In this document: piece after piece, positions 1 through 64,000 of the stretch
Layout: every line of letters begins with the position of its first letter
How positions within the stretch are numbered: the stretch's first letter is position 1
NCBI GenBank assembly: GCA_029860045.1
Contig: JAOUBY010000003.1
Coordinates: forward strand, 65-64,064
Length of the DNA stretch: 64,000 nt
Direction of reading: 5' to 3'
Source of the DNA: Gammaproteobacteria bacterium
GTDB lineage: Bacteria; Pseudomonadota; Gammaproteobacteria; UBA9214
Made by a program: the position numbers and the translations under genes
The notes under the pieces: model-generated
Database searches by the model: none
Seen by the model: only the letters and a program-made list of their open reading frames with translations
What the model was told of the DNA's origin: nothing

Positions 1-1056
1 TACGTGATGGAGAACCTGCGTGCCGAGATCAGCCTGAGTCCGAATGACGTCACGGTGAATGTCACCGATACCAGTGGTGGAACATCCGGTGGCGGCGGCA
101 TGGGCGGTGGCGGTATGGGCGGTGGTGCCGGTGCTGTTATTCCGGTGCTTGATGCGACCAATGTCACGCTGGTCGTGAGAAACCTCAACAAGACCATGAG
201 TGACGGCAATAACGTCAATTTCTGGGTGTTCTGCGATCAGGGCATGGCGGATGGCGGCGGCATGGGTGGTGGCTGTACGCTGCCCAGCCCGGTGCTGGAA
301 CTGGGTGTCGGCCAGCAGGCGAATATCAACCTGAACATGATGATGGCGCCCCAGGAGCAGCCGCCCTATCACGGCCATACCATTCATCCGCATGGTGTCG
401 ATGTGGCGCAGTCCGAAGACGGTGTGCCGGAGACAGGTGCAGCGGTGCTGGGTGATACCTATACCTTCAGCGTCGACAGCCGTTACGTGGGCAGTCACAT
501 GTACCACTGCCACGTGCATACGGTGAAGCACCTGGAAATGGGTATGTACGGTGCGCTAATCGTCAAGAACGGTAATCTCATCAATAATAATGGGCCGTCG
601 TATGACTTTGAGTGGAACATGGTGCTAAGTGCCGTGGACCCGGATTATCACACTGCGGTGCAGGATTCGCCGGTATTTGCGGATTACAATCCGCAATACT
701 TCCTGATTAACGGTGAAGAAGGCCTCAGCCAGGGTTCACCGGCGGAAACACTCACCGCGGCCCCGGGCGCACGTGTTGCGATTCGCCTGATTGGTATCCA
801 TTCAGTCAACAGTACTTTCCGTGTCCGTAACTCGGGCGGTAGCAGCCAGTCCTTCACGGTGTATAACGTCGATGGTTTTGAACTGCCAAACCCGCAGAAC
901 GTGTCCAGTGTGGAGGTGTCACCCGGCCAGACCAAGGATGTCATGGTGACCTTGCCGACGGGTGGCGGCACCTGGTATCCGGAAGTGAGCTACCGGGATT
1001 TGCGCAACAACAGCACCTACAACAACGGTACGGTATACACCCGGCTGGATTTCTGA
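1..1056 (+). CDS. Multicopper-oxidase-like copper-binding protein, 5'-partial; frame is open from base 1
   Basis: HCHVHTVKHLEMGMYGALIV matches the HCHxxxHxxxxM type-1/trinuclear Cu ligand motif; HGHTIHPHG is a second His-x-His motif. Gly/Met-rich repeats GGGGMGGGGMGGG and DGGGMGGGC. No stop between base 1 and the first Met. Confidence 0.7.
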   Translation, partial: YVMENLRAEISLSPNDVTVNVTDTSGGTSGGGGMGGGGMGGGAGAVIPVLDATNVTLVVRNLNKTMSDGNNVNFWVFCDQGMADGGGMGGGCTLPSPVLELGVGQQANINLNMMMAPQEQPPYHGHTIHPHGVDVAQSEDGVPETGAAVLGDTYTFSVDSRYVGSHMYHCHVHTVKHLEMGMYGALIVKNGNLINNNGPSYDFEWNMVLSAVDPDYHTAVQDSPVFADYNPQYFLINGEEGLSQGSPAETLTAAPGARVAIRLIGIHSVNSTFRVRNSGGSSQSFTVYNVDGFELPNPQNVSSVEVSPGQTKDVMVTLPTGGGTWYPEVSYRDLRNNSTYNNGTVYTRLDF

Positions 1057-1136
1057 CGGGTGATGTTTGTGAAAGGTTGTGCACGGCCCCCCTTTATCCG
1101 AAGGGGGTCGTTCGTACATCAGGGGTTTACCAGCCA

Positions 1137-1745
1137 ATGAGAGCAGGTAAAGGAAAAATCTTCGCTGGCGTGGTATTCGCGCTGCTGGGCATCCTCTGTA
1201 GCCGCGTGGCCGTATCCCTCGATGAAAAGCCCATCGATCCTTTTGATTATAATTTTTGTGGTGGAGAAAGGGTCTACCCCATCGTCGGTGTCAATATCGC
1301 CACAGCTTGTGGGCCACGTAACCAGGTGGCGTTGGGACGGCGCGGGAAAATAAGCTGGTCATTTCCGGCCTATGCTTCAGAGCCGGCCCGTGAGGGTTCA
1401 TTCAGGCTTTCGGACGAGCAGCTTGATGAACTATCACTGCTAGCCGAGGTGACCCAGGTGGCCAGTGCTCCGGAGACGGTGCCGGCGCCAGTGATGTACA
1501 AGCTGGGCATTAACTTCTCGGCGCGTCGTCCGGCGTATGTCTACGCAGCATTAACCGATCAATACACGCCGGCCAACAGCCTGCTGCAGGCCATGCTGGA
1601 GCTGGTTCCCGACCACCCCAGGTTGCCTGATTGCGAGGGAGTGCAGGGATTGTTCGACCCGACCCTGCATCGGGAAGATCGACTTGAGTTGATAAAATCA
1701 AGCAGTGACGAAGCAGTCTCCAGCGAAATAGTGGCAAGGCAATAA
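1137..1745 (+). CDS. Hypothetical secreted protein; start uncertain (alternative ATG at 1077)
   Basis: ORF 1077..1745; the internal Met at 1137 is followed by a hydrophobic signal-like segment (IFAGVVFALLGILCSRVAVSL). No recognisable family. Lies between the Cu oxidase and SCO1 genes. Confidence 0.4.
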   Translation: MRAGKGKIFAGVVFALLGILCSRVAVSLDEKPIDPFDYNFCGGERVYPIVGVNIATACGPRNQVALGRRGKISWSFPAYASEPAREGSFRLSDEQLDELSLLAEVTQVASAPETVPAPVMYKLGINFSARRPAYVYAALTDQYTPANSLLQAMLELVPDHPRLPDCEGVQGLFDPTLHREDRLELIKSSSDEAVSSEIVARQ

Positions 1746-1747
1746 TT

Positions 1748-2368
1748 ATGTCAATGTGTTTTGAAAAAATATGGAAACTGGGGCTGGTGCTTGCCCTGTC
1801 ATCAGCCAGCATCGCTGCTCATGAGACAGGTTCCGGCTTCCATGGCCTGCTGGTCGAGCCGGCAAAGGCGATTCATCCGCAGACCATGATGGATCACAAG
1901 GGGAAAGCGGTTAATTTTCCACAGCGCAACGAGCGCATGAAGCTGGTGTTTTTCGGGTACTCCAGTTGCCCCGATGTCTGTCCTATGACCCTGCAGAAAG
2001 TGAAATCACTGATGCACAGGCTGGGCAAGGCGGCAAACGAGCTGGAGTTCTGTTTTGTCAGTATCGATCCACTGCGCGACAATACCGATCAGCTGAACCA
2101 CTTCGTCAGCTACTACGACCCGAGAATCACCGGATTTACCGGGGACCCACGCGCGATCAAGGCGCTGGAGAACGAGTTCGGAATCCTGACCCGTAAATTC
2201 CAGGGTAAATCTGCATTTGCCTATACCCTGGAACACTCGGTATTTCTTTATTTGCTGAATCAGGAAGGGCAGCTACGAATCATGTACCCGGCTTCAATGT
2301 CTGTAGATGCCATCATCAAGGATATTGAGTTGCTTAAAGTGAAGGGAAACAGTCTTGCCAGGAAATAA
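1748..2368 (+). CDS. SCO1/SenC family copper chaperone (thioredoxin-like)
   Basis: FGYSSCPDVCPMT CxxxC motif characteristic of Sco proteins; N-terminal signal/anchor; length about 200 aa. Confidence 0.85.
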   Translation: MSMCFEKIWKLGLVLALSSASIAAHETGSGFHGLLVEPAKAIHPQTMMDHKGKAVNFPQRNERMKLVFFGYSSCPDVCPMTLQKVKSLMHRLGKAANELEFCFVSIDPLRDNTDQLNHFVSYYDPRITGFTGDPRAIKALENEFGILTRKFQGKSAFAYTLEHSVFLYLLNQEGQLRIMYPASMSVDAIIKDIELLKVKGNSLARK

Positions 2369-2547
2369 TTAATTTCTACTGCTTTGCCTGCCCGTGACAG
2401 ACTGTCCGTCTGCTTCATGTGACATGGGAATAATACAGTCTGTTCCTGATCAACGCTGCGGGTGTTGATATCGTCAGCATGGATAGCAAATACTGCTCTG
2501 TTTCAGCGCCAGTCCGGTTTTCCCGGCAGTTACATGTCTAGCCCCAC

Positions 2548-3228
2548 CTAGGGCGAGATGACATCACCCAGCTGTTCCCGCAATCGGTCAGCAGGGGCCC
2601 GGTTTGTCTCTGATACAGCAAGCAGGAAGTAGCTGGGCTCCTCGTCACGTATCAGGTCGATGGAAGATGTGTAGGAACGCACTTCACCGGGGTCAAGTAC
2701 TGAACGCTCTGTCCCGCTGGATGCATCCATATATTTTATTTGTGCCACACCAATCTGAATGCCGATGTCATTAAAAAGCAGTATATCTACAACCGGTCGG
2801 ATGACTGACAGTGAGTCATTGTGCATTACCAGGCGATATTCGTAGTTTCGTTTCTTGCCATTTCTTACCAGGGTAAAGATGATGTTGCGGATGTAACCGT
2901 CATCGACGGTAATGGCCTCGTCGTATGTTAGTGGCAGTAAAGCCGGAATCCGGCCCTGGACCAGTGCATCCAGTTCGCTTCTGGCCGTTGCCAGTTCATT
3001 GCTAATGGCTTTAACGGTTATTTCCTGTTTACGAAACTCCAGCAACATCTGCTCATATTCTGTTGATTTTCTGTCGAGGTAAAACCAGGTGAATATATAG
3101 CTCAGAAGAAAAAGTGTTGATATGCAGGCAAGCAGATATTTGTAGCGCCTGATTTTTGCCCGGTAGCGATAGGATGATCGTGAGCGGGAAGATGAACTTC
3201 TGCTGGCTGTCGTGTTACCTGACTCCAC
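2548..3228 (-). CDS. Hypothetical single-pass membrane protein with Ser/Arg-rich N-terminus
   Basis: 226-aa ORF; RSSSSRSRSSYRYR cytoplasmic tail, one hydrophobic segment (LLACISTLFLLSYIFTWFYL), then a soluble domain. Divergent from the EPS priming transferase gene. Confidence 0.45.
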   Translation of the reverse strand: MESGNTTASRSSSSRSRSSYRYRAKIRRYKYLLACISTLFLLSYIFTWFYLDRKSTEYEQMLLEFRKQEITVKAISNELATARSELDALVQGRIPALLPLTYDEAITVDDGYIRNIIFTLVRNGKKRNYEYRLVMHNDSLSVIRPVVDILLFNDIGIQIGVAQIKYMDASSGTERSVLDPGEVRSYTSSIDLIRDEEPSYFLLAVSETNRAPADRLREQLGDVISP

Positions 3229-3688
3229 GCTCGTTCCTCCGTCAGTGGTCCCTGGAAAGTACAGGATGTGGCCTTTTGGACTATAACCGCAAATATAATG
3301 CCAGATTGTTATTATTCTTTAAAAAACAGTCACTAGTATAGGGCGGTCAATCTGCAGTAAATATCGATGTTAAATATTCTGACATATGTCCTGCGGCACG
3401 CAAACCCCCTTTTATATGCTGCCTTGAGGATCAGGACGCCACGTACTATAGCTGTTAATACAAACTCTCTGCCTGTTCCCCCGGCAGGCCACGTGTGCAG
3501 GTGCACTGGCGACGGAATATTGACTGCTTCAGCGATAATACGTATCGTCAAATTGATAAAAGGAGTTATATTAATTAATAATAATTAACTTATACACGGA
3601 AGGTAACAGGATGAACGGCCGACACGCTTATTATCTTACTTTGATGACCCGGAGATCCGGGCGGTATCAGCGCAGGTAAAGCAGTCAA

Positions 3689-5098
3689 ATGGCCACATTC
3701 CGCATCTTCCGCCATTATTTCCCCACGGCGTTTATCCTCCTTGGCTTAGTCGAGGCGGCCGTGTTTCTGTTCTCCTTTCATGCCGCGGTACTTATTCGTT
3801 TTTCCAGCGATAGCGCTGCCATAGCTGAACACATTGGTTCACCCTGGCCAAAAGGCATTACCTTCGCCGTGGTGATGATGCTCTGCATGATCGGACTGGG
3901 CCTTTATGATCGCACCTCCTGGTCATGGGAAGGGCGTACCGCAATGTTCTTGCGCGTATTGACCTCCTTTCTGTTTGCCATCTTTCCGTTAAGTTTCATT
4001 TTTTATGTAGCCCCTGAATTATCAGTGTGGCGAGGCCCGGCCTTACTGTCATTTGCAATTTCACTGGTTGGCATCGTCAGTGTGCGCCTGATCTTCTTCA
4101 GTTTCGTTAATCACGTGGTATTCAGACGACGTATCCTGATACTTGGCACTGGCAAGAATGCCTGCCAGATCAGAAATCTGGAAGGCAGTCCATCAATGAA
4201 AGGCATTGATATTGTGGGCTATGTGCATATGAGCAGAGACCATGATGCCATTGAGGACGAACGTGTAATTCATCATGAGCGCCCCTTGCAGGAGATCGTC
4301 AGGGAGAATCAAGTCGATGAAATCGTGCTCGCCGTTGATGACCGGCGCAAGACCCTGCCGGTACATGAAATCCTGGATTGCAAGATGGACGGTGTGAGAG
4401 TCATCGATATGCTGACCTTGTTTGAGCGGGAAACCGGCAAGGTCAAACTGGAACTGGTGAATCCCAGCTGGTTGTTTCTGTCCGACGGCTTTCGTATCAG
4501 CAACGTGTCGCTGATATTAAAACGCGGCCTGGATATCCTGATCAGCCTGTTGTTCCTGCCTGTGTTCCTGCCGGTTATGCTGATTGTAGTAATCGCGATC
4601 TGGCTGGAGAGCGGGGGGAAGGGGCCGGTTATCTACAGTCAGACGCGGGTTGGCGAGGGTGGCAAGGAATTCCAGATCTATAAGTTCAGGAGCATGAATA
4701 TTGATGCGGAGAAGGATGGTGTTGCCCAGTGGGCCAAGAAGCACGATGCGCGTGTTACCCGGGTGGGTGCCATCATCCGCAAGGTCAGGCTGGATGAGCT
4801 GCCGCAACTGTTTAATGTTATCAAGGGCGACATGAGTTTCGTCGGGCCGCGCCCCGAGCGGCCGAAATTCGTCAAGGAACTGGAGGCCCAGTATCCTTAC
4901 TACCGTGAGCGGCACCGGTTGCGTCCGGGATTGACCGGCTGGGCCCAGATCCGCTACGAGTACGGCAGCAGGCCGGAGGATGCCTTCGAGAAACTCCAGT
5001 ATGATTTGTATTACACGAAAAACTGTAGTATTTTCCTAGACTTGCTGATTATTCTACATACCATAGAAGTTGTCCTGATGGGCAAGGGCGCTCACTGA
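3689..5098 (+). CDS. Undecaprenyl-phosphate sugar-1-phosphate transferase (EpsB/WcaJ-like priming glycosyltransferase; PEP-CTERM-locus sugar transferase family, TIGR03013-like)
   Basis: 469 aa; N-terminal multi-TM region and a C-terminal bacterial sugar transferase domain ([13 protein letters not shown] motifs). Confidence 0.9.
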
Positions 5099-5209
5099 GT
5101 CGAGCAGCAGGTAATCAACAGGCAGTTATGGGCGGTAATCGCAATGGTTCTGATTCTACCGAATCTCGTGTCAGGTACTTCTCCCGTTAAAAGATCCCGG
5201 GTGTAGTCG

Positions 5210-7309
5210 GTGGCAAACATCGGCGTAACTGGCTACGCACTCGCAGCGACAGCGTATCTTATCTTTACTCTCCTCCTGCTGACCGGATGGCGGGGAAGGC
5301 TACAGAGCAGGTTGCTGGTAATGGCAACCGGCTTCACCGCCCTGTGGGCGATAACCCTGGCAGCCTGGTCGGGATGGGGGATACCCGGCAGCGGTCTGGT
5401 GCAGAGTGTGGAGACCCTGCACTTGCTGGTCTGGCTTGTCTTCATGTTGGGAATCATGCGTTATGCCCAGGGGGGTAAATCGGGCGACAGGGGCAGTATA
5501 CGCAACCTCACCATGTTCATTTATGGCCTCTCGCTGGCGCTGTTGATTGTGCCGTTTATCACTGGCCGGCTGCTATTGGCAGACCAGAGTAAAGAGATCA
5601 GCTTCTTCGGTTATGTGCTGTTGACCATTTGCGGCCTGTTCCTGGTGGAGAACCTGTATCGCAACACCCGCACCGAGCAGCGCTGGGGGATCAAGTTTCT
5701 GTGCCTTGGGGTCGGCGGTCTGTTTGCCTATGACTTTTTCATGTACGCCCAGGCGCTGCTATTCAAACAACTCGATATTTCCCTGTTGAGTGCGCGGGGT
5801 GCTGTATACGCGCTGGTTGCCCCCTTGATTGGTATATCCGTAGCTCGCAACCCGCAGTGGTCGTTAAGCGTATTCATTTCCCAGAAATTGGTCTTTCATA
5901 CGGCGACTCTGCTCGCTGCGGGCGCTTACCTGTTACTGATGGCCGCCGCCGGTTACTACATCAAGACATACGGAGGGGAGTGGGGCGGCGCTCTTCAGGT
6001 TATCTTCCTGTTCGGTGCTGCCGTGGTGCTGCTTGCCCTGTTGTTTTCCGGGCAAATGCGTGCCCGGTTGAGGGTATTTCTTGGCAAGCACTTCTTCCGT
6101 CATCGTTATGATTACCGTGAGCAGTGGCTGAATTTCACAAATGCCCTGTCGCACTGCAAGCAGGATGCCCTGCCGCACGAATGCGTGGTGCGTGCAATAG
6201 CGGACGTAGTGGACAGCTCCGGTGGCCTGTTGTGGCTGCACCGCAAGGACGGCTGCCTGGAGCAGGTCTCACACTGGGGTGTCTCGGGTGGAGAAAGCGA
6301 GGTAATTGAGGGTGACGATGTGCTTGTCCGGTACCTGGAGGAACGTGCCTGGGTGATCAACCTGGATGAGTACCAGGCAGACCCGGAACTGTATGCACCG
6401 CTTGAATTGCCGGACTGGGTAGCTGAGCTGCCGCGTGCCTGGCTGCTTGTGCCATTGCTGGACCAGGGTCGCTTGCTCGGTATTGTTGTCCTCACGCAAC
6501 CGCGCGCAAGTGTGCCGTTTAACTGGGAACTGCGCGACCTGTTGAGAACCGCGGCATCCCAGGCAGCCAGTCACCTGGCGCAACTGGAGGCCGTAGAGGC
6601 ACTGGCCGAGGCCCGTCAGTTCGAGGGTTTTCACCGTCTGTCGGCTTTTGTACTACACGACATCAAGAACCTGATAGCCCAGCAGTCACTGCTGGTTGGC
6701 ACGGCCGCACGTCACAAGCACAAGCCCGAGTTTATCGATGACGCCATCGATATCATGGCGCATTCCGTGGCGAAGATGCAGCGTCTCATGCAGTTGTTGC
6801 GTACGGGGGTATCCAGTGGCACGTCCGTTCGGACCAACCTCGTCACGGTGGTGCGTGATGCGGTCGAAAACTGCGCGGCCGGGCGACCGGTCCCACGTTA
6901 TGAATGTGATCTTGATGAAGTCTGGTTGACACTGGACCGTGACCGGATGACATCCGTAATTGAAAACCTGATTCAGAATGCACAGGATGCGACCCCGGAG
7001 GACGGTGTTGTTAATGTCGGTCTGACCCGGGATGATGACCGGCTTGTTGTTGTTATTTCGGATAACGGTTGCGGCATGGATGCGGCGTTTGTACGCGACC
7101 GCCTGTTCCGTCCCTTTGATACAACCAAGGGAGATACCGGCATGGGTATTGGTGCCTATGAGTGCCGTGAGTTTGTACATTCCCTTGACGGTGAATTACA
7201 AATAGAAAGCGAGCCGGGGAAAGGGACATCTGTACGGATTATCCTGCCTGAGGTTGCAACCATGGCTTCAGAAGATGACGGCTTGCCGAATATGGAGTCA
7301 CACGGTTGA
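5210..7309 (+). CDS. prsK: PEP-CTERM system sensor histidine kinase PrsK (multi-TM N-terminus, GAF-like middle, HisKA/HATPase C-terminus); GTG start, exact start uncertain
   Basis: 699 aa with many N-terminal TM helices and a C-terminal HATPase region (DNGCGMD, GMGIGAY). Sits immediately upstream of, and overlapping, a sigma54-type response regulator, the PrsK/PrsR arrangement of exosortase loci. Confidence 0.85.
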   Translation: MANIGVTGYALAATAYLIFTLLLLTGWRGRLQSRLLVMATGFTALWAITLAAWSGWGIPGSGLVQSVETLHLLVWLVFMLGIMRYAQGGKSGDRGSIRNLTMFIYGLSLALLIVPFITGRLLLADQSKEISFFGYVLLTICGLFLVENLYRNTRTEQRWGIKFLCLGVGGLFAYDFFMYAQALLFKQLDISLLSARGAVYALVAPLIGISVARNPQWSLSVFISQKLVFHTATLLAAGAYLLLMAAAGYYIKTYGGEWGGALQVIFLFGAAVVLLALLFSGQMRARLRVFLGKHFFRHRYDYREQWLNFTNALSHCKQDALPHECVVRAIADVVDSSGGLLWLHRKDGCLEQVSHWGVSGGESEVIEGDDVLVRYLEERAWVINLDEYQADPELYAPLELPDWVAELPRAWLLVPLLDQGRLLGIVVLTQPRASVPFNWELRDLLRTAASQAASHLAQLEAVEALAEARQFEGFHRLSAFVLHDIKNLIAQQSLLVGTAARHKHKPEFIDDAIDIMAHSVAKMQRLMQLLRTGVSSGTSVRTNLVTVVRDAVENCAAGRPVPRYECDLDEVWLTLDRDRMTSVIENLIQNAQDATPEDGVVNVGLTRDDDRLVVVISDNGCGMDAAFVRDRLFRPFDTTKGDTGMGIGAYECREFVHSLDGELQIESEPGKGTSVRIILPEVATMASEDDGLPNMESHG

Positions 7310-8679
7310 ACACTCAAAACAAAACGATTCTGATAGTCGAGGACGATCCTGGTCTGCAGAAGGCGCTGCGCTGGGCCTTTAATGATTTCGAGGTAGTGAC
7401 GGCCGAGGATCGCAAGAGCGCCATTGCACAACTGCGCCGCCACGAACCGCAGGTCGTCACACTGGACCTGGGGCTGCCGCCGGACCCGGGTGGCGCCAGC
7501 GAAGGCCTGGCCACGCTACAGGAACTCCTCAGCCTTGCACCGGGTACCAAGGTAATCGTGGTCACCGGGAACAATGACCGGGAAAACGCCGTGCGTGCCA
7601 TCGGGCTGGGGGCCTGGCTGTTCTTCCAGAAACCCGTGGACCCCGAGCTGCTGGGGGTTATCGTGGAGCGCGCCTACAATCTGCACGAACTGGAGCAGGA
7701 GAACAGGGACCTGTCCCGCCAGGATATCAAGGAACCCATGTCCGGGATCATCGCGACGAGTCCGCAGATGCTGCAGGTTTGCCAGACCATCGAGAAGGTC
7801 GCACCCACTGATGCAACCTCGCTGCTGCTGGGAGAAAGCGGGACTGGCAAGGAATTACTGGCGCGCGCACTGCATGACCTCAGCCCACGGGCAAAACAGC
7901 GTTTTGTCGCTATCAACTGTGCCGCCATACCGGACACCCTGCTGGAAAGTGAGTTGTTCGGTTATGAGAAAGGGGCCTTCACGGGCGCTGCCAAGCAGAC
8001 CCAGGGCAATATTGAATATGCCGATGGCGGCACTCTGTTTCTGGATGAAGTTGGCGATCTGCCGCTGGCACTGCAGGCGAAGCTGCTGCGGTTCCTGCAG
8101 GAAAGGATTGTCGTTCGTGTCGGTGGTCGGAAGGAGATACCGGTGGATGTGCGTGTGGTATCCGCTACACACCAGAATCTGGAGGAACTGATCAGCAAAG
8201 GTGCATTCAGGGAAGATCTGTATTACCGGATTAGCGAAATCTCCATCCGTATTCCCGCCCTGAGGGAACGGGAGGGGGAAGCCAGCATACTGGCAAATTA
8301 CTTCCTTGACCGAGAGACAAAGCAGCAGAACAAGGGCCATCTTGCGTTGAGTAAAGACGCGGGTGATGCCATTGATGCATACACCTGGCCGGGCAACGTG
8401 CGTGAGCTTGCCAATCGCATCAAGCGCGCTGTCATTATGACGGAAGGCAAGCAGGTTACGGCGCGGGATCTTGAATTCTCAACAGACGGAGAGGCGGAGT
8501 CGCTGCCACTGAACCTGCGGGAGGTTAGAGAAAAGGCTGAATGTAACGCTTTGCTGCGGGCCTTGAATCATTCCGGGGGTAACGTGTCTCAGGCAGCACA
8601 GTCACTGGGTATTACTCGTCCGACATTCTATGCGATGGCCAAGAAGTACAAGCTGGATATCGGTCAAACCGGAACCTGA
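7306..8679 (+). CDS. prsR: PEP-CTERM-box sigma54-dependent response regulator PrsR (NtrC family); TTG start overlapping prsK stop
   Basis: Receiver domain (ILIVEDD...TLDLGLPP), AAA+ sigma54-interaction domain (GESGTGKE Walker A, GAFTGA loop, FLDEVGDL) and a C-terminal HTH. Confidence 0.9.
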   Translation: MNTQNKTILIVEDDPGLQKALRWAFNDFEVVTAEDRKSAIAQLRRHEPQVVTLDLGLPPDPGGASEGLATLQELLSLAPGTKVIVVTGNNDRENAVRAIGLGAWLFFQKPVDPELLGVIVERAYNLHELEQENRDLSRQDIKEPMSGIIATSPQMLQVCQTIEKVAPTDATSLLLGESGTGKELLARALHDLSPRAKQRFVAINCAAIPDTLLESELFGYEKGAFTGAAKQTQGNIEYADGGTLFLDEVGDLPLALQAKLLRFLQERIVVRVGGRKEIPVDVRVVSATHQNLEELISKGAFREDLYYRISEISIRIPALREREGEASILANYFLDRETKQQNKGHLALSKDAGDAIDAYTWPGNVRELANRIKRAVIMTEGKQVTARDLEFSTDGEAESLPLNLREVREKAECNALLRALNHSGGNVSQAAQSLGITRPTFYAMAKKYKLDIGQTGT

Positions 8680-11516
8680 TGTCGGACAACGAGCGCACAC
8701 GGACGCAGCAAGCGATGCCCCGGGGGAACAGGAAGATGTTTGCAAATCACTGGTATTACCGGATGGTCCTGATTATCGGACTGCTTGTGCCCGGAGCGGT
8801 TTTAAGTGCTGTTGCCACAGCGCAGGACTACCTTGAGGATGCCCTGACCCTTTTCGACAAGGGCGAATACAATGCCGCGCTTATCCAGCTGAAGAATGTA
8901 TTGCTGCTGGAGCCGGACAACGCCGGGGCATACCTGTTGCTGGGCAAGGCCCACCTTGAAAGGGGCGATGCCGCCTCGGCTGAAAGGGAAATCTCCCGTG
9001 CCCGTGACCTGGACCTTGATGCGGCCGAGTGGATGGCGCCACTGGGAAGGGCCTGGCTGCTGCTGGGAAGGAATGATGAGCTGCTGAAAGAGCTAACGCC
9101 TGAGGAGCGATTCCCCGACACCGTGCGCGCCGATATCCTGCAACTGCAGGGGCAGGCCCATCTCGCCAAGCGGCAGTTCCGGGAGGCCGATGACAAATTT
9201 TTTGCTGTCCTGGTGTTACAGCCCGGCAACCCCGAGGCCTTGCTGGGGAGGGCGCGTATTGCCTACCACAGGCAGGAAAGGGAGAAAGCCTCTGAACTCA
9301 TTGAAGAGGCATTGCAGCGCGATCCACGCAATGCGGATGCCTGGATGATGAAAGGTGGCCTGTTGAGCGGTGCGGGCGATCAAAAGGGTGCCATCAGTGC
9401 CTACCGGCGGGCACTGGATATTGACCCGGAAATGAGTGCCGCCCGTGCCGGGAAGACCGCGGCGCATATTGCGCTGGGTGAGTATGCCCCGGCCCTTGCA
9501 GAGATCGCGGCAATCCGCGGGCGCTATCCGGATAATTACATGGCACATTACCTGGAGGCGCTGGTGCACTTCCGGAAACAGGACATGAACCGGGCGCTGA
9601 CCTCCATCCATAATGCCCTGGGTGCAGCGCCACGCCACTTGCCGAGCCAGTTACTGGCCGGTTCTATCTATTACCGGAAGGGTCAGTATCGTCAGGCAGA
9701 GGAGTATCTTCGAAAGTATTGGAATGCTCGTCCGGGCGAAATCCAGGCCACCAGGCTGCTGGCAGTTTCGCTGGTGAAAACCGGCCAGGCAGAGGATGCC
9801 ATCACGGTCCTTGAAAAGGGTGTTGAGATTGAGCCGGATGACGCCCAGATGCTGGCCATACTGGGCAGTTTGTACACCCGTACCGGGCAGGCAAACAAGG
9901 GGCTCGACTACCTGGAGAGGGCAACCGCCGCCGCGCCGGATTCCGGCGCAATACTGACCGAACTCGCCATCGGGCACCTGGCAACCGGGGATGCCGGCCA
10001 GGCCGTTACGGAACTGCAGGGGGCAGTGGAACTCGGGGATGAGTTTATCCAGGCAGACACCCTGCTGGTGCTGATGCATCTCAAGCGGGGCAATACGGGG
10101 GATGCATTACGCAGCGCCGAACACTTCGTCAGCAATCACCCGGACAATGCCGTTGCCCGGAACCTGCTGGGCAGTGCCTACCTTGCAAAGAGGGACTACC
10201 CGGCGGCGCGTGCCGCCTTCGAGCAGGCGCTGGCGCTGGATGACGCCTTGGTACCGGCCCTGCTGAGTCTTGCGGGTATCGACCAGCTCCAGGGTGACAG
10301 GACATCGGCGGAGCAGCGCTACCGGGCGGTGCTCAAGCAGGACGAGGGCAATCTGAAGGCATTGCTGGCACTGGGGAAACTGGCGGTCGAACAGGACGAT
10401 AAGGCGGCGGCCAAGGATTTCCTGCTGCAGGCGCGCGGCAGCCATCCGGATGCCATCAAACCCGCGCTGTTGCTGGTTGAACTCTACCGGCAGGACCAGG
10501 ATATCAAGCGGGCACTGGATCTGGCGCGGAGCGTGGGTAAAGCTCATCCACGTAATCCCGGGGTGTTAAAGGTCCTGGCGCGTGCCCAGATCGACGCCGG
10601 TGAAATCGATGCGGCCATTACCAGTTTGCGAACGCTGACTGAGGTCGCGCCGCTTTCTGCGCAGGCGCATTATCAGATTGCGCTGCTCTACCTGCGACAG
10701 AAGAACAGAGCGGCGACCCGGGAGAGTCTCGAGCGGGCGATTGCATTACAGGCTGATTATCCGTCCGCGCAGCTTGCCCTTGGCAGGTTCGAAATCGTGG
10801 GAAAAAACTATGCCGTGGCGCAAAAGATAGCCGAGGCCCTGCAGCAGGCCCATCCACAGGCCGCGGGTGGCCATGCACTCGAAGGCGATATCCTGGCCGC
10901 ACAGGGTCAAAATAAACCGGCGCTGGCCGCCTACAGGAAGGCATATGGTCTCAAGCCGAGTGCGCGGTTTGCGATTAATATTTTCAACATGCAGCGCCGG
11001 GCAGGTGAGGGCAAGCAGGCCAGCGACACCCTGCAGAAATGGCTGAAGGATCATCCGGGGGACAACGCCACCAGGATGGTGCTGGCCACACACCTGCAAC
11101 AGCAGAAACGGCTGGATGAGGCGACCACAGAATATCTGGCGATACTCGGACAGGACCCGGATAATATTACGGCATTGAGCAACCTTGCCTGGCTCTATCA
11201 AAAACAGGGCTCCGACAAGGGCATCGCCTATGCCGAACAGGCCTATGAACTGGCCCCGCAGCGCGCGGAGGTCATCGACATCCTCGGCTGGCTGCTGGTG
11301 CAGAACGGTCAGCACCAGCGCGGCCTGGTGCTGCTGCAGGAGGCAGCGACCCTCGCCCCGCGGGAGGCCGGGATTCGTTACCATATGGCCGCCGCCCTGG
11401 TGAAGGTCGGGCGCACCGAGGAGGCGCGCAAGGAGCTGGAGCGGTTGCTCGGCGGAAAGGATTTCCCTGCCGCCGGCGAGGCCCGGTCACTGCTGGAGCG
11501 GCTGAGACGCCCGTGA
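8679..11516 (+). CDS. prsT: PEP-CTERM system TPR-repeat protein PrsT (secreted); start ambiguous (8679-8736)
   Basis: About 945 aa of TPR repeats, with a signal-peptide-like segment MFANHWYYRMVLIIGLLVPGAVLSAVATAQ. Position directly after prsR matches the conserved prsK-prsR-prsT order. Confidence 0.85.
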   Translation: MSDNERTRTQQAMPRGNRKMFANHWYYRMVLIIGLLVPGAVLSAVATAQDYLEDALTLFDKGEYNAALIQLKNVLLLEPDNAGAYLLLGKAHLERGDAASAEREISRARDLDLDAAEWMAPLGRAWLLLGRNDELLKELTPEERFPDTVRADILQLQGQAHLAKRQFREADDKFFAVLVLQPGNPEALLGRARIAYHRQEREKASELIEEALQRDPRNADAWMMKGGLLSGAGDQKGAISAYRRALDIDPEMSAARAGKTAAHIALGEYAPALAEIAAIRGRYPDNYMAHYLEALVHFRKQDMNRALTSIHNALGAAPRHLPSQLLAGSIYYRKGQYRQAEEYLRKYWNARPGEIQATRLLAVSLVKTGQAEDAITVLEKGVEIEPDDAQMLAILGSLYTRTGQANKGLDYLERATAAAPDSGAILTELAIGHLATGDAGQAVTELQGAVELGDEFIQADTLLVLMHLKRGNTGDALRSAEHFVSNHPDNAVARNLLGSAYLAKRDYPAARAAFEQALALDDALVPALLSLAGIDQLQGDRTSAEQRYRAVLKQDEGNLKALLALGKLAVEQDDKAAAKDFLLQARGSHPDAIKPALLLVELYRQDQDIKRALDLARSVGKAHPRNPGVLKVLARAQIDAGEIDAAITSLRTLTEVAPLSAQAHYQIALLYLRQKNRAATRESLERAIALQADYPSAQLALGRFEIVGKNYAVAQKIAEALQQAHPQAAGGHALEGDILAAQGQNKPALAAYRKAYGLKPSARFAINIFNMQRRAGEGKQASDTLQKWLKDHPGDNATRMVLATHLQQQKRLDEATTEYLAILGQDPDNITALSNLAWLYQKQGSDKGIAYAEQAYELAPQRAEVIDILGWLLVQNGQHQRGLVLLQEAATLAPREAGIRYHMAAALVKVGRTEEARKELERLLGGKDFPAAGEARSLLERLRRP

Positions 11517-11603
11517 ATTAAAACCTGGCACGACCTGCAGGTGCTGTAACTTGTGTTAAGTACCGGGGGCGTCAATTCTTATAAGGAACAGAAGGGATTC
11601 ATC

Positions 11604-14399
11604 ATGATTTCAAGATCGAGCAGACTGACAGTCGTTACTTCCACCATGCTGATGGTGCTTACCCTGTTGCTCGGCGGCTGCAGCGAGTCCCTCACCGATG
11701 CCGAGCACCTGGTGCGGGCCAGGGATCATATCGACGAAGGCGATGTCAGTGCCGGTATGATCGAGCTCAAAAACGCACTCAAAGTCAATCCAGGGAATGT
11801 CGAGGCGCGCTGGCTGCTGGGCAAGACCTATGTCGAAATCGGCCATATCGTGGGGGCAGCGAAGGAATTACGCAAGGCCGAAGAGCTCGGCATCGACCGC
11901 TCGGCGATTCTGTTGCCGCTGGCGCACACGCTTATCGCGATGCGCGGCTACCAGACGGTGCTGGACGAGTACCTGCCCGTGCCGGGCCTCGCCGAGGAAG
12001 AGGTGGCAGAACTGAAAGCACTCCACGGCCATGCCCACCTGGGTCTGGGTGATCTGAAACAGGCCGCCGCGACCTATGAGGAGGCCCGGACACTCAATCC
12101 GGAGGAAGCCGAGGCCTGGTACGGGCTGGCGCAGGTTGACATATTCAAGCGTGAGTGGGATGGCGCACGCAGCAACCTCGACAAGGCCCTGGAACTCGAT
12201 CCCCGCTTCGCGAATGCCTGGAGCCTGTCCGGTGACCTGGCACGGCGACAGGGGGACGCGGCGCGGGCAGAGGCGGATTACGGCAAGGCGATCGCCAACC
12301 GGGTGTACAACAGCCAGGATCACTTCAAGCGGGGTCAGGTCCGTTTACAGCTGAAAAAATACGATGCGGTGAAACAGGATATCGCGGCGATCCGTGCGCA
12401 GGTGCGGCGCAGTGCCCAGGCCAGCTACCTGCAGGGCCTGATCCACCTGCAGCAGGACCGGATCACCGAGGCACAGACGTCGTTCGAGACTGCTCTGGCC
12501 GTCAATCCCGATTACATGCAGGCGGTCTACTATCTAGGCGTGGTCCACTATCTGGCGCAGAACCATCAGCAGGCCAGCACCCATCTTGCCAGGTACTCGG
12601 CCTCCAATCCCGGCTACATCCCGGCGCGGCAGCTGCTGGCGATCCTCGACATGCGCCAGGGTGACTATGCCTCTGCCAGGGAGCGGGTTACGCCGATCCT
12701 GGAACAGCAGCCGGAGAATGCCGTCGCCCTCAAGCTGATGACCAGCATCGCCATGCGGCAGGGGGAGAACGACGAGGTTGTTGAATACCTGCGCAGGTTC
12801 GATGAACTCGAGGCCGGCTCCGCCCAGGCCAGCCTGAACCTGGGGCTCGGGCTGATCGCCGAGGGCGAGGGCGAGCAGGGCATGCTGCAGCTCGAGCAGG
12901 CGCTCGAGCTCGATGCCGATCTCAAAATGGCCGACTTCGCCCTGATCATGAACCACCTGAAGCAGGGACGGCCGGACGAGGCCCTGGCGGCCGCCCGGGA
13001 CTTCACCACCCGCCATCCCGAGAGCCCCATGGCGTGGAACCTGCTGGGTTATGTCCAGTTGCAGGGCAAACAGGTCGAGGCGGCCCGCGCGAGTTTCCAG
13101 CGCGCACTGAAGATAAGCTCCGGCGATCCCGGGGCGGCCAACAACCTGGCCTCGCTGGCCCTGCTGGACGGCGACACCGGCGAGGCCATCCGACAGTATG
13201 AATCGATCCTCGAACGCCGGCCGGATCACATGCGCACCGTGGTGAAGCTCGGCAGGCTGCTGGTCTCGCTGAAACGCTTCGATGAGGCACAGGCGCTTTA
13301 CGAGGCCAGGGTCGAGGCACATCCAGATGCAGTCGATCCGCGGGTGCTGCTGGCGGAGATCCATATGCTGCAGGGGCAACCCGGCAGGGCGCTCGCCCTG
13401 CTGCGGGCGGCCCCGGAGTCGGTCACTGATCACCCGGCCTACCTGGCCGTGCTGGGAAAGGGCCAGCTTGCGGCCGGTGAGCTCGCCAGTGCCATCCGCA
13501 GCCTGGAACGGCTGATCAAGGTCCGGCCAGGCTACCTGCCGGCCCACGATATGCTTGCCGGGGCCTACGCCAGGCAGGGCAACCTGGGCAAGCTCGAGGC
13601 CAGCCTCGACCAGGCGCTGGCCATCCGGCCCGGTCACCTGCTGGCGCGGCTCGGCATGCTGAAGCTGCTCGTCCAGCAGAAGCGGGCCGGGGAGGCGGCC
13701 GAACTGCTGGCGGCCCTCAAGGCGGACTACCCGGAACTCCCGGAACTCTATATCCAGGAGGCGCTGCTCGCGCAGGCCGAGGGTCGGCCGCAGGCGGCGG
13801 TACCGGCCTACCAGGAGGCCGTGAAGCGCGCACCAAGTACGGAACTGGTGAGCGACCTGGCGCTGGCCCAGTGGAAGGCCGGACAGCCGGAGGCCGGCCT
13901 ACAGACCCTGAAGGACTGGCTCGCCGGGCACCCCGATGACCTTGTCGTACGTTACAACCTGGCAAACCTGTACATGGCGACCGGGCGGCACGCGGAGGCG
14001 CGCGTGGCCTTCACGACGGTGGTTGAAGCACGACCGAAGCATGTACTGGCGCTGACCAACCTGGCGCTGCTGAGCCGGAATTTGGATCCCGGCAAGGCCT
14101 ATGATTATGCGAAACGCGCCCACGAGCTCGCGCCCGATGCACCACTCGTTCAGGACGCCCTGGCGCAGATCCATCTCGACCGGGACGAGGGCACACAGGC
14201 GCTGCGCCTGCTCGAGACGGCCGTGGAAAAATCGCCGCAGGACCTGCAGATCCGTTTCCACTGGGCGCAGGCCCTGGCCCGCAACGGCGAGAAGGAGAAG
14301 GCAAGACGGGAACTCACCCGCGTCCTGGCGGAGGACAGGCGATTCGCCGGTAAATCGGAGGCACGGGATATGCTGGAACAACTCTCCAGCGGCAAGTAA
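11604..14399 (+). CDS. Second PrsT-like TPR-repeat lipoprotein (tandem paralog)
   Basis: TPR repeats throughout; start chosen at ATG 11604 (AGGGA 6 nt upstream), giving MISRSSRLTVVTSTMLMVLTLLLGGCSES with the lipobox LLGGC. About 930 aa. Confidence 0.8.
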   Translation: MISRSSRLTVVTSTMLMVLTLLLGGCSESLTDAEHLVRARDHIDEGDVSAGMIELKNALKVNPGNVEARWLLGKTYVEIGHIVGAAKELRKAEELGIDRSAILLPLAHTLIAMRGYQTVLDEYLPVPGLAEEEVAELKALHGHAHLGLGDLKQAAATYEEARTLNPEEAEAWYGLAQVDIFKREWDGARSNLDKALELDPRFANAWSLSGDLARRQGDAARAEADYGKAIANRVYNSQDHFKRGQVRLQLKKYDAVKQDIAAIRAQVRRSAQASYLQGLIHLQQDRITEAQTSFETALAVNPDYMQAVYYLGVVHYLAQNHQQASTHLARYSASNPGYIPARQLLAILDMRQGDYASARERVTPILEQQPENAVALKLMTSIAMRQGENDEVVEYLRRFDELEAGSAQASLNLGLGLIAEGEGEQGMLQLEQALELDADLKMADFALIMNHLKQGRPDEALAAARDFTTRHPESPMAWNLLGYVQLQGKQVEAARASFQRALKISSGDPGAANNLASLALLDGDTGEAIRQYESILERRPDHMRTVVKLGRLLVSLKRFDEAQALYEARVEAHPDAVDPRVLLAEIHMLQGQPGRALALLRAAPESVTDHPAYLAVLGKGQLAAGELASAIRSLERLIKVRPGYLPAHDMLAGAYARQGNLGKLEASLDQALAIRPGHLLARLGMLKLLVQQKRAGEAAELLAALKADYPELPELYIQEALLAQAEGRPQAAVPAYQEAVKRAPSTELVSDLALAQWKAGQPEAGLQTLKDWLAGHPDDLVVRYNLANLYMATGRHAEARVAFTTVVEARPKHVLALTNLALLSRNLDPGKAYDYAKRAHELAPDAPLVQDALAQIHLDRDEGTQALRLLETAVEKSPQDLQIRFHWAQALARNGEKEKARRELTRVLAEDRRFAGKSEARDMLEQLSSGK

Positions 14400-15688
14400 T
14401 GAACCAGGCGCCGGAGGGCAAGGAAGCCGCCAACAACAAGACCGGCAAGCGTCGCCGGGTGCTGTTTATCGCAGAAGCGGTTTCCCTTGCCCATGTGGCG
14501 CGTCCTGCCGTGCTGGCGCAGGCGCTCGATCCGGAACAATATACGGTCTGCCTGGCCTGCGATCCCCGCTTCGATGCACTGTTCACTGAATTGCCGTTTG
14601 AACGCAGGTCTATTTATTCGATATCGACGCAAAGCTTTCTTGCAGCACTTGCCAAAGGCAGCCCGATCTACACAACCTCGACGCTGCGGCGCTATGTCCG
14701 GGATGACCTGGAACTGCTCCGTGCCTGGTCGCCTGATCTGGTGGTGGGCGACTTCCGCCTGTCGCTGGCGGTCAGTGCGCGCGCGGCCGGCATCCCCTAT
14801 CTAACCATTACCAATGCCTACTGGAGCCCGTATGCCCGGCAGCGCTATCCCATCCCGGAACACGTGATGGCCCGACTTGTGGGGGTCGATCTGGCACAAG
14901 CACTGTTTCGACTGGTGCGCCCGCTGATCTTTGCTGCCCATACCATCCCCATGAACAGGGTCAGGAAGGAATGGGGTCAGCCTCTGCTTGGCACTGACCT
15001 GAGACGGGTCTATACCGATGCCGACCATACCCTCTATGCCGATGTGCCGGGTTTTATTGAAACAGCGGGAATGCCCGATGACCATCATCACTTCCTGGGG
15101 CCGGTGCTGTGGTCTCCGCCGCAGGCCTTTCCCGATTGGTGGAACGAGGTACGTAACGACCGACCCATTATCTATGTCACACCAGGCAGTTCCGGTGACA
15201 GTCGTCTGTTGACGAACGTACTCCAGGCGCTGGCCGGGTTACCGGTTGAGGTCATGGTAGCCACGGCAGGGCAGTCCAGCGCTGCACCGGTACCTGCAAA
15301 CGTGCACTCTGCGGACTATCTCCCGGGCATGCAGGCGGCCGCACGCGCCGACCTGGTGATCTGTAACGGTGGCAGTCCAACCACGCAGCAGGCGCTGGCG
15401 GCCGGGACCCCCGTGCTGGGCATCTGCAGCAATCTCGACCAGTATCTGAACATGCAGGCCGTCGCAACAACCGGGGCGGGGATGATGTTGCGCGCCGGCA
15501 AGGCGAGCGTGGGCGCAGTCCGCGCCGCGGTCGAGCGCCTGCTGGCGGACCCGTCTTGCCAGGAAGCCGCACAACGGATGGCGGATCGCTACCGGGTATA
15601 CGACGCAAATCAGCGCTTCAGTTCCATTGTGGAACAGCTATTGCCGGTCACGGGCGGCACGGCGGCAACCGGGGGTGAACTGGCGTGA
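14399..15688 (+). CDS. Family 1 glycosyltransferase (UDP-glycosyltransferase/MGT-like)
   Basis: 429 aa; the N-terminal RRVLFIAEAVSLAHVARPAVLAQAL and C-terminal nucleotide-sugar-binding region (HSADYLPG...VICNGGSPTTQQALAAGTPVLG) are typical of GT1/UGT-like enzymes. Confidence 0.65.
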   Translation: MNQAPEGKEAANNKTGKRRRVLFIAEAVSLAHVARPAVLAQALDPEQYTVCLACDPRFDALFTELPFERRSIYSISTQSFLAALAKGSPIYTTSTLRRYVRDDLELLRAWSPDLVVGDFRLSLAVSARAAGIPYLTITNAYWSPYARQRYPIPEHVMARLVGVDLAQALFRLVRPLIFAAHTIPMNRVRKEWGQPLLGTDLRRVYTDADHTLYADVPGFIETAGMPDDHHHFLGPVLWSPPQAFPDWWNEVRNDRPIIYVTPGSSGDSRLLTNVLQALAGLPVEVMVATAGQSSAAPVPANVHSADYLPGMQAAARADLVICNGGSPTTQQALAAGTPVLGICSNLDQYLNMQAVATTGAGMMLRAGKASVGAVRAAVERLLADPSCQEAAQRMADRYRVYDANQRFSSIVEQLLPVTGGTAATGGELA

Positions 15689-15886
15689 ATTCTGCTTACC
15701 GGGGAATGTCGCAATCCAGACTCACAGTATGCGACCATGTGACACTGGTCCTTGTGCCACCGCACGATCACTGTTACAAGATTGCCACGGCAGTTCGAAG
15801 AAATTAACAGGCGGTGTCTGAGGCCCATATTCATTACATGCAATGCCGGTTGCCAGGATCTACTGTCACACAGGAAGCGAGCAATA

Positions 15887-16729
15887 ATGAGTTACAAGCT
15901 GATCAAGGACCGGTACTTCGCCACCCTCGGCTGGACCAACCGGGAAAACGCCAGCGATGCCAAGGTGGCCTTCATGAACGACGTCGACATGACGTCGGCC
16001 ATCCGGCTGCGAGAGAAATACACGGACCTGAAACCGTCCTATACTGCCCTGCTGGCACGGGCCATCGCCCTGGCGATACGGGAACATCCCAAGGCCAACC
16101 GGATGGTGCTGGCATTGCCGTTCTACAAGCGGATCGTGCAGTTCGACGCGATCAATATCACCATCGCCATCGAGCAGCAGCAGAAAGATGCAAGCAAGGA
16201 CACGGTACTCGCCGACACGGTATACCATGTCGATCAGAAGTCACTGTCCGACATCATGGTCCAGCTGCACGAGATGGCCCGGGCGACACCCGAAAACAAT
16301 CCGCGTCAGCGTCAGCTGGCCTTCATTGTGGAGAAGCTGCCCAACTGGCTGGCCCTGCTGCTGATCAGCATTCCGCGCTGGTTCCCGGGCATGTGGGTGC
16401 AGCACCGGGGCGGCTCCGTGCTGATCTCCTCGCCCTGCAAATACGGTGTCGAGCGGCTGGTCGCGAACTGGAGCTGGCCGATCGGCTTTTCCTTCGGCCT
16501 GCTGAGAAAACAGCCCGTGGTGGTGGCTGACGAAGTCGTTGTCCGGCCCGTCATGAGCGTGACCATGAGCTTCGACCGCCGGGTGCTGCTGGGGGCGCCC
16601 GCCGCCAGGTTCTTCAAGCGGGTCTGCGACCTGCTGGAGAATGCGGAGGAAACGCTGGATATGGATAGCCCTGCAACGCCCGCGATGCAGGAAGGCCGCA
16701 ACGCGGCGGCGAGGGAAGATGTGGCATAA
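15887..16729 (+). CDS. 2-oxoacid dehydrogenase E2 catalytic-domain-like (CAT-fold) protein with substituted catalytic His
   Basis: Start at ATG 15887 (AGGAAG RBS). The C-terminal SFDRRVLLGAPAARFFKRV aligns to the E2/CAT motif sFDHRviDGaxaarF with His->Arg and Asp->Leu changes; length of about 280 aa fits a stand-alone catalytic domain. Confidence 0.5.
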   Translation: MSYKLIKDRYFATLGWTNRENASDAKVAFMNDVDMTSAIRLREKYTDLKPSYTALLARAIALAIREHPKANRMVLALPFYKRIVQFDAINITIAIEQQQKDASKDTVLADTVYHVDQKSLSDIMVQLHEMARATPENNPRQRQLAFIVEKLPNWLALLLISIPRWFPGMWVQHRGGSVLISSPCKYGVERLVANWSWPIGFSFGLLRKQPVVVADEVVVRPVMSVTMSFDRRVLLGAPAARFFKRVCDLLENAEETLDMDSPATPAMQEGRNAAAREDVA

Positions 16730-16911
16730 CGGATGAACAGGGTCGGGCACCGCGTTACGTTTAGCTGTCCCCCGTCCGGGCACCACGTGTTGTCTCCGCT
16801 GCAGATTGCTGCAGCACCGGGTGGGCCAGCCAGGAAATTCATTAATCAGCACTGGTGATTGCACCAGTCTGACCGGCTGTCGGGGTGAGCCCTATCCACG
16901 TCGGTATTCCG

Positions 16912-16942
16912 AAAAAAAGCCGCGGCAGTTGCCGCGGCTTTT
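16912..16942. terminator. Bidirectional rho-independent terminator between convergent genes
   Basis: aaaaaaaGCCGCGGCAgttGCCGCGGCtttt: a perfect GC hairpin flanked by an A-run on one side and a T-run on the other. Confidence 0.7.
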
Positions 16943-16995
16943 GTCTGGTGAAGGGGCAGGCAGGCTGCCCCTGTCTAGCGGGTTTCCCGGTCGGT

Positions 16996-18792
16996 CTACT
17001 GCCTCAGATCGAACCCGGTGGGCGGATGAATCTGCCAGTTGCCGCCATCGATGTAGCCGAACACCTCGTAAATCGGGCCGTTTATCTTCTCGGCCGCAAT
17101 CGCATCGAAGTTGTCCAGGTTACCGTCTGCATCGAATTCCGGCTCGACACCGCAGTAGATACGGATGCGGTAGAAGTCCGGGCATTCAGTACTGGGATCG
17201 TTGTCGGTTTTGCAGGTGAACTCGTTGTAAGTGCCGGTGAGCACCGCGTCAACCCGACTCCCCGCACCGTTGTAGCTCGAAAAGGCGTCTGTCCCCGTCC
17301 CCTCGGCCGGGCACTGTACCGGGTCGGCGATGACGTGCTGACCTTCACGCCCGAATTCGCCGTGGTCCTCGATGTGGATCTCTGCCCAGTTGTAGGTTCC
17401 GAGTCCCCGTTCGCTGGGTTTGCCATGAAGCGTGGTCACCGATGCGCAGTCACCGCCACCGTTCAGGTTACCTTCATCGATGATGTTCCTGAAGGTACCG
17501 ATGCCGGCAAAGTCGATTTGCTTGGCGGGGGCTGGACGGGCCTGGCGGCACCAGCCCGGGTCACTGCACTGGATGATGTCGATCTCGGTGCCCGGAGGCG
17601 CGCTGGCCGTCCCCATGTGGAAGGCCCACTGTCCGGACGGACCTGCATGGTTGACATGCTCAAGTTCGCCCTTGGGCTGTGGCTGCTGGCCGGTGTTGGC
17701 GCCGGCCTGTCCACCGAAGGTGTAGACATCGTAGCTGGTCTCCTCCGTGACGGAGACCCTACCGCTATTGCCCATCACCTTGACGACGGTCTCGGTGACG
17801 GCAAACGAGCCCGATGCCGGGGTCCCGTCCCAGCCGGCAATACCCAAGGGTGACAAGCCGGACGTGTCGTTACCGCCGCCGGTGACCCGGCAGCCGACGC
17901 CATCCACAATCTCGGCGGGCTGGAACGCGTTGTTGGGGTCGGTCTGGTTCATGCCGTCCGTGCCACTGGTCCAGTTGATGTTGCCCGGCGTCGAGGCTGT
18001 CGTGCCGGTATCGGTGTCCATGTTGCGGGACGGATTGGTCTCGTTGTAATTCAGCTCCAGCTGGGTCGTGAAGTCGATAATCGAACCCTTCTCCAGGTCC
18101 GGAAAGTAGTTCGGATCAAAGTCGCTCACTAGTATGCGCGCCTGTTCCGCACCACCGACGAACGGTGTGGTCGTGCTACCCCAGTTATCAGTGCCGAAGG
18201 CATCCAGCAGTCCGCTGTTGTTCTCATCTGCAAAGGAGCCGGAATAGTACGTCTCGAAGGGGGTGTCCCACAATATCGCACCCTCCAGGATCACATCACC
18301 GTCCGTGTAGCCAGTACCCTCGAGAGCACTGGAATTGACGTTGCTGTCACGGTAGAAGCGAACGAAGTTCTCGTCGTTTTCATTGTCCGTCGCATTGCTG
18401 AAACTGAGATCGAGTCTGCTCGCGCCGTTCTGCATGATCTTCAGGGGCCAGCCCATGACCATGGTGACCTCGTAATTCGAGTTGAGTCCGAACAGGCCCA
18501 ACGGGTTGCCGTCCGGGTCCTGGGTGCCCTGCAAGGCAGCGTGCCGGTAGGTCATCACCTGGTCAGCCGTGTTCACATCTCCGCTAGCGGGATCAACCGC
18601 GCCCTTGAACAGGATGGTGTTGACCGACCAGTCGAAGGTACTGATCAGTACACCGTTGTCGCCCCCCGTACCCTGCGGATCAAAGGTGATCGGACTGGTT
18701 TGCAGGGGGGGCAGTGCTGCATTGCTGGTGACGGAGGCCATTCCGAGCACTGCGGCGATAATGAGAGAGATTCTCGATGTAGGGTGTTTCAT
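16996..18792 (-). CDS. Secreted Asp/Gly/Thr-rich protein, paralog of the adjacent PEP-CTERM protein but without a PEP-CTERM sorting signal
   Basis: Signal peptide MKHPTSRISLIIAAVLGMASVTSNAA. The N-terminal 300 aa share blocks with the neighbouring gene (AALQG.QD/AD.GGNP, LLD.FG.DNW, NETNPS). C-terminus ends ...GGNWQIHPPTGFDLRQ with no VPEP/TM/Arg tail. Strong AAGGAG RBS. Confidence 0.75.
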   Translation of the reverse strand: MKHPTSRISLIIAAVLGMASVTSNAALPPLQTSPITFDPQGTGGDNGVLISTFDWSVNTILFKGAVDPASGDVNTADQVMTYRHAALQGTQDPDGNPLGLFGLNSNYEVTMVMGWPLKIMQNGASRLDLSFSNATDNENDENFVRFYRDSNVNSSALEGTGYTDGDVILEGAILWDTPFETYYSGSFADENNSGLLDAFGTDNWGSTTTPFVGGAEQARILVSDFDPNYFPDLEKGSIIDFTTQLELNYNETNPSRNMDTDTGTTASTPGNINWTSGTDGMNQTDPNNAFQPAEIVDGVGCRVTGGGNDTSGLSPLGIAGWDGTPASGSFAVTETVVKVMGNSGRVSVTEETSYDVYTFGGQAGANTGQQPQPKGELEHVNHAGPSGQWAFHMGTASAPPGTEIDIIQCSDPGWCRQARPAPAKQIDFAGIGTFRNIIDEGNLNGGGDCASVTTLHGKPSERGLGTYNWAEIHIEDHGEFGREGQHVIADPVQCPAEGTGTDAFSSYNGAGSRVDAVLTGTYNEFTCKTDNDPSTECPDFYRIRIYCGVEPEFDADGNLDNFDAIAAEKINGPIYEVFGYIDGGNWQIHPPTGFDLRQ

Positions 18793-18893
18793 TGTTCTTT
18801 CTCCTTAAAATCTGTTCTTTTGATACTACAAGTAAAGCCTATGGGTCAGGGATTTCAAGTCAGTACCCGGGGTATGCCGGTTGCCTGCTCCGA

Positions 18894-18923
18894 TAAAAAA
18901 AGGGGAGGCTATACAGCCTCCCC
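18894..18923 (-). terminator. Rho-independent terminator downstream of the PEP-CTERM protein gene
   Basis: On the minus strand GGGGAGGCTgtatAGCCTCCCC is followed by TTTTTTTT. Confidence 0.75.
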
Positions 18924-18977
18924 TTGTTACGGATTGGCTCGATACAAAATCCTTGAGCCTTGGACCATCCCCGGGGC

Positions 18978-20261
18978 TTACGCCTTCAGGGTGGTGGTCC
19001 GGCGGCGGCGGACGCCGTTCAGGCCCATGAGACCCATGCCCATGCCCAGCAGGGCGATCGTACCCGGCTCCGGAACCCGCGTGATGCGGAAGGCCTGGTT
19101 GGCATCGGTCTGGAAGATGACATCTTCGCCAGTTAATGGCAAGAAGCACTCCTCCACAGTTCCGCCAGCAACTAGGCAATCATTGAAAGCCTGATTGGTG
19201 GCAGGATCGCCACCATTAAGAAAGTCCTGGGCGGTGAGCACTGTGCCATCAGTCAGAACGATGGTGTCCAGGTCGGCGAAGGTAATTTCCCCTTCCTGCA
19301 GGCAGACCAGGTCGGCACTGCTTGCGCCCGCCGTGTTGTCATAGCAGAACGACGGATTGGTCTCGTTGAAGGGAATCACGTTCTCGGTGCTGAACGTCGT
19401 ATCAAAGAATATCGAAGCAAGCAGATCCTTGAAGAAGGCAAAATCCTGGAAGGCCACTTCCGCCTCGAGGTCGGTGGCGCCCTCACCAGTCACGGTGAAA
19501 GTGATGTCACCGGCCGCTGGCTCGCCTGCCCAGTTGTCGACGCCAAAGGAGTCCAGCAGGGCTGGGTCTAAGATCTGATCGCCGGTGGTGAACAACCCGT
19601 TCCCGTCCAAGTCGACAAAGGTGTACTGAGTGCTCGTAAAATTACCCGAGATATCACCCAGCTGCGAGGAGCTCATGATCAACTGCCCATCGTCAAAGCC
19701 GGTTCCACTCAGGATGTCGGACTTTTGACCTGAGGCATCCCCCAGGTCGTCGTAGTAGAGCTCGAAGAAGATATCCTCCGAAGCGAGGGAGAACGTCTGA
19801 GTGCCTCCAATTTCATATATATCGTTACCGCTACCATCCGTCCCAATAAGAGTGCTGCTGAATGAGGCATCCGTAACCAATTCTGTGCCACCGAAGACAT
19901 AGGTCCATTCCCACAAATTGTTGATGCCAAGGGGGCTACTCGGGTTGCCACCTGCATCGGCATAGCCCTGCAATGCGGCTTGGCTATAGACTTCGAAGCT
20001 GCAATTGGTACCATTCAGGGTGGGGCCAGAAGCACCACAATCACCGCCGCTTGTAATAAAGTCTTCACCGGCCGTCATGGAACCTATCGTCAGGCTGGAC
20101 CCCACCGCCCAGTCAAGGGAGCCGACCTCTTCGTTACCAGTCAGACCGTCGCTACCGGTGAAGTCGATCGTGACTGTATCGGTGGGTTCACCTAACGCCA
20201 GCGCGGAGGTGCTCGCGAGGGCCATTGATACTCCCACGGCCACAAAGGAAATTTTATTCAT
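18978..20261 (-). CDS. PEP-CTERM domain protein (exosortase substrate), secreted
   Basis: Signal peptide MNKISFVAVGVSMALASTSALA. The C-terminus RVPEPGTIALLGMGMGLMGLNGVRRRR is a textbook PEP-CTERM signal (VPEP, TM helix, Arg cluster). AAGGAG RBS. Confidence 0.9.
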   Translation of the reverse strand: MNKISFVAVGVSMALASTSALALGEPTDTVTIDFTGSDGLTGNEEVGSLDWAVGSSLTIGSMTAGEDFITSGGDCGASGPTLNGTNCSFEVYSQAALQGYADAGGNPSSPLGINNLWEWTYVFGGTELVTDASFSSTLIGTDGSGNDIYEIGGTQTFSLASEDIFFELYYDDLGDASGQKSDILSGTGFDDGQLIMSSSQLGDISGNFTSTQYTFVDLDGNGLFTTGDQILDPALLDSFGVDNWAGEPAAGDITFTVTGEGATDLEAEVAFQDFAFFKDLLASIFFDTTFSTENVIPFNETNPSFCYDNTAGASSADLVCLQEGEITFADLDTIVLTDGTVLTAQDFLNGGDPATNQAFNDCLVAGGTVEECFLPLTGEDVIFQTDANQAFRITRVPEPGTIALLGMGMGLMGLNGVRRRRTTTLKA

Positions 20262-20340
20262 TGTCCTTACTCCTTAAAATGTCAGTGCCAGCTTGCATTT
20301 GCTTGTTTGTGTCTGGCGGATTCATGTCTCGCATGTTAAT

Positions 20341-20357
20341 AAGCACGACTCGTGCCA
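20341..20357 (-). promoter_or_regulatory. sigma54 (RpoN) -24/-12 promoter for the PEP-CTERM protein gene
   Basis: Minus-strand TGGCACGagtcGTGCTT: 7/7 match to TGGCACG, canonical GG-N10-GC spacing, -12 GTGCT vs TTGCW. About 85-100 nt upstream of the ATG at 20261; a sigma54 activator (prsR) is encoded in the locus. Confidence 0.6.
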
Positions 20358-21041
20358 GCCTTGTAAATAGCAATAAAAACAGGTGGATGTAAACCGGTAT
20401 CCGGACTGCACAGTATGCTAAGGACGGTAGTTGTAAATAATCATGACAGATGTGCCTGTGAAACGCTTCGCAGGCTACACCACAGGGAATCATCCAGGTG
20501 TCGTTGTCACCAGCCGCTACCGAAAACAGCAGATCTGGTGATCGATCATGTCTGATTGGAAACAGGGATATTACATAACTATCAGAAAATAAAGGGAATT
20601 ACATGGTTTGCCGAGGCTGGTTGCAGCAGGAGACCGAAGAGTGTCGCTCCTCACGACGCCTTCGGAGTGTATAAAAAATTGACATAATCGAGGGAGGTCG
20701 GCCATGCCGCATGGGGTCACAGGGAGTTACCGCAGCGTATTTTGCTTTAGAGCCCGTATATTGTCTCCCCCCCCTCTCTCTCCCCTGGCCGTTACCCGAA
20801 GCCACAGGCTAAAGCCGGTGGAGTATTCACATAAATCAAAGTCGGGAGTCCCGGTTGGCTTCCAGCCAGCTTGCCAGGCTGGAAATTATTCGGTACGTTG
20901 CCGTACGGGGCAGTGCCGCTGTTCGTGTCGTGGGCGGAAGCGCGGCTGTAATCAATATTGACGATTTTCCGCCGCCGGGGCGTCATGCCACCATCGCGGC
21001 CGCATCCGGGCGAACCGCAGAGAGAGGAGGGACCTCAGCGC

Positions 21042-21755
21042 ATGAATCGCACCCCGGGCCGTGAGTATTTCCTCTTCGATACGCTGTTCAACCTGGTAGA
21101 ACTCGGCCTCTATGCCCTGAGCCTCGCGGGGCCGGTGGCACTGCTCTGGGAACTGCGGGGGGCGGGCTTGCCGTGGCTGGTGCTGCTGGCCGTACTCCTG
21201 TGGCCGTTGGCGGGTGTTGTTTTCGGCGCCCTGCTGGTGATTCTTGCGCGGGCGCTGGTCTGGCGATGGCCCCGCGGACGGATGCTGCTGACCAGCCGCC
21301 GGGCCATCGCCTGGTTCGTGCTCGACCGGTTCATGAAGATGATGTATCGGAGCCCGTTTCGCGTGCTACTGGAGGCGAACAACCTGCTGCGCCTGCTGTT
21401 CTACCGGGGCATGGGTGCTGGGCTGGACTGGACCTTCATGGCAGGTCAGGGCGTCAAACTCACCGAACCCTGGCTGGTCAGGCTGGGGCGTAATGTGCTT
21501 TTGGGCGATGGTGCCCACCTTGCCGCCCACAAGGTCGAGGGCAATGTCGTGACGCTGGATGAAATCGAGATCGGTGATGGCACGGTCATTGGCGCCGGGG
21601 CCATTATCTTTCCCGGATGCCGTATAGGCAACAACGTGACGGTGGGCGCCAGGTCGACGGTGAGTCGGGGGACGGTGATACCGGATGGAGAAACCTGGGT
21701 CGGCATCCCGGCGCGGAAACTCGACTACTTCTCTCGTTCTAAATCGCAGGGGTAG
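21042..21755 (+). CDS. Membrane-anchored hexapeptide-repeat (left-handed beta-helix) acyl/acetyltransferase
   Basis: N-terminal hydrophobic helices (LAGPVALLWEL...LVLLAVLLWPLAGVVFGALLVILA) and C-terminal LbH repeats (LGDGAHLAAH...IGDGTVIGAGAIIFPGCRIGNNVTVGARSTV). Start chosen at ATG 21042 with a GGAGGGA RBS; the track start 20958 is a TTG. Confidence 0.7.
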   Translation: MNRTPGREYFLFDTLFNLVELGLYALSLAGPVALLWELRGAGLPWLVLLAVLLWPLAGVVFGALLVILARALVWRWPRGRMLLTSRRAIAWFVLDRFMKMMYRSPFRVLLEANNLLRLLFYRGMGAGLDWTFMAGQGVKLTEPWLVRLGRNVLLGDGAHLAAHKVEGNVVTLDEIEIGDGTVIGAGAIIFPGCRIGNNVTVGARSTVSRGTVIPDGETWVGIPARKLDYFSRSKSQG

Positions 21756-22015
21756 GGTATTCATATTGATCCACCTGACCTTCTGTAACCTGCCGTACCC
21801 TGGTGTCAGGATGAGTATTGCCCTGTCGTCTATCTTCTATACTATCTACCTGTTTGATTGCGTTGATTGTGTGGGCTGCAAGCTGTTTAATAATTCGTTT
21901 TGACGGATGCGGTTCTGTCGGGTGTCATGGTTAGGATGTCGTTCATTGTGAATCTCCTCACGGTATTACCTCCAGTCTGCAAACAACCGGCTCCACTGAT
22001 TTCAGCGCCGCGTCA

Positions 22016-23239
22016 ATGTCAATGATTGTTCTGGCGCTGCGCAATCTGTTTCGGCATTGGAAACGGACGGCCATTGCCCTGGCCGCCATTGGTTTTGGCG
22101 TGATTGCCCTGTTGCTTGCAGGCGGGTTCATCGATTGGATCTTCTGGGGTATGCGGGAGGGGGCTATCCAGTCACGCCTCGGCCATATACAGATCACCCG
22201 CCCCGGCTATTTTGAAACTGGAAGTGCGGATCCTTTTGCGTACCTGCTACCCGATCAGCTAAACGAAGAGGAAATTATCGGGTTGCGGCCCGAGATTCGA
22301 GTAATTACACCACGCTTGGCATTCAACGGCCTGATCAGCCATGGCGATGTCACGATTGGATTTTCCGGCGAAGGTGTGGATCCCGAAAAAGAGGCATCCG
22401 TCAGTCAGCATTTAATCATCACAAAGGGTGAGAACCTTGGCCCGGATGATCCGACAGGCCTGTTGCTGGGTGCCGGGTTGGCTGACAACCTTGGTGTAAC
22501 CGTGGGGGATAGTGTGGTCCTGCTGGCGAATACGGCATCCGGCGGGTTAAGTGGTGTTGAAGGGCCGGTGCGTGGCTTGTTCCAGAGTGCATCGAAGGCA
22601 TTTGATGACGCCGCGTTGCGGGTGCCGGTTGATACTGCCAGAAGCCTGTTGCGGGTCTCCAGTGCCCATAGCTGGGTACTGTTACTGGATGAAACCGAAA
22701 AAACAGATGAGGTTCTGCTGTATCTGCAGGAACGCTTCCCGGTATCGGAAAGCGGTTTGCAGTTCACTCCCTGGTACGCACTGGCCGATTTCTATAACAA
22801 GACAGTTGCCTTGCTCTCCCGGCAAATGAGCGTGGTCCAGCTGATCATCGCCCTCATTATTGTACTCAGTATCTCCAATACCCTGGTGATGAGCGTGCTT
22901 GAAAGAACCGGCGAGACGGGGACGTTGATGGCCATCGGAGTCAGGCGTCGAAGAATATTGCATATGTTTGTTACTGAAGGTCTGTTATTGGGAGTGATAG
23001 GTGGTTTGGGTGGGGTTGCCGTGGGAGGCTTGTTGGCCATGGTCATATCAGCTGTCGGCATCCCGATGCCACCCCCGCCCGGTATGGATGTGGGCTTTAG
23101 CGGGAAGATCCTGCTTAGTTGGCCACTGATTGCCGGAGTGATGGCGCTTGCCATTGGAACAACATTATTGGCGAGCCTCTACCCGGCCTGGAAGGCTTCG
23201 CGCCTGGAGATTGTAAATGCGTTGCGCCATAACCGATAA
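22016..23239 (+). CDS. ABC transporter permease, FtsX/LolC/LolE (MacB-type) family
   Basis: MSMIVLALRNLFRHWKRTAIALAAIGFGVIALLLAGGF N-terminal TM, a large periplasmic domain and three C-terminal TM helices: LolC/E topology. Confidence 0.85.
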   Translation: MSMIVLALRNLFRHWKRTAIALAAIGFGVIALLLAGGFIDWIFWGMREGAIQSRLGHIQITRPGYFETGSADPFAYLLPDQLNEEEIIGLRPEIRVITPRLAFNGLISHGDVTIGFSGEGVDPEKEASVSQHLIITKGENLGPDDPTGLLLGAGLADNLGVTVGDSVVLLANTASGGLSGVEGPVRGLFQSASKAFDDAALRVPVDTARSLLRVSSAHSWVLLLDETEKTDEVLLYLQERFPVSESGLQFTPWYALADFYNKTVALLSRQMSVVQLIIALIIVLSISNTLVMSVLERTGETGTLMAIGVRRRRILHMFVTEGLLLGVIGGLGGVAVGGLLAMVISAVGIPMPPPPGMDVGFSGKILLSWPLIAGVMALAIGTTLLASLYPAWKASRLEIVNALRHNR

Positions 23240-23298
23240 ATCTAACTACGGGACGACATTATGATTTCAGTCCATATTATGAGTGTCAGTTAATTACC

Positions 23299-24510
23299 AT
23301 GTTTCTGCTGGCATTCCGCAGTATTTTCCGTCACAAGGTAAGAACCGGTTTGACCCTTGCCGCTATTATCTTCGGTGTGGGCAGCCTGGTTCTCATCGGC
23401 GGTTTTGTTGAGGACATTTTTATTCAGTTGCAAGAGGCAACAGTTCATTCGCAGCTCGGCCACATTCAGGTCTATCGTTCAGGTTATACAAAGCTGGGGC
23501 GACGCAACCCTTACGGGTATCTGATTGATAAGCCGGAGCAGATATTGGAGTCTGCCGCTGATTTACCCCAGGTGTCAGATCAACTCCTGCGGGTGAAATT
23601 CGCAGGTCTGGCGAATAATGGTCGTGCGGACCTGCCAGTGATAGGGGAAGCTGTCCAGCCTGACAAGGAGGCGCGACTCGGAAGCGCGATGACTATCACC
23701 AGTGGCAGGCAGCTTACCGGTAATGACCCCCACGGTATTCTTGTCGGTCAGGGGGTGGCGGATGCCTTGCAACTCGAGCCGGGTGATTATCTTACCTTGC
23801 TTGTCAACACAACCGACGGTGTACTTAATAGTCATGAGTTCGAGGTGATTGGTATATTCCGGACTTTTGCCCGTGATTATGACAACCGTGCTGTTCGCAT
23901 TTCACTGGTTTCCGGACAGGACCTGATTGGGACCAGTGGAGTGCACAGCGTCGTGCTGTCACTTGACACCACTGAAGCCACGGACTCTGTGGCAAGGGCC
24001 CTGCAACAACAACTCACCCCGCAGGACTATGAAGTAAGAACATGGTATGAGCTTTCCGATTTTTACGGCAAGACAGTTAATCTTTACCGCAGGCAATTTA
24101 CCGTCCTGCAGCTCATCATCCTGTTGATGGTCCTGTTAACCGTGGCAAACAGCGTGAACATGGCGATCTACGAGCGTATCGGGGAATTTGGCACCCTGAA
24201 GGCCCTGGGCGACAGGCAGCGGGATATCTTCCGGCAGGTCATGAAGGAAAATATGCTGCTGGGTCTGCTTGGTGCGGGTTTGGGAGTGGCTATCGGTGTC
24301 GCACTGGCATGGGCGATATCCGGGGTCGGGATAGACATGCCGCCACCGCCGAATTCCGATGTGGGTTATACCGCCTACATTCGCCTGGTTCCCGGGGTGA
24401 TTGCTATGGCCTTCGGGGTTGGCGTTATTGCGACGGTGTGTGCTGCACTGTTACCCGCCTGGCGTGTCTCGCGACTGCCCGTGGCCGAGGCCTTGCGGGA
24501 GAATGTGTGA
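23299..24510 (+). CDS. Second FtsX/LolC/LolE-type ABC permease (tandem paralog)
   Basis: Same architecture as the previous gene (MFLLAFRSIFRHKVRTGLTLAAIIFGVGSLVLIGGF...). Confidence 0.85.
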   Translation: MFLLAFRSIFRHKVRTGLTLAAIIFGVGSLVLIGGFVEDIFIQLQEATVHSQLGHIQVYRSGYTKLGRRNPYGYLIDKPEQILESAADLPQVSDQLLRVKFAGLANNGRADLPVIGEAVQPDKEARLGSAMTITSGRQLTGNDPHGILVGQGVADALQLEPGDYLTLLVNTTDGVLNSHEFEVIGIFRTFARDYDNRAVRISLVSGQDLIGTSGVHSVVLSLDTTEATDSVARALQQQLTPQDYEVRTWYELSDFYGKTVNLYRRQFTVLQLIILLMVLLTVANSVNMAIYERIGEFGTLKALGDRQRDIFRQVMKENMLLGLLGAGLGVAIGVALAWAISGVGIDMPPPPNSDVGYTAYIRLVPGVIAMAFGVGVIATVCAALLPAWRVSRLPVAEALRENV

Positions 24511-24523
24511 GGTCCGAAGGGCG

Positions 24524-25378
24524 CTATCTCGCTAGTTTTTTCAGATAATTCTTGGTAAAGGTCTTGTCCGGCAGCTTGCGCAAGCGCATGCCGCTGTAGT
24601 CCATGACGGAACGGCCTTCCTTGTGCAGGGCATCTTCCATAATGAGTTGGGTCGGACGTATCGTGTTGCCAAAATTCTGGTAGGCCCGGAAGTGGCAGGT
24701 TTTTATCAGCCGGTTGGACAGGGTAAAAAACTCAGCCTTGAAGGGTCTGTAATTGGCCTGATTGACCCAGTAAAGCACGCGGTGGTATGTCACACCTCTG
24801 CGCGACGCCTTCAGTTCGAGTAAGTAATAGTTTTCTTTTCCGATAGTCTCGGTACGCAGCAGGGTGGGTTCATAGTCGCCGGTAAAGTTGGCACGCGCGA
24901 GGTCGCCATTGGCCACTTCGCCGGTGAGCTTTTGTGACAGGGGCAGGCGTACCGGCTGGGACAGGTTGGGGAGGAATGCCCACAGGTCATGATCGCGCAT
25001 GAGTAGAATGGTGCCCTTGTCGATGGCGGGCGCCGTGGTCATCAACAGGGTTCTGTCATTGCCTTTGGACAGTACCCGGTATTGCTTGACCTCGGGGTCG
25101 CGATCGGGCCCGGTGGTGGTGACCTTGATATCGACCTGGAACCCTTCTGCGGGGAAGCGGATCCGGTCCGCCTTTTCCACGATCTGTTGCGGGGTGAACT
25201 TTGCTGCTTTGGCCGCAAATACATGTGATGTCTGCCCGGATAAATTCCAGCACAATACAATTAACACGGCGGCTGCAATCCGCCCGTATCCTGGTAAAGA
25301 GCCTGGCTTGCCAGGCGTAGAGTGTGATTTTCCTGTCACTGTGGGTATCCGTAAAATGGTCAGGCTTGTGTTGCGCAA
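24524..25378 (-). CDS. LolA-like periplasmic outer-membrane lipoprotein-sorting/carrier family protein; start uncertain
   Basis: Signal segment IAAAVLIVLCWNLSGQTSHVFA and a soluble beta-rich domain resembling LolA-like lipoprotein-sorting proteins that commonly sit beside FtsX permease pairs. Convergent with the permease genes. Confidence 0.6.
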   Translation of the reverse strand: MRNTSLTILRIPTVTGKSHSTPGKPGSLPGYGRIAAAVLIVLCWNLSGQTSHVFAAKAAKFTPQQIVEKADRIRFPAEGFQVDIKVTTTGPDRDPEVKQYRVLSKGNDRTLLMTTAPAIDKGTILLMRDHDLWAFLPNLSQPVRLPLSQKLTGEVANGDLARANFTGDYEPTLLRTETIGKENYYLLELKASRRGVTYHRVLYWVNQANYRPFKAEFFTLSNRLIKTCHFRAYQNFGNTIRPTQLIMEDALHKEGRSVMDYSGMRLRKLPDKTFTKNYLKKLAR

Positions 25379-25804
25379 TAGTATACCTATAGTCCTTTCT
25401 GCCAGAATAAAGTTTCACGCAGAAAGCTGTTCCATTACGACCATCAGAAGACCGACATAATTTTGACCACACCGGAACGCGCTGTGGCCAAGAGAACCGG
25501 TATCCCTTCCTGCGGCTTTTATTGCTTGGTTGTGCGTGTCCCATTGCGCGGCACGGATATTTTATTAGCTTGAAGTTACAGCTGCCCGGGATGGGTATTC
25601 GCCTGCTGGCGTGAAGGTTGGGGTAATATAGCTTCCGGTGTGAATACGGGCATATTTTCATCCATTACACATCTGTTCCGGATGCCAATTATGTGTATTA
25701 TGCTGGACCTCACAGTTACATCTTCCCAAACAGGTTTTAATCAACACAAGTTATTTCAGTATGCATACTGCAGGTGAATCTATCAGTGCATTCAAAGGGC
25801 GACG

Positions 25805-26485
25805 ATGCTGAGTGACTTCCTGGTAAGTGTTAAGAAGGTCTCCAAGGAATATGCCTTCGGCAAACAGAAAGTACAGGCGCTCAGGGAGGTCTCCCTGGCC
25901 GTGCTCGGTGGCGAGTTTCTGGCGATTGCAGGGCCCTCCGGCAGCGGTAAGTCGACCCTTCTGAATCTGATCGGCTGTATTGATACGCCAACAACCGGCT
26001 CTATTTCTATAGAGAATCAGGAAACCGTTAACCAGACGCCCGACCAGTTGGCAGACCTGCGTGCCCGAAAAATCGGCTTCATATTCCAGACGTTCAATCT
26101 GTTACCGGTACTTTCCGCGTTTGAAAACGTGGAATACCCGCTGCTTCGCCTTAAACTGGACAAGACAGAACGGCATCAGCGCGTGTCTCAATATCTTGAA
26201 CTCGTCGGGGTGAACGAGTTTGCAACACACCGGCCTAACCAGCTAAGTGGCGGTCAGCGACAGAGAGTCGCCATAGCCAGGGCATTGATTGCCCAACCCA
26301 GTATTGTCCTGGCCGACGAACCAACGGCCAACCTCGATCACAGGACGGGCGAGGGTATCCTCGACCTGATGTCGCGTATCAACCGGGACAATGGCACGAC
26401 CTTTATCTTTTCCACACATGACGCCCGGGTGATCGAGATGGCCGGCCGGGTGGTCAGGCTAAGCGATGGTGAAATTGTTCAGTAA
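25805..26485 (+). CDS. ABC transporter ATP-binding protein (LolD/MacB-type ATPase)
   Basis: Walker A GPSGSGKST, ABC signature LSGGQRQRVAIARAL, Walker B ILLADEPT; 226 aa. Confidence 0.9.
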   Translation: MLSDFLVSVKKVSKEYAFGKQKVQALREVSLAVLGGEFLAIAGPSGSGKSTLLNLIGCIDTPTTGSISIENQETVNQTPDQLADLRARKIGFIFQTFNLLPVLSAFENVEYPLLRLKLDKTERHQRVSQYLELVGVNEFATHRPNQLSGGQRQRVAIARALIAQPSIVLADEPTANLDHRTGEGILDLMSRINRDNGTTFIFSTHDARVIEMAGRVVRLSDGEIVQ

Positions 26486-26599
26486 TATTGTGCAGATGTC
26501 AGGAGATTGCTTCGTCGCTTTGCTCCTCGCAATGACCGGAATAACCGGGAGCCTGTAACGGATAGCTGCATCCGCATGCGCGGCCTTTGAATTACTGCT

Positions 26600-28579
26600 T
26601 CATTCCTGCCAAAGCAGTTTTTCGAACGGTTTTCTGATAGAGCGCGCTGTCGGGTCGCGACCCGCGCCGATTCTGCCCATGAAGACGGCGTGTTCAACCT
26701 TTTCCGGTAATACCAGTTGTGCAAGCCGGTCGGCCAGTTTCCCTGCCAGTTCCTGACTGTGTTTATTTTCCGAAAACGCCACATTATCCCGTGTGTAGCC
26801 ACTGAATATCAGCGGTGTCATTTCCGGCTGGAGTTTCAGGCCATGCAGGGTGGCCGTCAGCCAGAAACGTTGCACGGCGCGGCCGGCTGCTACAAAGTCA
26901 TCCAGGGTTTCCGCTGGGCGGGATGCCATGATTATAAAATGTGACGCGCATGCGATTCCGGGAATGAAGTCCAGTTCCACGCGCGGAATGAGTGTTCCGC
27001 CCATGAAGCGATTGAGGAAGTCCACGCGCCGCCAGCTGACCATGGCCCAGCGCATCAGCTGCAAGGTCATGGGATCCAGCCCTACCGCCCTGGCGGGAAC
27101 CCGGTCTTCACTGTGCCTGGAATCCCACTGGATGATGGACCTGTGTGTTTCAAAGGCTTCAGGAAGGGTAAGGCGCAGGCCACCATTCTGGAATAGCAGT
27201 CGCGCCATACGCAAACGGTCGCGGAAATCATTGAACCATACAATGCGATATTCACTGCCAACGGCCGTCTCCAGCTGTTCTCGAACGCTGGCAGTAACCG
27301 GCCGGGTTGATAGCGGCCGCCGTTGTACAGTGCGCTCGCTGATAAAGGGCAGCAAGGGATCTTTCTGGATATTCGGGTCAGCAAGGAATGCGACATCGAA
27401 GGTCGGACTGGTCGCAGGCAGTCCCGGGCGTGCCCGGAACTCGGCGTACAGGCCATGGTGACTGGCCGCGATGCTGATGGTTTCAAGCAGCGTGCCCAGT
27501 GCGAGCTGGCTGGCATGGCCCCTCAGGTCGTAGACGCAGTGCTCGCGCGTATCGTGGCCGTGAATAACCGCATGGTGCGGGTCGATAATTTCAAACCGCC
27601 ACGGCTGGCTGTTGTCTCCGCTGGGGGCCCAGCGGGCATGATCCAGTATTTGCCGGGCCACGCTGTTACTGGCTCCGGCTGCTTTGCCCCCGTCAGGGGG
27701 CGGGGCAGATGTTAATTTCTGGCTGAATCTGCGTCTTGCCAGCATGAGGCCAAGTTGTTGCAGCGGGTTTCGATTCCCTCCCGGGCGCCAGGTTGTAACC
27801 AGTTGGTTACGGTAGGCGTCGAAATGAAGGCCGTGTGGTGCGGCAATGACCTTGCCGCGTCCAAGCAGTATTTTCAGTGCCTGGGTGGCCGCAATGCCGG
27901 AGCACAGCTCGCAGGCCATTGGAGTTGATGGCCCCCGGTGTTCGGCAAGCCTGACTGCTGTCGGGTCAACCAGGTAGCGACCCTGCAGCATGGCAGGAGA
28001 AAGGCCGAGCAGGAACCGCAGCAACTGTTCTTCCTCGTCATGGCCATCAAGTTGAAAGTATTCCTCGAACGTCATGCTGCCGGGCAGAAAATTCAATAAC
28101 GCGGCGCCCATGCCAAGCGGTGCAGCGGTAACCGCCGGAACACCCAGCCGGCTGCAGGAATCGAACGCAGCACGTCGTGCCTCAAGGGCAAAAAAATCCA
28201 GACCGTCGATGTACAGGTCAATACCCGTCAGAAAATCATCTGCATTGCCCTGATCAATCCCGTCGGGGAATATTCTCAGGTCAAGCTCCGGGTTGATGTC
28301 CAGCGCACGTTCTGCAAGGGCATCGGTCTTCTTTCTTTCGAGGGTGGAGAGGGCGGCTCCTGCCTGGCGGTTGAAATTCGCGATCTCGAAGGAGTCGAAG
28401 TCAGCCAGTGTGAAGGCGCCGATCCCGAGACGTGTCAGGGTCAGCAGGTGACTGCCCCCGACGCCGCCGAGTCCTGCAATGGCGACACGTTTGGTGCGCA
28501 GTGTGGCTTGCTCTGATGATGTGACCCAGCCGATGTTGCGTGAGAATGCGGCTGTATAGTCGAATTGGCCTGTCGACAT
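26600..28579 (-). CDS. Fusion protein: N-terminal ThiF/MoeB E1-like adenylyltransferase domain plus C-terminal nitroreductase-superfamily (SagB/McbC-like) domain
   Basis: N-terminus RVAIAGLGGVGGSHLLTLTRLGIGAFTLADFDSFEIANFNRQ (E1 Rossmann GxGxxG plus NxxRQ). C-terminal half ARQILDHARWAPSGDNSQPWRF is nitroreductase signature. ATG at 28579 preferred over the TTG at 28600. Confidence 0.8.
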   Translation of the reverse strand: MSTGQFDYTAAFSRNIGWVTSSEQATLRTKRVAIAGLGGVGGSHLLTLTRLGIGAFTLADFDSFEIANFNRQAGAALSTLERKKTDALAERALDINPELDLRIFPDGIDQGNADDFLTGIDLYIDGLDFFALEARRAAFDSCSRLGVPAVTAAPLGMGAALLNFLPGSMTFEEYFQLDGHDEEEQLLRFLLGLSPAMLQGRYLVDPTAVRLAEHRGPSTPMACELCSGIAATQALKILLGRGKVIAAPHGLHFDAYRNQLVTTWRPGGNRNPLQQLGLMLARRRFSQKLTSAPPPDGGKAAGASNSVARQILDHARWAPSGDNSQPWRFEIIDPHHAVIHGHDTREHCVYDLRGHASQLALGTLLETISIAASHHGLYAEFRARPGLPATSPTFDVAFLADPNIQKDPLLPFISERTVQRRPLSTRPVTASVREQLETAVGSEYRIVWFNDFRDRLRMARLLFQNGGLRLTLPEAFETHRSIIQWDSRHSEDRVPARAVGLDPMTLQLMRWAMVSWRRVDFLNRFMGGTLIPRVELDFIPGIACASHFIIMASRPAETLDDFVAAGRAVQRFWLTATLHGLKLQPEMTPLIFSGYTRDNVAFSENKHSQELAGKLADRLAQLVLPEKVEHAVFMGRIGAGRDPTARSIRKPFEKLLWQE

Positions 28580-28848
28580 TAACCTGTTTCCGGGTTGCAA
28601 ATACCAATTTACGACATTGAATTCAGCATGGAAGCAGTTGCTGATCGATTCTGGCGCCCGACATGATTTCTACCAGGCAAAGTTCTGTGGCGCTAATAGT
28701 ATGTTGTGTCAGGTGGTGTGTCTAATGCTATTAAGAGGACTGACCTGGCGACGTCCTTCTGGCGTGACCATGCATTGACCTGTTTAATCGATGCCGGCTT
28801 TTCATGCCTGACCTGAAAGGCGGTTTCAGATGCCGGTATAACGTCAAT

Positions 28849-28864
28849 TGTGACGCTTGTCACA
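28849..28864. promoter_or_regulatory. Perfect CRP/FNR-type palindrome TGTGA-N6-TCACA in a divergent intergenic region
   Basis: TGTGACGCTTGTCACA: both half-sites match the CRP core exactly with 6-nt spacing. It lies between the E1-nitroreductase gene (minus) and acyltransferase gene 1 (plus), about 190 nt from the latter. Confidence 0.45.
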
Positions 28865-29055
28865 GATTAAGGGAGCGCAAGGCAGCTCAGTTGTGGTGTT
28901 GTTCTCAATACAATCAATGTCCTGCCGATAGGATGTTTATTGTTATCCAAGGTTCGCATGTGATGTGTTTGGGTGAGTTCATGGAGAACCTGAGCCTGCC
29001 GACTGAGATGTTCCGGTTACCATCCATAGTGAGTCGTCGTTGAAGAGACGAAAAT

Positions 29056-29829
29056 ATGAGTGATTTGTGTGATTTATTTTTTCAGTACTTTGATGTCATT
29101 CTGGACGATCAGCCGGGTGTTATAGACGAAGCCACCAGACTTCGCTACCAGGTGTATTGCATAGAAAATGATTTTGAGGATGCGTCCCGGTTTGATGATG
29201 ACAGGGAAGTGGATGAGTATGACCGGCGTTCTGTTCACAGTGTTGTCAGGCACAGGAAGCTGGGAGTAACCGCAGCCTCTGTCAGGCTGGTCCTGTCAGA
29301 CCAGGAATGTCCTGAAGCGCTTTTCCCGATCGAGGAGAACTGTGCTGCATCCCTAAAGGCCTGTCCTTCAATCTTTCGTGGTATCCCGCGCAATGCCATA
29401 GCTGAAATATCACGCTTTGCCGTTTCCAAGGATTTCAAGCGCCGGCATGGCGAGGCCGGCAACCCTGCCGGTGTCGGTCCAGACCCGGACCGGTATCTAA
29501 CGCCTGATTTAAACAGGCGGAGAGTCATTCCCCACCTGATCCTGGGTTTATTTGCCGCGATAGTAAAAATGAGTGCAGAGCATCATGTTACCCACTGGTA
29601 TGCCGTGATGGATGTTTCTCTGCTGCGCCTGTTGACCCGCTTTGGTATCAACTTCATGCCCATGGGAGGGCAGGTGGATTACCATGGATTGCGGCAACCC
29701 TGCTTTGGCAGTGTGGACGAGGTGCTGGCCGGGATATGGGAGAAACGCCCGGATATCTGGCGCTTGATCACTGCTGACGGGGTCGTATGGCCAGCCCCGG
29801 CAGATCATGCCGTGAGTGCCGGTGGATAG
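29056..29829 (+). CDS. GNAT-fold N-acyl amino acid synthase/autoinducer-synthase-like acyltransferase (PEP-CTERM/exosortase-associated acyltransferase family), copy 1
   Basis: 257 aa; the RLRYQVYCIENDFED N-terminal block and overall length match FeeM/NasY-type N-acyl amino acid synthases and the exosortase-associated acyltransferase family (TIGR03694-like, from memory). Confidence 0.7.
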   Translation: MSDLCDLFFQYFDVILDDQPGVIDEATRLRYQVYCIENDFEDASRFDDDREVDEYDRRSVHSVVRHRKLGVTAASVRLVLSDQECPEALFPIEENCAASLKACPSIFRGIPRNAIAEISRFAVSKDFKRRHGEAGNPAGVGPDPDRYLTPDLNRRRVIPHLILGLFAAIVKMSAEHHVTHWYAVMDVSLLRLLTRFGINFMPMGGQVDYHGLRQPCFGSVDEVLAGIWEKRPDIWRLITADGVVWPAPADHAVSAGG

Positions 29830-30096
29830 TGTTGGGTGGTAGAACGCTGCGGGTGATTTGATCGATTCGCTTTACCGGTTAGCCAACATAGTCTTCAATC
29901 TGTCCCTCCGGCTTTCCTGTCGCTAGCTAGTGACATTGAAATACCAATAAAAACAGATAGGTATATAAATTATATTAAATGCTGTCGTCACCCGGCGACA
30001 GTTCTGCCGAGCAGAGTGTTGTATTGCCCCGGTTTTACCCTGTGGGCTACCCCATTGATTTTTTAACTCACTGTAATTACTGATTAATAGTGTCTC

Positions 30097-30112
30097 TGGC
30101 ACGATTATCGCA
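30097..30112 (+). promoter_or_regulatory. sigma54 (RpoN) -24/-12 promoter for acyltransferase copy 2
   Basis: TGGCACGattaTCGCA: 7/7 -24 element, canonical GG-N10-GC spacing, -12 TCGCA vs TTGCW. About 100 nt upstream of the ATG at 30215. Confidence 0.6.
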
Positions 30113-30214
30113 TTTCCCATGCGTAATTTAGCTTCATGACATGGAAACAGGCCACTGGGCCGCCGTGTCCATGAGCGAACCGCAAACTACTTTTCCCGGG
30201 TTGATGACAAGCAC

Positions 30215-30970
30215 ATGAGCGAACTCTATAACACGTTTCATAGCCATTTCGACGTGGTCTCGGCGGATACCGTCGGCCTGATGGAGACGGCCTTCAGGAT
30301 GCGTTACCAGGTCTATTGCCTGGAGAGGTCATACGAAGATGCAGAGTCCTTTCCGGACCAAATGGAGATTGACGAGTTCGATATGCACTCGGCCCACAGC
30401 CTGGTGAGGTGCCAGCGATCCGGGCAGTATGCTGGCCTGGTCAGGCTGGTCCTGCCAAATCCGGTAGATATGGACAAGCCGTTACCACTGGAGAAATTCT
30501 GCCACTCTGCCATGCAGAAAGCGGGTATTGATTTATCTTCCATTCCCCGGGACCGCATGGCTGAAATCTCGAGATTTTCGATTTCAAAGGAACTAAAGCG
30601 TCAGTGTGCGCAGAAGTCTGCTGTTTCAGCCACCGGTGATGTTGTTGATGGCGTGGATACCCGGATGACGCCACAAATAGTACTCGGTCTGTTTGCGGGG
30701 GTCGTTCGAATGAGTGCCCAGAACAATATTACTCACTGGTTGGCTGTTATGGAGCCAACCTTGCTCAGGTTCCTTTCACGCTATGGCATCTACTTCCAGA
30801 AGATCGGGCCGGTGATTGACTATCATGGCCGGCGGCAACCGACGGTTGCGAGCATCGATTCAGTATTGTCAGGGATTTATGCCCATCGTAAGGATGTCTG
30901 GGAAGTGATTACTGATTTTGGAAATGTCTGGCCGTTGGATAAGGAAGTCAAACATTTTGCAATGCCGTAG
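30215..30970 (+). CDS. GNAT-fold N-acyl amino acid synthase-like acyltransferase, copy 2 (tandem paralog)
   Basis: 251 aa; alignable to copy 1 throughout (FRMRYQVYCLERSYEDAESFPD...MAEISRFSISKELKR...THWLAVMEPTLLRFLSRYGI). Confidence 0.7.
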   Translation: MSELYNTFHSHFDVVSADTVGLMETAFRMRYQVYCLERSYEDAESFPDQMEIDEFDMHSAHSLVRCQRSGQYAGLVRLVLPNPVDMDKPLPLEKFCHSAMQKAGIDLSSIPRDRMAEISRFSISKELKRQCAQKSAVSATGDVVDGVDTRMTPQIVLGLFAGVVRMSAQNNITHWLAVMEPTLLRFLSRYGIYFQKIGPVIDYHGRRQPTVASIDSVLSGIYAHRKDVWEVITDFGNVWPLDKEVKHFAMP

Positions 30971-31107
30971 CTGGCTACCAGCTCGGCATCCATGCCTTCC
31001 GCGACACTTGCACATCCATGTTATCGCCCATGTAGTCGTCGCAATGACAGGTGAATCAGGGCTTCCTTAGGTAGTATTCCGAGACGGGGGCTCGTGCCTG
31101 CGTCTGC

Positions 31108-32814
31108 TCAGAACGTATAGCGCACGTTGCCATAGACCCTGTCGCTGTCATCGAAACGTCCAAACAGACCGGACGAATTTCCGCCAAATATATCGGCGCC
31201 GACTGCCAGCCACCAGTTATCCGACATCTCCCAGGTCACCTTGGGTCTCGCCATCCAGTCGCTGCGATTCAGGCCGGTTACCAGCAGCAGTTCCGCATCT
31301 ACCCGGTTGGCAATTTCCTTGCTGACGTACAGGCTGACACCGGTTTCCAGTTCATCGAAGAGAATGTCCGAGTCGTGGTCCGTATACCAGCGCTGGAATA
31401 GCTGAACATTCAGCAATGTGCCATTGGTATATGAGTGTTCGAGGCCTACTACATAATCGAGTGTGTCCTGTTGTGTTGCGCCATCCGGGTCGAGAGGGTT
31501 GTCTACAGTAAACCAGCGATCACGTGTATAGACAGCCTCGCCCTTCAGCAGGATGTTGCCAAAATCCTTTGCCACGGTGGCGCCAAGCTGGTGAATCCTG
31601 TCATGCCTGGGAGTGATGGTGAGTCGTGTGGTCATGCCTGTCTCAAGGGTGCTGAAAAACGCGGGAGAGGCATCCATGCTGCGGTAATAAAAGCCGGATA
31701 CATCCCAGCCGTGTTTCAGCATGGAAAGCCGCAGGCCAAATGCGCTGTTGGACAGCTTTTGTGACGGTTTAACATCCCCCTCGATAACCAGTTCATCCAC
31801 ACCGGGTGGTAGTTCTGTGCCCAGGGGGTAGAAATCGTCACCAGGCTTGCCGATCTCGTCATAGGTCATGTAGGGGATCCAGATGGCCTCGGTGTGAAAG
31901 TCCCCCTTGAAGTATTCTGCGCGCGCTGCCCATTGCGGGATACGTATGAGGTCAAAATCCTCTGCGACCAACTGGCGCATATCCTTTGCCGAAACGACAT
32001 CGGCAAAGAACAGTCCAACCATCTCGCCCCAGATAATGTGCTGTCTGCCCAGGCGAAACTCCAGGTCACCTGCCGAGATATCCAGGTAGGTCTCGTGTAG
32101 CGCGCCTTCAAGGCGCCGGTTGTCTTCAACACGGTCAGAATAGAAATTATCCAGGTCAAAGACTGCGTCGTAACTGCCGCGGGCGCTGACCTTCCAGGAA
32201 ACATTCTGGTTGATGCGGTCGCTGGCCTGTAGTTCCAGCGTGTTGCGGAACATCGAGGGGTGGGTAGGTGACGAATAGGTGTGGGCGTATTTTGAGTTGA
32301 AAAATCCCCGGAAATTGTATTTGTCGGTCCCTGCCTTGTCGTTGCTTGCCTGGCTCTCATCCGGGGCCGAGAGGAACAGGTCATCAATGCCGGCAGGCTC
32401 ACCTGGCCCGTCCTCTGCCCTGGCGCTACCGGTGTCCTGTCTCGTGGACGCATTGCTGCTGGCCTCGGCTAGCAATACAGGGGTGCCTGACGATGGGCTG
32501 GTCACAAGAAAACCGGGGATGTCCATGGCATCGAGCCGTTTGTGCATATATTCTGCAGTTGCCCGTTCCGGGTAGGGCCCAACCCGGACGCGGGTCAGCG
32601 ATCTTGAGCCTTTATCATTAATAATGGTGGTTGCGGGGAAACCCTGCTGCTCCAGTTTTTCCACAAACTGGGTGGCCTGGCCCTGGTCCCTGAAGGCGCC
32701 AACCTGGACGGTGTAATCGGCGCGGGAGATGATCTGGAACTGCATCATGCCGAGAGTTGCGAGGGCTGTGATGATCCAGTGTCGGGTTCGATTTAGTCGT
32801 GTCGATTTATTCAT
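31108..32814 (-). CDS. Outer-membrane beta-barrel protein with N-terminal SPOR (peptidoglycan-binding) domain
   Basis: After the signal peptide, YTVQVGAFRDQGQATQFVEKLEQQGFPATT...RVRVGPYPERATAE is a SPOR domain. It is followed by about 400 aa with alternating amphipathic strands ending in the C-terminal Phe motif ...NVRYTF typical of OM barrels. Confidence 0.7.
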   Translation of the reverse strand: MNKSTRLNRTRHWIITALATLGMMQFQIISRADYTVQVGAFRDQGQATQFVEKLEQQGFPATTIINDKGSRSLTRVRVGPYPERATAEYMHKRLDAMDIPGFLVTSPSSGTPVLLAEASSNASTRQDTGSARAEDGPGEPAGIDDLFLSAPDESQASNDKAGTDKYNFRGFFNSKYAHTYSSPTHPSMFRNTLELQASDRINQNVSWKVSARGSYDAVFDLDNFYSDRVEDNRRLEGALHETYLDISAGDLEFRLGRQHIIWGEMVGLFFADVVSAKDMRQLVAEDFDLIRIPQWAARAEYFKGDFHTEAIWIPYMTYDEIGKPGDDFYPLGTELPPGVDELVIEGDVKPSQKLSNSAFGLRLSMLKHGWDVSGFYYRSMDASPAFFSTLETGMTTRLTITPRHDRIHQLGATVAKDFGNILLKGEAVYTRDRWFTVDNPLDPDGATQQDTLDYVVGLEHSYTNGTLLNVQLFQRWYTDHDSDILFDELETGVSLYVSKEIANRVDAELLLVTGLNRSDWMARPKVTWEMSDNWWLAVGADIFGGNSSGLFGRFDDSDRVYGNVRYTF

Positions 32815-33422
32815 GCCTTGTTTTCCCGCATGGTGAGCAGCCTGGGTCAGGCTACATGTGGCTGGTAATGGGTTGCCTGATATTAAATGAACAACGAAGG
32901 CAAATGATACAGCATGATATCCGACTGCTCATCTCTATGAATGATGAACATGGCGTAAGGATTGGTCTGCAGTCAACTCATTGTCTGGCTGGATGGCTAC
33001 GCGTTGCATATCCAAAGGCCAGCTTGTCCGGCACCATGTGCCAGCGCTTCCCTGGATATTAGCTGACTTCAGTTGAAGTTTTGGGTCCGTACACAATGTG
33101 TTCGGCGGTGTGTTCTGAAAGCGCTGTCAATAATGGCCCGTGTTCGCCAATGCTGGGCCGCAGCATCAAGTGTGCATGTGCCACCACACCTTACTCGGTA
33201 CATATACTGAAGAAGAAGTCTTAGTCTTTGTAAAGTATGAATTTTTCATATGAATTTTAGTACTAAAGGCCAAGTGACATTTAATACCGCAGGTATTATA
33301 GTCTCAAGGGCTAGGTGACTGATATTTGACGTTAAATTGGCCTGAATAAATTTGTGTCTCGGCCGAGGATAAGTAAAGAAATAGAGAATTATTCAGCAAT
33401 CGTTATCCACAGGGGTTCAACT

Positions 33423-34058
33423 ATGAACACTATTAAATCTTCCTCAGCCATCATCAAGGCTGGTGTTGTCTTCATGATTTTGCTGGGTCTATCGGGATGT
33501 GCGACAACCGACTATCCCCCGCTTGAGGGCGGGCCGGCCCCCGCCCAGGTAACGCCGGACTATCTCATCGGTGCGGGTGACAGCGTCGAAATCTTTGTCT
33601 GGCGTAATCCGGAGCTGTCGAGCGGTGTGACGGTGCGTCCGGATGGCAAGATTACGACCCCTCTGATCGAGGATGTTCCCGCCAGCGGCAAGACGCCGAC
33701 CCAGTTGGCGAGAGACATGGAACAGGAACTCTCGGCCTACGTAAAGAACCCGGTCGTCACCGTCATGGTTGGCGGTTTTGTGGGTCCCTACAGCGAGCAG
33801 ATCCGTGTGGTCGGCCAGGCGGCCAACCCGCAGGCACTGCCTTATCGCGACCAGATGACAATGCTGGATCTGGTTATCGCAGTGGGTGGCTTGACGGAAT
33901 TCGCAGACGGTAATCGCTCAAGCATCGTGCGGGTGGTCGATGGGGAATGGAAACAGTTTGGTGTGCGCATCGATGACCTTGTCAACGGAGCGGATATCAG
34001 TGCCAATGCCTATGTGCTGCCTGGCGATATTCTGATCGTCCCCGAATCATGGTTCTAG
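33423..34058 (+). CDS. Polysaccharide export outer-membrane lipoprotein, Wza-like (PEP-CTERM locus EpsE-type exporter)
   Basis: Lipobox LLGLSGC. Poly_export domain motifs (YLIGAGDSVEIFVW...VTVRPDGKITTPLIEDVPASGKTPTQL) and a soluble ligand-binding beta-grasp region. Confidence 0.85.
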   Translation: MNTIKSSSAIIKAGVVFMILLGLSGCATTDYPPLEGGPAPAQVTPDYLIGAGDSVEIFVWRNPELSSGVTVRPDGKITTPLIEDVPASGKTPTQLARDMEQELSAYVKNPVVTVMVGGFVGPYSEQIRVVGQAANPQALPYRDQMTMLDLVIAVGGLTEFADGNRSSIVRVVDGEWKQFGVRIDDLVNGADISANAYVLPGDILIVPESWF

Positions 34059-34233
34059 TAAATATTCCCCGGTCACTGCCGGCAGGGCTCTGAGATATTG
34101 CAGCAGTTGACGAACAGGAAACAACAGACTGGACATTTCTGGCCTCGAGGGGCTCAAGGATCCGGCAGGGTAAGACAACTCCTCTCGAAATGTGGAGGGA
34201 ACACTCTGGTGGAAATAGGGACATTATTCTGGC

Positions 34234-35799
34234 ATGCGTGAACTTTTAGAACAGATTCTGACTTATGTAAGGGGCATCTGGCGCTATCGCTGGTTCATGA
34301 TGCTGGCGGTCTGGCTTATCTGTATTGTCGGTTGGGGCGTCGTCTATCAACTGCCTGATACGTACAAGGCAGAGGCCCGGGTCCATGTCGATACCCAGTC
34401 CATGTTGCAGCCGCTGCTGAGAGGATTGACGGTCGTTACAAATACCGGAAATCGTGTAAAGCTGGTAACGCGCACCCTGCTTAGCAGGCCAAACCTGGAA
34501 AAGCTGACGCGCATGACAGACCTGGATCTTGTGGCCTTGACGCCGTCCGACATGGAGGAGCTGCTGGACGAGCTGGGCAGTGAAATCACGATATCCGGCA
34601 CCCGGGAGCAGGACCTTTATACCATCGGCTATTCCCACAGTGACCGGCAACTGGCCAAGCGCGTGGTGCAGTCATTGCTGACCATCTTTGTCGAGAGCAC
34701 GCTTGGTGAAAGCCGTGAAGAAACGGACAGTGCCCAGGAATTCGTCGGACAGCAAATCAAGGAATACGAGGCCAAGCTCGAGGCGGCGGAACTGCGTCTT
34801 GCCGAGTTCAAGCGGACCCACGTGGGCATGATGCCGGGGTCGTCTCAGGATTATTATGGGCAGTTACAGACTGCGCTATCAGAGTTGCAGCAGGCACAGT
34901 TATCGCTTCGTGAAACGGTTAACCAGCGTAACCAGTTCAAGCAGCAGATGGAAGATGACGAGGATTCCTATCTCATGTTCAGTGAACTGCAACCCGGGAC
35001 AGGCTCGGCGCTTGATACGCGTATACAGGAACTTTACGAACGCATCGACGATCTGCAGATCAAGTACACCAATAAGCACCCTGATGTTGTCGAAATAAGA
35101 CATCTGATTGCCACGCTGGAAAAAAAGCGCGATGAAGAGCGCGCATTGATGGATGAGATGGATGTGGGGCCGGTAGACAATCCGGCCTATCAGCAATTAA
35201 AAATGCAGCTGTCACAGGCCGATGCAACGGTTGCCTCTATGCGTTCACGGGTTGGCGAATACCAGCGGCGTGTAGACCAACTACAGGAGATGGTTGACAC
35301 GATCCCGAAGGTAGAGGCGGAGCTCAGTCAGCTTAATCGTGACTACAATGTTCATCAGAAGAATTACCAGACGCTGCTCGCGCGACGGGAGTCGGCAAAT
35401 ATTTCTGAACAGGCCGAGATCAGTGGTGATCAGCTCAAGTTCCGGGTGGTCGATCCACCCCGTGTGCCGCTTCAACCATCGGCCCCCAACCGACCGTTAT
35501 TGATGACAGGGGTCCTGATTCTGAGCATTCTCGCCGGGGCTGTGCTGGCCCTGTTCCTGTTTATGCTCAGACCCACCTTTGACAGTACACGTGCTGTTAT
35601 AGAAGTGCTGGGACGACCGGTTCTTGGTGGAGTATCGATGATTCACAACCAGGCATGGAGCACCAAGCACAGGCATGCGATGCTTGCTTTCAGCCTGGCT
35701 GGTGTTGGACTACTGGCGCTGTATGTCGGCGTTATAGCGATGGACGGACTAACCAGTAATGTTGCCGGGATCGGGAAGGCTATAGTGGGGCGCGGCTGA
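34234..35799 (+). CDS. Polysaccharide chain-length determinant (Wzz-like; PEP-CTERM locus subfamily)
   Basis: N-terminal TM, a long coiled-coil periplasmic region and a C-terminal TM (LLMTGVLILSILAGAVLALFLFML); 521 aa. Confidence 0.85.
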   Translation: MRELLEQILTYVRGIWRYRWFMMLAVWLICIVGWGVVYQLPDTYKAEARVHVDTQSMLQPLLRGLTVVTNTGNRVKLVTRTLLSRPNLEKLTRMTDLDLVALTPSDMEELLDELGSEITISGTREQDLYTIGYSHSDRQLAKRVVQSLLTIFVESTLGESREETDSAQEFVGQQIKEYEAKLEAAELRLAEFKRTHVGMMPGSSQDYYGQLQTALSELQQAQLSLRETVNQRNQFKQQMEDDEDSYLMFSELQPGTGSALDTRIQELYERIDDLQIKYTNKHPDVVEIRHLIATLEKKRDEERALMDEMDVGPVDNPAYQQLKMQLSQADATVASMRSRVGEYQRRVDQLQEMVDTIPKVEAELSQLNRDYNVHQKNYQTLLARRESANISEQAEISGDQLKFRVVDPPRVPLQPSAPNRPLLMTGVLILSILAGAVLALFLFMLRPTFDSTRAVIEVLGRPVLGGVSMIHNQAWSTKHRHAMLAFSLAGVGLLALYVGVIAMDGLTSNVAGIGKAIVGRG

Positions 35800-36764
35800 T
35801 GAGTATTTTTGAGAAGGCCTTCGAGAAGGCGGGCAAGAATGACGGCGAGCGCCCGGCAGATGATCTGTTTGACGATCGCGCAGATAATTTGCCGGATTTC
35901 CCCGGGGATCCTGTCGAGGGTGAACCTGAATCCGTATCTGCAGATACAGAGGACAGTGCAGGGGTGGCGGAAACTGTCGTGCAGCAGGAACCGTGGAACG
36001 AGGGTCTGTCGCACACAGGTTCGGGCAAACTGGTCAAGCTGGATCTTAGTGGACTGAGAGATGCCGGGCTGGTCGATCCCCGGTCAAAGGAGGTCAACCG
36101 GACTACTGAGGAATTCAGGCGCATCAAGCGCCCGCTGCTCATGAATATCAGGGGCGAGGGGGCAAGCGTTGTCCCTAATGCCAACATGATCATGGTGAGC
36201 AGTGCACTGCCCGGTGAAGGGAAGACATTTACATCGATCAACCTGGCAATGAGCATCGCCATGGAAATGGACAGGACGGTGCTGCTGGTCGATGCCGATG
36301 TCGCGAAACCTGATGTTACCGCACGCCTCGGTGTTGAGGCGGAAAAGGGACTGATCGATGTGCTGCTGGATGACAGTCTTACGTTGCCGGACGTTTTGCT
36401 GAGGACGGATATCCCCAAGCTGGCATTGCTGCCTTCCGGCAGTCGGCATGTCCACTCAACAGAATTGCTTGCCAGTGAGCGCATGAGGCAGCTCACGCTG
36501 GAGCTTTCCAGCCGTTATCCGGACAGGATCGTGATTTTTGATTCTCCGCCACTGCTTTTGGCCAGTGAGGCGCGGGTGCTTGCAGGCTTGATGGGGCAGG
36601 TCGTGATGGTGGTTGAGGAGTCCATGACGCGGCAGCATGCTGCCCAGGAGGCAGTCGAAATGCTTGCGGATAACGAAATTGTAGGAATTGTCATGAACAA
36701 GGGCAGGCACAAGTCGAAGGAGGGAGGGTACGGGGGCTATGGCTATTACCCTTATACACGGTAA
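35799..36764 (+). CDS. Bacterial tyrosine (BY) protein kinase of the EPS locus (EpsG-like)
   Basis: Walker A SALPGEGKTFTSINLA, Walker B VLLVDAD and the C-terminal tyrosine cluster GGYGGYGYYPYTR. The ATGA overlap with the upstream gene gives a split Wzc arrangement. Confidence 0.85.
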   Translation: MSIFEKAFEKAGKNDGERPADDLFDDRADNLPDFPGDPVEGEPESVSADTEDSAGVAETVVQQEPWNEGLSHTGSGKLVKLDLSGLRDAGLVDPRSKEVNRTTEEFRRIKRPLLMNIRGEGASVVPNANMIMVSSALPGEGKTFTSINLAMSIAMEMDRTVLLVDADVAKPDVTARLGVEAEKGLIDVLLDDSLTLPDVLLRTDIPKLALLPSGSRHVHSTELLASERMRQLTLELSSRYPDRIVIFDSPPLLLASEARVLAGLMGQVVMVVEESMTRQHAAQEAVEMLADNEIVGIVMNKGRHKSKEGGYGGYGYYPYTR

Positions 36765-36795
36765 CAACCCGGTAATCCTTAAGTTGACAAGTACC

Positions 36796-38334
36796 ATGAC
36801 TCAAACCAGGAATCTTGCAAGGCTCCAGCTAACCCTGGTTCTACTTCTGTTGTGCGCAAATTCTGTCAATGCGGGTGACTGGGATATCACGCGGAGTATT
36901 ACCGTTGGTGCAAATTTTAGTGACAATGTCAGTCAGGATGATGGCAATAAGGAAAGTGATCTTGTAACTGAAATCAGACCCGCAATCAGTGTGCATGGTG
37001 AGGGCGGTCGGCTGAAGGCCGATATTGATTACGCTATGCAAAATGCAATTTTTGTTAATAATAGCGACGCCAACGGGGTTTTTCACCAGCTGGATGCCAA
37101 TGCCACGGTGGAGCTTGCGAAAAACCTGTTGTTTGTTGATGCATCCAGTGGCATGGGGCAGTCAATCATTGACGCAAGTGATAGCGTGTCAACAGGCAAT
37201 CTGGGTAATACCGGGAACCGCACTAACTTTTATACCTATAGCCTGAGTCCCTATATTCAGCCACACTTTGGGGGTTATGCCGACGGACTCTTTCGCTATA
37301 CCCACAGCGAGGTTGCCCTTGACAGGGGTGCCTCCGACTCAAGCATAGAAAGCCTTGATGCAGGTCTTACAAGCGGGCGGAATTTTGGGCCGTTTTCCTG
37401 GTCTGCCAATTACAATTATTCTGATCAGCAGCGAAGTACCGCTTCCAATGCAAAATTCGAGAATTCCAATGCCCAGGCGCGTTATCGCATCAGCCGTCGC
37501 TTCAGCCTGGTCGGCTCGGCAGGTTATTCCAGTAATGAATTCGAGAGCAGCAGGGATGTCGTGAACGGTAGCTACTGGTCTGCTGGCGTATTCCTGCAAC
37601 CAAGCCGTTATTACTCCCTTGAGGCGCAGCAGGGCAATAATCTGAAAACTGCAACGGTGAGCCTGTACCCGACCCGGCGTACCTCCATGCTTGCCACTTA
37701 CAGTGACCAGAGTGTGGGTCTGAATCCGGGTGAAGTATGGTCAGGATCTTTAAGTCACTACACGCGGCGCACTACCTGGAGTGCAAGCTACAGGGAAGAT
37801 ACGACGACGCAGCAGCAGCTGTTTCTCGAGCCAGGGGGTTTTGTGATTATCGGGGTTGATCCACTTACTGGCCTGGGTCGTGACCCCCCCCAGCCGGGTG
37901 ATCTGCTTGTCCCGGCGCCTTTCCCGCCGTTCCTGACGCTTACTGACGAGGTGGTTGAGCGCAAACGTGCTTCAGGTACGTTCGGTATGAAGATGGGAAA
38001 GACCGGGCTGCGGCTCACTGTGTTTGACGAGAGAACCCTGTTCCTGACATCGCTTATAGAAAATGAGACAAAGGGTCTCAGTGGCAGTCTCGACCGTCGC
38101 CTGGCACCGCGAACCAATGGCATCCTGTCAGGTTCATACCAGCGCATAGCTGACGCTGATATTGGCAACGACCTTGTGGATATCTTCATGTATGTTCAGG
38201 CCGAGGTGACACGGCAAATGAGCAAAAAATCAAACGCTTCTGTGTCTTACCGCTTCACCATGCGAGACTCCAATGATAATAATCGCGACAGCAATGAAAA
38301 CAGGATAACGGCGAAGCTGAGGTACTTTTTCTGA
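36796..38334 (+). CDS. Putative outer-membrane beta-barrel protein, PEP-CTERM-system-associated family (TIGR03016-like)
   Basis: Signal peptide LQLTLVLLLLCANSVNA, a Ser/Tyr/Asn-rich strand-forming sequence and C-terminal ...KLRYFF. Confidence 0.75.
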   Translation: MTQTRNLARLQLTLVLLLLCANSVNAGDWDITRSITVGANFSDNVSQDDGNKESDLVTEIRPAISVHGEGGRLKADIDYAMQNAIFVNNSDANGVFHQLDANATVELAKNLLFVDASSGMGQSIIDASDSVSTGNLGNTGNRTNFYTYSLSPYIQPHFGGYADGLFRYTHSEVALDRGASDSSIESLDAGLTSGRNFGPFSWSANYNYSDQQRSTASNAKFENSNAQARYRISRRFSLVGSAGYSSNEFESSRDVVNGSYWSAGVFLQPSRYYSLEAQQGNNLKTATVSLYPTRRTSMLATYSDQSVGLNPGEVWSGSLSHYTRRTTWSASYREDTTTQQQLFLEPGGFVIIGVDPLTGLGRDPPQPGDLLVPAPFPPFLTLTDEVVERKRASGTFGMKMGKTGLRLTVFDERTLFLTSLIENETKGLSGSLDRRLAPRTNGILSGSYQRIADADIGNDLVDIFMYVQAEVTRQMSKKSNASVSYRFTMRDSNDNNRDSNENRITAKLRYFF

Positions 38335-38339
38335 AAACC

Positions 38340-39431
38340 ATGTATGACAAATTCTACAATCTGAAGGCAAAACCATTCCGGTTAAGTCCTGACCCGCGTT
38401 TTCTGTTCCGCAGCAAGGCACACAGCAAGGCGCTGGCCTACCTGCGTTACGGGCTGCATACGGGTGAGGGCTTTGTTGTTATTACCGGCGGCGTGGGGAC
38501 CGGCAAGACCACGCTGGCCCGCTTTCTGCTGTCAAAAATCAACAAGTCAAAGGTCATTGCCGTCGAGCTGGTGACATCTCAGCTGGAGTCGGATGACTTG
38601 CTGCGCCTGGTCGCGGCGGCGCTGGGGCTTGCGCACCAGGGCTTGCCCAAGTCGACCCTGTTGAAGAATGTCGAGACATTCCTGATGGCCAGGGCGCGCG
38701 AAGGCAAGCGCGTACTGCTGCTGGTCGATGAGGTGCAGAACCTGTCACGCAGTGCCATGGAGGAATTGCGCATGCTGTCGAACTTCCAGGTCGGCGAGAA
38801 GGCGCTGCTGCAAACCTTCCTGCTGGGCCAGGACGAGTTCCGTCCCATGCTGCAGTCTGCCGGGATGGAGCAGTTCCGGCAGCGGATCATCGCCTCGTTT
38901 CACCTTGGGCCGTTAAACAGGGAAGAGGTGCAGGAATATATTCTGCACCGGCTGGGGCTGTGTGGCTGGCAGGATGATCCGCGCTTTCATGACGCGGCAT
39001 TTGAGCGTATTTACCAATACACAGCCGGTGTGCCGCGCTTGATAAACAAGCTGTGTGACCGGGTATTGCTGCATGGGTGCATTGAGGAACTGCACGAGAT
39101 AAGTGCGCAGGATGTCAACGCGGTGATAGACGATGAAATGCAGGAAGCGCATGCACCGGTGAATGCCCCGGACCTGCCGCTGCCGACGGATGAAGAGACA
39201 GATTCCCGGAAAGTTCATGGTGGCAATGCGCAACAATTGCGTATGGACAACACGATCAGCAACGACGAACGCCGCCTGCTGGCCATGGAAAAGAAGCTGG
39301 ACCTGCTTGAAAATACCCTGCGCAATGACCGCAAGTGGACTCAACGAATGATCATGAAGCTTGCCATGTCAGACGACAAGGACAGGGAACAACTGGACGT
39401 ACTGAAAGAGCTGGGCGCTGCTGACAAGTAA
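38340..39431 (+). CDS. AAA+ ATPase, ExeA/GspA-like secretion ATPase of PEP-CTERM loci (TIGR03015-like)
   Basis: Walker A ITGGVGTGKTT and Walker B LLLVDEVQNL; 363 aa. Confidence 0.85.
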   Translation: MYDKFYNLKAKPFRLSPDPRFLFRSKAHSKALAYLRYGLHTGEGFVVITGGVGTGKTTLARFLLSKINKSKVIAVELVTSQLESDDLLRLVAAALGLAHQGLPKSTLLKNVETFLMARAREGKRVLLLVDEVQNLSRSAMEELRMLSNFQVGEKALLQTFLLGQDEFRPMLQSAGMEQFRQRIIASFHLGPLNREEVQEYILHRLGLCGWQDDPRFHDAAFERIYQYTAGVPRLINKLCDRVLLHGCIEELHEISAQDVNAVIDDEMQEAHAPVNAPDLPLPTDEETDSRKVHGGNAQQLRMDNTISNDERRLLAMEKKLDLLENTLRNDRKWTQRMIMKLAMSDDKDREQLDVLKELGAADK

Positions 39432-39493
39432 TCCCGGCAGTCTCTACCAGGCCGGCAAGTCACCAAGGAGACACTGTTCCGGCATGCCGGCAA

Positions 39494-40684
39494 ATGGATA
39501 TGAAAACAAGCACAGTTGAAAACCCCGATTCATCACCCGGCGCCATTCTCTGCGTGGTCGGCGCACGTCCGAATTTCATGAAGATTGCGCCCATCATCAG
39601 GGCCTTCAGGTCAGGCCCTGACCCGATTCATACGCACCTTGTGCATACCGGCCAGCATTACGATGCGGAAATGAATGATGCCTTCTTCACCCAGCTGCAG
39701 ATACCGCAGCCGGATATCGAACTGGAGGTGGGTTCCGCCAGTCACGCCGTACAGACGGCCGAGATCATGCGGCGTTTTGAGGCAGTCGTGGATGCCGAGT
39801 CGCCGCGGGCGGTGCTGGTTGTCGGTGATGTGAATTCCACCATTGCCTGTGCGCTGGTGGCCGCCAAGAAGGACATCCCGGTTATCCACGTGGAGGCCGG
39901 GCTGCGCAGTTTTGATCGTGCCATGCCCGAGGAGATTAACCGGGTACTGACTGACCAGATTTCCACTCTGCTGTTCATAACGGAGCCGGCCGCGCGCAAC
40001 AACCTGTTGCGGGAGGGACTTGCTGACGACCAGATCCATTTTGTCGGCAACGTGATGATCGACACCCTGAAGCACTGCCTTGAGAAAGCGGTCCCGGCAG
40101 CGGTTACCCTGGCGGACGTACCCGGGAACGAGTGCTTTCTGAAGGGTGATAGCGGTTACTGTGTGTTGACACTGCACCGCCCTTCGAATGTCGATGAGCC
40201 GGCGCTGCTCAGGAATATCCTCGAAACGGTGCGCACCGTCAGCGAGAGCATGCCGGTGGTGTTTCCTTTACACCCGCGTACCCGTAACCGGGTGGCCGAA
40301 CTGGGTTTGCAGGACATGCTCGAGTCTGACCGCATCGCCTGCCTGCAACCGCTTGGCTACCTGGAAATGCTGGGGCTGGTTTCCGGGGCGCGCCTGGTCA
40401 TGACCGATTCGGGCGGCCTGCAGGAGGAAACCACGGTTGTCGGCGTGCCCTGCATCACCCTGCGCAACAACACAGAGCGGCCGGTTACCGTTGACCAGGG
40501 GACCAATACCATTGTCGGGCAGGACCGGGCACAAATCCTCGCCGCGGTGAATGATGTGCTGGAGAGCGGCGGCAAGCGCGGACGGGTACCGGAGTTGTGG
40601 GATGGCAAGGCAGCCGAACGCATCAAGCGGGTACTGAATGACTGGCTGCAGCAGCATCAAGCGCAGCGCGTCGCGGCAGGTTAG
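39494..40684 (+). CDS. wecB: UDP-N-acetylglucosamine 2-epimerase (non-hydrolysing), WecB/MnaA family
   Basis: ILCVVGARPNFMKIAPI...HTGQHYD and the conserved GDVNSTIA, HVEAGLRS motifs. Confidence 0.9.
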   Translation: MDMKTSTVENPDSSPGAILCVVGARPNFMKIAPIIRAFRSGPDPIHTHLVHTGQHYDAEMNDAFFTQLQIPQPDIELEVGSASHAVQTAEIMRRFEAVVDAESPRAVLVVGDVNSTIACALVAAKKDIPVIHVEAGLRSFDRAMPEEINRVLTDQISTLLFITEPAARNNLLREGLADDQIHFVGNVMIDTLKHCLEKAVPAAVTLADVPGNECFLKGDSGYCVLTLHRPSNVDEPALLRNILETVRTVSESMPVVFPLHPRTRNRVAELGLQDMLESDRIACLQPLGYLEMLGLVSGARLVMTDSGGLQEETTVVGVPCITLRNNTERPVTVDQGTNTIVGQDRAQILAAVNDVLESGGKRGRVPELWDGKAAERIKRVLNDWLQQHQAQRVAAG

Positions 40685-40706
40685 CTGGCGGGTTTGCAGC
40701 TTTACC

Positions 40707-41579
40707 ATGCCTGAATCAACGTCGGGAAATGCATCGGCCAGCGTCGTCAACGCCATGACGGTCGACGTGGAGGACTATTTCCAGGTCTCTGCATTCGAAG
40801 CTGCGGTAAATCGCAGCGACTGGGACCGGCTGCCGTGCCGGGTAGAACAAAACACCGACCATATCCTTGGGCTGTTCGACGGGCATGACGTCAAGGCCAC
40901 ATTCTTCATGCTTGGCTGGATCGCCGAGCGTTACCCGCAGCTGGTGCGCCGTATTGTTGATGCCGGTCATGAACTGGCCAGCCATGGATATTCACACGTT
41001 CGCGTTACTCAACAGCAGCCGCAGGCATTCAGCGAGGATGTCAGCAAGACAAAGCAACTGCTCGAGGATATAGCGGGATGCGAGGTACAGGGCTACCGGG
41101 CCGCCAGTTACTCGATTGTCAACGAGACACTGTGGGCGCACGACCTTCTGCAGGAGGCGGGTTACCACTATAGTTCAAGTGTCTACCCAATTCATCATGA
41201 CCTGTACGGCATCCCGGACGCGCCGCGTTTTTCCTACCGGCACAAGGATGGCGGGTTACTGGAGATACCCGTTACAACGGTGTCGCTGTTCAATCACAAC
41301 CTGCCTTGCGGGGGTGGCGGTTATTTTCGCCTGCTGCCTTACCGGGTGTCGCGCTGGGCCATGCGTCGCGTCAACGGGACAGACCGCATGCCCTGTGTGT
41401 TCTATTTTCATCCCTGGGAGATCGACCCGGAGCAACCAAGACAGGCCGGGATCAGCGGGAAAACGCGCTTTCGCCATTACCTTAACCTCAGGCATATGAG
41501 ATCCCGGATTGGCAGGCTGCTTGACGATTTCAACTGGGGCCGCATGGATAACGTGTTTTTGCCTGATGGTGAAATATAA
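40707..41579 (+). CDS. Polysaccharide deacetylase family protein, PEP-CTERM locus subfamily (TIGR03006-like)
   Basis: MTVDVEDYFQV N-terminal motif plus the NodB-type His/Asp residues (HELASHGYSH). Confidence 0.85.
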   Translation: MPESTSGNASASVVNAMTVDVEDYFQVSAFEAAVNRSDWDRLPCRVEQNTDHILGLFDGHDVKATFFMLGWIAERYPQLVRRIVDAGHELASHGYSHVRVTQQQPQAFSEDVSKTKQLLEDIAGCEVQGYRAASYSIVNETLWAHDLLQEAGYHYSSSVYPIHHDLYGIPDAPRFSYRHKDGGLLEIPVTTVSLFNHNLPCGGGGYFRLLPYRVSRWAMRRVNGTDRMPCVFYFHPWEIDPEQPRQAGISGKTRFRHYLNLRHMRSRIGRLLDDFNWGRMDNVFLPDGEI

Positions 41580-41581
41580 CA

Positions 41582-42661
41582 ATGGGACTGGCAGTGACGC
41601 ATAACACGGACACCGTGTCACCCCCGGATGGTACTGAAATCACGGTGCAGACACTGACGCCGGAGTATCGAGGGGCATGGGATGAATTTGTGGACAGCTG
41701 TCCCGATGCCACATTTTTCCATCGCGCCGGCTGGCAAGAGGTTATTGAGAAGGCATTCGGGCACCGTACCCATTACCTCTTTGCCGAGCGCAACGGCCGA
41801 ATTGCCGGTGTATTACCGCTCGGTCACATCAACAGTCGCCTGTTTGGCAATGCGCTGATTTCAACACCCTTTAGTGTGTACGGGGGGATTGCAACAGAAG
41901 ACGACGCAGTATTCGCCGCGCTTGAATCCGCTGCCTGCGCGTTGGCCGATAAGCTGGAAGTCGATTACCTGGAAATGCGCAACCGGCAAGCCCGGCATGC
42001 GGGCTGGCCGACCAAGGACCTTTATGTCACTTTCCGCAAGTCGATTGACCCGGATCCCGAGCAGAATCTGCAGGCTATACCGCGCAAGCAGCGCGCCATG
42101 GTGCGCAAGGGTATCAAGGCCGGTCTGAAGGGTGAGTTTGACAGTTCCACGGAGCGTTTTTATGCGGCCTATTCAGAGAGTGTACGCAGCCTGGGTACGC
42201 CGGTATTTTCGCGTGGCTACTTCGAACTGCTGCAGCGTGTCTTCAGGGACAGCTGCGACATACTGACCGTCACCCATGACGGTGAACTGGTCAGCAGTGT
42301 CATGAATTTCTACTTTCGTGACGAGGTGCTGCCATATTACGGTGGCGGGACGCCGCTGGCGCGTCGCCTGAAGGGCAACGATTTCATGTACTGGGAACTG
42401 ATGCGCCACAGTTGCGAGCGCGGGCTGCGGGTGTTTGATTACGGACGCAGCAAGCAGGGGACAGGCGCCTGGAGTTTCAAGAAGAACTGGGGCTTCGAAC
42501 CTGCCCCGCTGCACTATGAATACTACCTGGTGAAGGCCCGGGAGATGCCGGATATCAGCCCCATGAACCCGAAGTACCGGTTATTTATCAGTGCCTGGAA
42601 ACGGTTGCCATTACCGGTAACGCGGCTGATCGGTCCACTGCTGGCGCGCAACCTGGGCTGA
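41582..42661 (+). CDS. FemAB-family (GNAT-fold) protein, PEP-CTERM system-associated (TIGR03019-like)
   Basis: 359 aa; FemAB/BioF2-like acyltransferase fold signature (FFHRAGWQEV...). Typical position next to the deacetylase. Confidence 0.8.
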   Translation: MGLAVTHNTDTVSPPDGTEITVQTLTPEYRGAWDEFVDSCPDATFFHRAGWQEVIEKAFGHRTHYLFAERNGRIAGVLPLGHINSRLFGNALISTPFSVYGGIATEDDAVFAALESAACALADKLEVDYLEMRNRQARHAGWPTKDLYVTFRKSIDPDPEQNLQAIPRKQRAMVRKGIKAGLKGEFDSSTERFYAAYSESVRSLGTPVFSRGYFELLQRVFRDSCDILTVTHDGELVSSVMNFYFRDEVLPYYGGGTPLARRLKGNDFMYWELMRHSCERGLRVFDYGRSKQGTGAWSFKKNWGFEPAPLHYEYYLVKAREMPDISPMNPKYRLFISAWKRLPLPVTRLIGPLLARNLG

Positions 42662-42664
42662 ATC

Positions 42665-43930
42665 ATGGAAGAATTGTTGTTTCTTGCGCACCGCATCCCC
42701 TATCCACCCAACAAGGGTGACAAGATCCGGTCGTACCATATTCTCAAGCACCTGGCCCGTTCCTACCGTGTTCACCTGGGTGCCTTTGTTGATGATCCGG
42801 ACGACTGGAAGTATCGGGACAAGCTCGAGGAGATATGCGCATCGACCTGCCTGTTGCCGCTGCATCCTCTGAAGGCGAGGGCGCGCAGTTTAACCGGGCT
42901 GCTGAGCAACTCGGCAATGAGTGTAAGTTTTTTCCGTGACCACAACATGCAGCAGTGGGTAAATGCGCGGCTGGAACAGGACAGCCTGCAGCGGATTTTC
43001 GTGTTTTCGTCTCCCGTGGCACAGTATGTTATGAACAGTCAGGCGTCATCATGCCGCCGGGTGGTCGATTTTGTGGATGTCGACTCGGACAAGTGGAAGC
43101 AATACGCGCAGCACAAGCGCTGGCCGGCAAGCTGGCTTTATCGCAGGGAAGCGGAACGTCTGCTGGCATTCGAGAAGAATGTCGCCACCCTGTTTGATGC
43201 GAGTATCTTTGTGTCTTCTGCAGAGGCAGCGCTGTTCAGGCGGCTGGTGCCGGAGGTGTCCGCAAGGACGGGCTTCCTTGATAACGGTGTTGACCGGGAT
43301 TATTTTTCCCCGGAAAGAAACTACGATAATCCCTGTGACGAACAGGCGAAGATCATTGTTTTTACCGGCGCCATGGATTACTGGGCAAATGTACATGCCG
43401 TCCAGTGGTTTGCACTACACGTGTTGCCGCGCGTACGCGAGGCTGTTCCCGCGGCAAAATTTGTCATCGTCGGCGCCAGGCCGGCCAGCGAGGTGCAGCG
43501 GCTGGCGTCTGTGCCGGGTGTAGAGGTGACTGGTGCGGTCCCGGATGTGCGTCCCTATCTTGCACATGCGTACGTTGCTGTTGCGCCACTACGCATTGCC
43601 CGTGGTGTGCAGAACAAGGTACTGGAGGCCATGGCCATGGCCAAGGCGGTTGTTGCCTCACCTGCAGCTGTGGAAGGCATAGAATTCAACAACCCTGCGG
43701 AGCTGCGGGTGGCGGATAGTGAGCAGCAGTTCGCGGAACAGGTTATTCAGTTTCTGTGCGATGACAAGCCTGCCGTAGCCCGGGATTCCAGGCAATGGAT
43801 ATCAGATAGATACGACTGGAATAACAATCTTTCCCGGGTAGGGGGCCTGCTTGAATGTCCATCGCCCTCGGGATATTTGCACGGGATTGCGGGTCGGCAA
43901 GCGGCTAACACGGAAGAGAAGTCTGCATGA
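42665..43930 (+). CDS. GT4 glycosyltransferase, PEP-CTERM/exosortase A system-associated (stp1-like)
   Basis: C-terminal GT4 region (EAMAMAKAVVASP) and an N-terminal block FLAHRIPYPPNKGDKIR typical of this subfamily. Confidence 0.8.
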   Translation: MEELLFLAHRIPYPPNKGDKIRSYHILKHLARSYRVHLGAFVDDPDDWKYRDKLEEICASTCLLPLHPLKARARSLTGLLSNSAMSVSFFRDHNMQQWVNARLEQDSLQRIFVFSSPVAQYVMNSQASSCRRVVDFVDVDSDKWKQYAQHKRWPASWLYRREAERLLAFEKNVATLFDASIFVSSAEAALFRRLVPEVSARTGFLDNGVDRDYFSPERNYDNPCDEQAKIIVFTGAMDYWANVHAVQWFALHVLPRVREAVPAAKFVIVGARPASEVQRLASVPGVEVTGAVPDVRPYLAHAYVAVAPLRIARGVQNKVLEAMAMAKAVVASPAAVEGIEFNNPAELRVADSEQQFAEQVIQFLCDDKPAVARDSRQWISDRYDWNNNLSRVGGLLECPSPSGYLHGIAGRQAANTEEKSA

Positions 43931-45513
43931 TCAGGAATTCCGAAACAGGCTCAAACAATATCCCGGGTGCAGAAGATGTCACTGCATCCTGGCGCTTTCC
44001 GGCTGCAATTGCATTGCTGGCAGTTTCCATTTTCATCGCGATTTACCATGCAACAGCATGGTCGATGATTACTGTCTGGGCAGAGTCAGATACATTTGCC
44101 CATGGCTTTTTAATCTTTCCCATCAGTGCTTTCCTGGTATGGCGAAAAAGGCATGAGCTCACCATGGTTCAGCCTGTGCCGGTCAGGTACGGGCCTGCAG
44201 TGCTGGTAATTCCGGGCTTGTGCTGGTTGCTGGGTTATGTCAGCGATATACAAGTGATTCAGCAGTTCTGTTTTGTTGCGACTATCATACTTCTGGTCTG
44301 GATCCTGCTGGGATGGAAGGTGGTAAAGCTGCTTGCTTTTCCCCTGGCTTTTCTCCTGTTCGCCGTGCCGTTTGGCAAGTTCCTGGTGCCATCCATGATC
44401 GATTTTTCCGCCTCGTTTGCTATCGGTGCCCTGCGCTTGACAGGCGTTCCGGTTTACGCGGATGGGGCCTCGTTCAGTACCCCGGGTACTAACTGGAAGG
44501 TTGTGGAGGTATGCAGCGGGATGCGTTACCTGATTGCCGCGCTTGTTGTCGGTACTCTGTATGCCTATATGAACTATCAAAGTCTGAAAAGGCGTCTTCT
44601 TTTCGTGTTAATAACCATTGTTGTGACACTGTTCGCGAGCGGTATGCGGGTTTATATCATCGTGATGCTCGGACATTTTGTTGATATGCGCTACGCCAAA
44701 GGGTTTGATCATCTGTTTATTGGCTGGGTGTTTTTTGGTGTAGTCGTGTTACTCCTGTTCTGGATCGGTTCCTTCTGGCGTGAGGATACGGGTGAGGACC
44801 GGGCTGGATATGCTGCAGTTACTCTGGCAGGACAGGGGCAAACGGTGCGCAAGCCGGAATGGGCAATGATCGGGGCGTTCTCGCTGCTGGTTATTGCAGT
44901 ATGGCCTGTATTGGGCAGCTGGGTTCAGGCGCGGGCTGAATCGGATATGGACGTCAGCTTGCAGGTGCCTGCTGCCTCTGCCGGGTGGTCATTGTCGCCG
45001 GACCTGGTTGATGACTGGAAACCGCATTATACGGGTTATGACGTCGAGGTAAGCCAGACGTACCAGAAGGACGGTCGCAGGATAGGTGTGTATCTGCTCT
45101 ACTACAAGGCGCAGAGACAGGGCGCTGAACTGGTCAACAGCCGCAACCGGATCGTCAAGTCCGGCAAATGGCGGAAAGTTGCCGACACTGAACAAAAGCC
45201 TGTTCGTGCCCCGGGGCTTGCCATCGATGTAATGAAGACAAAACTGTATTCGGCAAAACGCGAGTTGCTTGTCTATAACTGGAACTGGTTTGATGGTCAG
45301 TATATTTTCAGCCCCTATATGGCCAAGCTTATGGAGCTGAAAAGCAAGCTGCTCGGGAGGCAGTTGCCGGGTGCAGCGATAGTCATATTCACGGACTATC
45401 GGGAGGAAGGTGAGGTGGCTGAGCAGGCATTGCAATCCTTCATTGCAGACATGCTGCCGGCAATCGAGTACGAGCTCAATGAAGCAGCCAACCAGAATGG
45501 GCAGTTAGAATGA
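43927..45513 (+). CDS. xrtA: Exosortase A (XrtA) fused to an EpsI-family C-terminal domain
   Basis: Eight predicted TM helices carrying exosortase motifs (WRKRHEL; VVEVCSGMRYL with the catalytic Cys; ASGMRVYI; LGHF). The C-terminal 200 aa (QVPAASAGWSLSPDL...YLLYYKAQRQGAELV) is EpsI-like. Confidence 0.85.
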   Translation: MIRNSETGSNNIPGAEDVTASWRFPAAIALLAVSIFIAIYHATAWSMITVWAESDTFAHGFLIFPISAFLVWRKRHELTMVQPVPVRYGPAVLVIPGLCWLLGYVSDIQVIQQFCFVATIILLVWILLGWKVVKLLAFPLAFLLFAVPFGKFLVPSMIDFSASFAIGALRLTGVPVYADGASFSTPGTNWKVVEVCSGMRYLIAALVVGTLYAYMNYQSLKRRLLFVLITIVVTLFASGMRVYIIVMLGHFVDMRYAKGFDHLFIGWVFFGVVVLLLFWIGSFWREDTGEDRAGYAAVTLAGQGQTVRKPEWAMIGAFSLLVIAVWPVLGSWVQARAESDMDVSLQVPAASAGWSLSPDLVDDWKPHYTGYDVEVSQTYQKDGRRIGVYLLYYKAQRQGAELVNSRNRIVKSGKWRKVADTEQKPVRAPGLAIDVMKTKLYSAKRELLVYNWNWFDGQYIFSPYMAKLMELKSKLLGRQLPGAAIVIFTDYREEGEVAEQALQSFIADMLPAIEYELNEAANQNGQLE

Positions 45514-46736
45514 CCCGGGTGGATAGCGATGTCGTGACACATCGCCCGCTCATTGCCCATGTCATTTACCGTCTTGATGTTGGTGGGCTGGAGAATGGTC
45601 TGGTAAATATTATCAACCGTACTCCGGCAGAACGTTATCGCCATGCCATTATAAGCCTGACAGATGTATCCGAATTCCAGCAACGCATTACCCGAGACGA
45701 CGTCCCCTGTATCGCGCTCCACAAGCGCCCGGGTAACGACCTCGGGATGTTATGGAAACTCTGGCGCATATTTCGCGAGTTGCGTCCCGCAATCGTACAC
45801 AGTCGCAACCTCGCGGCAATGGAAGCGCAACTTCCGGCCTGGCTGGCAGGTGTGCCCTGCCGTATACACGGCGAACATGGCCGTGACATTTTCGACCTGG
45901 ATGGTACCAGCAGGAAATACCGGTGGGTGAGGAGGCTATACAAGCCCCTGGTGCATCGCTATGTCGCGCTGTCGCAGGAACTGAACGATTACCTGGGTGA
46001 CCAGGTGGGCGTCGCGGAATCCAGACTGCGCCTGATCTGCAATGGCGTGGATGTCGAACGATTCAGGCCCCGGGGGGGAGAATGTCGTGAAGCGGTTCTT
46101 CCGCAAGGCTTCGCCGATCAGGACAGTCTGCTGATTGGTAGTGTGGGGCGCCTGGAGGCAGTCAAGGATCAACTGACCCTGGTGCGGGCTTTCAAAGAGC
46201 TTTGCCGGCAGCGGCCGGATGATAGCCGGTTGCGGCTGGTGTTGGTCGGGGACGGCTCCCTGCGGGGCAAGGTTGAGGAACTGGTGGCGCATGAGGGTAT
46301 GCAGGACCGTGTGTGGCTGGCTGGCAGCCGGGAGGATGTACCCCGGTTGCTGTCGGCGCTGGATGTATTTGTCCTGCCCTCACTGGCAGAAGGCATCTCC
46401 AATACCATTCTTGAGGCCATGGCGTGTGGATTGCCGGTTGTGGCAACGCGTGTGGGTGGCAACGAGGAACTGTTGTGTGAAGATGAAACCGGATTTCTGG
46501 TCCCGCGTGCAGACCCGCTGGCCATGGCGGCGGCCCTGCTCAACTATGTTGATCATACAGCCCTGCGTACTGCCCACGGGGCGGCAGCAAGAACGCGTGT
46601 CGAAGACACATTCAGCATTGCCCGCATGGTAAGCCGTTACCTGGAAGTTTATGATGAACTGTACCGGCAGCGGTGCTTGAAATCCGGGGGGCAGCGCCGC
46701 AAGGGCAGGGAAGTGCCGGGACTAAACAAGCCATGA
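45510..46736 (+). CDS. GT4 glycosyltransferase, PEP-CTERM/exosortase A system-associated (stp2-like)
   Basis: EGISNTILEAMACGLPVVATRVGGNEE, the GT4 E-x7-E region; 408 aa. Confidence 0.85.
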   Translation: MTRVDSDVVTHRPLIAHVIYRLDVGGLENGLVNIINRTPAERYRHAIISLTDVSEFQQRITRDDVPCIALHKRPGNDLGMLWKLWRIFRELRPAIVHSRNLAAMEAQLPAWLAGVPCRIHGEHGRDIFDLDGTSRKYRWVRRLYKPLVHRYVALSQELNDYLGDQVGVAESRLRLICNGVDVERFRPRGGECREAVLPQGFADQDSLLIGSVGRLEAVKDQLTLVRAFKELCRQRPDDSRLRLVLVGDGSLRGKVEELVAHEGMQDRVWLAGSREDVPRLLSALDVFVLPSLAEGISNTILEAMACGLPVVATRVGGNEELLCEDETGFLVPRADPLAMAAALLNYVDHTALRTAHGAAARTRVEDTFSIARMVSRYLEVYDELYRQRCLKSGGQRRKGREVPGLNKP

Positions 46737-46752
46737 GGCAGATGCACAAATC

Positions 46753-48675
46753 ATGTGTGGCATAGCGGGGATATTCGATACCAGGGAGCAGCGCCCCATC
46801 GATGAGGGGCTGTTGTCCCGCATGAACCAGGTCCAGTTTCATCGTGGTCCTGACGAAGGTGGCGTCCACATTGAACCCGGACTGGGGCTGGCGCACCGCC
46901 GTTTGTCCATCATTGACCTTTCCAATGGTCACCAGCCGTTGTTCAATGAGGATCACTCGGTTGTGGTGGTATTCAACGGCGAGATCTACAATTTCCCGGC
47001 GCTGACCGAGAAATTACTCGCCGCCGGCCACCAGTTCAGAACACATTGTGATACCGAGGTTATCGTTCACGCCTGGGAAGAGTGGGGAGAGGCCTGTGTG
47101 GAGCGATTTCGTGGCATGTTCGCGTTTGCCATATGGGATCGCAATCGTCGCACACTGTTTCTTGCCCGCGACCGCCTGGGAATCAAGCCACTGTATTACG
47201 CACTGCTTGCAGACGGCAGGCTTTTGTTCGGCTCGGAACTCAAGGCCCTGCTGGAGTGCGATGCCCTGCCGCGGGTGATCGATCCCCGTGCGGTGGAAGA
47301 CTATTTTTCCTACGGTTATGTGCCGGACCCGCGTAGCATATTCCGGGATGTACACAAACTCGAGCCGGGGTATACCCTGACGGTGCAAACGGGCCAGGAG
47401 GAGTTACGGCCCCGCCAGTACTGGGACGTCCCGTTTACATCCAACGGCGTACAAAATGAAGCCGACGCCCGGGAAGGCCTCATTGAACAGCTGCGCGAGG
47501 CGGTGGATATGCGTCTGATTGCCGAGGTTCCATTAGGCGCGTTTCTGTCAGGCGGGGTGGATTCCAGTGCCATTGTGGCGCTCATGGCCGGGTTGTCGGA
47601 GAAACCCGTCAGTACCTGTTCCATATCCTTCGGTGATCCTGCTTTTAATGAGGCCCACTACGCAGCGCAGGTCGCGGAACAGTTCGCGACCGATCATCAG
47701 GTGGAAGAGGTCGATCCAGACGATTATGCACTGATTGACCGGTTGGCCGGATTGTACGATGAACCCTATGCCGATAGTTCTGCCATGCCGACCTACCGGG
47801 TGTGTGAGTTGGCCCGAAAGCGCGTTACCGTGGCCCTGTCGGGGGACGGTGGCGATGAGAATTTTGCCGGGTACCGGCGCTATCGCTGGCACATGTATGA
47901 GGAGCGTCTGCGCAATCTGATGCCGCGTGGTCTGCGCAAGCCGCTGTTCGGCGCACTGGGCAGCCTGTATCCAAAGATCGATTGGGCGCCGCGTATTTTC
48001 CGTGCCAAATCAACCTTCCAGGCAGTGGCGAGGGATGCGGTAGAAGGCTATTTCCATAACTTCTCGATCCTGCCCGATATCCTGCGGCAGCAACTCTACA
48101 CGGCCGGGTTCCGGAAACAGCTTGATGGCTACCATGGTATCGAGGTGTTTAACCGGTACCTGGAACAGGCGCCGGAACATCCGCTGTCGATGGTGCAGTA
48201 CCTGGACATGAAAACCTATCTTGCGGGTGACATCCTTACCAAGGTGGACCGCGCCAGCATGGCGCATGCCCTGGAAGTGCGAGTGCCGATCCTGGACCAC
48301 AGGTTTGTGGAGTGGGTGTCAGGACTTCCACCCGCAATGAAATTGTCCGGTGGTGAGGGTAAGTACATCTTCAAACGTGCACTTGAGCCACACTTGAGCA
48401 AGGAAATTCTGTACCGTCGCAAGATGGGTTTTGCCGTTCCCCTGGCCGGCTGGTTTCGGGGGCCGTTGCGTCAGCGTATCCGTGACGCCCTGCTGGGCCC
48501 TACGTTAGCTGATATGGGGATATTTGATACAGATTTCCTGGAGGCCCTGCTGGACCAGCACCAGTCGGGACGCCGGGATCACAGTGCCGCGCTGTGGGCC
48601 CTGCTCATGTTTGAAGCCTTTGTGCGTAACAGCCTGAACCACCGGCAAGCTCCGCCTGTTGCAGTAGCAGGGTGA
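46753..48675 (+). CDS. Asparagine synthetase (glutamine-hydrolysing)-family amidotransferase, exosortase A system-associated
   Basis: N-terminal MCGIAG Cys nucleophile of class II GATase and the PP-loop SGGVDSS; 640 aa. Confidence 0.9.
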   Translation: MCGIAGIFDTREQRPIDEGLLSRMNQVQFHRGPDEGGVHIEPGLGLAHRRLSIIDLSNGHQPLFNEDHSVVVVFNGEIYNFPALTEKLLAAGHQFRTHCDTEVIVHAWEEWGEACVERFRGMFAFAIWDRNRRTLFLARDRLGIKPLYYALLADGRLLFGSELKALLECDALPRVIDPRAVEDYFSYGYVPDPRSIFRDVHKLEPGYTLTVQTGQEELRPRQYWDVPFTSNGVQNEADAREGLIEQLREAVDMRLIAEVPLGAFLSGGVDSSAIVALMAGLSEKPVSTCSISFGDPAFNEAHYAAQVAEQFATDHQVEEVDPDDYALIDRLAGLYDEPYADSSAMPTYRVCELARKRVTVALSGDGGDENFAGYRRYRWHMYEERLRNLMPRGLRKPLFGALGSLYPKIDWAPRIFRAKSTFQAVARDAVEGYFHNFSILPDILRQQLYTAGFRKQLDGYHGIEVFNRYLEQAPEHPLSMVQYLDMKTYLAGDILTKVDRASMAHALEVRVPILDHRFVEWVSGLPPAMKLSGGEGKYIFKRALEPHLSKEILYRRKMGFAVPLAGWFRGPLRQRIRDALLGPTLADMGIFDTDFLEALLDQHQSGRRDHSAALWALLMFEAFVRNSLNHRQAPPVAVAG

Positions 48676-48679
48676 CGGC

Positions 48680-49879
48680 ATGCGTATCCTGCATATCCTC
48701 GATCATTCCATTCCGCTGCATAGCGGTTATACATTCCGGACCCGCAATATATTGCAGGAACAGCGTGCATTGGGCTGGGAAACTGTGCACGTCACCGGCA
48801 GCAAACACCTGAATCCCGCGGGGCAGGAAGAAGATGTTGAAGGATTCCATTTCTACCGTACACAGGCTTCTGAAGGATTTCTTGACAGATTGCCGGTACT
48901 GAACCAGCTGGCAGTGGTCAATACGCTGTCTGCCCGGCTGGAAGAGGTTGTGGAAAAAGAAAGCCCCGATATCCTGCACGCACATTCTCCAAGCCTGAAT
49001 GGCCTGGCGGCGCTCAGGATCGGACGCAGACACAGGATTCCTGTGGTCTATGAGTGTCGTGCATTCTGGGAGGATGCAGCCGTGGATCACGGTACCAGCA
49101 GTGAGTGGGGACTGCGCTATCGATTGACGCGTGCACTGGAGACGCGGGTATTCAAGCAGGCCAATGCAGTAACCACGATTTGTGAGGGTCTGCGTCGCGA
49201 TATTCTTGCACGGGGCATCCCCCCCGAGAGGGTGACTGTCATTCCAAATGCAGTCGATATCGGGCGCTTTAATACAGATCGGCAAGTGGACCCGGAACTG
49301 GTTCTGCGGCTGGGGCTGGAAGGTACACAGGTGCTTGGGTTTATCGGTTCATTCTATGCCTACGAGGGTTTGTCACTGTTAATCGAGGCCATGCCCCGGG
49401 TTCTGGCCCAGATGCCTGATGTGCGGCTGCTGCTGGTTGGCGGCGGCCCTCAGGAAGACGCTTTACATCAACAGGCAGACGAGCTTGGAGTCGGCGACAG
49501 GATCGTGTTCACCGGCCGGGTGCCGCATGATCAGGTGCAAAAGTATTATGACCTGGTGGATATCCTTGTATACCCGCGTCTGCCCATGCGCCTCACCGAA
49601 CTGGTTACGCCTCTGAAGCCACTGGAGGCGATGGCGCAGGGTCGAATAGTCCTTGCATCGGACGTGGGTGGTCACAAGGAACTGATACGCGATGGCGAAA
49701 ACGGGACCCTGTTCTGCGCAGGAGATTCGGAATCACTGGTGGAATCCATTCTGATGATATTGCAGCATCCGGACGAATGGCCGCGCATGCAATCGTGCGG
49801 AAGAGAATTCGTGGAACGGGAGCGCAACTGGCCGGCAAGCGTGGCTGGTTACAAAACCGTTTATGAGCGCCTGGTATAG
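48680..49879 (+). CDS. GT4 glycosyltransferase (exosortase A-associated family)
   Basis: MRILHILDHSIPLHSGYTFRTRNIL N-terminus plus EAMAQGRIVLASDVGGHKE GT4 motif. Confidence 0.85.
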   Translation: MRILHILDHSIPLHSGYTFRTRNILQEQRALGWETVHVTGSKHLNPAGQEEDVEGFHFYRTQASEGFLDRLPVLNQLAVVNTLSARLEEVVEKESPDILHAHSPSLNGLAALRIGRRHRIPVVYECRAFWEDAAVDHGTSSEWGLRYRLTRALETRVFKQANAVTTICEGLRRDILARGIPPERVTVIPNAVDIGRFNTDRQVDPELVLRLGLEGTQVLGFIGSFYAYEGLSLLIEAMPRVLAQMPDVRLLLVGGGPQEDALHQQADELGVGDRIVFTGRVPHDQVQKYYDLVDILVYPRLPMRLTELVTPLKPLEAMAQGRIVLASDVGGHKELIRDGENGTLFCAGDSESLVESILMILQHPDEWPRMQSCGREFVERERNWPASVAGYKTVYERLV

Positions 49880-49935
49880 ACCCCTGTTCATCTCCAACCC
49901 AAAAAGCTGCTCTGTAGCCTGAAAGTTATAGAAAC

Positions 49936-50949
49936 ATGAACCGCGAAATACTGGATCGGATTGTGCGCGAGGGAAACCGGATTTTTCCCACTGGTGGAAA
50001 AGCCACAGTCGGGAAAATCAATGAGTTCGTCAACCCCGGATCAACAACATACCGGGTAGAACTGTTCCTCGGCGAAGAAAGGCGTTCAATCTATGTAAAA
50101 ATACTGATTCCCGGACGCGGCGAAACTGAAAAGATTAAGGAAGATGTAGTCAAGGAATACGAAACGCTCAGCCGCCTTTACGATGGTTTCTCGGGCATGT
50201 CGCATATTTCTGTGGTTCGACCAGTTGCTGTTTTTCCTGAATACAGGGCAATTGCGACTGAGGAGGCGCCCGGGCCAACGCTGCAGCATCGACTGGCCAG
50301 GGCAACAAGGCCCTGGGCATCCAGCCATGATTCAGACAAGGCCGGCAGGTGCTGCTATCTTGCGGGAAAATGGCTGAACAAATTTCAGCAATTGACATAC
50401 CGGGGGAATGGTCCCTTCTCAGCAGGGGACATGGTGGATTATTGCAATGTACGGCTGCGTGATCTTGGGTCAAGGCCTGAAAGTGGTGTCAATGACAGCT
50501 TTCGGAAAAAGATATCCGGTTATATAGAGGAGATGTCCAGACAGGCAGCTCAGCAGGAGAACACCGTTGCTGGTTGTCATAATGACTATGCGCCGCATAA
50601 TATGATTGCACAGGATAACCACCTGTGCGTGCTGGACCTGGGTTTTTTCAGTTACGACTCGACGATTTTTGATGTATGCCGTTTTTGGCATCGTCTGGAA
50701 ACATTCAAGGCAGATCCCCTGGTCTCCGACCGTCGAATAACAGATTATCAGGAGAGTTTTCTGCTGGGCTATGGACAAAGGGTAGACAGAGGTGTCAGTG
50801 CATTCAGGCTTGCCGAGTGCCGCTTTGTCCTTTCAAGTATGTGTACCCTTTTGAAGGGCAGCCCCCGGTCTTTTGTAAGAAGGCAGCTTGATTCTCACTT
50901 GTACAGAACGTATTTGAGCTGGTTGAAGAAGGAGTGTGCGAATTTTTAA
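49936..50949 (+). CDS. Protein-kinase-like fold phosphotransferase (APH/choline-kinase-like), function unknown
   Basis: CHNDYAPHNMI...VLDLGF resembles the HGDxxxxN catalytic loop and DFG-like metal-binding motif of aminoglycoside/small-molecule kinases. Confidence 0.45.
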   Translation: MNREILDRIVREGNRIFPTGGKATVGKINEFVNPGSTTYRVELFLGEERRSIYVKILIPGRGETEKIKEDVVKEYETLSRLYDGFSGMSHISVVRPVAVFPEYRAIATEEAPGPTLQHRLARATRPWASSHDSDKAGRCCYLAGKWLNKFQQLTYRGNGPFSAGDMVDYCNVRLRDLGSRPESGVNDSFRKKISGYIEEMSRQAAQQENTVAGCHNDYAPHNMIAQDNHLCVLDLGFFSYDSTIFDVCRFWHRLETFKADPLVSDRRITDYQESFLLGYGQRVDRGVSAFRLAECRFVLSSMCTLLKGSPRSFVRRQLDSHLYRTYLSWLKKECANF

Positions 50950-51010
50950 CTGCGCCCTGGAACCGACCCCTGTTCGATTCAGTAAACCGTGAGATTATTC
51001 GATCACGATC

Positions 51011-52249
51011 ATGTGTGAGCATCAAGCCAGACTAGTGGTATTTTCCAGTCTTTTCCCGCATTCAGGTGCGCCGAACACAGGTGTATTCATCCGTGAGCGA
51101 ATGTTTCGGGTCGGAGAAGTGCTGCCGATCACCGTGGTTTCTCCACAGCCCTGGTTCCCGGGGCAAGGTCTGATTCGCAAGTTCAGGCCGTATTTCAGGC
51201 TGCCAGCTCCAAAACAGGACATACAGCAAGGGATAACAATACTGTATCCGCGCTTCCTGTCTGTGCCCGGTTTTTTCAAGCAATTTGACGGTCTCTCCAT
51301 GGCGTTGAGGACCTATCCGCTATTGCGAAGGCTCCGCAAACAGACAGGCTTTAATGTCCTGGATGCACACTTTGCCTATCCTGATGGCTATGCTGCCACG
51401 TTGCTGGGTAAATGGCTCAAGGTGCCGGTGACTATCACAATGCGCGGTACAGAGATGCCGCACAGCAAGAATGCAAAACTGCGTCCTCTGCTGGTCAGTG
51501 CCCTGCTGCTTGCAACTCGCCTGTTTTCGGTTTCCGAATCCCTGCGTCAGCATGCTATTGCGCTTGGCGTTGAACCCTCCGGGATCCGCGTGGTGGGTAA
51601 TGGTGTTGATACAGATAAGTTCTGTCCTGTGGACAGGGCGGCAGCCAGAAGAAGATTTGGCATCCCGCTGCATGCAAAGGTAATGGTATCTGTTGGAGCG
51701 CTGGTAGAGCGCAAGGGATTTCACCGGGTCATAGAGATCCTGCCGGAGTTACTTAAATCCGAGCCCGGTCTGCATTATCTTGTTGTCGGTGGCGCGAGCC
51801 CGGAAGGTAACTGGCGCACAGAGCTGGAGCAGCGGGTCAGGGAACTCCATTTGGACAAGCAGGTTCACTTTCTAGGTGCCATGCCTTCAACGGAACTCAA
51901 GTGGCCGCTTTCGGCGTCTGATGTGTTCGTGCTTGCCACAAGCAATGAAGGCTGGGCCAATGTCTTCCTGGAAGCGATGGCCTGCGGTCTCCCTGTCATT
52001 ACCACGGATGTTGGTGGTAATCCGGAGGTTGTAAGTCGACCGGAACTGGGTGCTGTCGTACCGTTTGGCAATCAGGAGGCGCTTCGTGAGGCACTATGCA
52101 ACGCACTGGAACAGGCCTGGGACAGTGCGCAGATTCGCGCCTATGCCGAAGAAAATGCCTGGGATACCAGGGTGGCATGTCTGACTGAGGAATTCGATCA
52201 GATAGTGACGGCGGATCGTCAGACTGCCGGGGAGGTCAGGCGCAAATGA
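51011..52249 (+). CDS. GT4 glycosyltransferase
   Basis: EGWANVFLEAMACGLPVITTDVGGNPEVV GT4 motif; 412 aa. Confidence 0.8.
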   Translation: MCEHQARLVVFSSLFPHSGAPNTGVFIRERMFRVGEVLPITVVSPQPWFPGQGLIRKFRPYFRLPAPKQDIQQGITILYPRFLSVPGFFKQFDGLSMALRTYPLLRRLRKQTGFNVLDAHFAYPDGYAATLLGKWLKVPVTITMRGTEMPHSKNAKLRPLLVSALLLATRLFSVSESLRQHAIALGVEPSGIRVVGNGVDTDKFCPVDRAAARRRFGIPLHAKVMVSVGALVERKGFHRVIEILPELLKSEPGLHYLVVGGASPEGNWRTELEQRVRELHLDKQVHFLGAMPSTELKWPLSASDVFVLATSNEGWANVFLEAMACGLPVITTDVGGNPEVVSRPELGAVVPFGNQEALREALCNALEQAWDSAQIRAYAEENAWDTRVACLTEEFDQIVTADRQTAGEVRRK

Positions 52250-53622
52250 TCAGACCTCTGCTTGCCCGGCACCTGATCTATCCGTTCCATGAACGCCTCA
52301 TGAAACGACCTACGTTTGGCTATCTTTCGGAACTCGAGGACAGTCAATGGCTGACACGTGCAGAACTCGAGAAGCTGCAGGAAAAGAAACTGACCGACTT
52401 GCTCAAGTCGGCTTGTGCACACACACCCTGGCACCGGGAACGAATCCTGGCAGCGGGCATCGATCCCAATGGCGATGTGACGCTGGAAGACCTGCGCACG
52501 CTGCCTGTCATGGATAAACAGGATGCAGCCACACACGGTGACCAGATGGTATGGCACGCTGTGCCGGGTGGTACCTTCAAATACAATACCGGTGGATCCA
52601 GTGGCCAGCCGCTGATCTTCCATTATGGCCGCCGGCGGCAGGCCTCGGATGCAGCGGGCCGCATGCGGGCCCGGCGCTGGTGGGGTGTCGAGCCTGGCGA
52701 CCCGGAAGTCTATCTGTGGGGTGCGCCGGTAGAGCTGGACAAGATCGATCGGGTGAAGACATTGCGTGATCGCCTGTTGAATCAACTGGTACTCAATGCC
52801 TTTGAAATGTCACCTGCCAGCATGGATGCCTATGCGAAGGCAATCCAGTCCTGCCAGCCCTGCTGCATCTATGGCTATGCCAGTTCGCTGGCGCTGTTCG
52901 CCGCCCATGTGATCGAGCGGTCAATCAGGTTCAGACTGCCTCGATTGAAAGTCGTATGCACCACAGGCGAACCACTGTTCGAACATCAACGGCAGCTGAT
53001 TGGCATGGCCTTCCAGGCCCCGGTGGCGAACGAATTCGGCAGCCGTGATATCGGTTTTACTGCCCATGAGACGCCTGAAGGTCAGATGCTGCTGATGAGT
53101 GAAAGCATCATCCTGGAAGTGCTGGATGCACAGGACCGGCCCGTAGCGCCAGGTGAAACGGGAGAAGCCGTAATGACGGCGCTCGAATCCCATGCGCAGC
53201 CCTTTATCCGCTACCGGACGGGTGACATGGTACGGGTCTCGGGCGATACCTGCCGGGAAGGGCGAGGGCTGCATGTTATCGGGGAGGTGCATGGCCGTAT
53301 GACAGACTTTATCGTGCGCTCAGACGGTACGATCATGCATGCCCTCGCCGTCATATACGTGCTGCGCGAGGTGGCAGGTGTCGCAGAATTCAAGATCGTG
53401 CAACACACGCTGGATGATCTTGAGGTGTTGGTCGTTCCGGATGCCGGTTGGCAGGAAACCGGGAAAGACCGGATCGTGGCCGGGTTGAAGAAACGGCTGG
53501 GCGAAGACGTCCACATCGATCTTCGGCTGGTCGAGAGTATCCCACCCGAGGCCTCCGGCAAGCATCGCTATGTGGTCAGCCATGTGGCACTCCCGGCGGC
53601 TCTTAAGATGGCTATCAAGTAG
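52246..53622 (+). CDS. Phenylacetate-CoA ligase/CapK-like adenylate-forming enzyme
   Basis: FKYNTGGSSGQPLIF AMP-binding P-loop equivalent and overall PaaK/CapK/F390-synthetase-like organisation; 458 aa. Confidence 0.7.
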   Translation: MIRPLLARHLIYPFHERLMKRPTFGYLSELEDSQWLTRAELEKLQEKKLTDLLKSACAHTPWHRERILAAGIDPNGDVTLEDLRTLPVMDKQDAATHGDQMVWHAVPGGTFKYNTGGSSGQPLIFHYGRRRQASDAAGRMRARRWWGVEPGDPEVYLWGAPVELDKIDRVKTLRDRLLNQLVLNAFEMSPASMDAYAKAIQSCQPCCIYGYASSLALFAAHVIERSIRFRLPRLKVVCTTGEPLFEHQRQLIGMAFQAPVANEFGSRDIGFTAHETPEGQMLLMSESIILEVLDAQDRPVAPGETGEAVMTALESHAQPFIRYRTGDMVRVSGDTCREGRGLHVIGEVHGRMTDFIVRSDGTIMHALAVIYVLREVAGVAEFKIVQHTLDDLEVLVVPDAGWQETGKDRIVAGLKKRLGEDVHIDLRLVESIPPEASGKHRYVVSHVALPAALKMAIK

Positions 53623-53656
53623 CCGATAATCTGACAATAAACTGAAATCCGCAGAT

Positions 53657-54865
53657 ATGAATATCGTCAAGCTGGCCTCGCTGCCGTTCCGCTATCGTCC
53701 CTGGCAACCACGCCATGCCAGGCTTATCGCTGCCGACATTTTCAGGACGGCTGGCGGGCAGCAACTGGAACACCGGATCCATTTGCAGGGTGCTATCGAG
53801 TGGCTCTGCCGGGCTCAGAACGCGAGGGACGGCAAGCATGATGATGGGGGTGTGTCTGCCGGCTGGAGTTTCGAGGACGGCTGGCTACCCGGTTACCCGG
53901 AGACCACGGGCTATATTATCGAAACGTTTCTCGCCGCTGCGGATATTCTTCAGCGACCGGAACTGGTTGGGCGTGCGAGGCGAATGATCGACTGGGAACT
54001 TTCCATTCAACTGTCTGACGGCGCGTTTCCCGGGCATTTCGGCGAGGCAGGCAGCAGACCGGTTATCTTCAATACGGGGCAGATCATGCATGGACTGGTC
54101 GCCGGGTATACCCGACTGGGGCGGGAAGAATGCCTGGAGTCGGCCGTGCGGGCCGGCCACTGGCTCAGACAGCAGCAGGATGATGATGGCTGCTGGCGAA
54201 AATTTGAGCATAATAATTTTCCTCACGTTTACAATACACGTGCTACCTGGGCATTGCTGGCAACGGGTTTGCTGGCCGGGGACAAGGATTTGGTCGTGGC
54301 CGCGAAACGCAACCTGGAATGGGCGCTTACACAACAAACAGGTTCCGGATGGTATGCCACCAATGCCTTTGATCCATCCCGTTCACCGTTCACCCATACC
54401 ATCGCGTATGCGATCCGCGGGTTCCTTGAATCCGGGCAATTGCTTGATGAGGATCGCTATCTGCATTCTGCCCTCAAGGCGGGCAAGGCAATGGCGGGTG
54501 TACAGCGCGAGGATGGTTGGCTTGCAGGTACCTACAAGGATGGCTGGGTAGCGGATGCCAGCTACTGTTGTCTCACGGGCCTGGCACAGATGAGCCTGAA
54601 CTGGATACGGCTCGCGCAGATCACCGGAGATGACAGTTTCCGCAACCATGCGCAGGCGGGGCTGGCCTATATCAAGGCAACCCAGAAGCTGGAGGATTCG
54701 GATGATGCGGTGCGCGGTGGCATCGCCGGCTCCTTTCCCATCTGGGGAGATTATTCCCGCTTCGAGTACCCGAATTGGGCGGCAAAGTTTTTTTCCGACG
54801 CACTGATGATGGATTTGACTGATGCGGCAGTGCCGCCAGTCCCGGTAGTTGAGAGCGTGCAATAG
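53657..54865 (+). CDS. Alpha/alpha-toroid repeat protein (squalene-cyclase/LanC/glycosidase-like fold), function unknown
   Basis: Repeated aromatic-Gly/Trp motifs (DGGVSAGWSFEDGW, DGAFPGHFG, DDGCWRKFE, GSGWYATNAF, EDGWLAGTYKDGW) typical of prenyltransferase/terpene-cyclase alpha-toroid repeats. Confidence 0.4.
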   Translation: MNIVKLASLPFRYRPWQPRHARLIAADIFRTAGGQQLEHRIHLQGAIEWLCRAQNARDGKHDDGGVSAGWSFEDGWLPGYPETTGYIIETFLAAADILQRPELVGRARRMIDWELSIQLSDGAFPGHFGEAGSRPVIFNTGQIMHGLVAGYTRLGREECLESAVRAGHWLRQQQDDDGCWRKFEHNNFPHVYNTRATWALLATGLLAGDKDLVVAAKRNLEWALTQQTGSGWYATNAFDPSRSPFTHTIAYAIRGFLESGQLLDEDRYLHSALKAGKAMAGVQREDGWLAGTYKDGWVADASYCCLTGLAQMSLNWIRLAQITGDDSFRNHAQAGLAYIKATQKLEDSDDAVRGGIAGSFPIWGDYSRFEYPNWAAKFFSDALMMDLTDAAVPPVPVVESVQ

Positions 54866-54884
54866 CTTGGACAGGCTTCGGATT

Positions 54885-55676
54885 ATGGTTCTTTGTGGCC
54901 GTTCGCCGCGGCATCTTTATGTGGCCAACGCATTGTGTCAGGCCGCAGAGGTGCTTGCCATTGTGCAGGAGACCGGCAGCGAGTGGGACATGCGAAAACT
55001 TTTCAGGATATTGCGGCCAGATAATTTTTTTCGTAAATCGTGGCGCTGGCTCAGGGATCGTCGGCGTTATTACGGCAATCCTGAGGCAAGATATTTTTTT
55101 GCTGAAGAAGCATCGAAGCTGGGTCAACCGGAGCTGGTCAATGAAGTGCCTTATATCAATCACCCGGACGTGGTGCAGCTTGCCAATAAACTGAAGCCTG
55201 ACCTGATTGCTGTATTCGGCACATCGCTCATCAGGGGTGATTTGCTGCAAAAAGGCCGGCTCGGTATCGTTAATTTGCACGGCGGATTGTCACCGCAGTA
55301 CCGGGGTGCCGATTGCACTTTCTGGGCGCTTTTCAACAAGGAGCCGGAGAAAATAGGTTGCACGCTGCATTTCATCGATGCGGGTATTGATACGGGTCGG
55401 TTGATTGCGCATATAAGCCCGCAGGTGCGTCCCGATGACGATGAGTTGACCCTGTTCTGGCGGAGTGTAAAAGAAAGTGCAAATGTATATGCCGAGTTGA
55501 TGCGACGTCTCGCATGTGGCGAGAGTCTGGGGGCGCCCCAGCATGATATGGGATGCCTCTATCAGGTAAAACAGCGTGGCTTGCGCCACGAACGCAAGGT
55601 CGAGCAGATGTTGGCTGAGGGGCTGTTGCATGGTCGGGAACTGGGGTTGAGGATCAGATGGTTCCCGGCAGAATAG
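54885..55676 (+). CDS. Formyltransferase-domain protein (Fmt/PurN/ArnA-like N-terminal domain)
   Basis: DLIAVFGTSLIRGDLL...GIVNLHGGLSPQYRGADCTFWAL matches the formyl_trans_N core (HxSLLPxxRG-like). Start taken at ATG 54885, after the upstream stop. Confidence 0.7.
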   Translation: MVLCGRSPRHLYVANALCQAAEVLAIVQETGSEWDMRKLFRILRPDNFFRKSWRWLRDRRRYYGNPEARYFFAEEASKLGQPELVNEVPYINHPDVVQLANKLKPDLIAVFGTSLIRGDLLQKGRLGIVNLHGGLSPQYRGADCTFWALFNKEPEKIGCTLHFIDAGIDTGRLIAHISPQVRPDDDELTLFWRSVKESANVYAELMRRLACGESLGAPQHDMGCLYQVKQRGLRHERKVEQMLAEGLLHGRELGLRIRWFPAE

Positions 55677-55844
55677 TGCAGAACCAGGCAATAACAAGGT
55701 TTTATTGCCCTGGCGTGCACGGGTTATGGAAATGCAGGGGCTGGAGATATTCCAGGATTGTGAAAGCACTTCGTCTTTTTATACTGATCCGGCATTACAG
55801 TAGCTTTCTGCTGGCAGAGCCAAACTGATAACGGTACCTGTATC

Positions 55845-57161
55845 ATGCGCGATATCGTCCTGACAGCAATATTTTTCGGCATGCTTCCGTTCGTGTTTTC
55901 AAGGCCATTTGTCGGTATTTATATCTGGAGTTGGCTGGGGTTCATGAACCCACACCGACTGACATATGGCTTCGCCTATGAATTCCCTTTTGCCCAGATT
56001 GTTGCGATTGTTATTCTGGGTTCGATGTTGAAGTCAAAGCAACCCATGCGAGTACCCTGGACACGTGAAACAGTACTGCTGCTGATTTTCATAGCGTGGA
56101 TGCTGTTTACTACCTTTTTTGCCTTCAACAGCGATGGAGCGTGGGAGCAGTGGGACAAGGTCTGGAAAATTCAGTTAATGCTTTTTGTCACTCTAATGCT
56201 GATTGATACAAAACAAAAGCTCGATTGGCTGGTTTGGGTAATCGTGTTGTCCCTGGGGCTATATGGTGTAAAAGGCGGGATATTTACGATCGTAACTGGT
56301 GGAGCATTCCGCGTGCAAGGGCCGACGGGTTCCTTCATAGGGGGTAACAACGAGATAGGACTGGCCCTGATCATGACGATACCGTTGATGCGCTATCTGC
56401 AGTTGCAGGCAAAGAAAGTATGGATACACCAGGGTGTGACTGTGGCAATGTTACTTACGGGTATCGCTGTCATCGGTACCCAGTCCCGGGGGGCCTTGGT
56501 AGGAATGGTAGCCATGGGGACCTTTTTGTGGTTAAAAAGCCGCAACAGGCTTTTCACCTTGTTATCCATTCTTGTTGTTGTTGGTGCCCTGGCTGCTATC
56601 ATGCCGCAGGAATGGTATGACCGCATGGGCACAATAGAGCTCTACCAGGAGGACCGTTCGGCGCTGTCGCGTATCAATGCCTGGGGGATGGCATACAACA
56701 TAGCAGCCGCCCGAATAACCGGAGGTGGATTCGAAGCCTTCTATCCCTGGGCCATCAGACAGTACGCGCCGGATCCAACGATGGGCGCTGATGCGCACAG
56801 CATATACTTCGAGATTTTGGGCGAACACGGTTTTATCGGGTTCACCATGTTCATGCTGCTTGCCTGGTTTACATGGAATACCGGAAACCATGTCCGGCGC
56901 ATGAACAGGAGCAGACCCGAAACAAAGTGGGCCGCAGATCTGGCTGCCATGATTCAGGTCAGTTTGATCGGATACGCCGCATCCGGCGCCTTCCTGGGGC
57001 TCGCGTATTTTGATTTATATTACATACTCATTGCCATCATGGTGATATGCAAGATGAAGAGTATGGAAGAGCTTGCGCGCCTGGACGTTGTGCCTGGAAA
57101 AGGTATAACTGAACCTGGCAAACGACCTATGCATGAGACTGATGCACTGGTAAAAAATTAA
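55845..57161 (+). CDS. Wzy/O-antigen-ligase-like membrane protein (putative O-glycosylation ligase, exosortase A-associated)
   Basis: About 10 TM helices with a large loop near the C-terminal third carrying the Wzy_C-like region (GTQSRGALVGMVAMGTFLW); 438 aa. Confidence 0.8.
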   Translation: MRDIVLTAIFFGMLPFVFSRPFVGIYIWSWLGFMNPHRLTYGFAYEFPFAQIVAIVILGSMLKSKQPMRVPWTRETVLLLIFIAWMLFTTFFAFNSDGAWEQWDKVWKIQLMLFVTLMLIDTKQKLDWLVWVIVLSLGLYGVKGGIFTIVTGGAFRVQGPTGSFIGGNNEIGLALIMTIPLMRYLQLQAKKVWIHQGVTVAMLLTGIAVIGTQSRGALVGMVAMGTFLWLKSRNRLFTLLSILVVVGALAAIMPQEWYDRMGTIELYQEDRSALSRINAWGMAYNIAAARITGGGFEAFYPWAIRQYAPDPTMGADAHSIYFEILGEHGFIGFTMFMLLAWFTWNTGNHVRRMNRSRPETKWAADLAAMIQVSLIGYAASGAFLGLAYFDLYYILIAIMVICKMKSMEELARLDVVPGKGITEPGKRPMHETDALVKN

Positions 57162-57165
57162 TAAC

Positions 57166-59121
57166 GTGTATAGTCCGTATCAGGCAAAACTGCAGATGCA
57201 AGACACTACCGAAAGCGTGAGTCGCATGCCAGAACCAGAAAGCAGTAATAATAAAAAGACAATAACATTATATACGATAATTGCTTTCTTCTCGTTTGCA
57301 TTCATCTACTCACAGTACATGGACGGGCTGAACACCTCAGGCCTGTCTGGAGGGTTATCTCTTTATATTGACTTCTCATGCTGGCTGCATTTCCTGACTT
57401 TCTCGTCAATTGCATTTCTGGTTGTTTATTTTGTTGAAAGAATTCTGGAGCGAAGAAATAAACTGCGGCTGGTGTTATTTGCCGTTACCGGCTCTCTGTT
57501 AACGATTTATCTCTATGTAGACAGCAAGATCTACAGCACAATGAATCTGCATATTAACCGGTTCGTAATCGAGGCCCTTATGCAGGAAGATGCTCTGAAT
57601 GAGATTGGAGTATCACCGAAACTTCTGATTTTGACGGTATTGCCAGTATTCCTTTTTCTCGCTGCTCACTTCCTGATTTCACCACTGTCGAGGCTTCCGG
57701 TCGCAACAGTTAAGTTTGGCAGAAGGAATATTGTAATATTTTTTCTTGTGCTGGCTGCGCTTGTTGGTATCGACAAGTTATTGTTTTCCTATTTTTATTT
57801 CAAGGCACAACCATTCGTATTCCAGTTAAGGGAAGCCCCGCCAGCGTATCTTGTGCCTCACCCCTATCACATCAGCAAGTTATATGGTTATTTGCTCGGG
57901 AAAGATCCGAAGACAAGTTTCACCGAGCCGTTGGGTAGAGGTGCGGTTGCTTCTGAATCAGAACATCTGGATTACCCGGTCAATCCGCAAGGCGACGACA
58001 TTGCAACAATCCACGATTACAATATCGTGATGGTAGTGATCGAAAGTCTCAGACAACAGAATGTCGATTCACAAACAGCCCCTTTTTATACAAAACTGGC
58101 CAAAGAAACTATAGAGGCAAATAATCATTACACCGGTGGCAATACAACGCATTTCGGCATTTTTTCGCTGCTTTATGGCCTGAACCCCTATTATTTTCAT
58201 GATTTCCGGCTCAGCCAGGTGCCCCCTGTCGGGATATCCCTGCTCAGGGAAAATGGATATTCGGTTTATTCAACCACGGCAAGAACCATGCGCTGGTATG
58301 ACATGGATAAATTCATGCTGGGGAAGAATCCGGATACTTTCATTCCAAAGGATGGTGAGAACTACGAGAGAGACAAACAGGTAACTGACAGGAGTATTGA
58401 AATTGCCAGGGACCATGAGAAAACCGGGAAGCCATATCTAAACTTTATACTTTACTATACAACGCATGCTGACTATGAACATCCGGACGCACACACGATA
58501 TTTGAGCCGGAGATAAAAGGAAGAGTGGATTATTCTGACAAGGAATTAAGAGGCAGAGACAGGCAGAAACTGGTTAACAGGTATAAGAATGCCATCCATT
58601 ATGTGGATTCTGAACTTGAGCGACTGGTTACCGGGTTACGAAAAACCGGGGCCTGGGATAATACTATCCTGATAGTTACCAGTGATCATGGCGAGGAATT
58701 CTTCGAAGAAAACAGTTTCGGCCACAACTCAAATCTTAATGAATATCAGATGAGAGTGCCTCTATTAATGCATATACCAGGTAAGGGAAATGGCGATATC
58801 GAAAAGCTCACCTCTCACATGGATGTTATGCAAACTGTTCTTGGGGAGATATTCAATACAACAATTGAAGAGATGCCATTTCAGGGCAGAAATATTCTGT
58901 CAGATGATGCTGGTGTCGTTTATGTCGCGAAGGCGCATTATCAGAGGCCCGGCGCATATGCAATACTGGGTGATGAACAGAGGGTCGACGTTAATTTGCA
59001 TGGTGGTTTCCTGGAAATAGAATCAGTGTCATCCGAAGGGGAGGCGAGTAAGGATGGTGATAGTGAGATGCGTCACGGAATGATCGGTTTGCTGAAGCAA
59101 ATACAGGAACTGAGAAAATGA
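57166..59121 (+). CDS. Membrane-anchored sulfatase/alkaline-phosphatase-superfamily enzyme (LtaS/phosphoethanolamine-transferase-like); start uncertain (GTG 57166 or ATG 57196)
   Basis: N-terminal multi-TM region. Catalytic domain motifs NIVMVVIESLR (metal and nucleophile region) and TSDHGEEF (sulfatase signature SDHGE). Confidence 0.75.
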   Translation: MYSPYQAKLQMQDTTESVSRMPEPESSNNKKTITLYTIIAFFSFAFIYSQYMDGLNTSGLSGGLSLYIDFSCWLHFLTFSSIAFLVVYFVERILERRNKLRLVLFAVTGSLLTIYLYVDSKIYSTMNLHINRFVIEALMQEDALNEIGVSPKLLILTVLPVFLFLAAHFLISPLSRLPVATVKFGRRNIVIFFLVLAALVGIDKLLFSYFYFKAQPFVFQLREAPPAYLVPHPYHISKLYGYLLGKDPKTSFTEPLGRGAVASESEHLDYPVNPQGDDIATIHDYNIVMVVIESLRQQNVDSQTAPFYTKLAKETIEANNHYTGGNTTHFGIFSLLYGLNPYYFHDFRLSQVPPVGISLLRENGYSVYSTTARTMRWYDMDKFMLGKNPDTFIPKDGENYERDKQVTDRSIEIARDHEKTGKPYLNFILYYTTHADYEHPDAHTIFEPEIKGRVDYSDKELRGRDRQKLVNRYKNAIHYVDSELERLVTGLRKTGAWDNTILIVTSDHGEEFFEENSFGHNSNLNEYQMRVPLLMHIPGKGNGDIEKLTSHMDVMQTVLGEIFNTTIEEMPFQGRNILSDDAGVVYVAKAHYQRPGAYAILGDEQRVDVNLHGGFLEIESVSSEGEASKDGDSEMRHGMIGLLKQIQELRK

Positions 59122-59323
59122 CCGACGTGCCGGTACCGGCTTGACGGCAGCGCCTGCCAGTTTGGCTTCAAGCCACGAATGTTGTGATTTTAAAAACCCG
59201 GTTACAGAGATTCTCACACAGAAAATTTATCTTCATATAGTTACACAGGGTGTTTTTCCAATGTGTGCACCATTCGGGAATTTCTATGATATTGGCTGAG
59301 TACGCCACTTCAGAACTCACTAT

Positions 59324-60340
59324 ATGACGACTTCAGCTACAACTGCCGTATCAACCAGTGGGAAAGGTCTGATTATCGGCCTCCTGGTGTTGCTTGGCGT
59401 AGAGTTATACCTGCACAACGATGACTTTCTTTATCGTTACCGCTCGGTTTTTGCAGTGGGGCGGGCGGCTGACAAAATCACCCACGTAGTAGAGGTGCAG
59501 CCAACCATCGTGTTTATGGGTAACAGCCGGGTGGACAACGGGGTTGAACCGGAACTGGTATCTTCCATTCTGAACCTGCGTCGGGGAGAGGTTTTTAACC
59601 TCGGCATTCCTGGACAGAACACTCGCGTGCTTTCCGGCGTGGTGCGTGAACTGGAACGCAGGGGTGCGTTATCGGCAGTCCAGTTGCAATGCGTCATGAT
59701 TGGCCTGGATGCCACCTTTTTTTACCCGGCAGATGAACTGAACTATTCTGTATTTTTTGCTGATCGCTGGGAGATGGCTGCCGCCGGCGAGTACCGTGAT
59801 CTGCTTTCGTCGGTGTTCCGGCTATGGGGCTTCTCGCCCAATCTTAAAGGGTTGCGGGAGCCTGCGCGTATACAGGACTTTATTGCGGCTACACTGACCG
59901 ACCGGGATCCCTGGGGTGGCAGCGTCCAGGATAATCTGGGCTTTCGCGCCAAGCACGAGCGACTGACCCCGGCGCAGAGCAACGAGGTGCCGGAGCAAGA
60001 GGCGCCAGGGGCGCTGGACATCCAGGCCCGTGTCTACCTGCTTGCTGCCATCGACCGGCTGCTGGCGCGTGGCATCAGTGTGGGCGTGTTTTTTACGCCG
60101 CAGTACAGACGCAGCAATGAGTTCGAGTGGAACGGACCGGGTAGTGATACCTACAGACAGTTGCTGGCAGACATCCAGGACCGGGGTGTGGCGCTGGTTC
60201 ACGTGGCGGATCTGGGAACGTACGGGGCTGATCTGTTCTCGAATCCGGGTCACCTGAACGAGGCGGGGGCCCGCCGCTATTCCACCGCGCTGGCGCAGGC
60301 CATGCATGGCCGGTGCCCCGCTACTGGTGCAACGCAGTGA
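59324..60340 (+). CDS. N-terminally anchored periplasmic protein, probable MBOAT partner (AlgJ/AlgX/DltD-like role inferred)
   Basis: Single N-terminal TM (LIIGLLVLLGVELYL); ends in a GTGA overlap with the MBOAT gene, suggesting translational coupling. No confident family match by eye. Confidence 0.45.
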   Translation: MTTSATTAVSTSGKGLIIGLLVLLGVELYLHNDDFLYRYRSVFAVGRAADKITHVVEVQPTIVFMGNSRVDNGVEPELVSSILNLRRGEVFNLGIPGQNTRVLSGVVRELERRGALSAVQLQCVMIGLDATFFYPADELNYSVFFADRWEMAAAGEYRDLLSSVFRLWGFSPNLKGLREPARIQDFIAATLTDRDPWGGSVQDNLGFRAKHERLTPAQSNEVPEQEAPGALDIQARVYLLAAIDRLLARGISVGVFFTPQYRRSNEFEWNGPGSDTYRQLLADIQDRGVALVHVADLGTYGADLFSNPGHLNEAGARRYSTALAQAMHGRCPATGATQ

Positions 60341-61779
60341 TCTTCAGCAGCTTCTCCTTCATCCTGTTTTTTCTGGCGTTGCTGGCGATTTACGCCCGGT
60401 TGACCTCGGTCAAGCAGCGTTCCGGGCTCCTGCTGGCGGGCAGCATCCTTTTCTATGCGTCATGGGAACCTGTTTATCTGCTCCTGCTTGGCAGTTCCCT
60501 GCTCATTAATCACCGGCTGTATCTTCACATCCTGGAGCGGCGGTCCCGCTCCTGGGTTTTGCTGGGCATTGTCATCAACCTGGCGGTGCTGGGAGCGTTC
60601 AAATATCTCGGCCTGGTATTCGAGACCGGGTCCTGGTTTGCGCATCTGTTCGATAACAGTGTAGTAGTGGCCCGGCCCGAATGGGCGAACTGGGTGCTGC
60701 CCCTGGGGATCAGCTTCTTCACGTTCCAGATGCTCAGTGCGCTTATCGATGCGTACCGCGGGGAGTGGAAGCGGGCGGTGGGCTTTCGCGAGTGGTGCCT
60801 GTACGTGACCTTCTTCCCGCAACTGATTGCCGGGCCCATCGTGCGGCCTCACCAGCTTTTCGATCAACTGGAGGGGCTCCGACCACTGTCGTCTGCCAAT
60901 CTGAGGATCGGGGCAGTGATCTTTGCAGGCGGGCTCATCAAGAAATCCGTGTTTGCCGACAACCTTGGCCCTATCGTAGACCGACTGTATTCCCATCCGG
61001 AGCAACTGGATTTCTTTCTGTCCTGGCTCGCCACCACAGCGTTCGGGATGCAGATTTACCTGGATTTTTCCGGGTACAGTGAGATGGCTATCGGGTTGGC
61101 CTGGATGCTGGGTATAACGTTACCGCGGAACTTCCTGTACCCCTATATCAGTCGCAACTTCAGCGAGTTCTGGACTCGCTGGCACGTGACACTGTCGTGC
61201 TGGCTGCGGGACTATCTGTACATCCCTTTGGGGGGGTCGCGTTGTTCCCTGTCACGCACCTACCTCAACCTGATGGTTACCATGCTGCTGGGCGGATTGT
61301 GGCACGGGGCTGGCTGGACATTCGTATTTTGGGGTTTTCTGCACGGTAGTTATCTGGTCATTTATCACGCCCTGTCGCGTCTGTATGGCGCCTGGGGATT
61401 GGTGCGGGATCAGGGGCCGGGGCGCATTCTGTCCCTGCTGGGGTGGCCGCTGACCTTCGCGCTCACTTCGTTCACCTGGGTGTTTTTCCGCGCGCCATCC
61501 TTCGAGCGCGCCTGGACCACAAGCGGGACCATGCTGGGCCTGCTACACCCTGTCGGGGCACTGATCAGTGTGCGGACGTACGAGGTGGCGATGATCCTGG
61601 GTACCTTCGGACTGGTGCTGATGGAGCCGCTGATTGTGGGCTGGTTCGAGAAGAAGGGCGTTGATTGGTGGTGGGTGAAGGTGCCATTCGCTGTACGTGG
61701 TTTTGCCTATGCGGGCGTAACACTATTCGTGGTGATTATGGGCGGACACACCCAGAAGTTCATTTACTTCGATTTTTGA
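60337..61779 (+). CDS. MBOAT-family membrane-bound O-acyltransferase (AlgI/DltB-like)
   Basis: N-terminus MIFSSFSFILFF resembles AlgI; the conserved His motif is WHVTLSCWLRDYLYIPLGGSR. GTG start at 60337 overlaps the upstream stop. Confidence 0.9.
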   Translation: MIFSSFSFILFFLALLAIYARLTSVKQRSGLLLAGSILFYASWEPVYLLLLGSSLLINHRLYLHILERRSRSWVLLGIVINLAVLGAFKYLGLVFETGSWFAHLFDNSVVVARPEWANWVLPLGISFFTFQMLSALIDAYRGEWKRAVGFREWCLYVTFFPQLIAGPIVRPHQLFDQLEGLRPLSSANLRIGAVIFAGGLIKKSVFADNLGPIVDRLYSHPEQLDFFLSWLATTAFGMQIYLDFSGYSEMAIGLAWMLGITLPRNFLYPYISRNFSEFWTRWHVTLSCWLRDYLYIPLGGSRCSLSRTYLNLMVTMLLGGLWHGAGWTFVFWGFLHGSYLVIYHALSRLYGAWGLVRDQGPGRILSLLGWPLTFALTSFTWVFFRAPSFERAWTTSGTMLGLLHPVGALISVRTYEVAMILGTFGLVLMEPLIVGWFEKKGVDWWWVKVPFAVRGFAYAGVTLFVVIMGGHTQKFIYFDF

Positions 61780-62110
61780 TCACCCGGAAGAAATCGTGCA
61801 GGAAATGCTGTTTTACAGAAGTGGCTTCCGGCCGGTGGAGTATTCACTATTATTCTGTCATGGACGATACAGGTTGAGCTTGTTCTGTTGCAGCCGAACG
61901 CAGGGAAAAGCGCATGCAGATGGTATACCTGTATCCGGTTTCTTCACTCATCAGGTTGGAATATTTATCAACAGTCCTGTCTTTGACTGGAGCGTAACGT
62001 TATGACAATATTAATGTTTTGTGGATAACGTGCCGATATTTACAAGGCTGCGTGCAAGCGCTCCTGGCGCTTTGTCATACTCTTCAAGATTAAGGCTCAG
62101 AGGTATTTGA

Positions 62111-64000
62111 TTGGATAAGATACCGGGATTCGATACCGATGTTGCCGGGCGGCCGCTGATTGGGCCGGAGCCGGAGAGTCTGTATGCATACGGTGATCTT
62201 ATCCGGCGCACCGAACAGCTTATCCTGACCCAGTTTGGCAGGGGTTTGGTATCGGGTACCACGCACACCTGTCTGGGACAGGAGTTGTGCCAGATGGCTG
62301 TTGTGCGCGCCCTCGTGCATCCGGACGATGTCGTGCTTTCCAATCATCGTAACCATGGACATTTTCTCACTTACTCGGGTGAGTTTACCGGCCTGGTGGC
62401 AGAGGTCATGGGTCGGGAGGCCGGCGTTTGTGGTGGTCACGGTGGTAGCCAGCATCTGGCTTACAGGCATTTCCACAGCAACGGTGTTCAGGGTGGCATG
62501 TCAGGCATTGGCGTCGGGCTGGGACTGGCCAGAAAGCTGGACGATAGCGAAAGTATCGTCGTGGTCATGCTTGGCGACGGAACCCTGGGTCAGGGTCTCC
62601 TGTATGAGAGCCTGAACCTTGCCTCGGTCTGGGATATCCCCATACTGTTCGTAGTAGAAAACAACGGCATTGCGCAAACAACTGACACCTCCAGCACCAT
62701 AGGCGGAAGCATCGAAGGGCGGGGTAAGGCATTCGGCTTGTCTACCTGGCGCCTTGATGATGCCGATCCGCTATTGTTTGAACAGGTAGAGAAGGTCGTC
62801 GAGGAAGTCCGGCACAGCAACAGACCCGGTTTCCTTATTATTGACACCAGGCGCCTGGGACCGCACAGCAAGGGTGACGATTTGCGCCCGGAGAGTGAGA
62901 AGCAGGCGATCATCCAGCGCGATCCGCTGACCGCACTCGGGCAGCGCTTGCCGGAACAGACCCGGTTAGCCATAGAAGAACTCAACCAGACCTTTATTCG
63001 GGAGGTAGAGGCTGCAGCAACTGCTTCTCCGGATGCTTGTTTCGCAGACCCGCCCAGACACATTTTTTCCTGTACAGATATGGAACCCGAAGGGACGGGA
63101 AACATATCGTCCATGGGCGGGCAGAGTGAAAACGTCAGAACACACCTGAACAGGGCCCTGCACCATTTACTTGAGACCTCGGATAAAACGATCGTACTGG
63201 GGGAGGATCTTCACGATCCTTACGGAGGGGCCTTCAAGGTGACTGAAGGTCTCACTTCGAAGTTCTCCGGGCGGGTGTTTTCAACGCCGATTAGCGAGGC
63301 GGGAATCACGGGTGTCTCGATCGGATTGTCCGTTGCCGGTTATCGTCCGGTGATGGAAGTCATGTTTGCAGACTTTCTGACGCTCTGCATGGACCAGTTG
63401 TACAACCATGCAGTCAAGTTCCCGGGGGTATTCAGGGATGTAGAGGTCCCTCTGGTGATCCGTGCGCCCAGCGGCGGAGGGCGCGGCTACGGCCCGACCC
63501 ACAGCCAGAGTCCGGAAAATATTTTTACCTCGGTTCCTGGCCTCACCGTTGTCTTTGGCAGTCACCGGCATGACGTGGCCGGCCTGCTGGTCAATGCCAC
63601 TAACGCGTGGCGATACCCGGTATTGTTTCTGGAACACAAACTGCTTTATGCGCAAAATCAGGATCCGGGTGAATTCGTGCCTCTGGATACCGATGCGGAC
63701 GATGTGGCAACCCAGCTTTTCCCTACCCTGATCAGGCGCCGTGAAAGGCCTGACATTACCATCCTGACCTATGGCGGCATGCTGCCTCTGGTTGAAAAAG
63801 TGGCCGGATACCTGGAAGAGGAGGAGGAACTCGAGGTGGAGATTGTGGTACCCGCCTTGTTGTCGCCGCTACCGAGAGCCAGTCTGATCGCACACCTGGG
63901 AGGCAGTCCGCGGCTGGCCATCGTGGAGGAGGCGCATGATGATTTCGGGGTCGGTGCCGAAATCCTGGCCAGCCTGATGGAGGCCGGTTCTGGTGTTCGT
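62111..64000 (+). CDS. TPP-dependent 2-oxoacid dehydrogenase E1 component with fused alpha and beta subunits; 3'-partial at window end, TTG start inferred
   Basis: Alpha part: GTTHTCLGQE and GDGTLGQG (TPP-binding GDG...N). Beta part: FSTPISEAGITGVSIGLSVAGYRPVMEVMFADF, typical of E1-beta/transketolase-like Pyr domain. No stop before position 64000. Confidence 0.75.
   Translation, partial: MDKIPGFDTDVAGRPLIGPEPESLYAYGDLIRRTEQLILTQFGRGLVSGTTHTCLGQELCQMAVVRALVHPDDVVLSNHRNHGHFLTYSGEFTGLVAEVMGREAGVCGGHGGSQHLAYRHFHSNGVQGGMSGIGVGLGLARKLDDSESIVVVMLGDGTLGQGLLYESLNLASVWDIPILFVVENNGIAQTTDTSSTIGGSIEGRGKAFGLSTWRLDDADPLLFEQVEKVVEEVRHSNRPGFLIIDTRRLGPHSKGDDLRPESEKQAIIQRDPLTALGQRLPEQTRLAIEELNQTFIREVEAAATASPDACFADPPRHIFSCTDMEPEGTGNISSMGGQSENVRTHLNRALHHLLETSDKTIVLGEDLHDPYGGAFKVTEGLTSKFSGRVFSTPISEAGITGVSIGLSVAGYRPVMEVMFADFLTLCMDQLYNHAVKFPGVFRDVEVPLVIRAPSGGGRGYGPTHSQSPENIFTSVPGLTVVFGSHRHDVAGLLVNATNAWRYPVLFLEHKLLYAQNQDPGEFVPLDTDADDVATQLFPTLIRRRERPDITILTYGGMLPLVEKVAGYLEEEEELEVEIVVPALLSPLPRASLIAHLGGSPRLAIVEEAHDDFGVGAEILASLMEAGSGVR

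Follow-up and report, generated by a model that had tools for sequence, protein, structure and literature searches.

Two adjacent genes in the 64 kb stretch of DNA analysed here (the window) raise the question of why one ectodomain should be encoded twice within an exopolysaccharide locus, once with a PEP-CTERM sorting signal and once with a different C-terminal end. Both genes, referred to as A and B, are located inside a complete XrtA/PrsK/PrsR/PrsT exopolysaccharide locus, and their parts are as follows.

18978..20261, minus strand: gene A, 427 aa, with a Sec signal peptide, a PepA-like beta-rich ectodomain and a PEP-CTERM tail
18981..19076, minus strand: PEP-CTERM sorting signal of A (aa 396-427: VPEPGTIALLGMGMGLMGLNGVRRRRTTTLKA; PF07589, TIGR02595)
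16996..18792, minus strand: gene B, 598 aa, with a signal peptide, a PepA-like ectodomain and a new C-terminal domain, without PEP-CTERM
17908..18717, minus strand: ectodomain of B (aa 26-295), all-beta, without Cys, homologous to the ectodomain of A
16999..17907, minus strand: C-terminal domain of B (aa 296-598), from CRVTGGG to ...GGNWQIHPPTGFDLRQ

A preliminary description of the window had reported the two open reading frames, of 427 and 598 aa on the minus strand, and both are real; a signal peptide and an ectodomain of ~270 residues are indeed common to the two proteins. The A/B similarity is also significant in a formal alignment (BLASTP, 27% identity over 319 columns, E 1e-14), with a score of 78.6 bits compared to 20.1±3.0 (maximum 31.2) for 200 shuffled sequences. 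The aligned region begins in the signal peptide and reaches the 'QTDxNxAF' strand directly ahead of the tail, and A and B are true paralogues sharing one common ectodomain. The predicted structure of the B ectodomain (AF2) is of high confidence (pLDDT 92, pTM 0.90) and had no fold match in the PDB using Foldseek. The ectodomain of A contains lineage-specific insertions and 6 Cys.

The closest described relative of these proteins is PepA, the PEP-CTERM protein associated with flocculation in Zoogloea resiniphila and Aquincola tertiaricarbonis (NF033554), which is RpoN-dependent and shifts exopolysaccharide from the soluble to the bound form, and for which C-terminal cleavage has been suggested (PMC9850573). 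Like PepA, A has a Sec signal, a beta-rich ectodomain rich in Asn, Thr and Gly and a VPEP-TM-Arg tail, and its gene has a putative sigma-54 promoter (TGGCAC...TGCTT), prsT, prsK and prsR nearby and a stem-loop terminator after it (PMC9850573). A differs from PepA, which is under ~29 kDa, in its larger size (427 aa) and its Cys-containing insertions. A scored 56.5 bits with the floc_PepA equivalog model (NF033554, cutoff 80 bits), which makes it a distant relative of PepA and not an equivalog, and B had no match to this model. Nevertheless, 9 of 23 ectodomains analysed without their tails matched NCBIfam floc_PepA (best E 9.9e-18), so that homology to PepA at the superfamily level is real.

The machinery expected to act on A is encoded in the same window, which carries XrtA-EpsI, PrsK, PrsR and PrsT, the whole PrsK-PrsR-PrsT system described for PEP-CTERM proteins and exosortase A (Haft 2006, PMC1569441).

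43927..45513, plus strand: exosortase XrtA fused to EpsI (TIGR03109, 307.9 bits, cutoff 208; TIGR02914 EpsI), presumed processing enzyme of A
5210-7309, plus strand: PrsK histidine kinase (TIGR02916, 773.9 bits), presumed regulator of A
7306-8679, plus strand: PrsR sigma-54 activator (TIGR02915, 695.8 bits), presumed regulator of A
8679-11516 and 11553-14399, plus strand: two tandem genes for PrsT TPR lipoproteins (TIGR02917, 748.8 and 742 bits)
20958..21755, plus strand: membrane-anchored hexapeptide-repeat acyltransferase, divergent from A and also found beside the A-B pair at eight further loci

The window also holds an EpsB_2 glycosyltransferase, export and chain-length proteins, a tyrosine kinase and associated acyltransferases, and matches to TIGR03013, TIGR03007, TIGR03018, TIGR03016, TIGR03015, TIGR03006, TIGR03019, TIGR03087, TIGR03088, TIGR03108 and TIGR04063 were found as well.

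In A, residues 396-421 matched both PF07589 (26.7 bits, cutoff 20.7) and TIGR02595 (24.9 bits, cutoff 16), and the presence of this signal together with XrtA suggests that A is processed by XrtA. B had no match to either model at E<=1 in Pfam and NCBIfam, and a six-frame regular expression scan of the whole window gave no PEP-CTERM tail other than that of A. B is not the product of a frameshift, since more than 40 full-length homologues have the same architecture and C-terminal end (~40 at 35-65% identity), and its own C-terminus, ...HPPTGFDL[KRQ], resembles theirs. Comparison of the two junctions locates the swap at the sorting signal: A-type proteins read '...FQTDANQAF..VPEP-TM-RRR' and B-type proteins '...QxDPNNAF.F[IL]PPExA|CRVTGGG', with a PEP-like 'IPPE' kept in many B homologues. 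In B a conserved domain of ~300 aa thus takes the place of the membrane helix and the arginine tail, with the exchange precisely at the PEP motif. The idea that B had lost, or never had, the sorting signal is right in that PEP-CTERM is absent from it, but understates a replacement by a conserved and widely distributed domain, and the extension is ~303 aa long (residues 296-598) instead of about 250. A and B may, as first proposed, be a cell-associated and a released form of one protein; the C-terminal domain suggests that B does something extra and is not a free copy of A.

This domain is a real family. Out of 1.84 billion, 292 cluster representatives matched it at E<=1e-3, of which 244 also reached E<=1e-10; the family is rare, spread over many phyla and always C-terminal. 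It begins with an invariant CRVTGGG and ends at the protein C-terminus, its end lying <=5 residues from the stop codon in most of 63 reference-genome loci, and it shows ~50% identity across phyla, with 27 invariant columns that include R, T, H, D, E, Y and Q residues. Its six conserved Cys suggest disulfides. The predicted structure (AF2) is confident (pTM 0.83). The domain had no Pfam or NCBIfam match at E<=1, 0 matches in a profile search of the PDB and no significant Foldseek match in the PDB (best E 0.07, TM 0.15) or BFVD (best E 0.11). A Hint/intein-like or other self-processing domain, for which a Hint fold, a nucleophilic Cys, Ser or Thr at position +1 and conserved TxxH/His motifs would be expected, was considered, given the invariant opening Cys, yet Foldseek found no fold similarity to Hint/intein structures in the PDB. 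Elsewhere the domain is joined to varied N-terminal modules, and in two proteins (P0144 and P0195) it follows a signal peptide directly, all of which fits an autonomous functional module. Outside B-type loci it had no conserved neighbouring gene.

The preliminary description had attributed the pair to a duplication that included the 5' leader. If this had been recent, with one copy that lost or never had PEP-CTERM, B would simply be the released version of A. This would be in agreement with the tandem arrangement, the common ectodomain and the leaders, the near-identical sequence ATTTTAAGGAG.AAG.ACAATGAA occurring exactly twice in the window, at the start codons of A and B.

20257..20280, minus strand: leader and translation-initiation region of A, ATTTTAAGGAGTAAGGACAATGAA
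18788..18811, minus strand: leader and translation-initiation region of B, ATTTTAAGGAGAAAGAACAATGAA, 22/24 identical to that of A

However, the identity stops at these 24 bases both upstream and downstream, without long tracts of A/B nucleotide identity beyond them, and the proteins are only 27% identical. In the reference genomes an A-type PEP-CTERM paralogue was found directly upstream and on the same strand in 7 of 7 intact B-type loci, and the tandem is kept in Marinobacterium, Aromatoleum, Porticoccaceae and Ectothiorhodospiraceae. A and B ectodomains are 27-36% identical (36% in the Marinobacterium profundum pair, E 8e-44) and A-type and B-type ectodomains form separate clades. Low identity, separate clades and a tandem shared by several genera all indicate that the A/B split is old. 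Furthermore, B has gained a conserved 303-aa domain found in ~290 protein clusters, and the leaders of orthologous pairs (L001, L006 and the reference-genome loci) are unrelated; the leader seen here recurs only in L007, a 92%-identical relative. The 24-nt identity thus marks a lineage-specific initiation region, either selected or converted, and is not a relic of duplication. The proposed duplication of the leader is therefore not supported, and a recent duplication, contradicted by these comparisons, is highly improbable.

The region around the two genes also suggests that they are expressed differently.

20362..20437, minus strand: three TTTACA hexamers (20432-20437, 20388-20393 and 20362-20367), candidate PrsR-binding 'PEP-CTERM box' motif 1
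20342..20357, minus strand: promoter-like site of the sigma-54 (-24/-12) type, TGGCACGAGTCGTGCT, 80 nt ahead of the A start codon
18893..18925, minus strand: intrinsic terminator between A and B, with an 11-bp G+C-rich stem, a 4-nt loop and a T7 run
16912..16972, minus strand: two hairpins after B, the second of which (16912-16943), with its T-run, forms an intrinsic terminator

The site TGGCACGAGTCGTGCT has one mismatch to TGGCAC-N5-TTGCW and resembles the mapped sigma-54 promoter of Aquincola pepA (TGGCAC/CTGCTT; PMC9850573). Sigma-54-like matches are not above chance in the window as a whole (46 versus 43 expected), so that location is the main argument for an A promoter. In this regard, PEP-CTERM genes have been described in which motif 1, which contains TTTACA and may occur in several copies, is followed by a sigma-54 motif, with a spacer of 32-92 nt and a mean of 71 nt from the sigma-54 motif to the start codon (Haft 2006, PMC1569441). 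A is a single PEP-CTERM gene with a long upstream region containing TTTACA and a sigma-54-like motif 80 nt from its start. The TTTACA copies, scored as the bare hexamer, precede this motif by 4, 30 and 74 nt; the nearest (4 nt) falls outside the published spacing and only the distal copy (74 nt) falls within it. The putative sigma-54 promoter and the TTTACA boxes suggest that A probably belongs to the PrsK/PrsR regulon. As the preliminary description stated, no sigma-54 element precedes B: a consensus scan of 18793-18977 found none, and TTTACA is absent there too. At the eight other loci compared, the A-B interval likewise contained no sigma-54-like site, and only that of L058 had a lone TTTACA copy. 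Crude sigma-70 and sigma-54 consensus scans found no promoter for B, which could have an unrecognised one in the 100 nt that separate its start from the terminator. An equivalent hairpin and T-run lie between A and B in most of the other loci, namely L001, L006, L007, L008, L010, L011, L013 and L058. Downstream of B, a terminator hairpin had been placed 10 nt after the stop; the first hairpin (16952-16972) actually begins 23 nt past it and the hairpin with the T-run 53 nt past it.

All these data lead us to propose, with a probability of about one half, that A and B belong together as a conserved module of two genes within the XrtA/PEP-CTERM system for exopolysaccharide, in which A is an abundant exosortase substrate and B a scarcer, exosortase-independent partner. 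A would be a Sec-exported, PepA-like matrix protein transcribed from the sigma-54 promoter, and its tail would be removed by XrtA, encoded 24 kb away, committing A to the exopolysaccharide matrix. B, independent of exosortase, would be produced at lower levels than A through terminator read-through and the same strong ribosome-binding region, and could join the same matrix via the common ectodomain, binding either A or the polysaccharide ligand of A. Its C-terminal domain would then be the payload, serving either to bind a ligand or metal or for catalysis. In fimbrial operons the gene for the major subunit is followed by an attenuating hairpin and then by genes for minor subunits. The pair resembles this arrangement by analogy only, as A comes first and is presumed abundant, an intrinsic terminator follows, B carries an extra domain and both have the same strong ribosome-binding region. 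Unlike fimbrial operons, the locus is without chaperone-usher genes, and polymerisation of PepA-like ectodomains and read-through are part of the analogy only. Homologous pairs with PEP-CTERM in just one of the two proteins were already noted by Haft 2006 (PMC1569441); the present case differs in that B is more than tail-less, its tail being exchanged for a specific conserved domain, and in that the tandem is kept across genera. No PepA paralogue with a C-terminal domain instead of the tail is described in the PepA and PEP-CTERM literature examined.

The position of the domain allows another explanation, a tentative possibility in our view, in which it is a localisation device that takes over from PEP-CTERM and exosortase, either as a non-covalent anchor to the envelope or matrix or by self-processing through its invariant first Cys, so that A and B would show the same ectodomain by two alternative routes. 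Choice-of-anchor proteins and MSCRAMM-type adhesins combine an ectodomain or stalk with interchangeable C-terminal sorting signals, and in Gram-positive adhesins LPXTG is located after stalk-like repeats. Known alternative ends are tripartite signals of 25-40 aa or, in T9SS, domains of ~80 aa. Like choice-of-anchor proteins, A and B have alternative C-terminal ends on one ectodomain; the substitution falls exactly at the PEP motif with 'IPPE' kept in many homologues, the domain ends close to the stop codon in most loci, and elsewhere it follows stalk-like repeats (DUF11, SdrD-B-like, SpaA-like or Cys-rich). That it always occupies the anchor position of other surface proteins favours this explanation, as does a first Cys that is invariant and usually preceded by a small residue. 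The B domain is nonetheless unlike those signals in being 250-300 aa long, globular, disulfide-rich and also found alone, P0144 and P0195 having no passenger to anchor. The even number of conserved Cys points to three disulfides and not to a free nucleophile, the residue before the first Cys varies (G, A, S, P, D or E), the domain matched no NCBIfam choice-of-anchor or sorting-signal model, and Foldseek found no similarity in the PDB to autotransporter barrels, T9SS C-terminal domains or Slam-substrate barrels, nor to Hint/intein domains. In a stricter version, which we consider quite unlikely, the domain would stand in for the exosortase step in cis, as a self-contained module for attachment or self-processing whose invariant first Cys comes directly behind a vestigial PEP motif. 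If true, it would couple the ectodomain, or DUF11/SdrD-type stalks in other phyla, to the envelope or matrix without a sorting enzyme, and the A-B tandem would be a natural comparison of a trans (XrtA) and a cis route for one ectodomain.

B might instead be an enzyme that modifies or degrades the exopolysaccharide, with an ectodomain that only targets it by binding polysaccharide and a C-terminal domain that is a new catalytic domain (such as a lyase, hydrolase or oxidoreductase), in which case A and B would be related by a common ligand specificity and not by protein-protein assembly. Invariant polar residues (R7, T9, H84, D181, E184, Y246, Y280, Q292 and H294) along with ~50% identity across phyla are a pattern typical of enzymes, secreted stand-alone forms exist, and the gene lies among genes for glycosyl- and acyltransferases in a locus for polysaccharide biosynthesis. 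The top Foldseek matches of the B ectodomain include the jelly rolls of heparinase I and ulvan lyase, but at E>=0.02 and TM<=0.2 these are noise. Moreover, neither the sequence nor the fold of the domain significantly resembles any enzyme in Pfam, NCBIfam or the PDB, and most genes for proteins with it lie away from polysaccharide loci and lack conserved neighbours, so that we regard this explanation as unlikely.

In the field, the action of exosortase on PEP-CTERM proteins, their destination and their attachment are still largely inferred. The A/B pair offers a clean natural contrast in several genera, in which the same ectodomain carries either an XrtA signal or a different conserved C-terminal domain. 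In addition, that domain is an unannotated family, and its activity, once defined, would annotate several hundred secreted proteins of sediment and marine bacteria.

The window, from a Gammaproteobacteria MAG, holds a complete XrtA (exosortase)/PEP-CTERM exopolysaccharide locus. Within it lies a conserved tandem of genes for proteins like the flocculation-associated PepA, one of which has, in place of the sorting tail, an unannotated domain of 300 residues with a widely scattered distribution. Upstream of the pair are genes for the TIGR03013 priming glycosyltransferase, the regulators PrsK and PrsR, two tandem PrsT, a glycosyltransferase and an acyltransferase-like protein. Downstream there are two exosortase-associated acyltransferases, followed by export, chain-length and tyrosine-kinase genes. 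The features most used here are:

16996-18792, minus strand: gene B, 598 aa
18978-20261, minus strand: gene A, 427 aa
20958-21755, plus strand: hexapeptide-repeat acyltransferase with N-terminal membrane segments and a match to the Pls/PosA C-terminal-domain model
43927-45513: XrtA-EpsI fusion, further downstream, with signature glycosyltransferases and an amidotransferase

As read from the sequence, both proteins start with ordinary Sec signal peptides, ending ...STSALA before LGEP in A and ...VTSNA before ALPP in B. BLASTP aligned residues 3-316 of A with residues 7-267 of B at 27% identity (E 1e-14), and the ectodomains scored 78.6 bits, compared with 20.1±3.0 (maximum 31.2) when the B ectodomain was shuffled 200 times. 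The similarity is significant and the two are true paralogues, as the preliminary description had proposed. A multiple alignment including relatives of both proteins extended the homology over the entire ectodomain, with the common blocks FDWxV, HxALQG, GLNxxYExT, NFFxxYYD, LxGxGYxDGxLIL, LDxFGxDNW and PFxETNPS, the last of all being a QxDxNNAF strand; no third paralogue was found by tblastn within the 64-kb window. With their tails removed, 9 of 23 family members still matched NCBIfam floc_PepA (best E 9.9e-18), and A scored 56.5 bits where the equivalog cutoff is 80, which makes the ectodomain a distant relative of PepA. In Aquincola, PepA expression is RpoN-dependent and the protein shifts soluble exopolysaccharide into the bound fraction (PMC9850573). 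The AF2 model of the B ectodomain (residues 26-295; pLDDT 92, pTM 0.90) was very confident and all-beta, with several long strands. Foldseek found no significant match to it in the PDB (best E 0.02, TM<=0.2), the ectodomain profile gave zero matches to PDB sequences, and resemblances of the AF2 models to heparinase, copper amine oxidase and tail-tube folds, in the PDB or among viral structures, were dismissed (TM<=0.2). A word-indexed profile search from the ectodomain alignment returned 6 proteins only and did not enlarge the family. A carries insertions absent from B, among them a calcium-loop-like DLDGNGLFTTGD segment (aa 211-222; window 19596-19631, minus strand) and a Cys-containing block preceding the final strand. 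Its cysteines are at 75, 87, 306, 320, 362 and 372, and the B ectodomain has none.

The PEP-CTERM signal was found in A only, with PF07589 at 26.7 bits (cutoff 20.7) and TIGR02595 at 24.9 bits (cutoff 16), and no other such tail turned up when all six frames of the window were scanned for the pattern, in agreement with the initial reading. A-type proteins end ...FQTDANQAF-xx-VPEP, a hydrophobic helix and RRR. B-type ectodomains end ...LLQIDPNNAF-x-F-[IL]PPE-x-A with CRVTGGG directly after; the PEP-like IPPE is kept at the junction in many B homologues, and the junction in the window's own B is a degenerate version, AFQPAEIVDGVG followed by CRV. Comparison of the two junctions shows that the C-terminal domain sets in at the PEP motif, replacing both the membrane helix and the basic cluster. 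In B the sorting signal has thus been swapped for a conserved domain and not simply lost, and the first description, of a signal lost or never present, falls short of this. Nor is it a decayed copy, since a database search found about 40 full-length homologues, among them proteins of Marinobacterium and Geoalkalibacter, with 35-65% identity and identical architecture. This also rules out an indel or frameshift as the cause of the missing tail, as the preliminary description had already argued for a simple frameshift, and the swap cannot be an artefact of assembly.

The arrangement is also conserved as a gene pair. A PepA-like N-terminus precedes the C-terminal domain in 8 reference-genome loci. 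Seven of these are intact (three Marinobacterium species, Aromatoleum toluolicum, and Porticoccaceae, Proteobacteria and Ectothiorhodospiraceae MAGs), and each has an A-type PEP-CTERM paralogue immediately upstream of the B-type gene on the same strand; the tandem was likewise found in three metagenome contigs (L001, L006, L007). The pair of Marinobacterium profundum shares 36% identity over 306 residues (E 8e-44). Proteobacterial A-type and B-type ectodomains formed separate clades in a neighbour-joining tree, and the A/B split is therefore older than these genera. The Geoalkalibacter locus was left out of the conserved pairs, its adjoining PEP-CTERM and B-type genes being unrelated in sequence. 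In Marinobacterium aestuariivivens (L066, 3303-4842) the B-type gene is spread over three reading frames, and the first break falls precisely where the ectodomain meets the C-terminal domain. The PEP-CTERM paralogue upstream is intact, and the broken gene is either a pseudogene or the product of an assembly error.

The hexapeptide acyltransferase stands beside the A-B pair in eight other loci (L001, L003/L008, L009-L011, L013, L044, L058, L066) and may have A, B or the polysaccharide as its substrate. Additional features of the surroundings were:

8679-11516 and 11553-14399, plus strand: tandem full-length genes for the TPR lipoprotein PrsT (748.8 and 742 bits to TIGR02917), likewise doubled in L001
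22016-24510, plus strand: two MacB/LolCE-like permeases adjoining the pair
24524-25378, minus strand: ORF near the pair, on the strand opposite to the permeases, with no NCBIfam match
25805-26485, plus strand: LolD-like ATPase near the pair
26600-28600, minus strand: 666-aa fusion of a ThiF/E1-like adenylyltransferase and an Acg/nitroreductase-like domain (PRK08223 / Rv1355c family), inside the exopolysaccharide locus
29056-29829 and 30215-30970, plus strand: tandem exosortase-associated acyltransferase genes (TIGR03694)
30097-30112: sigma-54-like site TGGCACGATTATCGCA, one mismatch, between the TIGR03694 genes and ~100 nt before the second
57000-59000: G+C falls to 0.43 within the run of polysaccharide genes, compared with ~0.55 elsewhere; possibly a polymerase or flippase-type cassette gained by horizontal transfer

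The pair in L001 is flanked likewise by both permeases and the ATPase, plus a TP_0789-like protein.

Regarding expression, a sigma-54-like site (TGGCACGAGTCGTGCT, 20342-20357) with one mismatch to the consensus lies 80 nt before the A start codon and is very similar to the mapped Aquincola pepA promoter, TGGCAC/CTGCTT (PMC9850573). Three TTTACA hexamers fall within 80 nt upstream of it, an arrangement like that described for proteobacterial PEP-CTERM genes, where a TTTACA-containing motif, sometimes repeated, is followed by a sigma-54 motif ~71 nt before the start (Haft 2006, PMC1569441). The argument for this site rests on position and context, because sigma-54-like matches across the window were not above chance (46 observed, 43 expected). 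A strong intrinsic terminator (18893-18925, 11-bp stem, T7) separates the two genes, and the interval has no TTTACA, sigma-54-like site or sigma-70 consensus match, which bears out the earlier statement that no sigma-54 element precedes B. A sigma-70 consensus scan of 16700-20960 found no promoter of its own for B, and TTGAAA-N17-TTACTT, picked out by eye, was too weak to count. L001, L006 and further loci (L008, L010, L011, L013, L058) likewise have promoter motifs ahead of A and a hairpin with T-run between the genes, and in Marinobacterium the gap is only ~80-130 nt, most of it taken up by the hairpin. This layout suggests that B is expressed by terminator read-through, probably less strongly than A.

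The two genes also share a leader, ATTTTAAGGAG.AAG.ACAATGAA, found in the window only at their start codons, with 22 of 24 positions identical and the identity ending abruptly at both sides. Leaving out the Shine-Dalgarno and ATG, 13 of the 15 remaining positions match (chance ~1e-6 by our estimate). The preliminary description had included this leader in the duplication, a claim that did not hold: it is common to a 92%-identical relative (L007) and absent from the orthologous pairs in L001, L006 and the reference-genome loci, whose leaders differ. It is therefore lineage-specific, maintained by selection or copied by gene conversion, and not a relic of the ancient duplication. An exact pattern scan of metagenome contigs returned two unrelated AT-rich phage-like contigs; as it missed even the known relative L007, it carries no weight for or against the leader as a recurrent element. 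The AU-rich tract, perfect Shine-Dalgarno and 7-nt spacer form a strong translation-initiation region; AAGGAG with an ATG 5-9 nt downstream has only three occurrences in the window, and A and B account for two of them. On the minus strand, two GGA motifs lie in the A leader (AAGGAGTAAGGACA, 20257-20280) and one in the B leader (AAGGAGAAAGAACA, 18788-18811). GGA motifs overlapping the Shine-Dalgarno are typical CsrA/RsmA targets in biofilm genes, and to see such targets in these leaders is speculation.

Residues 296-598 of B, its C-terminal part, form a distinct domain, with an invariant CRVTGGG at its start and an end, ...GGN(L/W)QIHPPTGFDL(K/R/Q), essentially at the stop codon. Exhaustive phmmer against 1.84 billion cluster representatives found it in 292 proteins at E<=1e-3 (244 at E<=1e-10). 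In most of 63 loci drawn from 185,579 reference species it ends <=5 residues from the stop codon. Its hosts are scattered over Gammaproteobacteria, Aromatoleum, Nitrospirales, Planctomycetota, Latescibacterota, Krumholzibacteriia, Acidobacteriota and others. Its N-terminal partners vary (DUF11 repeats, SdrD-B-like, SpaA-like and DNRLRE domains, Cys-rich repeats), in proteins reaching 1,600 aa. No Pfam or NCBIfam model matched the domain in B, precomputed Pfam annotation of homologues was confined to the N-terminal partners, and its profile had no match among PDB sequences. The AF2 model was reasonably confident and mostly beta (pLDDT 78.8, pTM 0.83); Foldseek found nothing like it in the PDB (best E 0.07, TM 0.15) and nothing significant among viral models. 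Clustering of all flanking ORFs of the 63 loci gave no conserved partner gene, the clusters being neighbours specific to B-type loci (hexapeptide acyltransferase, PrsT) and artefactual antisense ORFs. At one locus only (L005, 8641-9438, minus strand), a DsbA/thioredoxin-like gene adjoins a C-terminal-domain protein with a non-PepA N-terminus, which fits a disulfide-rich exported protein.

A serious rival to a function as payload is that the domain acts as an anchor or self-processing module, since it always occupies the anchor position and an invariant Cys opens it at the old PEP site. However, its conserved cysteines are six, an even number, and no Hint-like fold was found in it. We favour the payload reading because a signal peptide and the domain make up the entire protein in some cases (P0144, P0195) and because the 27 invariant alignment columns (including R7, T9, H84, D181, E184, Y246, Y280, Q292 and H294) have an enzyme-like pattern of polar residues. 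The signal peptides of these two proteins end ...VKAC and ...VTAC right before the domain, lipobox-like, and some stand-alone forms may be lipoproteins.

Starting from the architecture, junction, synteny, signal layout and presence of the whole system, all observed directly, we propose that A would be the abundant substrate, induced via PrsKR and sigma-54 and committed to the matrix on cleavage by XrtA. B, made in smaller amounts, would escape the exosortase, be brought to the same place by the shared ectodomain and carry the C-terminal domain there as its payload. The pair noticed at the outset was a sound observation, and its interpretation stands in part. The tandem belongs within the known PEP-CTERM/exosortase world and does not amount to a new type of system. 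It does provide a clean natural experiment in which to study exosortase sorting and, in its C-terminal domain, a well-defined new family to characterise.

Follow-up and report, generated by a model that had tools for sequence, protein, structure and literature searches.

The 64,000-nt stretch of DNA that we analysed (the window) holds an XrtA/PEP-CTERM slime-and-floc locus that also carries oxzAB-type genes together with candidate tailoring genes and Lol-like export genes. The XrtA EPS export core begins at 33354, and the exosortase context further comprises XrtA+EpsI (43927-45513), PrsK, PrsR, two PrsT and a PepA-like PEP-CTERM gene. A first-pass annotation of this DNA had singled out positions 21042-30970 as a 10 kb insert. 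The ORF list and profile searches place all eight genes of that region where it put them, and profile searches with Pfam and NCBIfam agree with its domain assignments. The features considered here are as follows.

14399-15688, + strand: GT1-family (MGT/UDPGT/EryCIII-like) glycosyltransferase (NCBIfam TIGR04516, TIGR01426)
21042-21755 (ORF from 20958), + strand: membrane-anchored hexapeptide-repeat (left-handed beta-helix) acyltransferase, HexAT (Hexapep, E 1.7e-9)
22016-23239, + strand: FtsX/MacB_PCD permease A, LolC/E-like, 4 TM (Pfam FtsX and MacB_PCD; lolCE, 110.8 bits)
23299-24510, + strand: FtsX/MacB_PCD permease B (Pfam FtsX and MacB_PCD; lolCE, 91 bits)
24524-25267 (ORF to 25378), - strand: periplasmic LolA_like carrier with signal peptide, 247-aa form P0121 (PF17131, E 3.5e-47)
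25805-26485, + strand: ABC ATPase, type VII, LolD/DevA/MacB-like (family models, below cut-offs)
26600-28579 (ORF to 28600), - strand: predicted OxzB-type oxazolone synthetase (ThiF and Nitroreductase domains, family models)
29056-29829, + strand: oxzA copy 1 (TIGR03694, 255 bits, cut-off 112; Acetyltransf_5 and FeeM domains)
30097-30112, + strand: sigma54-type -24/-12 promoter-like site (TGGCACGATTATCGCA, one mismatch, GG/GC kept)
30215-30970, + strand: oxzA copy 2 (TIGR03694, 268 bits, cut-off 112; FeeM and Autoind_synth domains)
31108-32748, - strand: outer-membrane SPOR-DUF1302 protein (signal peptide, peptidoglycan-binding SPOR domain, linker, predicted beta-barrel)

Judged by its domains, the product of 26600-28579 is of the OxzB type, with a ThiF-like part, an adenylating cyclodehydratase, joined to a flavin oxidase of the nitroreductase fold. 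Pfam detects ThiF (E 1e-37) and a nitroreductase/Acg-type domain, PRK08223 is matched at 438 bits, above its cut-off, and PRK14851 scores 385 bits. The ThiF ATP-binding and adenylation motifs are kept, with GxGGxG, NRQ, K91 and D132/D135 invariant in the OxzB alignment. The Rv1355c family model reaches E 2e-56 and 191.6 bits, and because its cut-off is 476 the protein belongs to another subfamily than Rv1355c. Identity is 46-52% to homologs from Rheinheimera pacifica, a species tested experimentally, and from P. ardens, which is related to P. rubra, another tested species; the OxzB of one R. pacifica strain (L051) is 52% identical and has the same NCBIfam profile. In identity clustering, the window protein falls into a cluster neighbouring that of the R. 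pacifica and P. ardens homologs, not into the same one.

The first-pass annotation regarded the chemistry of the acyltransferase and E1-nitroreductase pair as undescribed, yet the pair corresponds to OxzA/OxzB of the oxazolone synthetase pathway (de Rond, Asay & Moore 2020/21, bioRxiv 10.1101/2020.06.11.147165). In that work, E. coli produced oxazolones from the oxzAB pairs of five species, R. pacifica among them, and an in vitro reconstitution of the P. rubra enzymes OxzA and OxzB showed a requirement for ATP. As in the known pairs, a GNAT N-acyl amino acid synthase adjoins a ThiF-nitroreductase di-domain enzyme in the window, and the family profiles are those of the R. pacifica pair. However, the known pairs have oxzA upstream on the same strand, whereas the window has two OxzA paralogs (43% identical to each other) divergent from oxzB, along with genes for a GT1 glycosyltransferase, HexAT and a complete trans-envelope exporter. 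The TrzAS/TyzACB systems of Mycobacterium tuberculosis (PMC12856293, PMC10404671) likewise combine N-acylation, ThiF-type cyclisation and flavin-dependent desaturation, with cyclisation preceding desaturation in TrzS (Rv1355c; PMC12856293), but the mycobacterial loci have neither an exosortase system nor a Lol-like exporter.

The link between acyltransferase and exosortase was published earlier: according to PMC4897644 and PMC7293339, that exosortases associate with N-acyl amino acid synthases has been known since Craig et al. 2011, and the link is already encoded in the TIGR03694 family name. Both window acyltransferases pass the TIGR03694 cut-off within an XrtA locus; as far as the citing papers describe it, however, the enzyme of Craig et al. 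is an acyltransferase alone, without an oxazolone step, tailoring or an exporter. In Methylomonas LW13, a mutant in an exosortase-type N-acyl amino acid synthase lacked a polysaccharide band that complementation brought back (PMC11072679). Novelty is further limited by the planctomycete Stieleria maiorica, in which a putative stieleriacine cluster with several NAS genes, a TcdA-like ThiF enzyme, an oxidoreductase and efflux pumps, and with a PEP-CTERM gene adjoining EPS genes, has been proposed for secreted N-acyl dehydrotyrosines (PMC7293339). Stieleria secretes these compounds, for which a biofilm role is reported (PMC7293339), and they are formally ring-opened tyrazolones. In contrast to the window, the Stieleria enzymes are separate with no fusion, the pumps are RND/CzcA-type with membrane-fusion proteins instead of an ABC/LolA-like/DUF1302 set, and tailoring is by a methyltransferase and a desaturase instead of GT and HexAT.

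The GT1 glycosyltransferase has small-molecule enzymes acting on small aglycones (CalG1, CalG4, CalG2, OleD and YjiC) as its closest solved structures and is a probable tailoring enzyme of the module, judging from its family and synteny. HexAT, with two hydrophobic N-terminal segments in residues 46-105 of the 265-aa ORF, weakly matches the Pls/PosA terminal domain and sugar O-acetyltransferases and is probably an O-acyl/acetyl tailoring enzyme.

Permeases A and B are 42% identical, and lolCE is the best NCBIfam model for both, each below the cut-off of 362. The closest PDB entries of permease A are LolC (E 6e-20), LolF and LolE, with MacB behind at 1e-9. The carrier is the ortholog of NE2245 of Nitrosomonas europaea (PDB 3BUU, E 2e-84 across residues 21-245), and the ATPase scores 224 bits for LolD (cut-off 307.75), 218 for DevA and 216 for DarD. 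In related loci the permease pair always adjoins the LolA-like gene, and the ATPase is also found in the cassettes. The SPOR-DUF1302 protein, whose DUF1302 part is modelled as a barrel resembling 18-stranded channels, is the probable outer-membrane exit; it belongs to the cassette although it lies just beyond 30970, and the module is therefore larger than 21042-30970. The module also includes the GT1 gene, which is separated from the rest in the window by 5 kb and three unrelated, non-conserved genes, so that the boundaries first drawn were too narrow on both sides. Nor is the region a recent insert, because its GC content equals that of its flanks and the gene set is conserved in other XrtA loci.

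Like LolCDE-LolA-LolB, the cassette has no membrane-fusion protein; its 4-TM FtsX permeases are two different proteins with periplasmic domains, its ATPase is a separate protein, and its periplasmic member is soluble and of the LolA superfamily. It differs in that all three kinds of transporter protein fall below the Lol equivalog cut-offs, the carrier is PF17131 and not LolA proper, and a SPOR-DUF1302 barrel takes the place of LolB; judging from synteny only, it probably carries a small lipid instead of a lipoprotein. AmeABCD of Castellaniella defragrans and PP_0765-0766 of Pseudomonas putida similarly pair an outer-membrane DUF1302 protein with a periplasmic LolA-superfamily protein (PMC6394551; bioRxiv 10.1101/2020.07.04.188060) and an inner-membrane pump for hydrophobic compounds. 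Sister loci of the window module likewise use an MMPL/RND pump. The AmeABCD/PP_0765-0766 type, however, combines DUF1329 with RND and serves catabolism or tolerance, whereas the window combines a PF17131 carrier with an ABC pump, bears an N-terminal SPOR domain on DUF1302 and is tied to a biosynthetic pathway.

Conservation was surveyed in both directions. Among 80 species-level GTDB loci centred on the OxzB fusion enzyme, with neighbours taken within 10 kb, an XrtA-system marker is present in 65 by the loosest criterion, under which a C-terminal PEP-CTERM motif also counts, and in 42 by strict markers, which bears out the proposed conservation with exosortase A loci. GT homologs lie within 10 kb in 27 of the 80, often directly downstream in the order oxzA-oxzB-GT-HexAT, and HexAT homologs follow GT in 15 (and also in L084, L085, L099 and L100). 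LolA-like and FtsX genes co-occur in 10/80, nine of which have DUF1302 too, and the Lol-like cassette as such lies within 10 kb in only about one fifth of the loci. An MMPL/RND pump stands next to the LolA-like gene instead of the ABC pump in L026, L031, L039 and L079, and in L001 an MMPL gene directly follows oxzB; such replacement fits a small-lipid cargo. The putative exporter of the module is either the ABC/LolA-like/DUF1302 set or LolA-like plus MMPL. In the R. pacifica locus (L051), from a strain record that differs from the one possibly used experimentally, oxzA scores 242 bits for TIGR03694, and oxzAB has as its neighbours a PepA-like PEP-CTERM gene, PrsT (508 bits) and genes of TIGR03098 and TIGR03099, both associated with exosortase A.

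The first-pass annotation had also given oxzA copy 2 a sigma54 promoter and tied the set to the corresponding regulon. The site is indeed present, 103 nt upstream of the ATG at 30215, where about 0.01 such sites are expected by the shuffle rate in the 385-nt spacer on the site's strand. Because sigma54-like sites across the window are not commoner than in shuffles (5 vs 3.3), it is position and orientation that speak for this one. In other genomes, enrichment of a conserved site is confined to the upstream regions of class-B acyltransferase genes (4/21, p = 4e-4), with 2/56 and no enrichment for class-A genes, and a sigma54 tie of the module outside the window is plausible but weak.

We consider it probable that the region makes, tailors and exports an N-acyl oxazolone (azlactone) lipid or its ring-opened form, an N-acyl dehydro-amino acid, and that this module is a conserved accessory of the XrtA/PEP-CTERM floc/EPS locus. 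From family membership, the two OxzA paralogs would join a fatty acyl thioester to an amino acid, giving N-acyl amino acids. To our knowledge, the amino acid substrate is aromatic in all characterised OxzA-type cases. The ThiF domain of OxzB would then, as shown for homologs, adenylate the free carboxylate and cyclise the product to an oxazol-5-one, and the flavin domain would desaturate C-alpha/C-beta. Synteny and the small-molecule GT family suggest that GT1 and HexAT may decorate this product: a phenolic OH might, for instance, receive a sugar that is subsequently O-acylated. Architecture and strict synteny point to a heteromeric LolC/E-like permease pair that, with its ATPase, would pull the amphiphile out of the inner membrane and hand it to the periplasmic LolA-like protein, with the SPOR-anchored DUF1302 barrel of the outer membrane as the next recipient. 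Expression may be at least partly sigma54-dependent, probably via PrsK/PrsR, as the single site suggests. The logic already proposed, from N-acyltransferase through adenylation and flavin redox to Lol-like extraction of a lipidic product, holds.

It is unlikely that the cassette instead moves C-terminally lipidated PEP-CTERM proteins to the outer membrane, the proteins being joined after exosortase cleavage to a lipid or glycolipid possibly made by the module, with the DUF1302 barrel as part of a route comparable to LolCDE, LolA and LolB. In favour of this reading, no anchor has been established for mature PEP-CTERM proteins, LolC, LolF and LolE are the solved structures nearest to the permeases, the carrier is of the LolA superfamily, and in several genomes the cassette has PEP-CTERM substrate genes on one side and XrtA-system genes on the other. 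However, the cassette follows oxzAB, GT and HexAT and not xrtA, being absent within 10 kb from most OxzB-bearing XrtA loci; the pumps substituted in sister lineages are of a kind known to handle lipids and small hydrophobic molecules; DUF1302 is modelled as a channel and not as a LolB-like receptor; and, by chemical reasoning, oxazolones and N-acyl dehydro-amino acids have no free amine to resolve a sortase-type acyl-enzyme.

It is quite improbable that plain N-acyl amino acids are the end products, as surfactants or signals, and that the ThiF-nitroreductase is merely co-regulated and serves another substrate, perhaps adenylating a peptide or protein C-terminus in the manner of MccB, ThiF or MoeB. 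In E. coli, TIGR03694-type enzymes by themselves do yield long-chain N-acyl amino acids (Craig et al. 2011, according to PMC4897644 and PMC7293339), and 20/80 OxzB loci have no acyltransferase within 10 kb, but many of these are truncated contigs. In the other 60, OxzB usually has an acyltransferase close by: no more than 1 kb away in 52 loci, and mostly immediately upstream on the same strand. Fused GNAT-ThiF-nitroreductase proteins exist (in family model PRK14852, the N-terminal part matches class-B acyltransferase and OxzB aligns from position 313), and N-acyl amino acids are the substrates of every homolog tested so far (OxzB, TrzS, TyzB/TyzC). Least probable of all is that cassette and oxzAB are functionally unrelated neighbours and the cassette a general envelope or EPS-related exporter. 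The cassette proteins score under every curated family cut-off, so that no function is assigned, and DUF1302 and LolA-superfamily partners occur elsewhere with unrelated hydrophobic substrates (PMC6394551; bioRxiv 10.1101/2020.07.04.188060). Against this, of eight contigs that reach 10 kb or more and have a LolA-like relative (39-75% identity) at their centre, seven hold OxzB and/or its acyltransferase (L084, L085, L091, L097, L099, L100 and L108), across Gamma- and Betaproteobacteria with gene order rearranged; six of these have DUF1302, five GT and four HexAT. The eighth, L086, is broken by IS elements and retains two FtsX genes, PrsT and, at its end, GT. Even the 39%-identity relative in L108 adjoins a split OxzB, acyltransferase, FtsX and DUF1302; separate ThiF and nitroreductase genes, as in TyzB/TyzC, also occur in L085 and L100.

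Most likely, the module supplies the floc matrix with a (glyco)lipid of the N-acyl oxazolone or dehydro-amino-acid kind, which it would make, tailor and export across the envelope. While the chemistry itself is known, we did not find in the searchable literature any report of oxzAB within XrtA loci, including the R. pacifica strain pair, or of a conserved module of oxzAB, small-molecule GT1, HexAT and lipid exporter. The OxzAB preprint calls the biological role of the pathway unknown and mentions no exosortase, PEP-CTERM or transporters (bioRxiv 10.1101/2020.06.11.147165). The placement of oxzAB within an XrtA locus, together with two tailoring enzymes and a dedicated Lol-like exporter, offers a testable idea of what oxazolones are for.

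The genes that the first-pass annotation had assigned to the module were all recovered by ORF mapping and profile searches, although the boundaries drawn there proved too narrow, as an SPOR-DUF1302 gene and a GT1 glycosyltransferase gene also belong to the set. The genes are as follows, with the two acyltransferase genes and the fusion gene hereafter called oxzA1, oxzA2, and oxzB.

14399-15688 (+): GT1 glycosyltransferase (GT), part of the module by its synteny in other genomes
21042-21755 (+): hexapeptide-repeat acyltransferase (HexAT) with two hydrophobic N-terminal segments; the ORF opens at 20958
22016-23239 and 23299-24510 (+): pair of FtsX/MacB_PCD permeases, 42% identical to each other, with 4 TM segments each
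24524-25267 (-): LolA_like protein (PF17131)
25805-26485 (+): ABC ATPase
26600-28579 (-): ThiF-nitroreductase fusion (oxzB)
29056-29829 and 30215-30970 (+): two acyltransferases (oxzA1, oxzA2), scoring 255 and 268 bits on TIGR03694 (cut-off 112), mutual identity 43%
31108-32748 (-): SPOR-DUF1302 ORF with a signal peptide, an SPOR domain, and a DUF1302 domain

Distances from oxzB to the two TIGR03694 genes are 455 nt and 1.6 kb. Two ORFs that overlap the LolA-like gene, 24999-25460 (+) and 25056-25661 (-), match no family and were taken as spurious. The earlier description of the region as an insert is not justified, since its GC content (0.52-0.58) equals that of the flanks. The same genes, in shuffled order, also occur in Methylocaldum, Nitrosospira, Methyloversatilis, and further XrtA loci, and the two observations together rule out a recent insertion or a horizontal island. 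Scans for sigma70 promoters and terminators gave counts that were not above those of shuffled sequence, and an Rfam scan of the whole window returned no match.

The genes between GT and HexAT are not conserved with OxzB and were left out of the module; the products of 15752-16729 and 16996-18792 have one homologue each among the 80 loci compared. The former (+, 325 aa), located directly after GT1, consists of a 2-oxoacid dehydrogenase E2-type catalytic acyltransferase domain only (PF00198, 87.6 bits) without a lipoyl domain, and its homologue occupies the same position in Nitrosospira multiformis; it could be a further acyl-tailoring enzyme. The latter (-) encodes a 598-aa secreted protein with a signal peptide, no family match, and no PEP-CTERM tail, and its sole homologue among the loci, in Marinobacterium sedimentorum, likewise lies beside the module.

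A complete XrtA/PEP-CTERM locus surrounds the module, and the XrtA, PrsK/PrsR/PrsT, substrate, and EPS families all score above their cut-offs. Upstream are EpsB_2, PrsK, PrsR, two PrsT paralogues, and a PepA-like PEP-CTERM gene, while XrtA-type export, chain-length, tyrosine-kinase, outer-membrane, ATPase, deacetylase, FemAB, and glycosyltransferase genes follow from 33354 onward, with an XrtA-EpsI fusion at 43927-45513. The PrsT paralogues (TPR lipoproteins) are tandem and full-length, at 8679-11516 and 11553-14399 (+), and score about 745 bits each on TIGR02917, whereas most related loci carry a single copy. At the distal end of the XrtA locus, adjoining an exosortase-associated O-antigen-ligase-like gene, 57166-59121 (+) encodes a homologue of YejM/LapC/PbgA-like membrane metalloenzymes (E 5e-36, below the cut-off).

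In the fusion enzyme, Pfam places ThiF at residues 20-278 and Nitroreductase from residue 316, and an Acg-type FMN oxidoreductase model covers residues 318-596. At least 1774 homologues were found, of which the best 120 are 57-76% identical to the window enzyme. Its closest solved ThiF-fold structure is the cyclodehydratase TcdA. Across 21 aligned homologues, residues G43, G45, G46, G48, D67, N77-R78-Q79, K91, D132, and D135 do not vary. They align to the nucleotide site of TcdA and ThiF, and the ATP-binding/adenylation motif is intact.

This domain pair has known chemistry. When expressed in E. coli, oxzA-oxzB pairs from Pseudoalteromonas rubra, Rheinheimera pacifica, Colwellia chukchiensis, Skermanella aerolata, and Undibacterium pigrum yield N-acyl oxazolones (tyrazolones and phenazolones), and purified P. 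rubra OxzA converts decanoyl-CoA to N-decanoyl-tyrosine, from which OxzB forms the oxazolone only with ATP (de Rond, Asay and Moore, bioRxiv 10.1101/2020.06.11.147165). The same reactions are known from the Mycobacterium tuberculosis homologues TyzACB and TrzAS (Rv1356c/Rv1355c), and the fused enzyme cyclises before desaturating (PMC12856293); the Rv1355c family model matches the window enzyme with an E value of 2e-56. Full-length comparison puts the window enzyme at 52% identity with OxzB of an R. pacifica strain (L051); with that of a Pseudoalteromonas species, identity is 46%. Both comparators are relatives of the assayed sequences rather than the sequences themselves. It falls in an identity cluster neighbouring that of the R. 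pacifica and Pseudoalteromonas homologues, though it shares its NCBIfam profile with the R. pacifica enzyme. Judged by homology, the ThiF-nitroreductase di-domain enzyme of the window is the OxzB of the literature. The second acyltransferase class found near OxzB, FeeM-like class B, matches the N-terminal part of NCBIfam PRK14852 (989 residues), and the model from position 313 matches the fusion enzyme, which indicates that natural three-domain fusions exist. In three related loci (L085 2551-4622, L100 2970-4928, and L108 4686-6838) the ThiF and nitroreductase halves are separate adjacent genes, comparable to mycobacterial TyzB/TyzC; unless these are assembly frameshifts, the fusion has arisen or come apart on more than one occasion.

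With each GTDB species represented by one genome, a scan gave at least 543 stretches coding for a relative of the fusion enzyme. We analysed 80 loci, taking in as much as 10 kb of flanking sequence in either direction (full flanks in 53); the loci come from Gamma-, Beta-, and Alphaproteobacteria, Planctomycetota, and Omnitrophota. Neighbours were detected by tblastn and by iterated HMMs on six-frame ORFs; tblastn alone under-counts the acyltransferases because of the existence of class B, which the iterated HMMs recover. An acyltransferase of class A (TIGR03694) or class B is present in 60 of the 80 loci (43 of the 53 with full flanks), and in 52 of these 60 the nearest one lies within 1 kb of OxzB, mostly directly upstream on the same strand (44 loci) and divergently, as in the window, in 10. 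Among loci with no acyltransferase, the upstream neighbours scanned in L016, L017, L023, L055, L063, L070, and L074 are unrelated or belong to no family. The predicted conservation with exosortase A loci was borne out, as an XrtA-system marker occurs within 10 kb of OxzB in 65/80 loci and in 48/53 with full flanks (42/80 with strict markers only). The GT1 gene is found in 27/80 and HexAT in 15/80 loci; in other genomes, GT1 comes immediately after the fusion enzyme or after the permeases, and the order oxzA-oxzB-GT-HexAT-PrsT is a recurrent operon.

The exosortase link extends to an experimentally tested species. In R. pacifica L051, oxzA scores 242 bits on TIGR03694, a family named 'PEP-CTERM/exosortase system-associated acyltransferase', and oxzAB is flanked by a PepA-like PEP-CTERM gene, PrsT (508 bits), TIGR03098 (exosortase A-associated acyl-CoA ligase), and TIGR03099 (decarboxylase). 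Given these flanks, oxzAB of this species itself belongs to an XrtA locus, and TIGR03694 is the OxzA family. Unlike R. pacifica, Pseudoalteromonas ardens (L060), a relative of the type organism P. rubra, carries oxzAB with no XrtA-system marker within 10 kb, and this setting may explain why the exosortase link went unremarked when OxzB was discovered. Neither 'exosortase' nor 'PEP-CTERM' occurs in the text of the oxazolone preprint (bioRxiv 10.1101/2020.06.11.147165), and 'exosortase' is absent from the text of the 2025 TrzAS paper (PMC12856293). A search of part of the literature for work joining oxazolone, tyrazolone, OxzB, or ThiF with exosortase found nothing relevant. The link between N-acyl amino acid synthases and exosortases was already known, as papers citing Craig et al. 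2011 convey.

The two permeases have LolC, LolF, and LolE as their closest solved structures, and the carrier is an orthologue of the orphan structure NE2245 (3BUU, E 2e-84). In an AlphaFold model of the DUF1302 protein (36 homologues, pLDDT 74), a disordered linker joins the SPOR fold to a large barrel. The likeness to the Lol lipoprotein pathway is limited to architecture and nearest structures: the permeases reach only 110.8 and 90.6 bits on lolCE (cut-off 362) and the ATPase 224 on LolD (307.75), so they are not orthologues, the carrier is of the PF17131 LolA_like (NE2245) type rather than LolA, and a DUF1302 barrel was found instead of LolB. In contrast to MacAB-TolC and DevBCA exporters, no HlyD-type adaptor or TolC-type duct domain was detected in the ORFs scanned from 20958 to 32814. 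DUF1302 and LolA-superfamily proteins also combine with RND pumps in poorly understood hydrophobic-compound systems, such as AmeABCD (PMC6394551) and PP_0765/0766 (bioRxiv 10.1101/2020.07.04.188060). The outer-membrane and periplasmic proteins of Ame-like systems have counterparts in the window, whereas their pump is of the RND/MMPL type and that of the window is an ABC pump.

The LolA-like and FtsX set occurs within 10 kb of OxzB in 10 of the 80 loci, together with DUF1302 in 9 of the 10. We also looked in the reverse direction, from LolA-like relatives at 39-75% identity on contigs of at least 10 kb (n = 8). OxzB and/or its acyltransferase is present on seven of the eight (L084 from Methylocaldum, L085, L091, L097, L099, L100, and L108), accompanied by DUF1302 in six, GT in five, HexAT in four, both FtsX genes in four, and one FtsX gene in two more. 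The eighth contig (L086) is IS-disrupted and keeps two FtsX genes and PrsT, with GT at its end. Contigs from a metagenome scan started from the LolA-like protein were mostly too short for gene context. An MMPL/RND pump stands in for the ABC pump in Halioglobus, Marinobacterium, Pelagibius, and Ca. Tenderia, and in the first three genera it adjoins a more distant LolA-like gene; the sister loci with MMPL pumps are L001, L026, L031, L039, and L079. The NE2245-type LolA-like protein, the LolC/E-like ABC subfamily, and the SPOR-DUF1302 channel appear, from these genomic associations, to be dedicated to the oxzAB module. Two exporter variants were also observed. The cassette ATPase of L003 (18827-19822, -) carries an N-terminal FHA/Yop-YscD domain, a hint of phospho-threonine-dependent control of the exporter. 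Besides its Lol-like cassette, Methylocaldum has a second, MacAB-like set (L084 126-3143, -) with an FtsX permease, an ABC ATPase, and an HlyD-type membrane-fusion protein, which directly adjoins the two oxzA genes.

The first-pass annotation had tied the gene set to the sigma54 regulon. A site with one mismatch does stand in the correct orientation at 30097-30112, in the intergenic spacer 103 nt before oxzA2, but sites with at most one or two mismatches are no commoner in the window than in shuffles. Across related loci, enrichment upstream of acyltransferase genes is confined to class B (4/21, p = 4e-4), at least two of the four loci coming from one species (Nitrosospira multiformis) and so not being independent; class A genes are not enriched (2/56). 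A sigma54 link is plausible at the window locus and is not established as a general property. Another site, TGGCACGAGTCGTGCT at 20342-20357 (-), is intergenic and correctly oriented 81 nt upstream of the PepA-like gene 18978-20261 (-), whose PEP-CTERM product ends in VPEPGTIALLGMGMGLMGLNGVRRRR, and fits the RpoN-dependent pepA promoters with the same -24/-12 motifs published for Aquincola (PMC9850573). A third, TGGCATTATATTTGCG at 3288-3303 (-), has two mismatches and lies about 60 nt upstream of a 226-aa gene (2548-3228, -).

By homology with the characterised enzymes, OxzA1 and OxzA2 would form N-acyl amino acids, which OxzB would adenylate, cyclise, and desaturate to acyl oxazolones. Synteny and family type suggest that GT1 and the membrane-bound HexAT decorate the product, and the closest solved relatives of GT (CalG1, CalG4, CalG2, OleD, and YjiC) all use small aglycones as substrates. 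From the same kind of evidence, the LolC/E-like ABC pump would pass the product to the LolA-like carrier, from which it may reach the cell surface through the SPOR-anchored DUF1302 channel. A planctomycete precedent exists: Stieleria maiorica secretes N-acyl dehydrotyrosines that alter biofilm composition, and its putative cluster holds four NAS genes, a TcdA-like ThiF enzyme, an oxidoreductase, RND pumps, and a PEP-CTERM gene (PMC7293339). The Stieleria compounds are formally ring-opened tyrazolones, and compounds and cluster fit a matrix role.

Other readings of the module were considered. The cassette could instead carry lipidated PEP-CTERM proteins, as its Lol-like architecture might imply, but its synteny is with oxzAB and not with xrtA and its barrel is of the channel type. 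A small lipid as cargo is best supported by the exchange of the inner-membrane pump for an MMPL pump in sister loci, most of which keep a LolA-superfamily carrier, and we disfavour protein cargo. That the pathway stops at plain N-acyl amino acids is disfavoured as well: oxzA and oxzB are tightly adjacent, natural fusions occur, and the homologues tested so far all act on N-acyl amino acids. The reverse look-ups make it highly improbable that the cassette and oxzAB are chance neighbours.

A bolder reading of the exported oxazolone is that it is neither an inert lipid nor a signal. The unsaturated ring could serve as a pre-activated acyl donor whose bond energy is taken across the envelope to where there is no ATP. 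Once at the cell surface, it would react, spontaneously or with the aid of an enzyme, with free amines and so attach N-acyl-dehydro-amino-acid lipid tails to the matrix; the amines could be amino sugars that the polysaccharide deacetylase of the XrtA system exposes, or lysines of PEP-CTERM proteins. If true, EPS would be bound to cells in this way during flocculation, and the Lol-like/LolA-like/DUF1302 route would shield a water-labile electrophile in transit. Taken as a whole, we regard this reading as unlikely.

The chemistry had been thought undescribed; its core is that of the known OxzA and OxzB, with earlier precedents for the acyltransferase-exosortase link and in a planctomycete. As far as the literature could be searched, what appears to be new is that oxzAB is a regular component of XrtA loci, and that a small-molecule GT, a membrane acyltransferase, and either of two alternative, putative lipid exporters form a conserved module with it. 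Two literatures thereby meet, that of an exosortase-'associated acyltransferase' and that of a reconstituted oxazolone pathway, and we found no paper joining them. The module also suggests a likely cargo class for the orphan NE2245 (PDB 3BUU), the LolC/E-like ABC subfamily, and the SPOR-DUF1302 outer-membrane channel. The physiological role of oxazolones has been called 'a major unresolved question' (PMC12856293), and the module names concrete genes with which it can be addressed. Most proteobacterial oxzAB pairs sit in XrtA/PEP-CTERM loci, accompanied by small-molecule tailoring enzymes and a putative envelope-spanning lipid exporter of their own. This setting points to a role at the cell surface or in the matrix when flocs and biofilms form, which is of central importance in activated sludge and in environmental aggregates.

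Follow-up and report, generated by a model that had tools for sequence, protein, structure and literature searches.

The cassette and its outer-membrane partner

Between positions 22016 and 26485 of the 64,000 nucleotide stretch analysed here (the window; Gammaproteobacteria bacterium, GCA_029860045.1, JAOUBY010000003.1:65-64064) there are four open reading frames, encoding two FtsX permeases, a LolA-like carrier, and an ABC ATPase, as the first-pass annotation had described. Permease 1 (22016-23239, plus strand, 407 aa) and permease 2 (23299-24510, plus strand, 403 aa) each carry the Pfam domains MacB_PCD (PF12704) and FtsX (PF02687), the latter with E-values of 3e-18 and 2e-21, respectively. 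The gene for the LolA-like periplasmic protein (24524-25339, minus strand, 271 aa; PF17131, LolA_like / TP_0789-like) lies on the opposite strand and is convergent with the permeases, again as annotated, its stop codon (24524) being 13 bp away from where permease 2 ends, and it is divergent from the ATPase gene. Its longest ORF reaches 25378; the call on the identical public contig is 24524-25339. In the ATPase (25805-26485, plus strand, 226 aa; PF00005 ABC_tran, E 4e-34), the Walker A, signature, and Walker B motifs are all intact.

The order of features in permease 1 is TM1, the periplasmic MacB_PCD domain, and three FtsX transmembrane helices. This is the topology of the type VII ABC transporters, in which a TM helix at the N-terminus precedes a large periplasmic domain and a three-TM FtsX region, the NBD being separate or fused. 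The AF2 permease model (pLDDT 86) shows it too, and together with the domains found in both permeases this places them in the type VII ABC superfamily (MacB/LolCE/FtsX fold). The best Foldseek match of the permease 1 model is LolE (E 1.4e-26, TM 0.69), followed by LolC and then MacB, with TM scores of 0.62-0.69 against LolE and LolC; the matches also include HrtB, YtrF, and YbbP, the last being only a distant one (TM 0.38-0.50). Between TM3 and TM4 of permease 1 is a clade-specific G-x-x-M-PPPP loop, seen in 79 of 95 orthologous ORFs. In source annotations the orthologues are labelled just 'ABC transporter permease'. Permease 2 is a paralogue of permease 1 (42% identity, E 7e-101, BLASTP), and a heterodimeric membrane component is therefore implied.

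The LolA-like protein belongs to the LolA superfamily PF17131 (160.9 bits, cutoff 30, E 3.5e-47) and has the LolA fold. PF17131 is its sole Pfam match, and there is no NCBIfam match at E≤0.001. Its Sec-type signal peptide lacks a lipobox. Its match to PDB 3BUU, NE2245 of Nitrosomonas europaea, has an E-value of 3.7e-84, and in Foldseek 3BUU is followed by 4Z48, 3BK5, LolA3 (9TP6), and then LolA, LolB, and RseB, such that all of the matches listed are LolA-superfamily structures. The best structural neighbour after the orthologue 3BUU is thus 4Z48, deposited as a DUF1329 family protein.

The interval 22016-26485 outlined in the first-pass annotation does hold the four genes, but it is too narrow, as it leaves out linked enzymes and a DUF1302 partner at 31108-32748 (minus strand; PF06980, 60.9 bits, cutoff 23.2). 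DUF1302 is described as an 18-stranded barrel (PMC13499233). The DUF1302 protein in the window has a SPOR domain (PF05036) at the N-terminus and ends in RYTF, its orthologues carry signal peptides, and 46 of 52 of these end in Phe; from the Pfam score, the signal peptides, and the C-terminal Phe it is predicted to be a DUF1302 outer-membrane barrel. Adding this barrel to the four genes makes a five-gene module that would span the envelope.

Conservation and neighbourhood of the module

The module was compared in 80 related genome loci, 29 of which are full-flank loci, extending 7 kb or more to either side. All five module genes are present in 25 of the 29 full-flank loci. Permease 1 orthologues are found in 53 of the 80 loci and DUF1302 genes in 62 (28 of the 29 full-flank loci). 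In 55 of 61 loci DUF1302 follows the ATPase gene directly, in the same orientation; the DUF1302 gene of the window is displaced and inverted relative to this usual place. The antisense layout is conserved as well: in 64 of 71 loci the LolA-like and ATPase genes point away from each other. The module is spread over the Beta- and Gammaproteobacteria, and none of its five proteins has a curated NCBIfam model.

In the window, the module sits between the PrsK/R/T genes and the XrtA polysaccharide locus. The upstream regulatory and accessory block (3689-14399, plus strand) encodes a TIGR03013 glycosyltransferase (542 bits), PrsK (774), PrsR (696), and two PrsT TPR proteins (749 and 742), all scoring above the curated cutoffs. 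Downstream of the cassette are two TIGR03694 acyltransferases and the full XrtA polysaccharide locus, with xrtA at 43927-45513. Of the 29 full-flank loci, 19 have XrtA-system markers within 10 kb of the module and 21 have PEP-CTERM-type ORFs there; an XrtA marker, a synthase, or a PEP-CTERM ORF is present in 26, and three have none of these. The gene xrtA itself is found within 10 kb of the module in none of the 80 loci. Haft reportedly defined the XrtA/PEP-CTERM system through genes whose phylogenetic profile across whole genomes follows that of xrtA. The module has a conserved neighbourhood with curated XrtA-system families, as XrtA/PEP-CTERM accessory genes do, and the proposed tie of the cassette to the exosortase locus is supported by its recurrent embedding among PrsK/R/T, TIGR03013, and PEP-CTERM proteins.

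Four kinds of neighbouring enzyme are tighter to the module than the XrtA markers: N-acyl amino acid synthases, the ThiF-nitroreductase, GT1, and the hexapeptide acyltransferase. The most frequent enzyme neighbour, in 20 of the 29 full-flank loci, is the ThiF-nitroreductase, in the window a cytoplasmic fusion of ThiF/E1-like adenylating and nitroreductase-like parts (26600-28579, minus strand; PF00899 and PF00881), which scores 438 bits with PRK08223 (cutoff 266) and 385 bits with PRK14851. The gene adjoining ThiF, a FeeM-type synthase (159 bits), corresponds to the N-terminal part of PRK14852, and the ThiF-nitroreductase of the window to the later part; as this one profile spans both, the two would be fused in some genomes.

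The PEP-CTERM/exosortase-associated TIGR03694 acyltransferases of the window, NAS1 (29056-29829, plus strand; 255 bits, cutoff 112) and NAS2 (30215-30970, plus strand; 268 bits), are predicted to be of the N-acyl amino acid synthase type, the Pfam matches of NAS1 being Acetyltransf_5 and, weakly, FeeM. Synthases of the TIGR03694 or FeeM type are near the module in 38 of the 80 loci and 18 of the 29 full-flank loci; in 7 of the 29 no synthase or ThiF gene lies within 10 kb. In Methylomonas LW13, knockout of the TIGR03694 gene led to loss of a polysaccharide band (PMC11072679).

The hexapeptide-repeat (LbH) acyltransferase (20985-21755, plus strand; TIGR02353 NRPS_term_dom, E 1.8e-18; PF00132) is membrane-anchored, with a hydrophobic N-terminus, and resembles one unit of the Pls/PosA synthetase C-terminal domain; its orthologous family occurs in 14 loci. 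The GT1 (MGT/EryCIII-like) glycosyltransferase (14399-15688, plus strand; TIGR01426, TIGR04516, PF06722) is found in 25 of the 80 loci and 15 of the 29 full-flank loci, and in other genomes it often adjoins permease 1 directly. Glycosyltransferases of this type act on small lipophilic acceptors.

Also within the locus is a gene for a PepA-like PEP-CTERM protein (18978-20261, minus strand; TIGR02595, PF07589; PepA-like E 3.6e-15), which is context for the module and one candidate cargo. It has its own sigma-54 promoter (20342-20357), with TTTACA ahead of it, and the motif matches the PEP-CTERM box of Haft 2006. A sigma-54-like -24/-12 site is also present 103 nt upstream of NAS2 (30097-30112). 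Ahead of the cassette genes in the window no sigma-54/PEP-CTERM-box promoter was found, nor was a promoter motif common to the cassette and the PrsR regulon.

Relation to Lol and other transport systems

By sequence comparison, the two permeases arose through a duplication of their own, independent of LolC/LolE. In a crude NJ tree every one of 100 bootstraps recovers permease 1 and permease 2 as separate monophyletic clades, and the membrane domain of E. coli MacB is sister to the cassette permeases in 66 of 100. The permease phylogeny proposed as a check in the first-pass annotation thus returns a clade of its own, for which the tree weakly favours MacB, whereas LolC/E come out ahead of MacB in profile, PDB, and fold comparisons alike. 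Identity to LolC/E is 23-27%, and that of the transmembrane region to MacB is 30%.

It is highly improbable that the cassette is the organism's housekeeping LolCDE-LolA system for lipoprotein sorting, even though two permeases, one ATPase, and a LolA-fold protein are the Lol parts list, and LolC/E are the best-scoring characterised families for the permeases in profile and PDB sequence searches. With the lolCE model TIGR02212 permease 1 scores 110.8 and permease 2 scores 90.6 bits, where the cutoff is 362.45, and with the LolC/LolE equivalogs NF008076/NF008357 the permease scores are 74.3 for LolC (cutoff 473) and 76.5 for LolE (cutoff 439), the LolC/E scores being about one third of the equivalog cutoffs. 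The ATPase reaches 224 bits with LolD (TIGR02211; cutoff 307.75) and scores nearly alike with DevA (218), DarD (216.5), and the MacB NBD (208); it is 43% identical to E. coli LolD, 42% to the MacB NBD, and 41% to YbbA. The LolA-like protein has no LolA-family match, and BLAST finds no similarity between it and LolA of E. coli. All four proteins are thus far below the curated LolC/E, LolD, and LolA thresholds, by which the cassette would not be the housekeeping Lol system, in agreement with its initial description as an accessory copy. A pattern scan for the LolA-like protein finds it in at least 579 of 185,579 species genomes, a limited distribution against that of Lol, which is to our knowledge universal in Proteobacteria. 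The coupling of the module to DUF1302 and to enzymes particular to the locus, and the duplication of its permeases apart from that of LolC/LolE, also speak against a housekeeping role.

The LolCDE-LolA architecture first ascribed to the cassette holds in layout and fold, a heterodimeric type VII permease pair with a single ATPase and a LolA-fold periplasmic protein as in the E. coli LolCDE-LolA-LolB system, but not in the sense of a LolCDE duplicate, the permeases being far closer to one another than to LolC/E. The carrier is of PF17131 and not of the LolA family, the outer-membrane partner is a DUF1302 barrel where that of Lol is the lipoprotein LolB, and the genes are in an accessory locus with lipid-modifying enzymes.

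Among other systems, the Borrelia BBJ23-BBJ29 cluster, described computationally, combines a MacB/Lol-like type VII ABC transporter, a LolA-like protein annotated 'outer membrane lipoprotein-sorting protein' with a type I signal peptide, an outer-membrane barrel, and two TPR proteins, and is proposed to export a non-polar ligand (PMC13078400). The window also has two TPR proteins (PrsT) nearby, and both systems are known from genes alone; the Borrelia permease is, however, homodimeric, its barrel is of the Omp85 family, and its context lacks exosortase, polysaccharide, and N-acyl amino acid synthase genes. In Shewanella and Pseudomonas, DUF1302, the LolA/LolB-like DUF1329, and an inner-membrane exporter form a cofit set, together with a BNR protein, for which export of an envelope component has been proposed (bioRxiv 072470), and a DUF1302-DUF1329 complex is predicted (PMC13499233). 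The combination of barrel, LolA/LolB-like protein, and inner-membrane exporter is shared with the module, but the energiser there is of the RND/MMPL type and not a type VII ABC, the LolA-fold partner is PF07044 and not PF17131, and the XrtA/PEP-CTERM context is particular to the module.

Pathway-dedicated LolA- and LolB-fold proteins are likewise known from the flexirubin loci of Bacteroidota, where LolA2/LolB2 are encoded inside a lipid-pigment locus and are proposed to move the pigment to the outer membrane (PMC11885536). These differ in LolA subfamily, phylum, and product, and no dedicated type VII ABC or DUF1302 is described there. For the E. coli type VII ABC YbbAP-TesA, extraction of hydrophobic compounds from the inner membrane is reported (PMC12646458), which would mean that the type VII class handles lipids other than lipoproteins. 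YbbP differs from the module permeases in being a fused double permease, and it works with a periplasmic hydrolase and without a LolA-fold or outer-membrane partner.

Cargo and possible role of the module

The reading that best explains these genes, to which we give a probability of about 0.5, is that the five-gene module spans the envelope and exports a lipid made in the locus, separately from housekeeping Lol. The heterodimeric type VII ABC transporter (permeases 1 and 2 with the ATPase) would use ATP to drive a hydrophobic molecule out of the inner membrane at its periplasmic face and pass it to the LolA-fold protein; this would deliver it to, or act docked on, the DUF1302 barrel, which would put it in or beyond the outer membrane. 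The cargo would have as its core an N-acyl amino acid made by a TIGR03694 or FeeM-type synthase, perhaps activated or oxidised further by the ThiF-nitroreductase; the GT1 glycosyltransferase and the hexapeptide acyltransferase may then decorate it. We infer the direction of transport and the hand-over steps, and likewise the cargo, in its case from the gene neighbourhood.

Some observations count against export of such a lipid. Work of the Brady laboratory is said to show that E. coli needs no dedicated exporter to release N-acyl amino acids. As noted above, 7 of the 29 full-flank loci lack synthase or ThiF genes within 10 kb, and there is no motif shared with the PrsR regulon. In Pseudomonas, mutant phenotypes tie DUF1302/DUF1329 to growth on fatty esters, which would also fit a MacB-type efflux or resistance pump, or a general system for envelope maintenance or uptake, that is a mere neighbour of the XrtA locus. 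The sister position of the MacB membrane domain, the identity with MacB in the transmembrane region, the equal likeness of the ATPase to LolD, MacB, YbbA, and DevA, and the three full-flank loci without any XrtA, synthase, or PEP-CTERM marker point the same way. Such a pump or general system is nevertheless unlikely, given the conserved LolA-fold partner, the ranking of LolC/E above MacB, and the 26 full-flank loci that do have such markers. Nor does the module belong to MacAB-TolC: the ATPase is a separate gene, the two permeases are paralogous and form a heterodimer by implication, and no membrane-fusion-protein family, MacA-like or other, is among the recurrent neighbour families in the 80 loci.

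Of the two cargoes suggested in the first-pass annotation, the lipid product of the adjacent acyltransferases and acylated PEP-CTERM proteins, the lipid product is the better supported because the module is interleaved in many genomes with synthase, ThiF-nitroreductase, GT1, and LbH genes, and xrtA is never within 10 kb. If processed PEP-CTERM proteins were the cargo, XrtA would cleave off the C-terminal anchor, perhaps joining the protein to a lipid acceptor, and the ABC transporter would extract the product for carriage to the outer membrane by the LolA-fold protein. The place of the module between PrsK/R/T and the polysaccharide locus, the frequency of XrtA markers and PEP-CTERM ORFs nearby, the lipoprotein extractors LolE and LolC as nearest structural relatives of the permeases, and the TPR proteins of the analogous Borrelia cluster would agree with this. 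It is quite unlikely all the same: the small-molecule enzymes are more tightly interleaved with the module than are the PEP-CTERM genes, which have a sigma-54 box of their own where the cassette genes have none, and an 18-stranded barrel would be unlikely to pass folded 40-kDa proteins. We know of no demonstration that exosortase products are lipidated.

That a link between exosortase and Lol-type transport had not been described also stands, in that no searchable paper has both 'exosortase' and 'LolA'. Were the module to export a lipid made in the locus, the finished lipid would act in the XrtA/PEP-CTERM polysaccharide matrix. For NE2245, the orthologue and top Foldseek match of the LolA-like protein of the window, the structural-genomics entry 3BUU is named 'uncharacterized LolA superfamily protein', a name that gives no function or partners; conserved partners are now supplied by this analysis.

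The cassette and its outer membrane partner

When the ORFs of the window were checked, the four genes of the Lol-like cassette (22016-26485) were present at the coordinates proposed in the first-pass annotation. Permease 1 (22016-23239, + strand, 407 aa) and permease 2 (23299-24510, + strand, 403 aa) each combine a MacB-like periplasmic core with a C-terminal FtsX domain, the LolA-like carrier (24524-25339, - strand, 271 aa) matches PF17131 LolA_like with 160.9 bits against a cutoff of 30, and the ATPase (25805-26485, + strand) is a complete ABC ATPase in Pfam. The carrier gene is convergent with permease 2 across a gap of 13 bp, as had been annotated, and divergent from the ATPase gene. Its call was taken from an identical public metagenome contig (ENA ERZ27296429 k141_2314783); the mechanical ORF, of 284 aa, has its start codon too far upstream. 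The N-terminus is predicted to be a Sec signal peptide, ending …AAAVLIVLCWNLSGQTSHVFA before AK, and appears to carry no lipobox.

NE2245 of Nitrosomonas europaea, an orthologue of the carrier, has a crystal structure (3BUU, E 3.7e-84) that was deposited as an 'uncharacterized LolA superfamily protein'. A fold search with the AF2 model of the carrier (pLDDT 72) also ranks 3BUU first, followed by 4Z48 (a DUF1329 family protein as deposited), 3BK5, and the LolA3 protein of Porphyromonas gingivalis (9TP6), with canonical LolA, LolB, RseB, and MucB far lower in TM score.

Close relatives of the carrier were found in at least 579 genomes by a pattern scan with one genome per species. The best 80 loci of these (55-73% identity), from Nitrosospira, Nitrosovibrio, Nitrotoga, Thiobacillus, Sulfuricella, Accumulibacter, Propionivibrio, Methyloversatilis, Methylocaldum, and others, were retrieved together with up to 10 kb of flanking sequence and compared by tblastn with the window proteins and by all-against-all clustering of their ORFs. 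The conserved order is permease 1 and permease 2, the LolA-like gene antisense, and then the ATPase followed by a DUF1302 protein, with the LolA-like gene divergent from the ATPase in 64 of 71 cases. The cassette as first annotated stands in its four genes but lacks a fifth, the DUF1302 barrel. This is present in 62 of the 80 loci and in 28 of the 29 that have at least 7 kb on both sides, is directly 3' of the ATPase on the same strand in 55 of 61, and completes a five-gene set in 25 of the 29. The parts list, folds, and synteny of this module are direct observations. None of the five proteins has an NCBIfam model of its own.

The DUF1302 gene of the window (31108-32748, - strand; PF06980, 60.9 bits, with a SPOR domain in addition) is displaced and inverted, being separated from the ATPase by a gene for a ThiF-nitroreductase (26600-28579) and two acyltransferase genes, a layout shared with L005, the locus of the closest relative with context. 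The orthologues have signal peptides and, in 46 of 52, a C-terminal Phe, the usual signature of an outer membrane barrel. DUF1302 has been described as an 18-stranded barrel without a solved structure, which pairs with the LolA/LolB-like DUF1329 in a predicted complex of ipTM 0.84 (PMC13499233). The DUF1302 and DUF1329 genes are also cofit with an RND exporter, and the set has been proposed to export an envelope component (bioRxiv 072470).

The N-terminus of the DUF1302 protein varies. A SPOR peptidoglycan-binding domain follows the signal peptide in the window (32400-32748) and in L005, while 20 of the 52 orthologues, those of L007-L021 among them, have low-complexity sequence in this position with [DE][DE]LF motifs, from one to three in number and typically of the form S-x-D-D/E-L-F. 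The window protein retains one DDLF.

Relationship to the Lol system and to MacB

The lolCE equivalog model has a cutoff of 362 bits, of which the two permeases reach 110.8 and 90.6. The ATPase has 224 bits on LolD, where the cutoff is 308, with nearly equal scores on DevA, DarD, and the MacB NBD. For the carrier there was no match to any NCBIfam family, and no detectable similarity to E. coli LolA. Permease 1 is 27% identical to LolC and 23% to LolE of E. coli (NC_000913.3); its identity to MacB is 30%, confined to the transmembrane part, and between the two window permeases the identity is 42%. Orthologues are named merely 'ABC transporter permease' in public sources. No canonical lolC, lolD, lolE, or lolA was found in the 80 loci, just the cassette genes and one ftsEX. 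As the Lol system is, to our knowledge, universal in Proteobacteria and the module is restricted in its distribution, a canonical Lol system would be expected elsewhere in the genome. Judged from sequence, the cassette is separate from the housekeeping Lol system.

The nearest relatives of the permeases would appear to be LolC and LolE. This is indicated by the profiles (110.8 bits for lolCE against 38.3 for MacB), by a sequence search of the PDB (LolC 5.6e-20, LolF 4e-18, LolE 1e-15, MacB 1e-9), and by a Foldseek search with an AF2 model of pLDDT 86 (LolE E 1.4e-26, TM 0.69; LolC TM 0.62-0.65; MacB E 2.6e-20, TM 0.46-0.56). The phylogeny called for in the first-pass annotation, a quick neighbour-joining tree with references from E. 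coli only, places the cassette permeases in a single clade (100/100 bootstraps), within which the permease 1 and permease 2 groups are reciprocally monophyletic (100/100 each), which would mean that their duplication was independent of that of LolC and LolE. Thus the permeases do form a distinct clade, but with these E. coli references its sister is MacB in 66/100 bootstraps and LolCE in 2/100, at odds with the profile, PDB, and Foldseek rankings, and neither deep placement is adopted here. The permeases are a separate clade of type VII ABC permeases that is Lol-like in architecture and fold. The features that define a MacAB-TolC pump are missing: the NBD is unfused, two different permeases take the place of a homodimer, and the recurrent neighbour families of the 80 loci include no membrane fusion protein.

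A G-x-x-[MLIV]-PPPP loop, conserved in both permeases and located periplasmically between TM3 and TM4, marks the clade (window 23054-23080, about residues 347-355 of permease 1, and the corresponding loop of permease 2). Of 95 orthologous ORFs (L003-L082), 79 have it. It is missing from E. coli LolC, LolE, MacB, YbbP, and FtsX, and may be a clade-specific contact or gate element.

Neighbouring enzymes and the XrtA/PEP-CTERM setting

Within 10 kb of the module in the 29 loci with full flanks, a ThiF-nitroreductase is present in 20, either this or a synthase of N-acyl amino acids in 22, a GT1 glycosyltransferase (14399-15688 in the window) in 15, and the hexapeptide acyltransferase (20985-21755) in 8. 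With 238.8 bits, the weak tblastn matches adjoining the LolA-like gene do belong to TIGR03694. A second recurrent gene encodes a FeeM-type synthase of N-acyl amino acids (PF21926, 159 bits), and directly adjoins a ThiF gene in 9 of 19. This synthase covers positions 31-277 of the 989-residue PRK14852 profile and the window ThiF-nitroreductase positions 313-797, so that, from the profile only, the two would be expected to be fused in some genomes; no fused FeeM-ThiF ORF was found in the fetched loci.

The FeeM-type synthase of L082 (6382-7704) has a C-terminal extension with a weak PilZ match (E 0.005), which hints at c-di-GMP control of this enzyme in some genomes. Directly 3' of GT1 there is a stand-alone 2-oxoacid dehydrogenase-type acyltransferase catalytic domain (PF00198; 15752-16729, + strand), and the pair of GT1 and this E2-like gene recurs in L076.

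The XrtA/PEP-CTERM surroundings of the cassette were correctly recognized, with TIGR03013, PrsK, PrsR, and two copies of PrsT upstream. On the downstream side come two TIGR03694 acyltransferases and the complete XrtA polysaccharide block, in which xrtA lies at 43927-45513, 17.4 kb from the module. No xrtA was found within 10 kb of the module in the 80 loci. Over the same distance, the 29 loci with full flanks have XrtA-system markers (PrsT/K/R, TIGR03013, export genes, or the EDSAP-1 PEP-CTERM protein) in 19, PEP-CTERM ORFs as defined by regular expression in 21, and at least one of marker, synthase, or PEP-CTERM ORF in 26.

There are 9 sigma-54 -24/-12 sites against 7.4 expected by chance, which is no excess. 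One (20342-20357, - strand) is 81 nt upstream of the PEP-CTERM gene and has TTTACA farther upstream, the combination described as the PEP-CTERM box by Haft et al. (2006), and another (30097-30112, + strand) is 103 nt upstream of the second TIGR03694 gene (30215-30970, + strand). No site was found before any of the cassette genes in this search.

Other features of the window include tandem full-length PrsT paralogues, which are TPR proteins of the XrtA system (8679-11516 and 11553-14399; 749 and 742 bits); PrsT recurs beside the module in other genomes. A 598-aa protein (16996-18792, - strand) has a signal peptide and an N-terminal region like that of the adjacent PEP-CTERM protein, no PEP-CTERM tail, and no Pfam or NCBIfam family match. 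The distal end of the polysaccharide locus (49936-61779) carries unusual extras: an APH/choline-kinase-like protein (49936-50949), a PaaK-like adenylating enzyme (52246-53622), a protein with a squalene-hopene-cyclase-like fold (53657-54865), a formyltransferase (54849-55676), a YejM/LapC-like sulfatase-domain protein (57166-59121), and a DltB-like MBOAT (60313-61779). The multicopper-oxidase-like ORF and SCO1/SenC copper chaperone at 4-2368 are unrelated to the module.

Proposed route and cargo

The module would be an accessory LolA-fold lipid-export system. Which way the cargo travels, how it is handed over, and what it is are inferred here. In the best-supported route, the inner membrane type VII ABC extractor would pull a hydrophobic molecule from the periplasmic leaflet, the LolA-fold protein would take it up, and the DUF1302 barrel would bring it into the outer membrane or through it. 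If DUF1302-DUF1329 is a guide, the LolA-fold protein may sit docked on its barrel, not shuttle freely.

Two cargos had been suggested, the lipid product of the adjacent acyltransferases and acylated PEP-CTERM proteins. The lipid fits the neighbourhood best; most consistent with it is a lipid derived from an N-acyl amino acid, which may be adenylated or oxidised and after that glycosylated or acylated. PEP-CTERM proteins, processed and perhaps lipidated, are a less likely cargo, although compatible with the locus. It is conceivable, if improbable, that the module serves to export or position a (glyco)lipid derived from an N-acyl amino acid, and that this is the acceptor long sought for exosortase A, so that PEP-CTERM proteins would be C-terminally lipid-anchored and the proteins or their anchor would reach the outer membrane through the ABC, LolA-fold, and DUF1302 components. 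If true, this would be a second lipoprotein-sorting pathway, based on C-terminal and not N-terminal lipidation.

The XrtA/PEP-CTERM system occurs widely among environmental bacteria that form flocs and biofilms, such as nitrifiers, methanotrophs, and the polyphosphate accumulators of wastewater plants. Knocking out TIGR03694 in Methylomonas LW13 abolishes the polysaccharide band (PMC11072679), and so the product of the synthase matters for the matrix phenotype. That N-acyl amino acid synthases track this system was reportedly noted in 2011, and the paper of Craig et al. from that year is said to be the key one on the two together.

The first-pass annotation held a link between exosortase and Lol-type transport to be undescribed. 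Indeed, no searchable paper contains both 'exosortase' and 'LolA', nothing relevant on PEP-CTERM with DUF1302, LolA, FtsX, or lipoprotein sorting was found in the searchable literature, and Haft et al. (2006) do not mention ABC transporters or permeases. Known analogues are the Borrelia BBJ23-BBJ29 cluster (PMC13078400), LolA2/LolB2 of flexirubin loci (PMC11885536), DUF1302/DUF1329 with an RND exporter (bioRxiv 072470), and YbbAP-TesA (PMC12646458). As far as these sources extend, a type VII ABC heterodimer, a PF17131 carrier, and a DUF1302 barrel do not occur together in any of these analogues, nor is any of them linked to exosortase loci. The module would be a third example of LolA-fold proteins specialised to one pathway as opposed to general lipoprotein sorting. 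The orphan crystal structure of NE2245 gains conserved partners, and a DUF1302 barrel gains a context. With a conserved five-gene transporter, proposed to span the envelope, beside synthases and a ThiF-nitroreductase, a lipid specific to this locus would have a concrete and testable way to the cell surface, and the module gives a starting point for explaining why N-acyl amino acid synthases and exosortase are linked.
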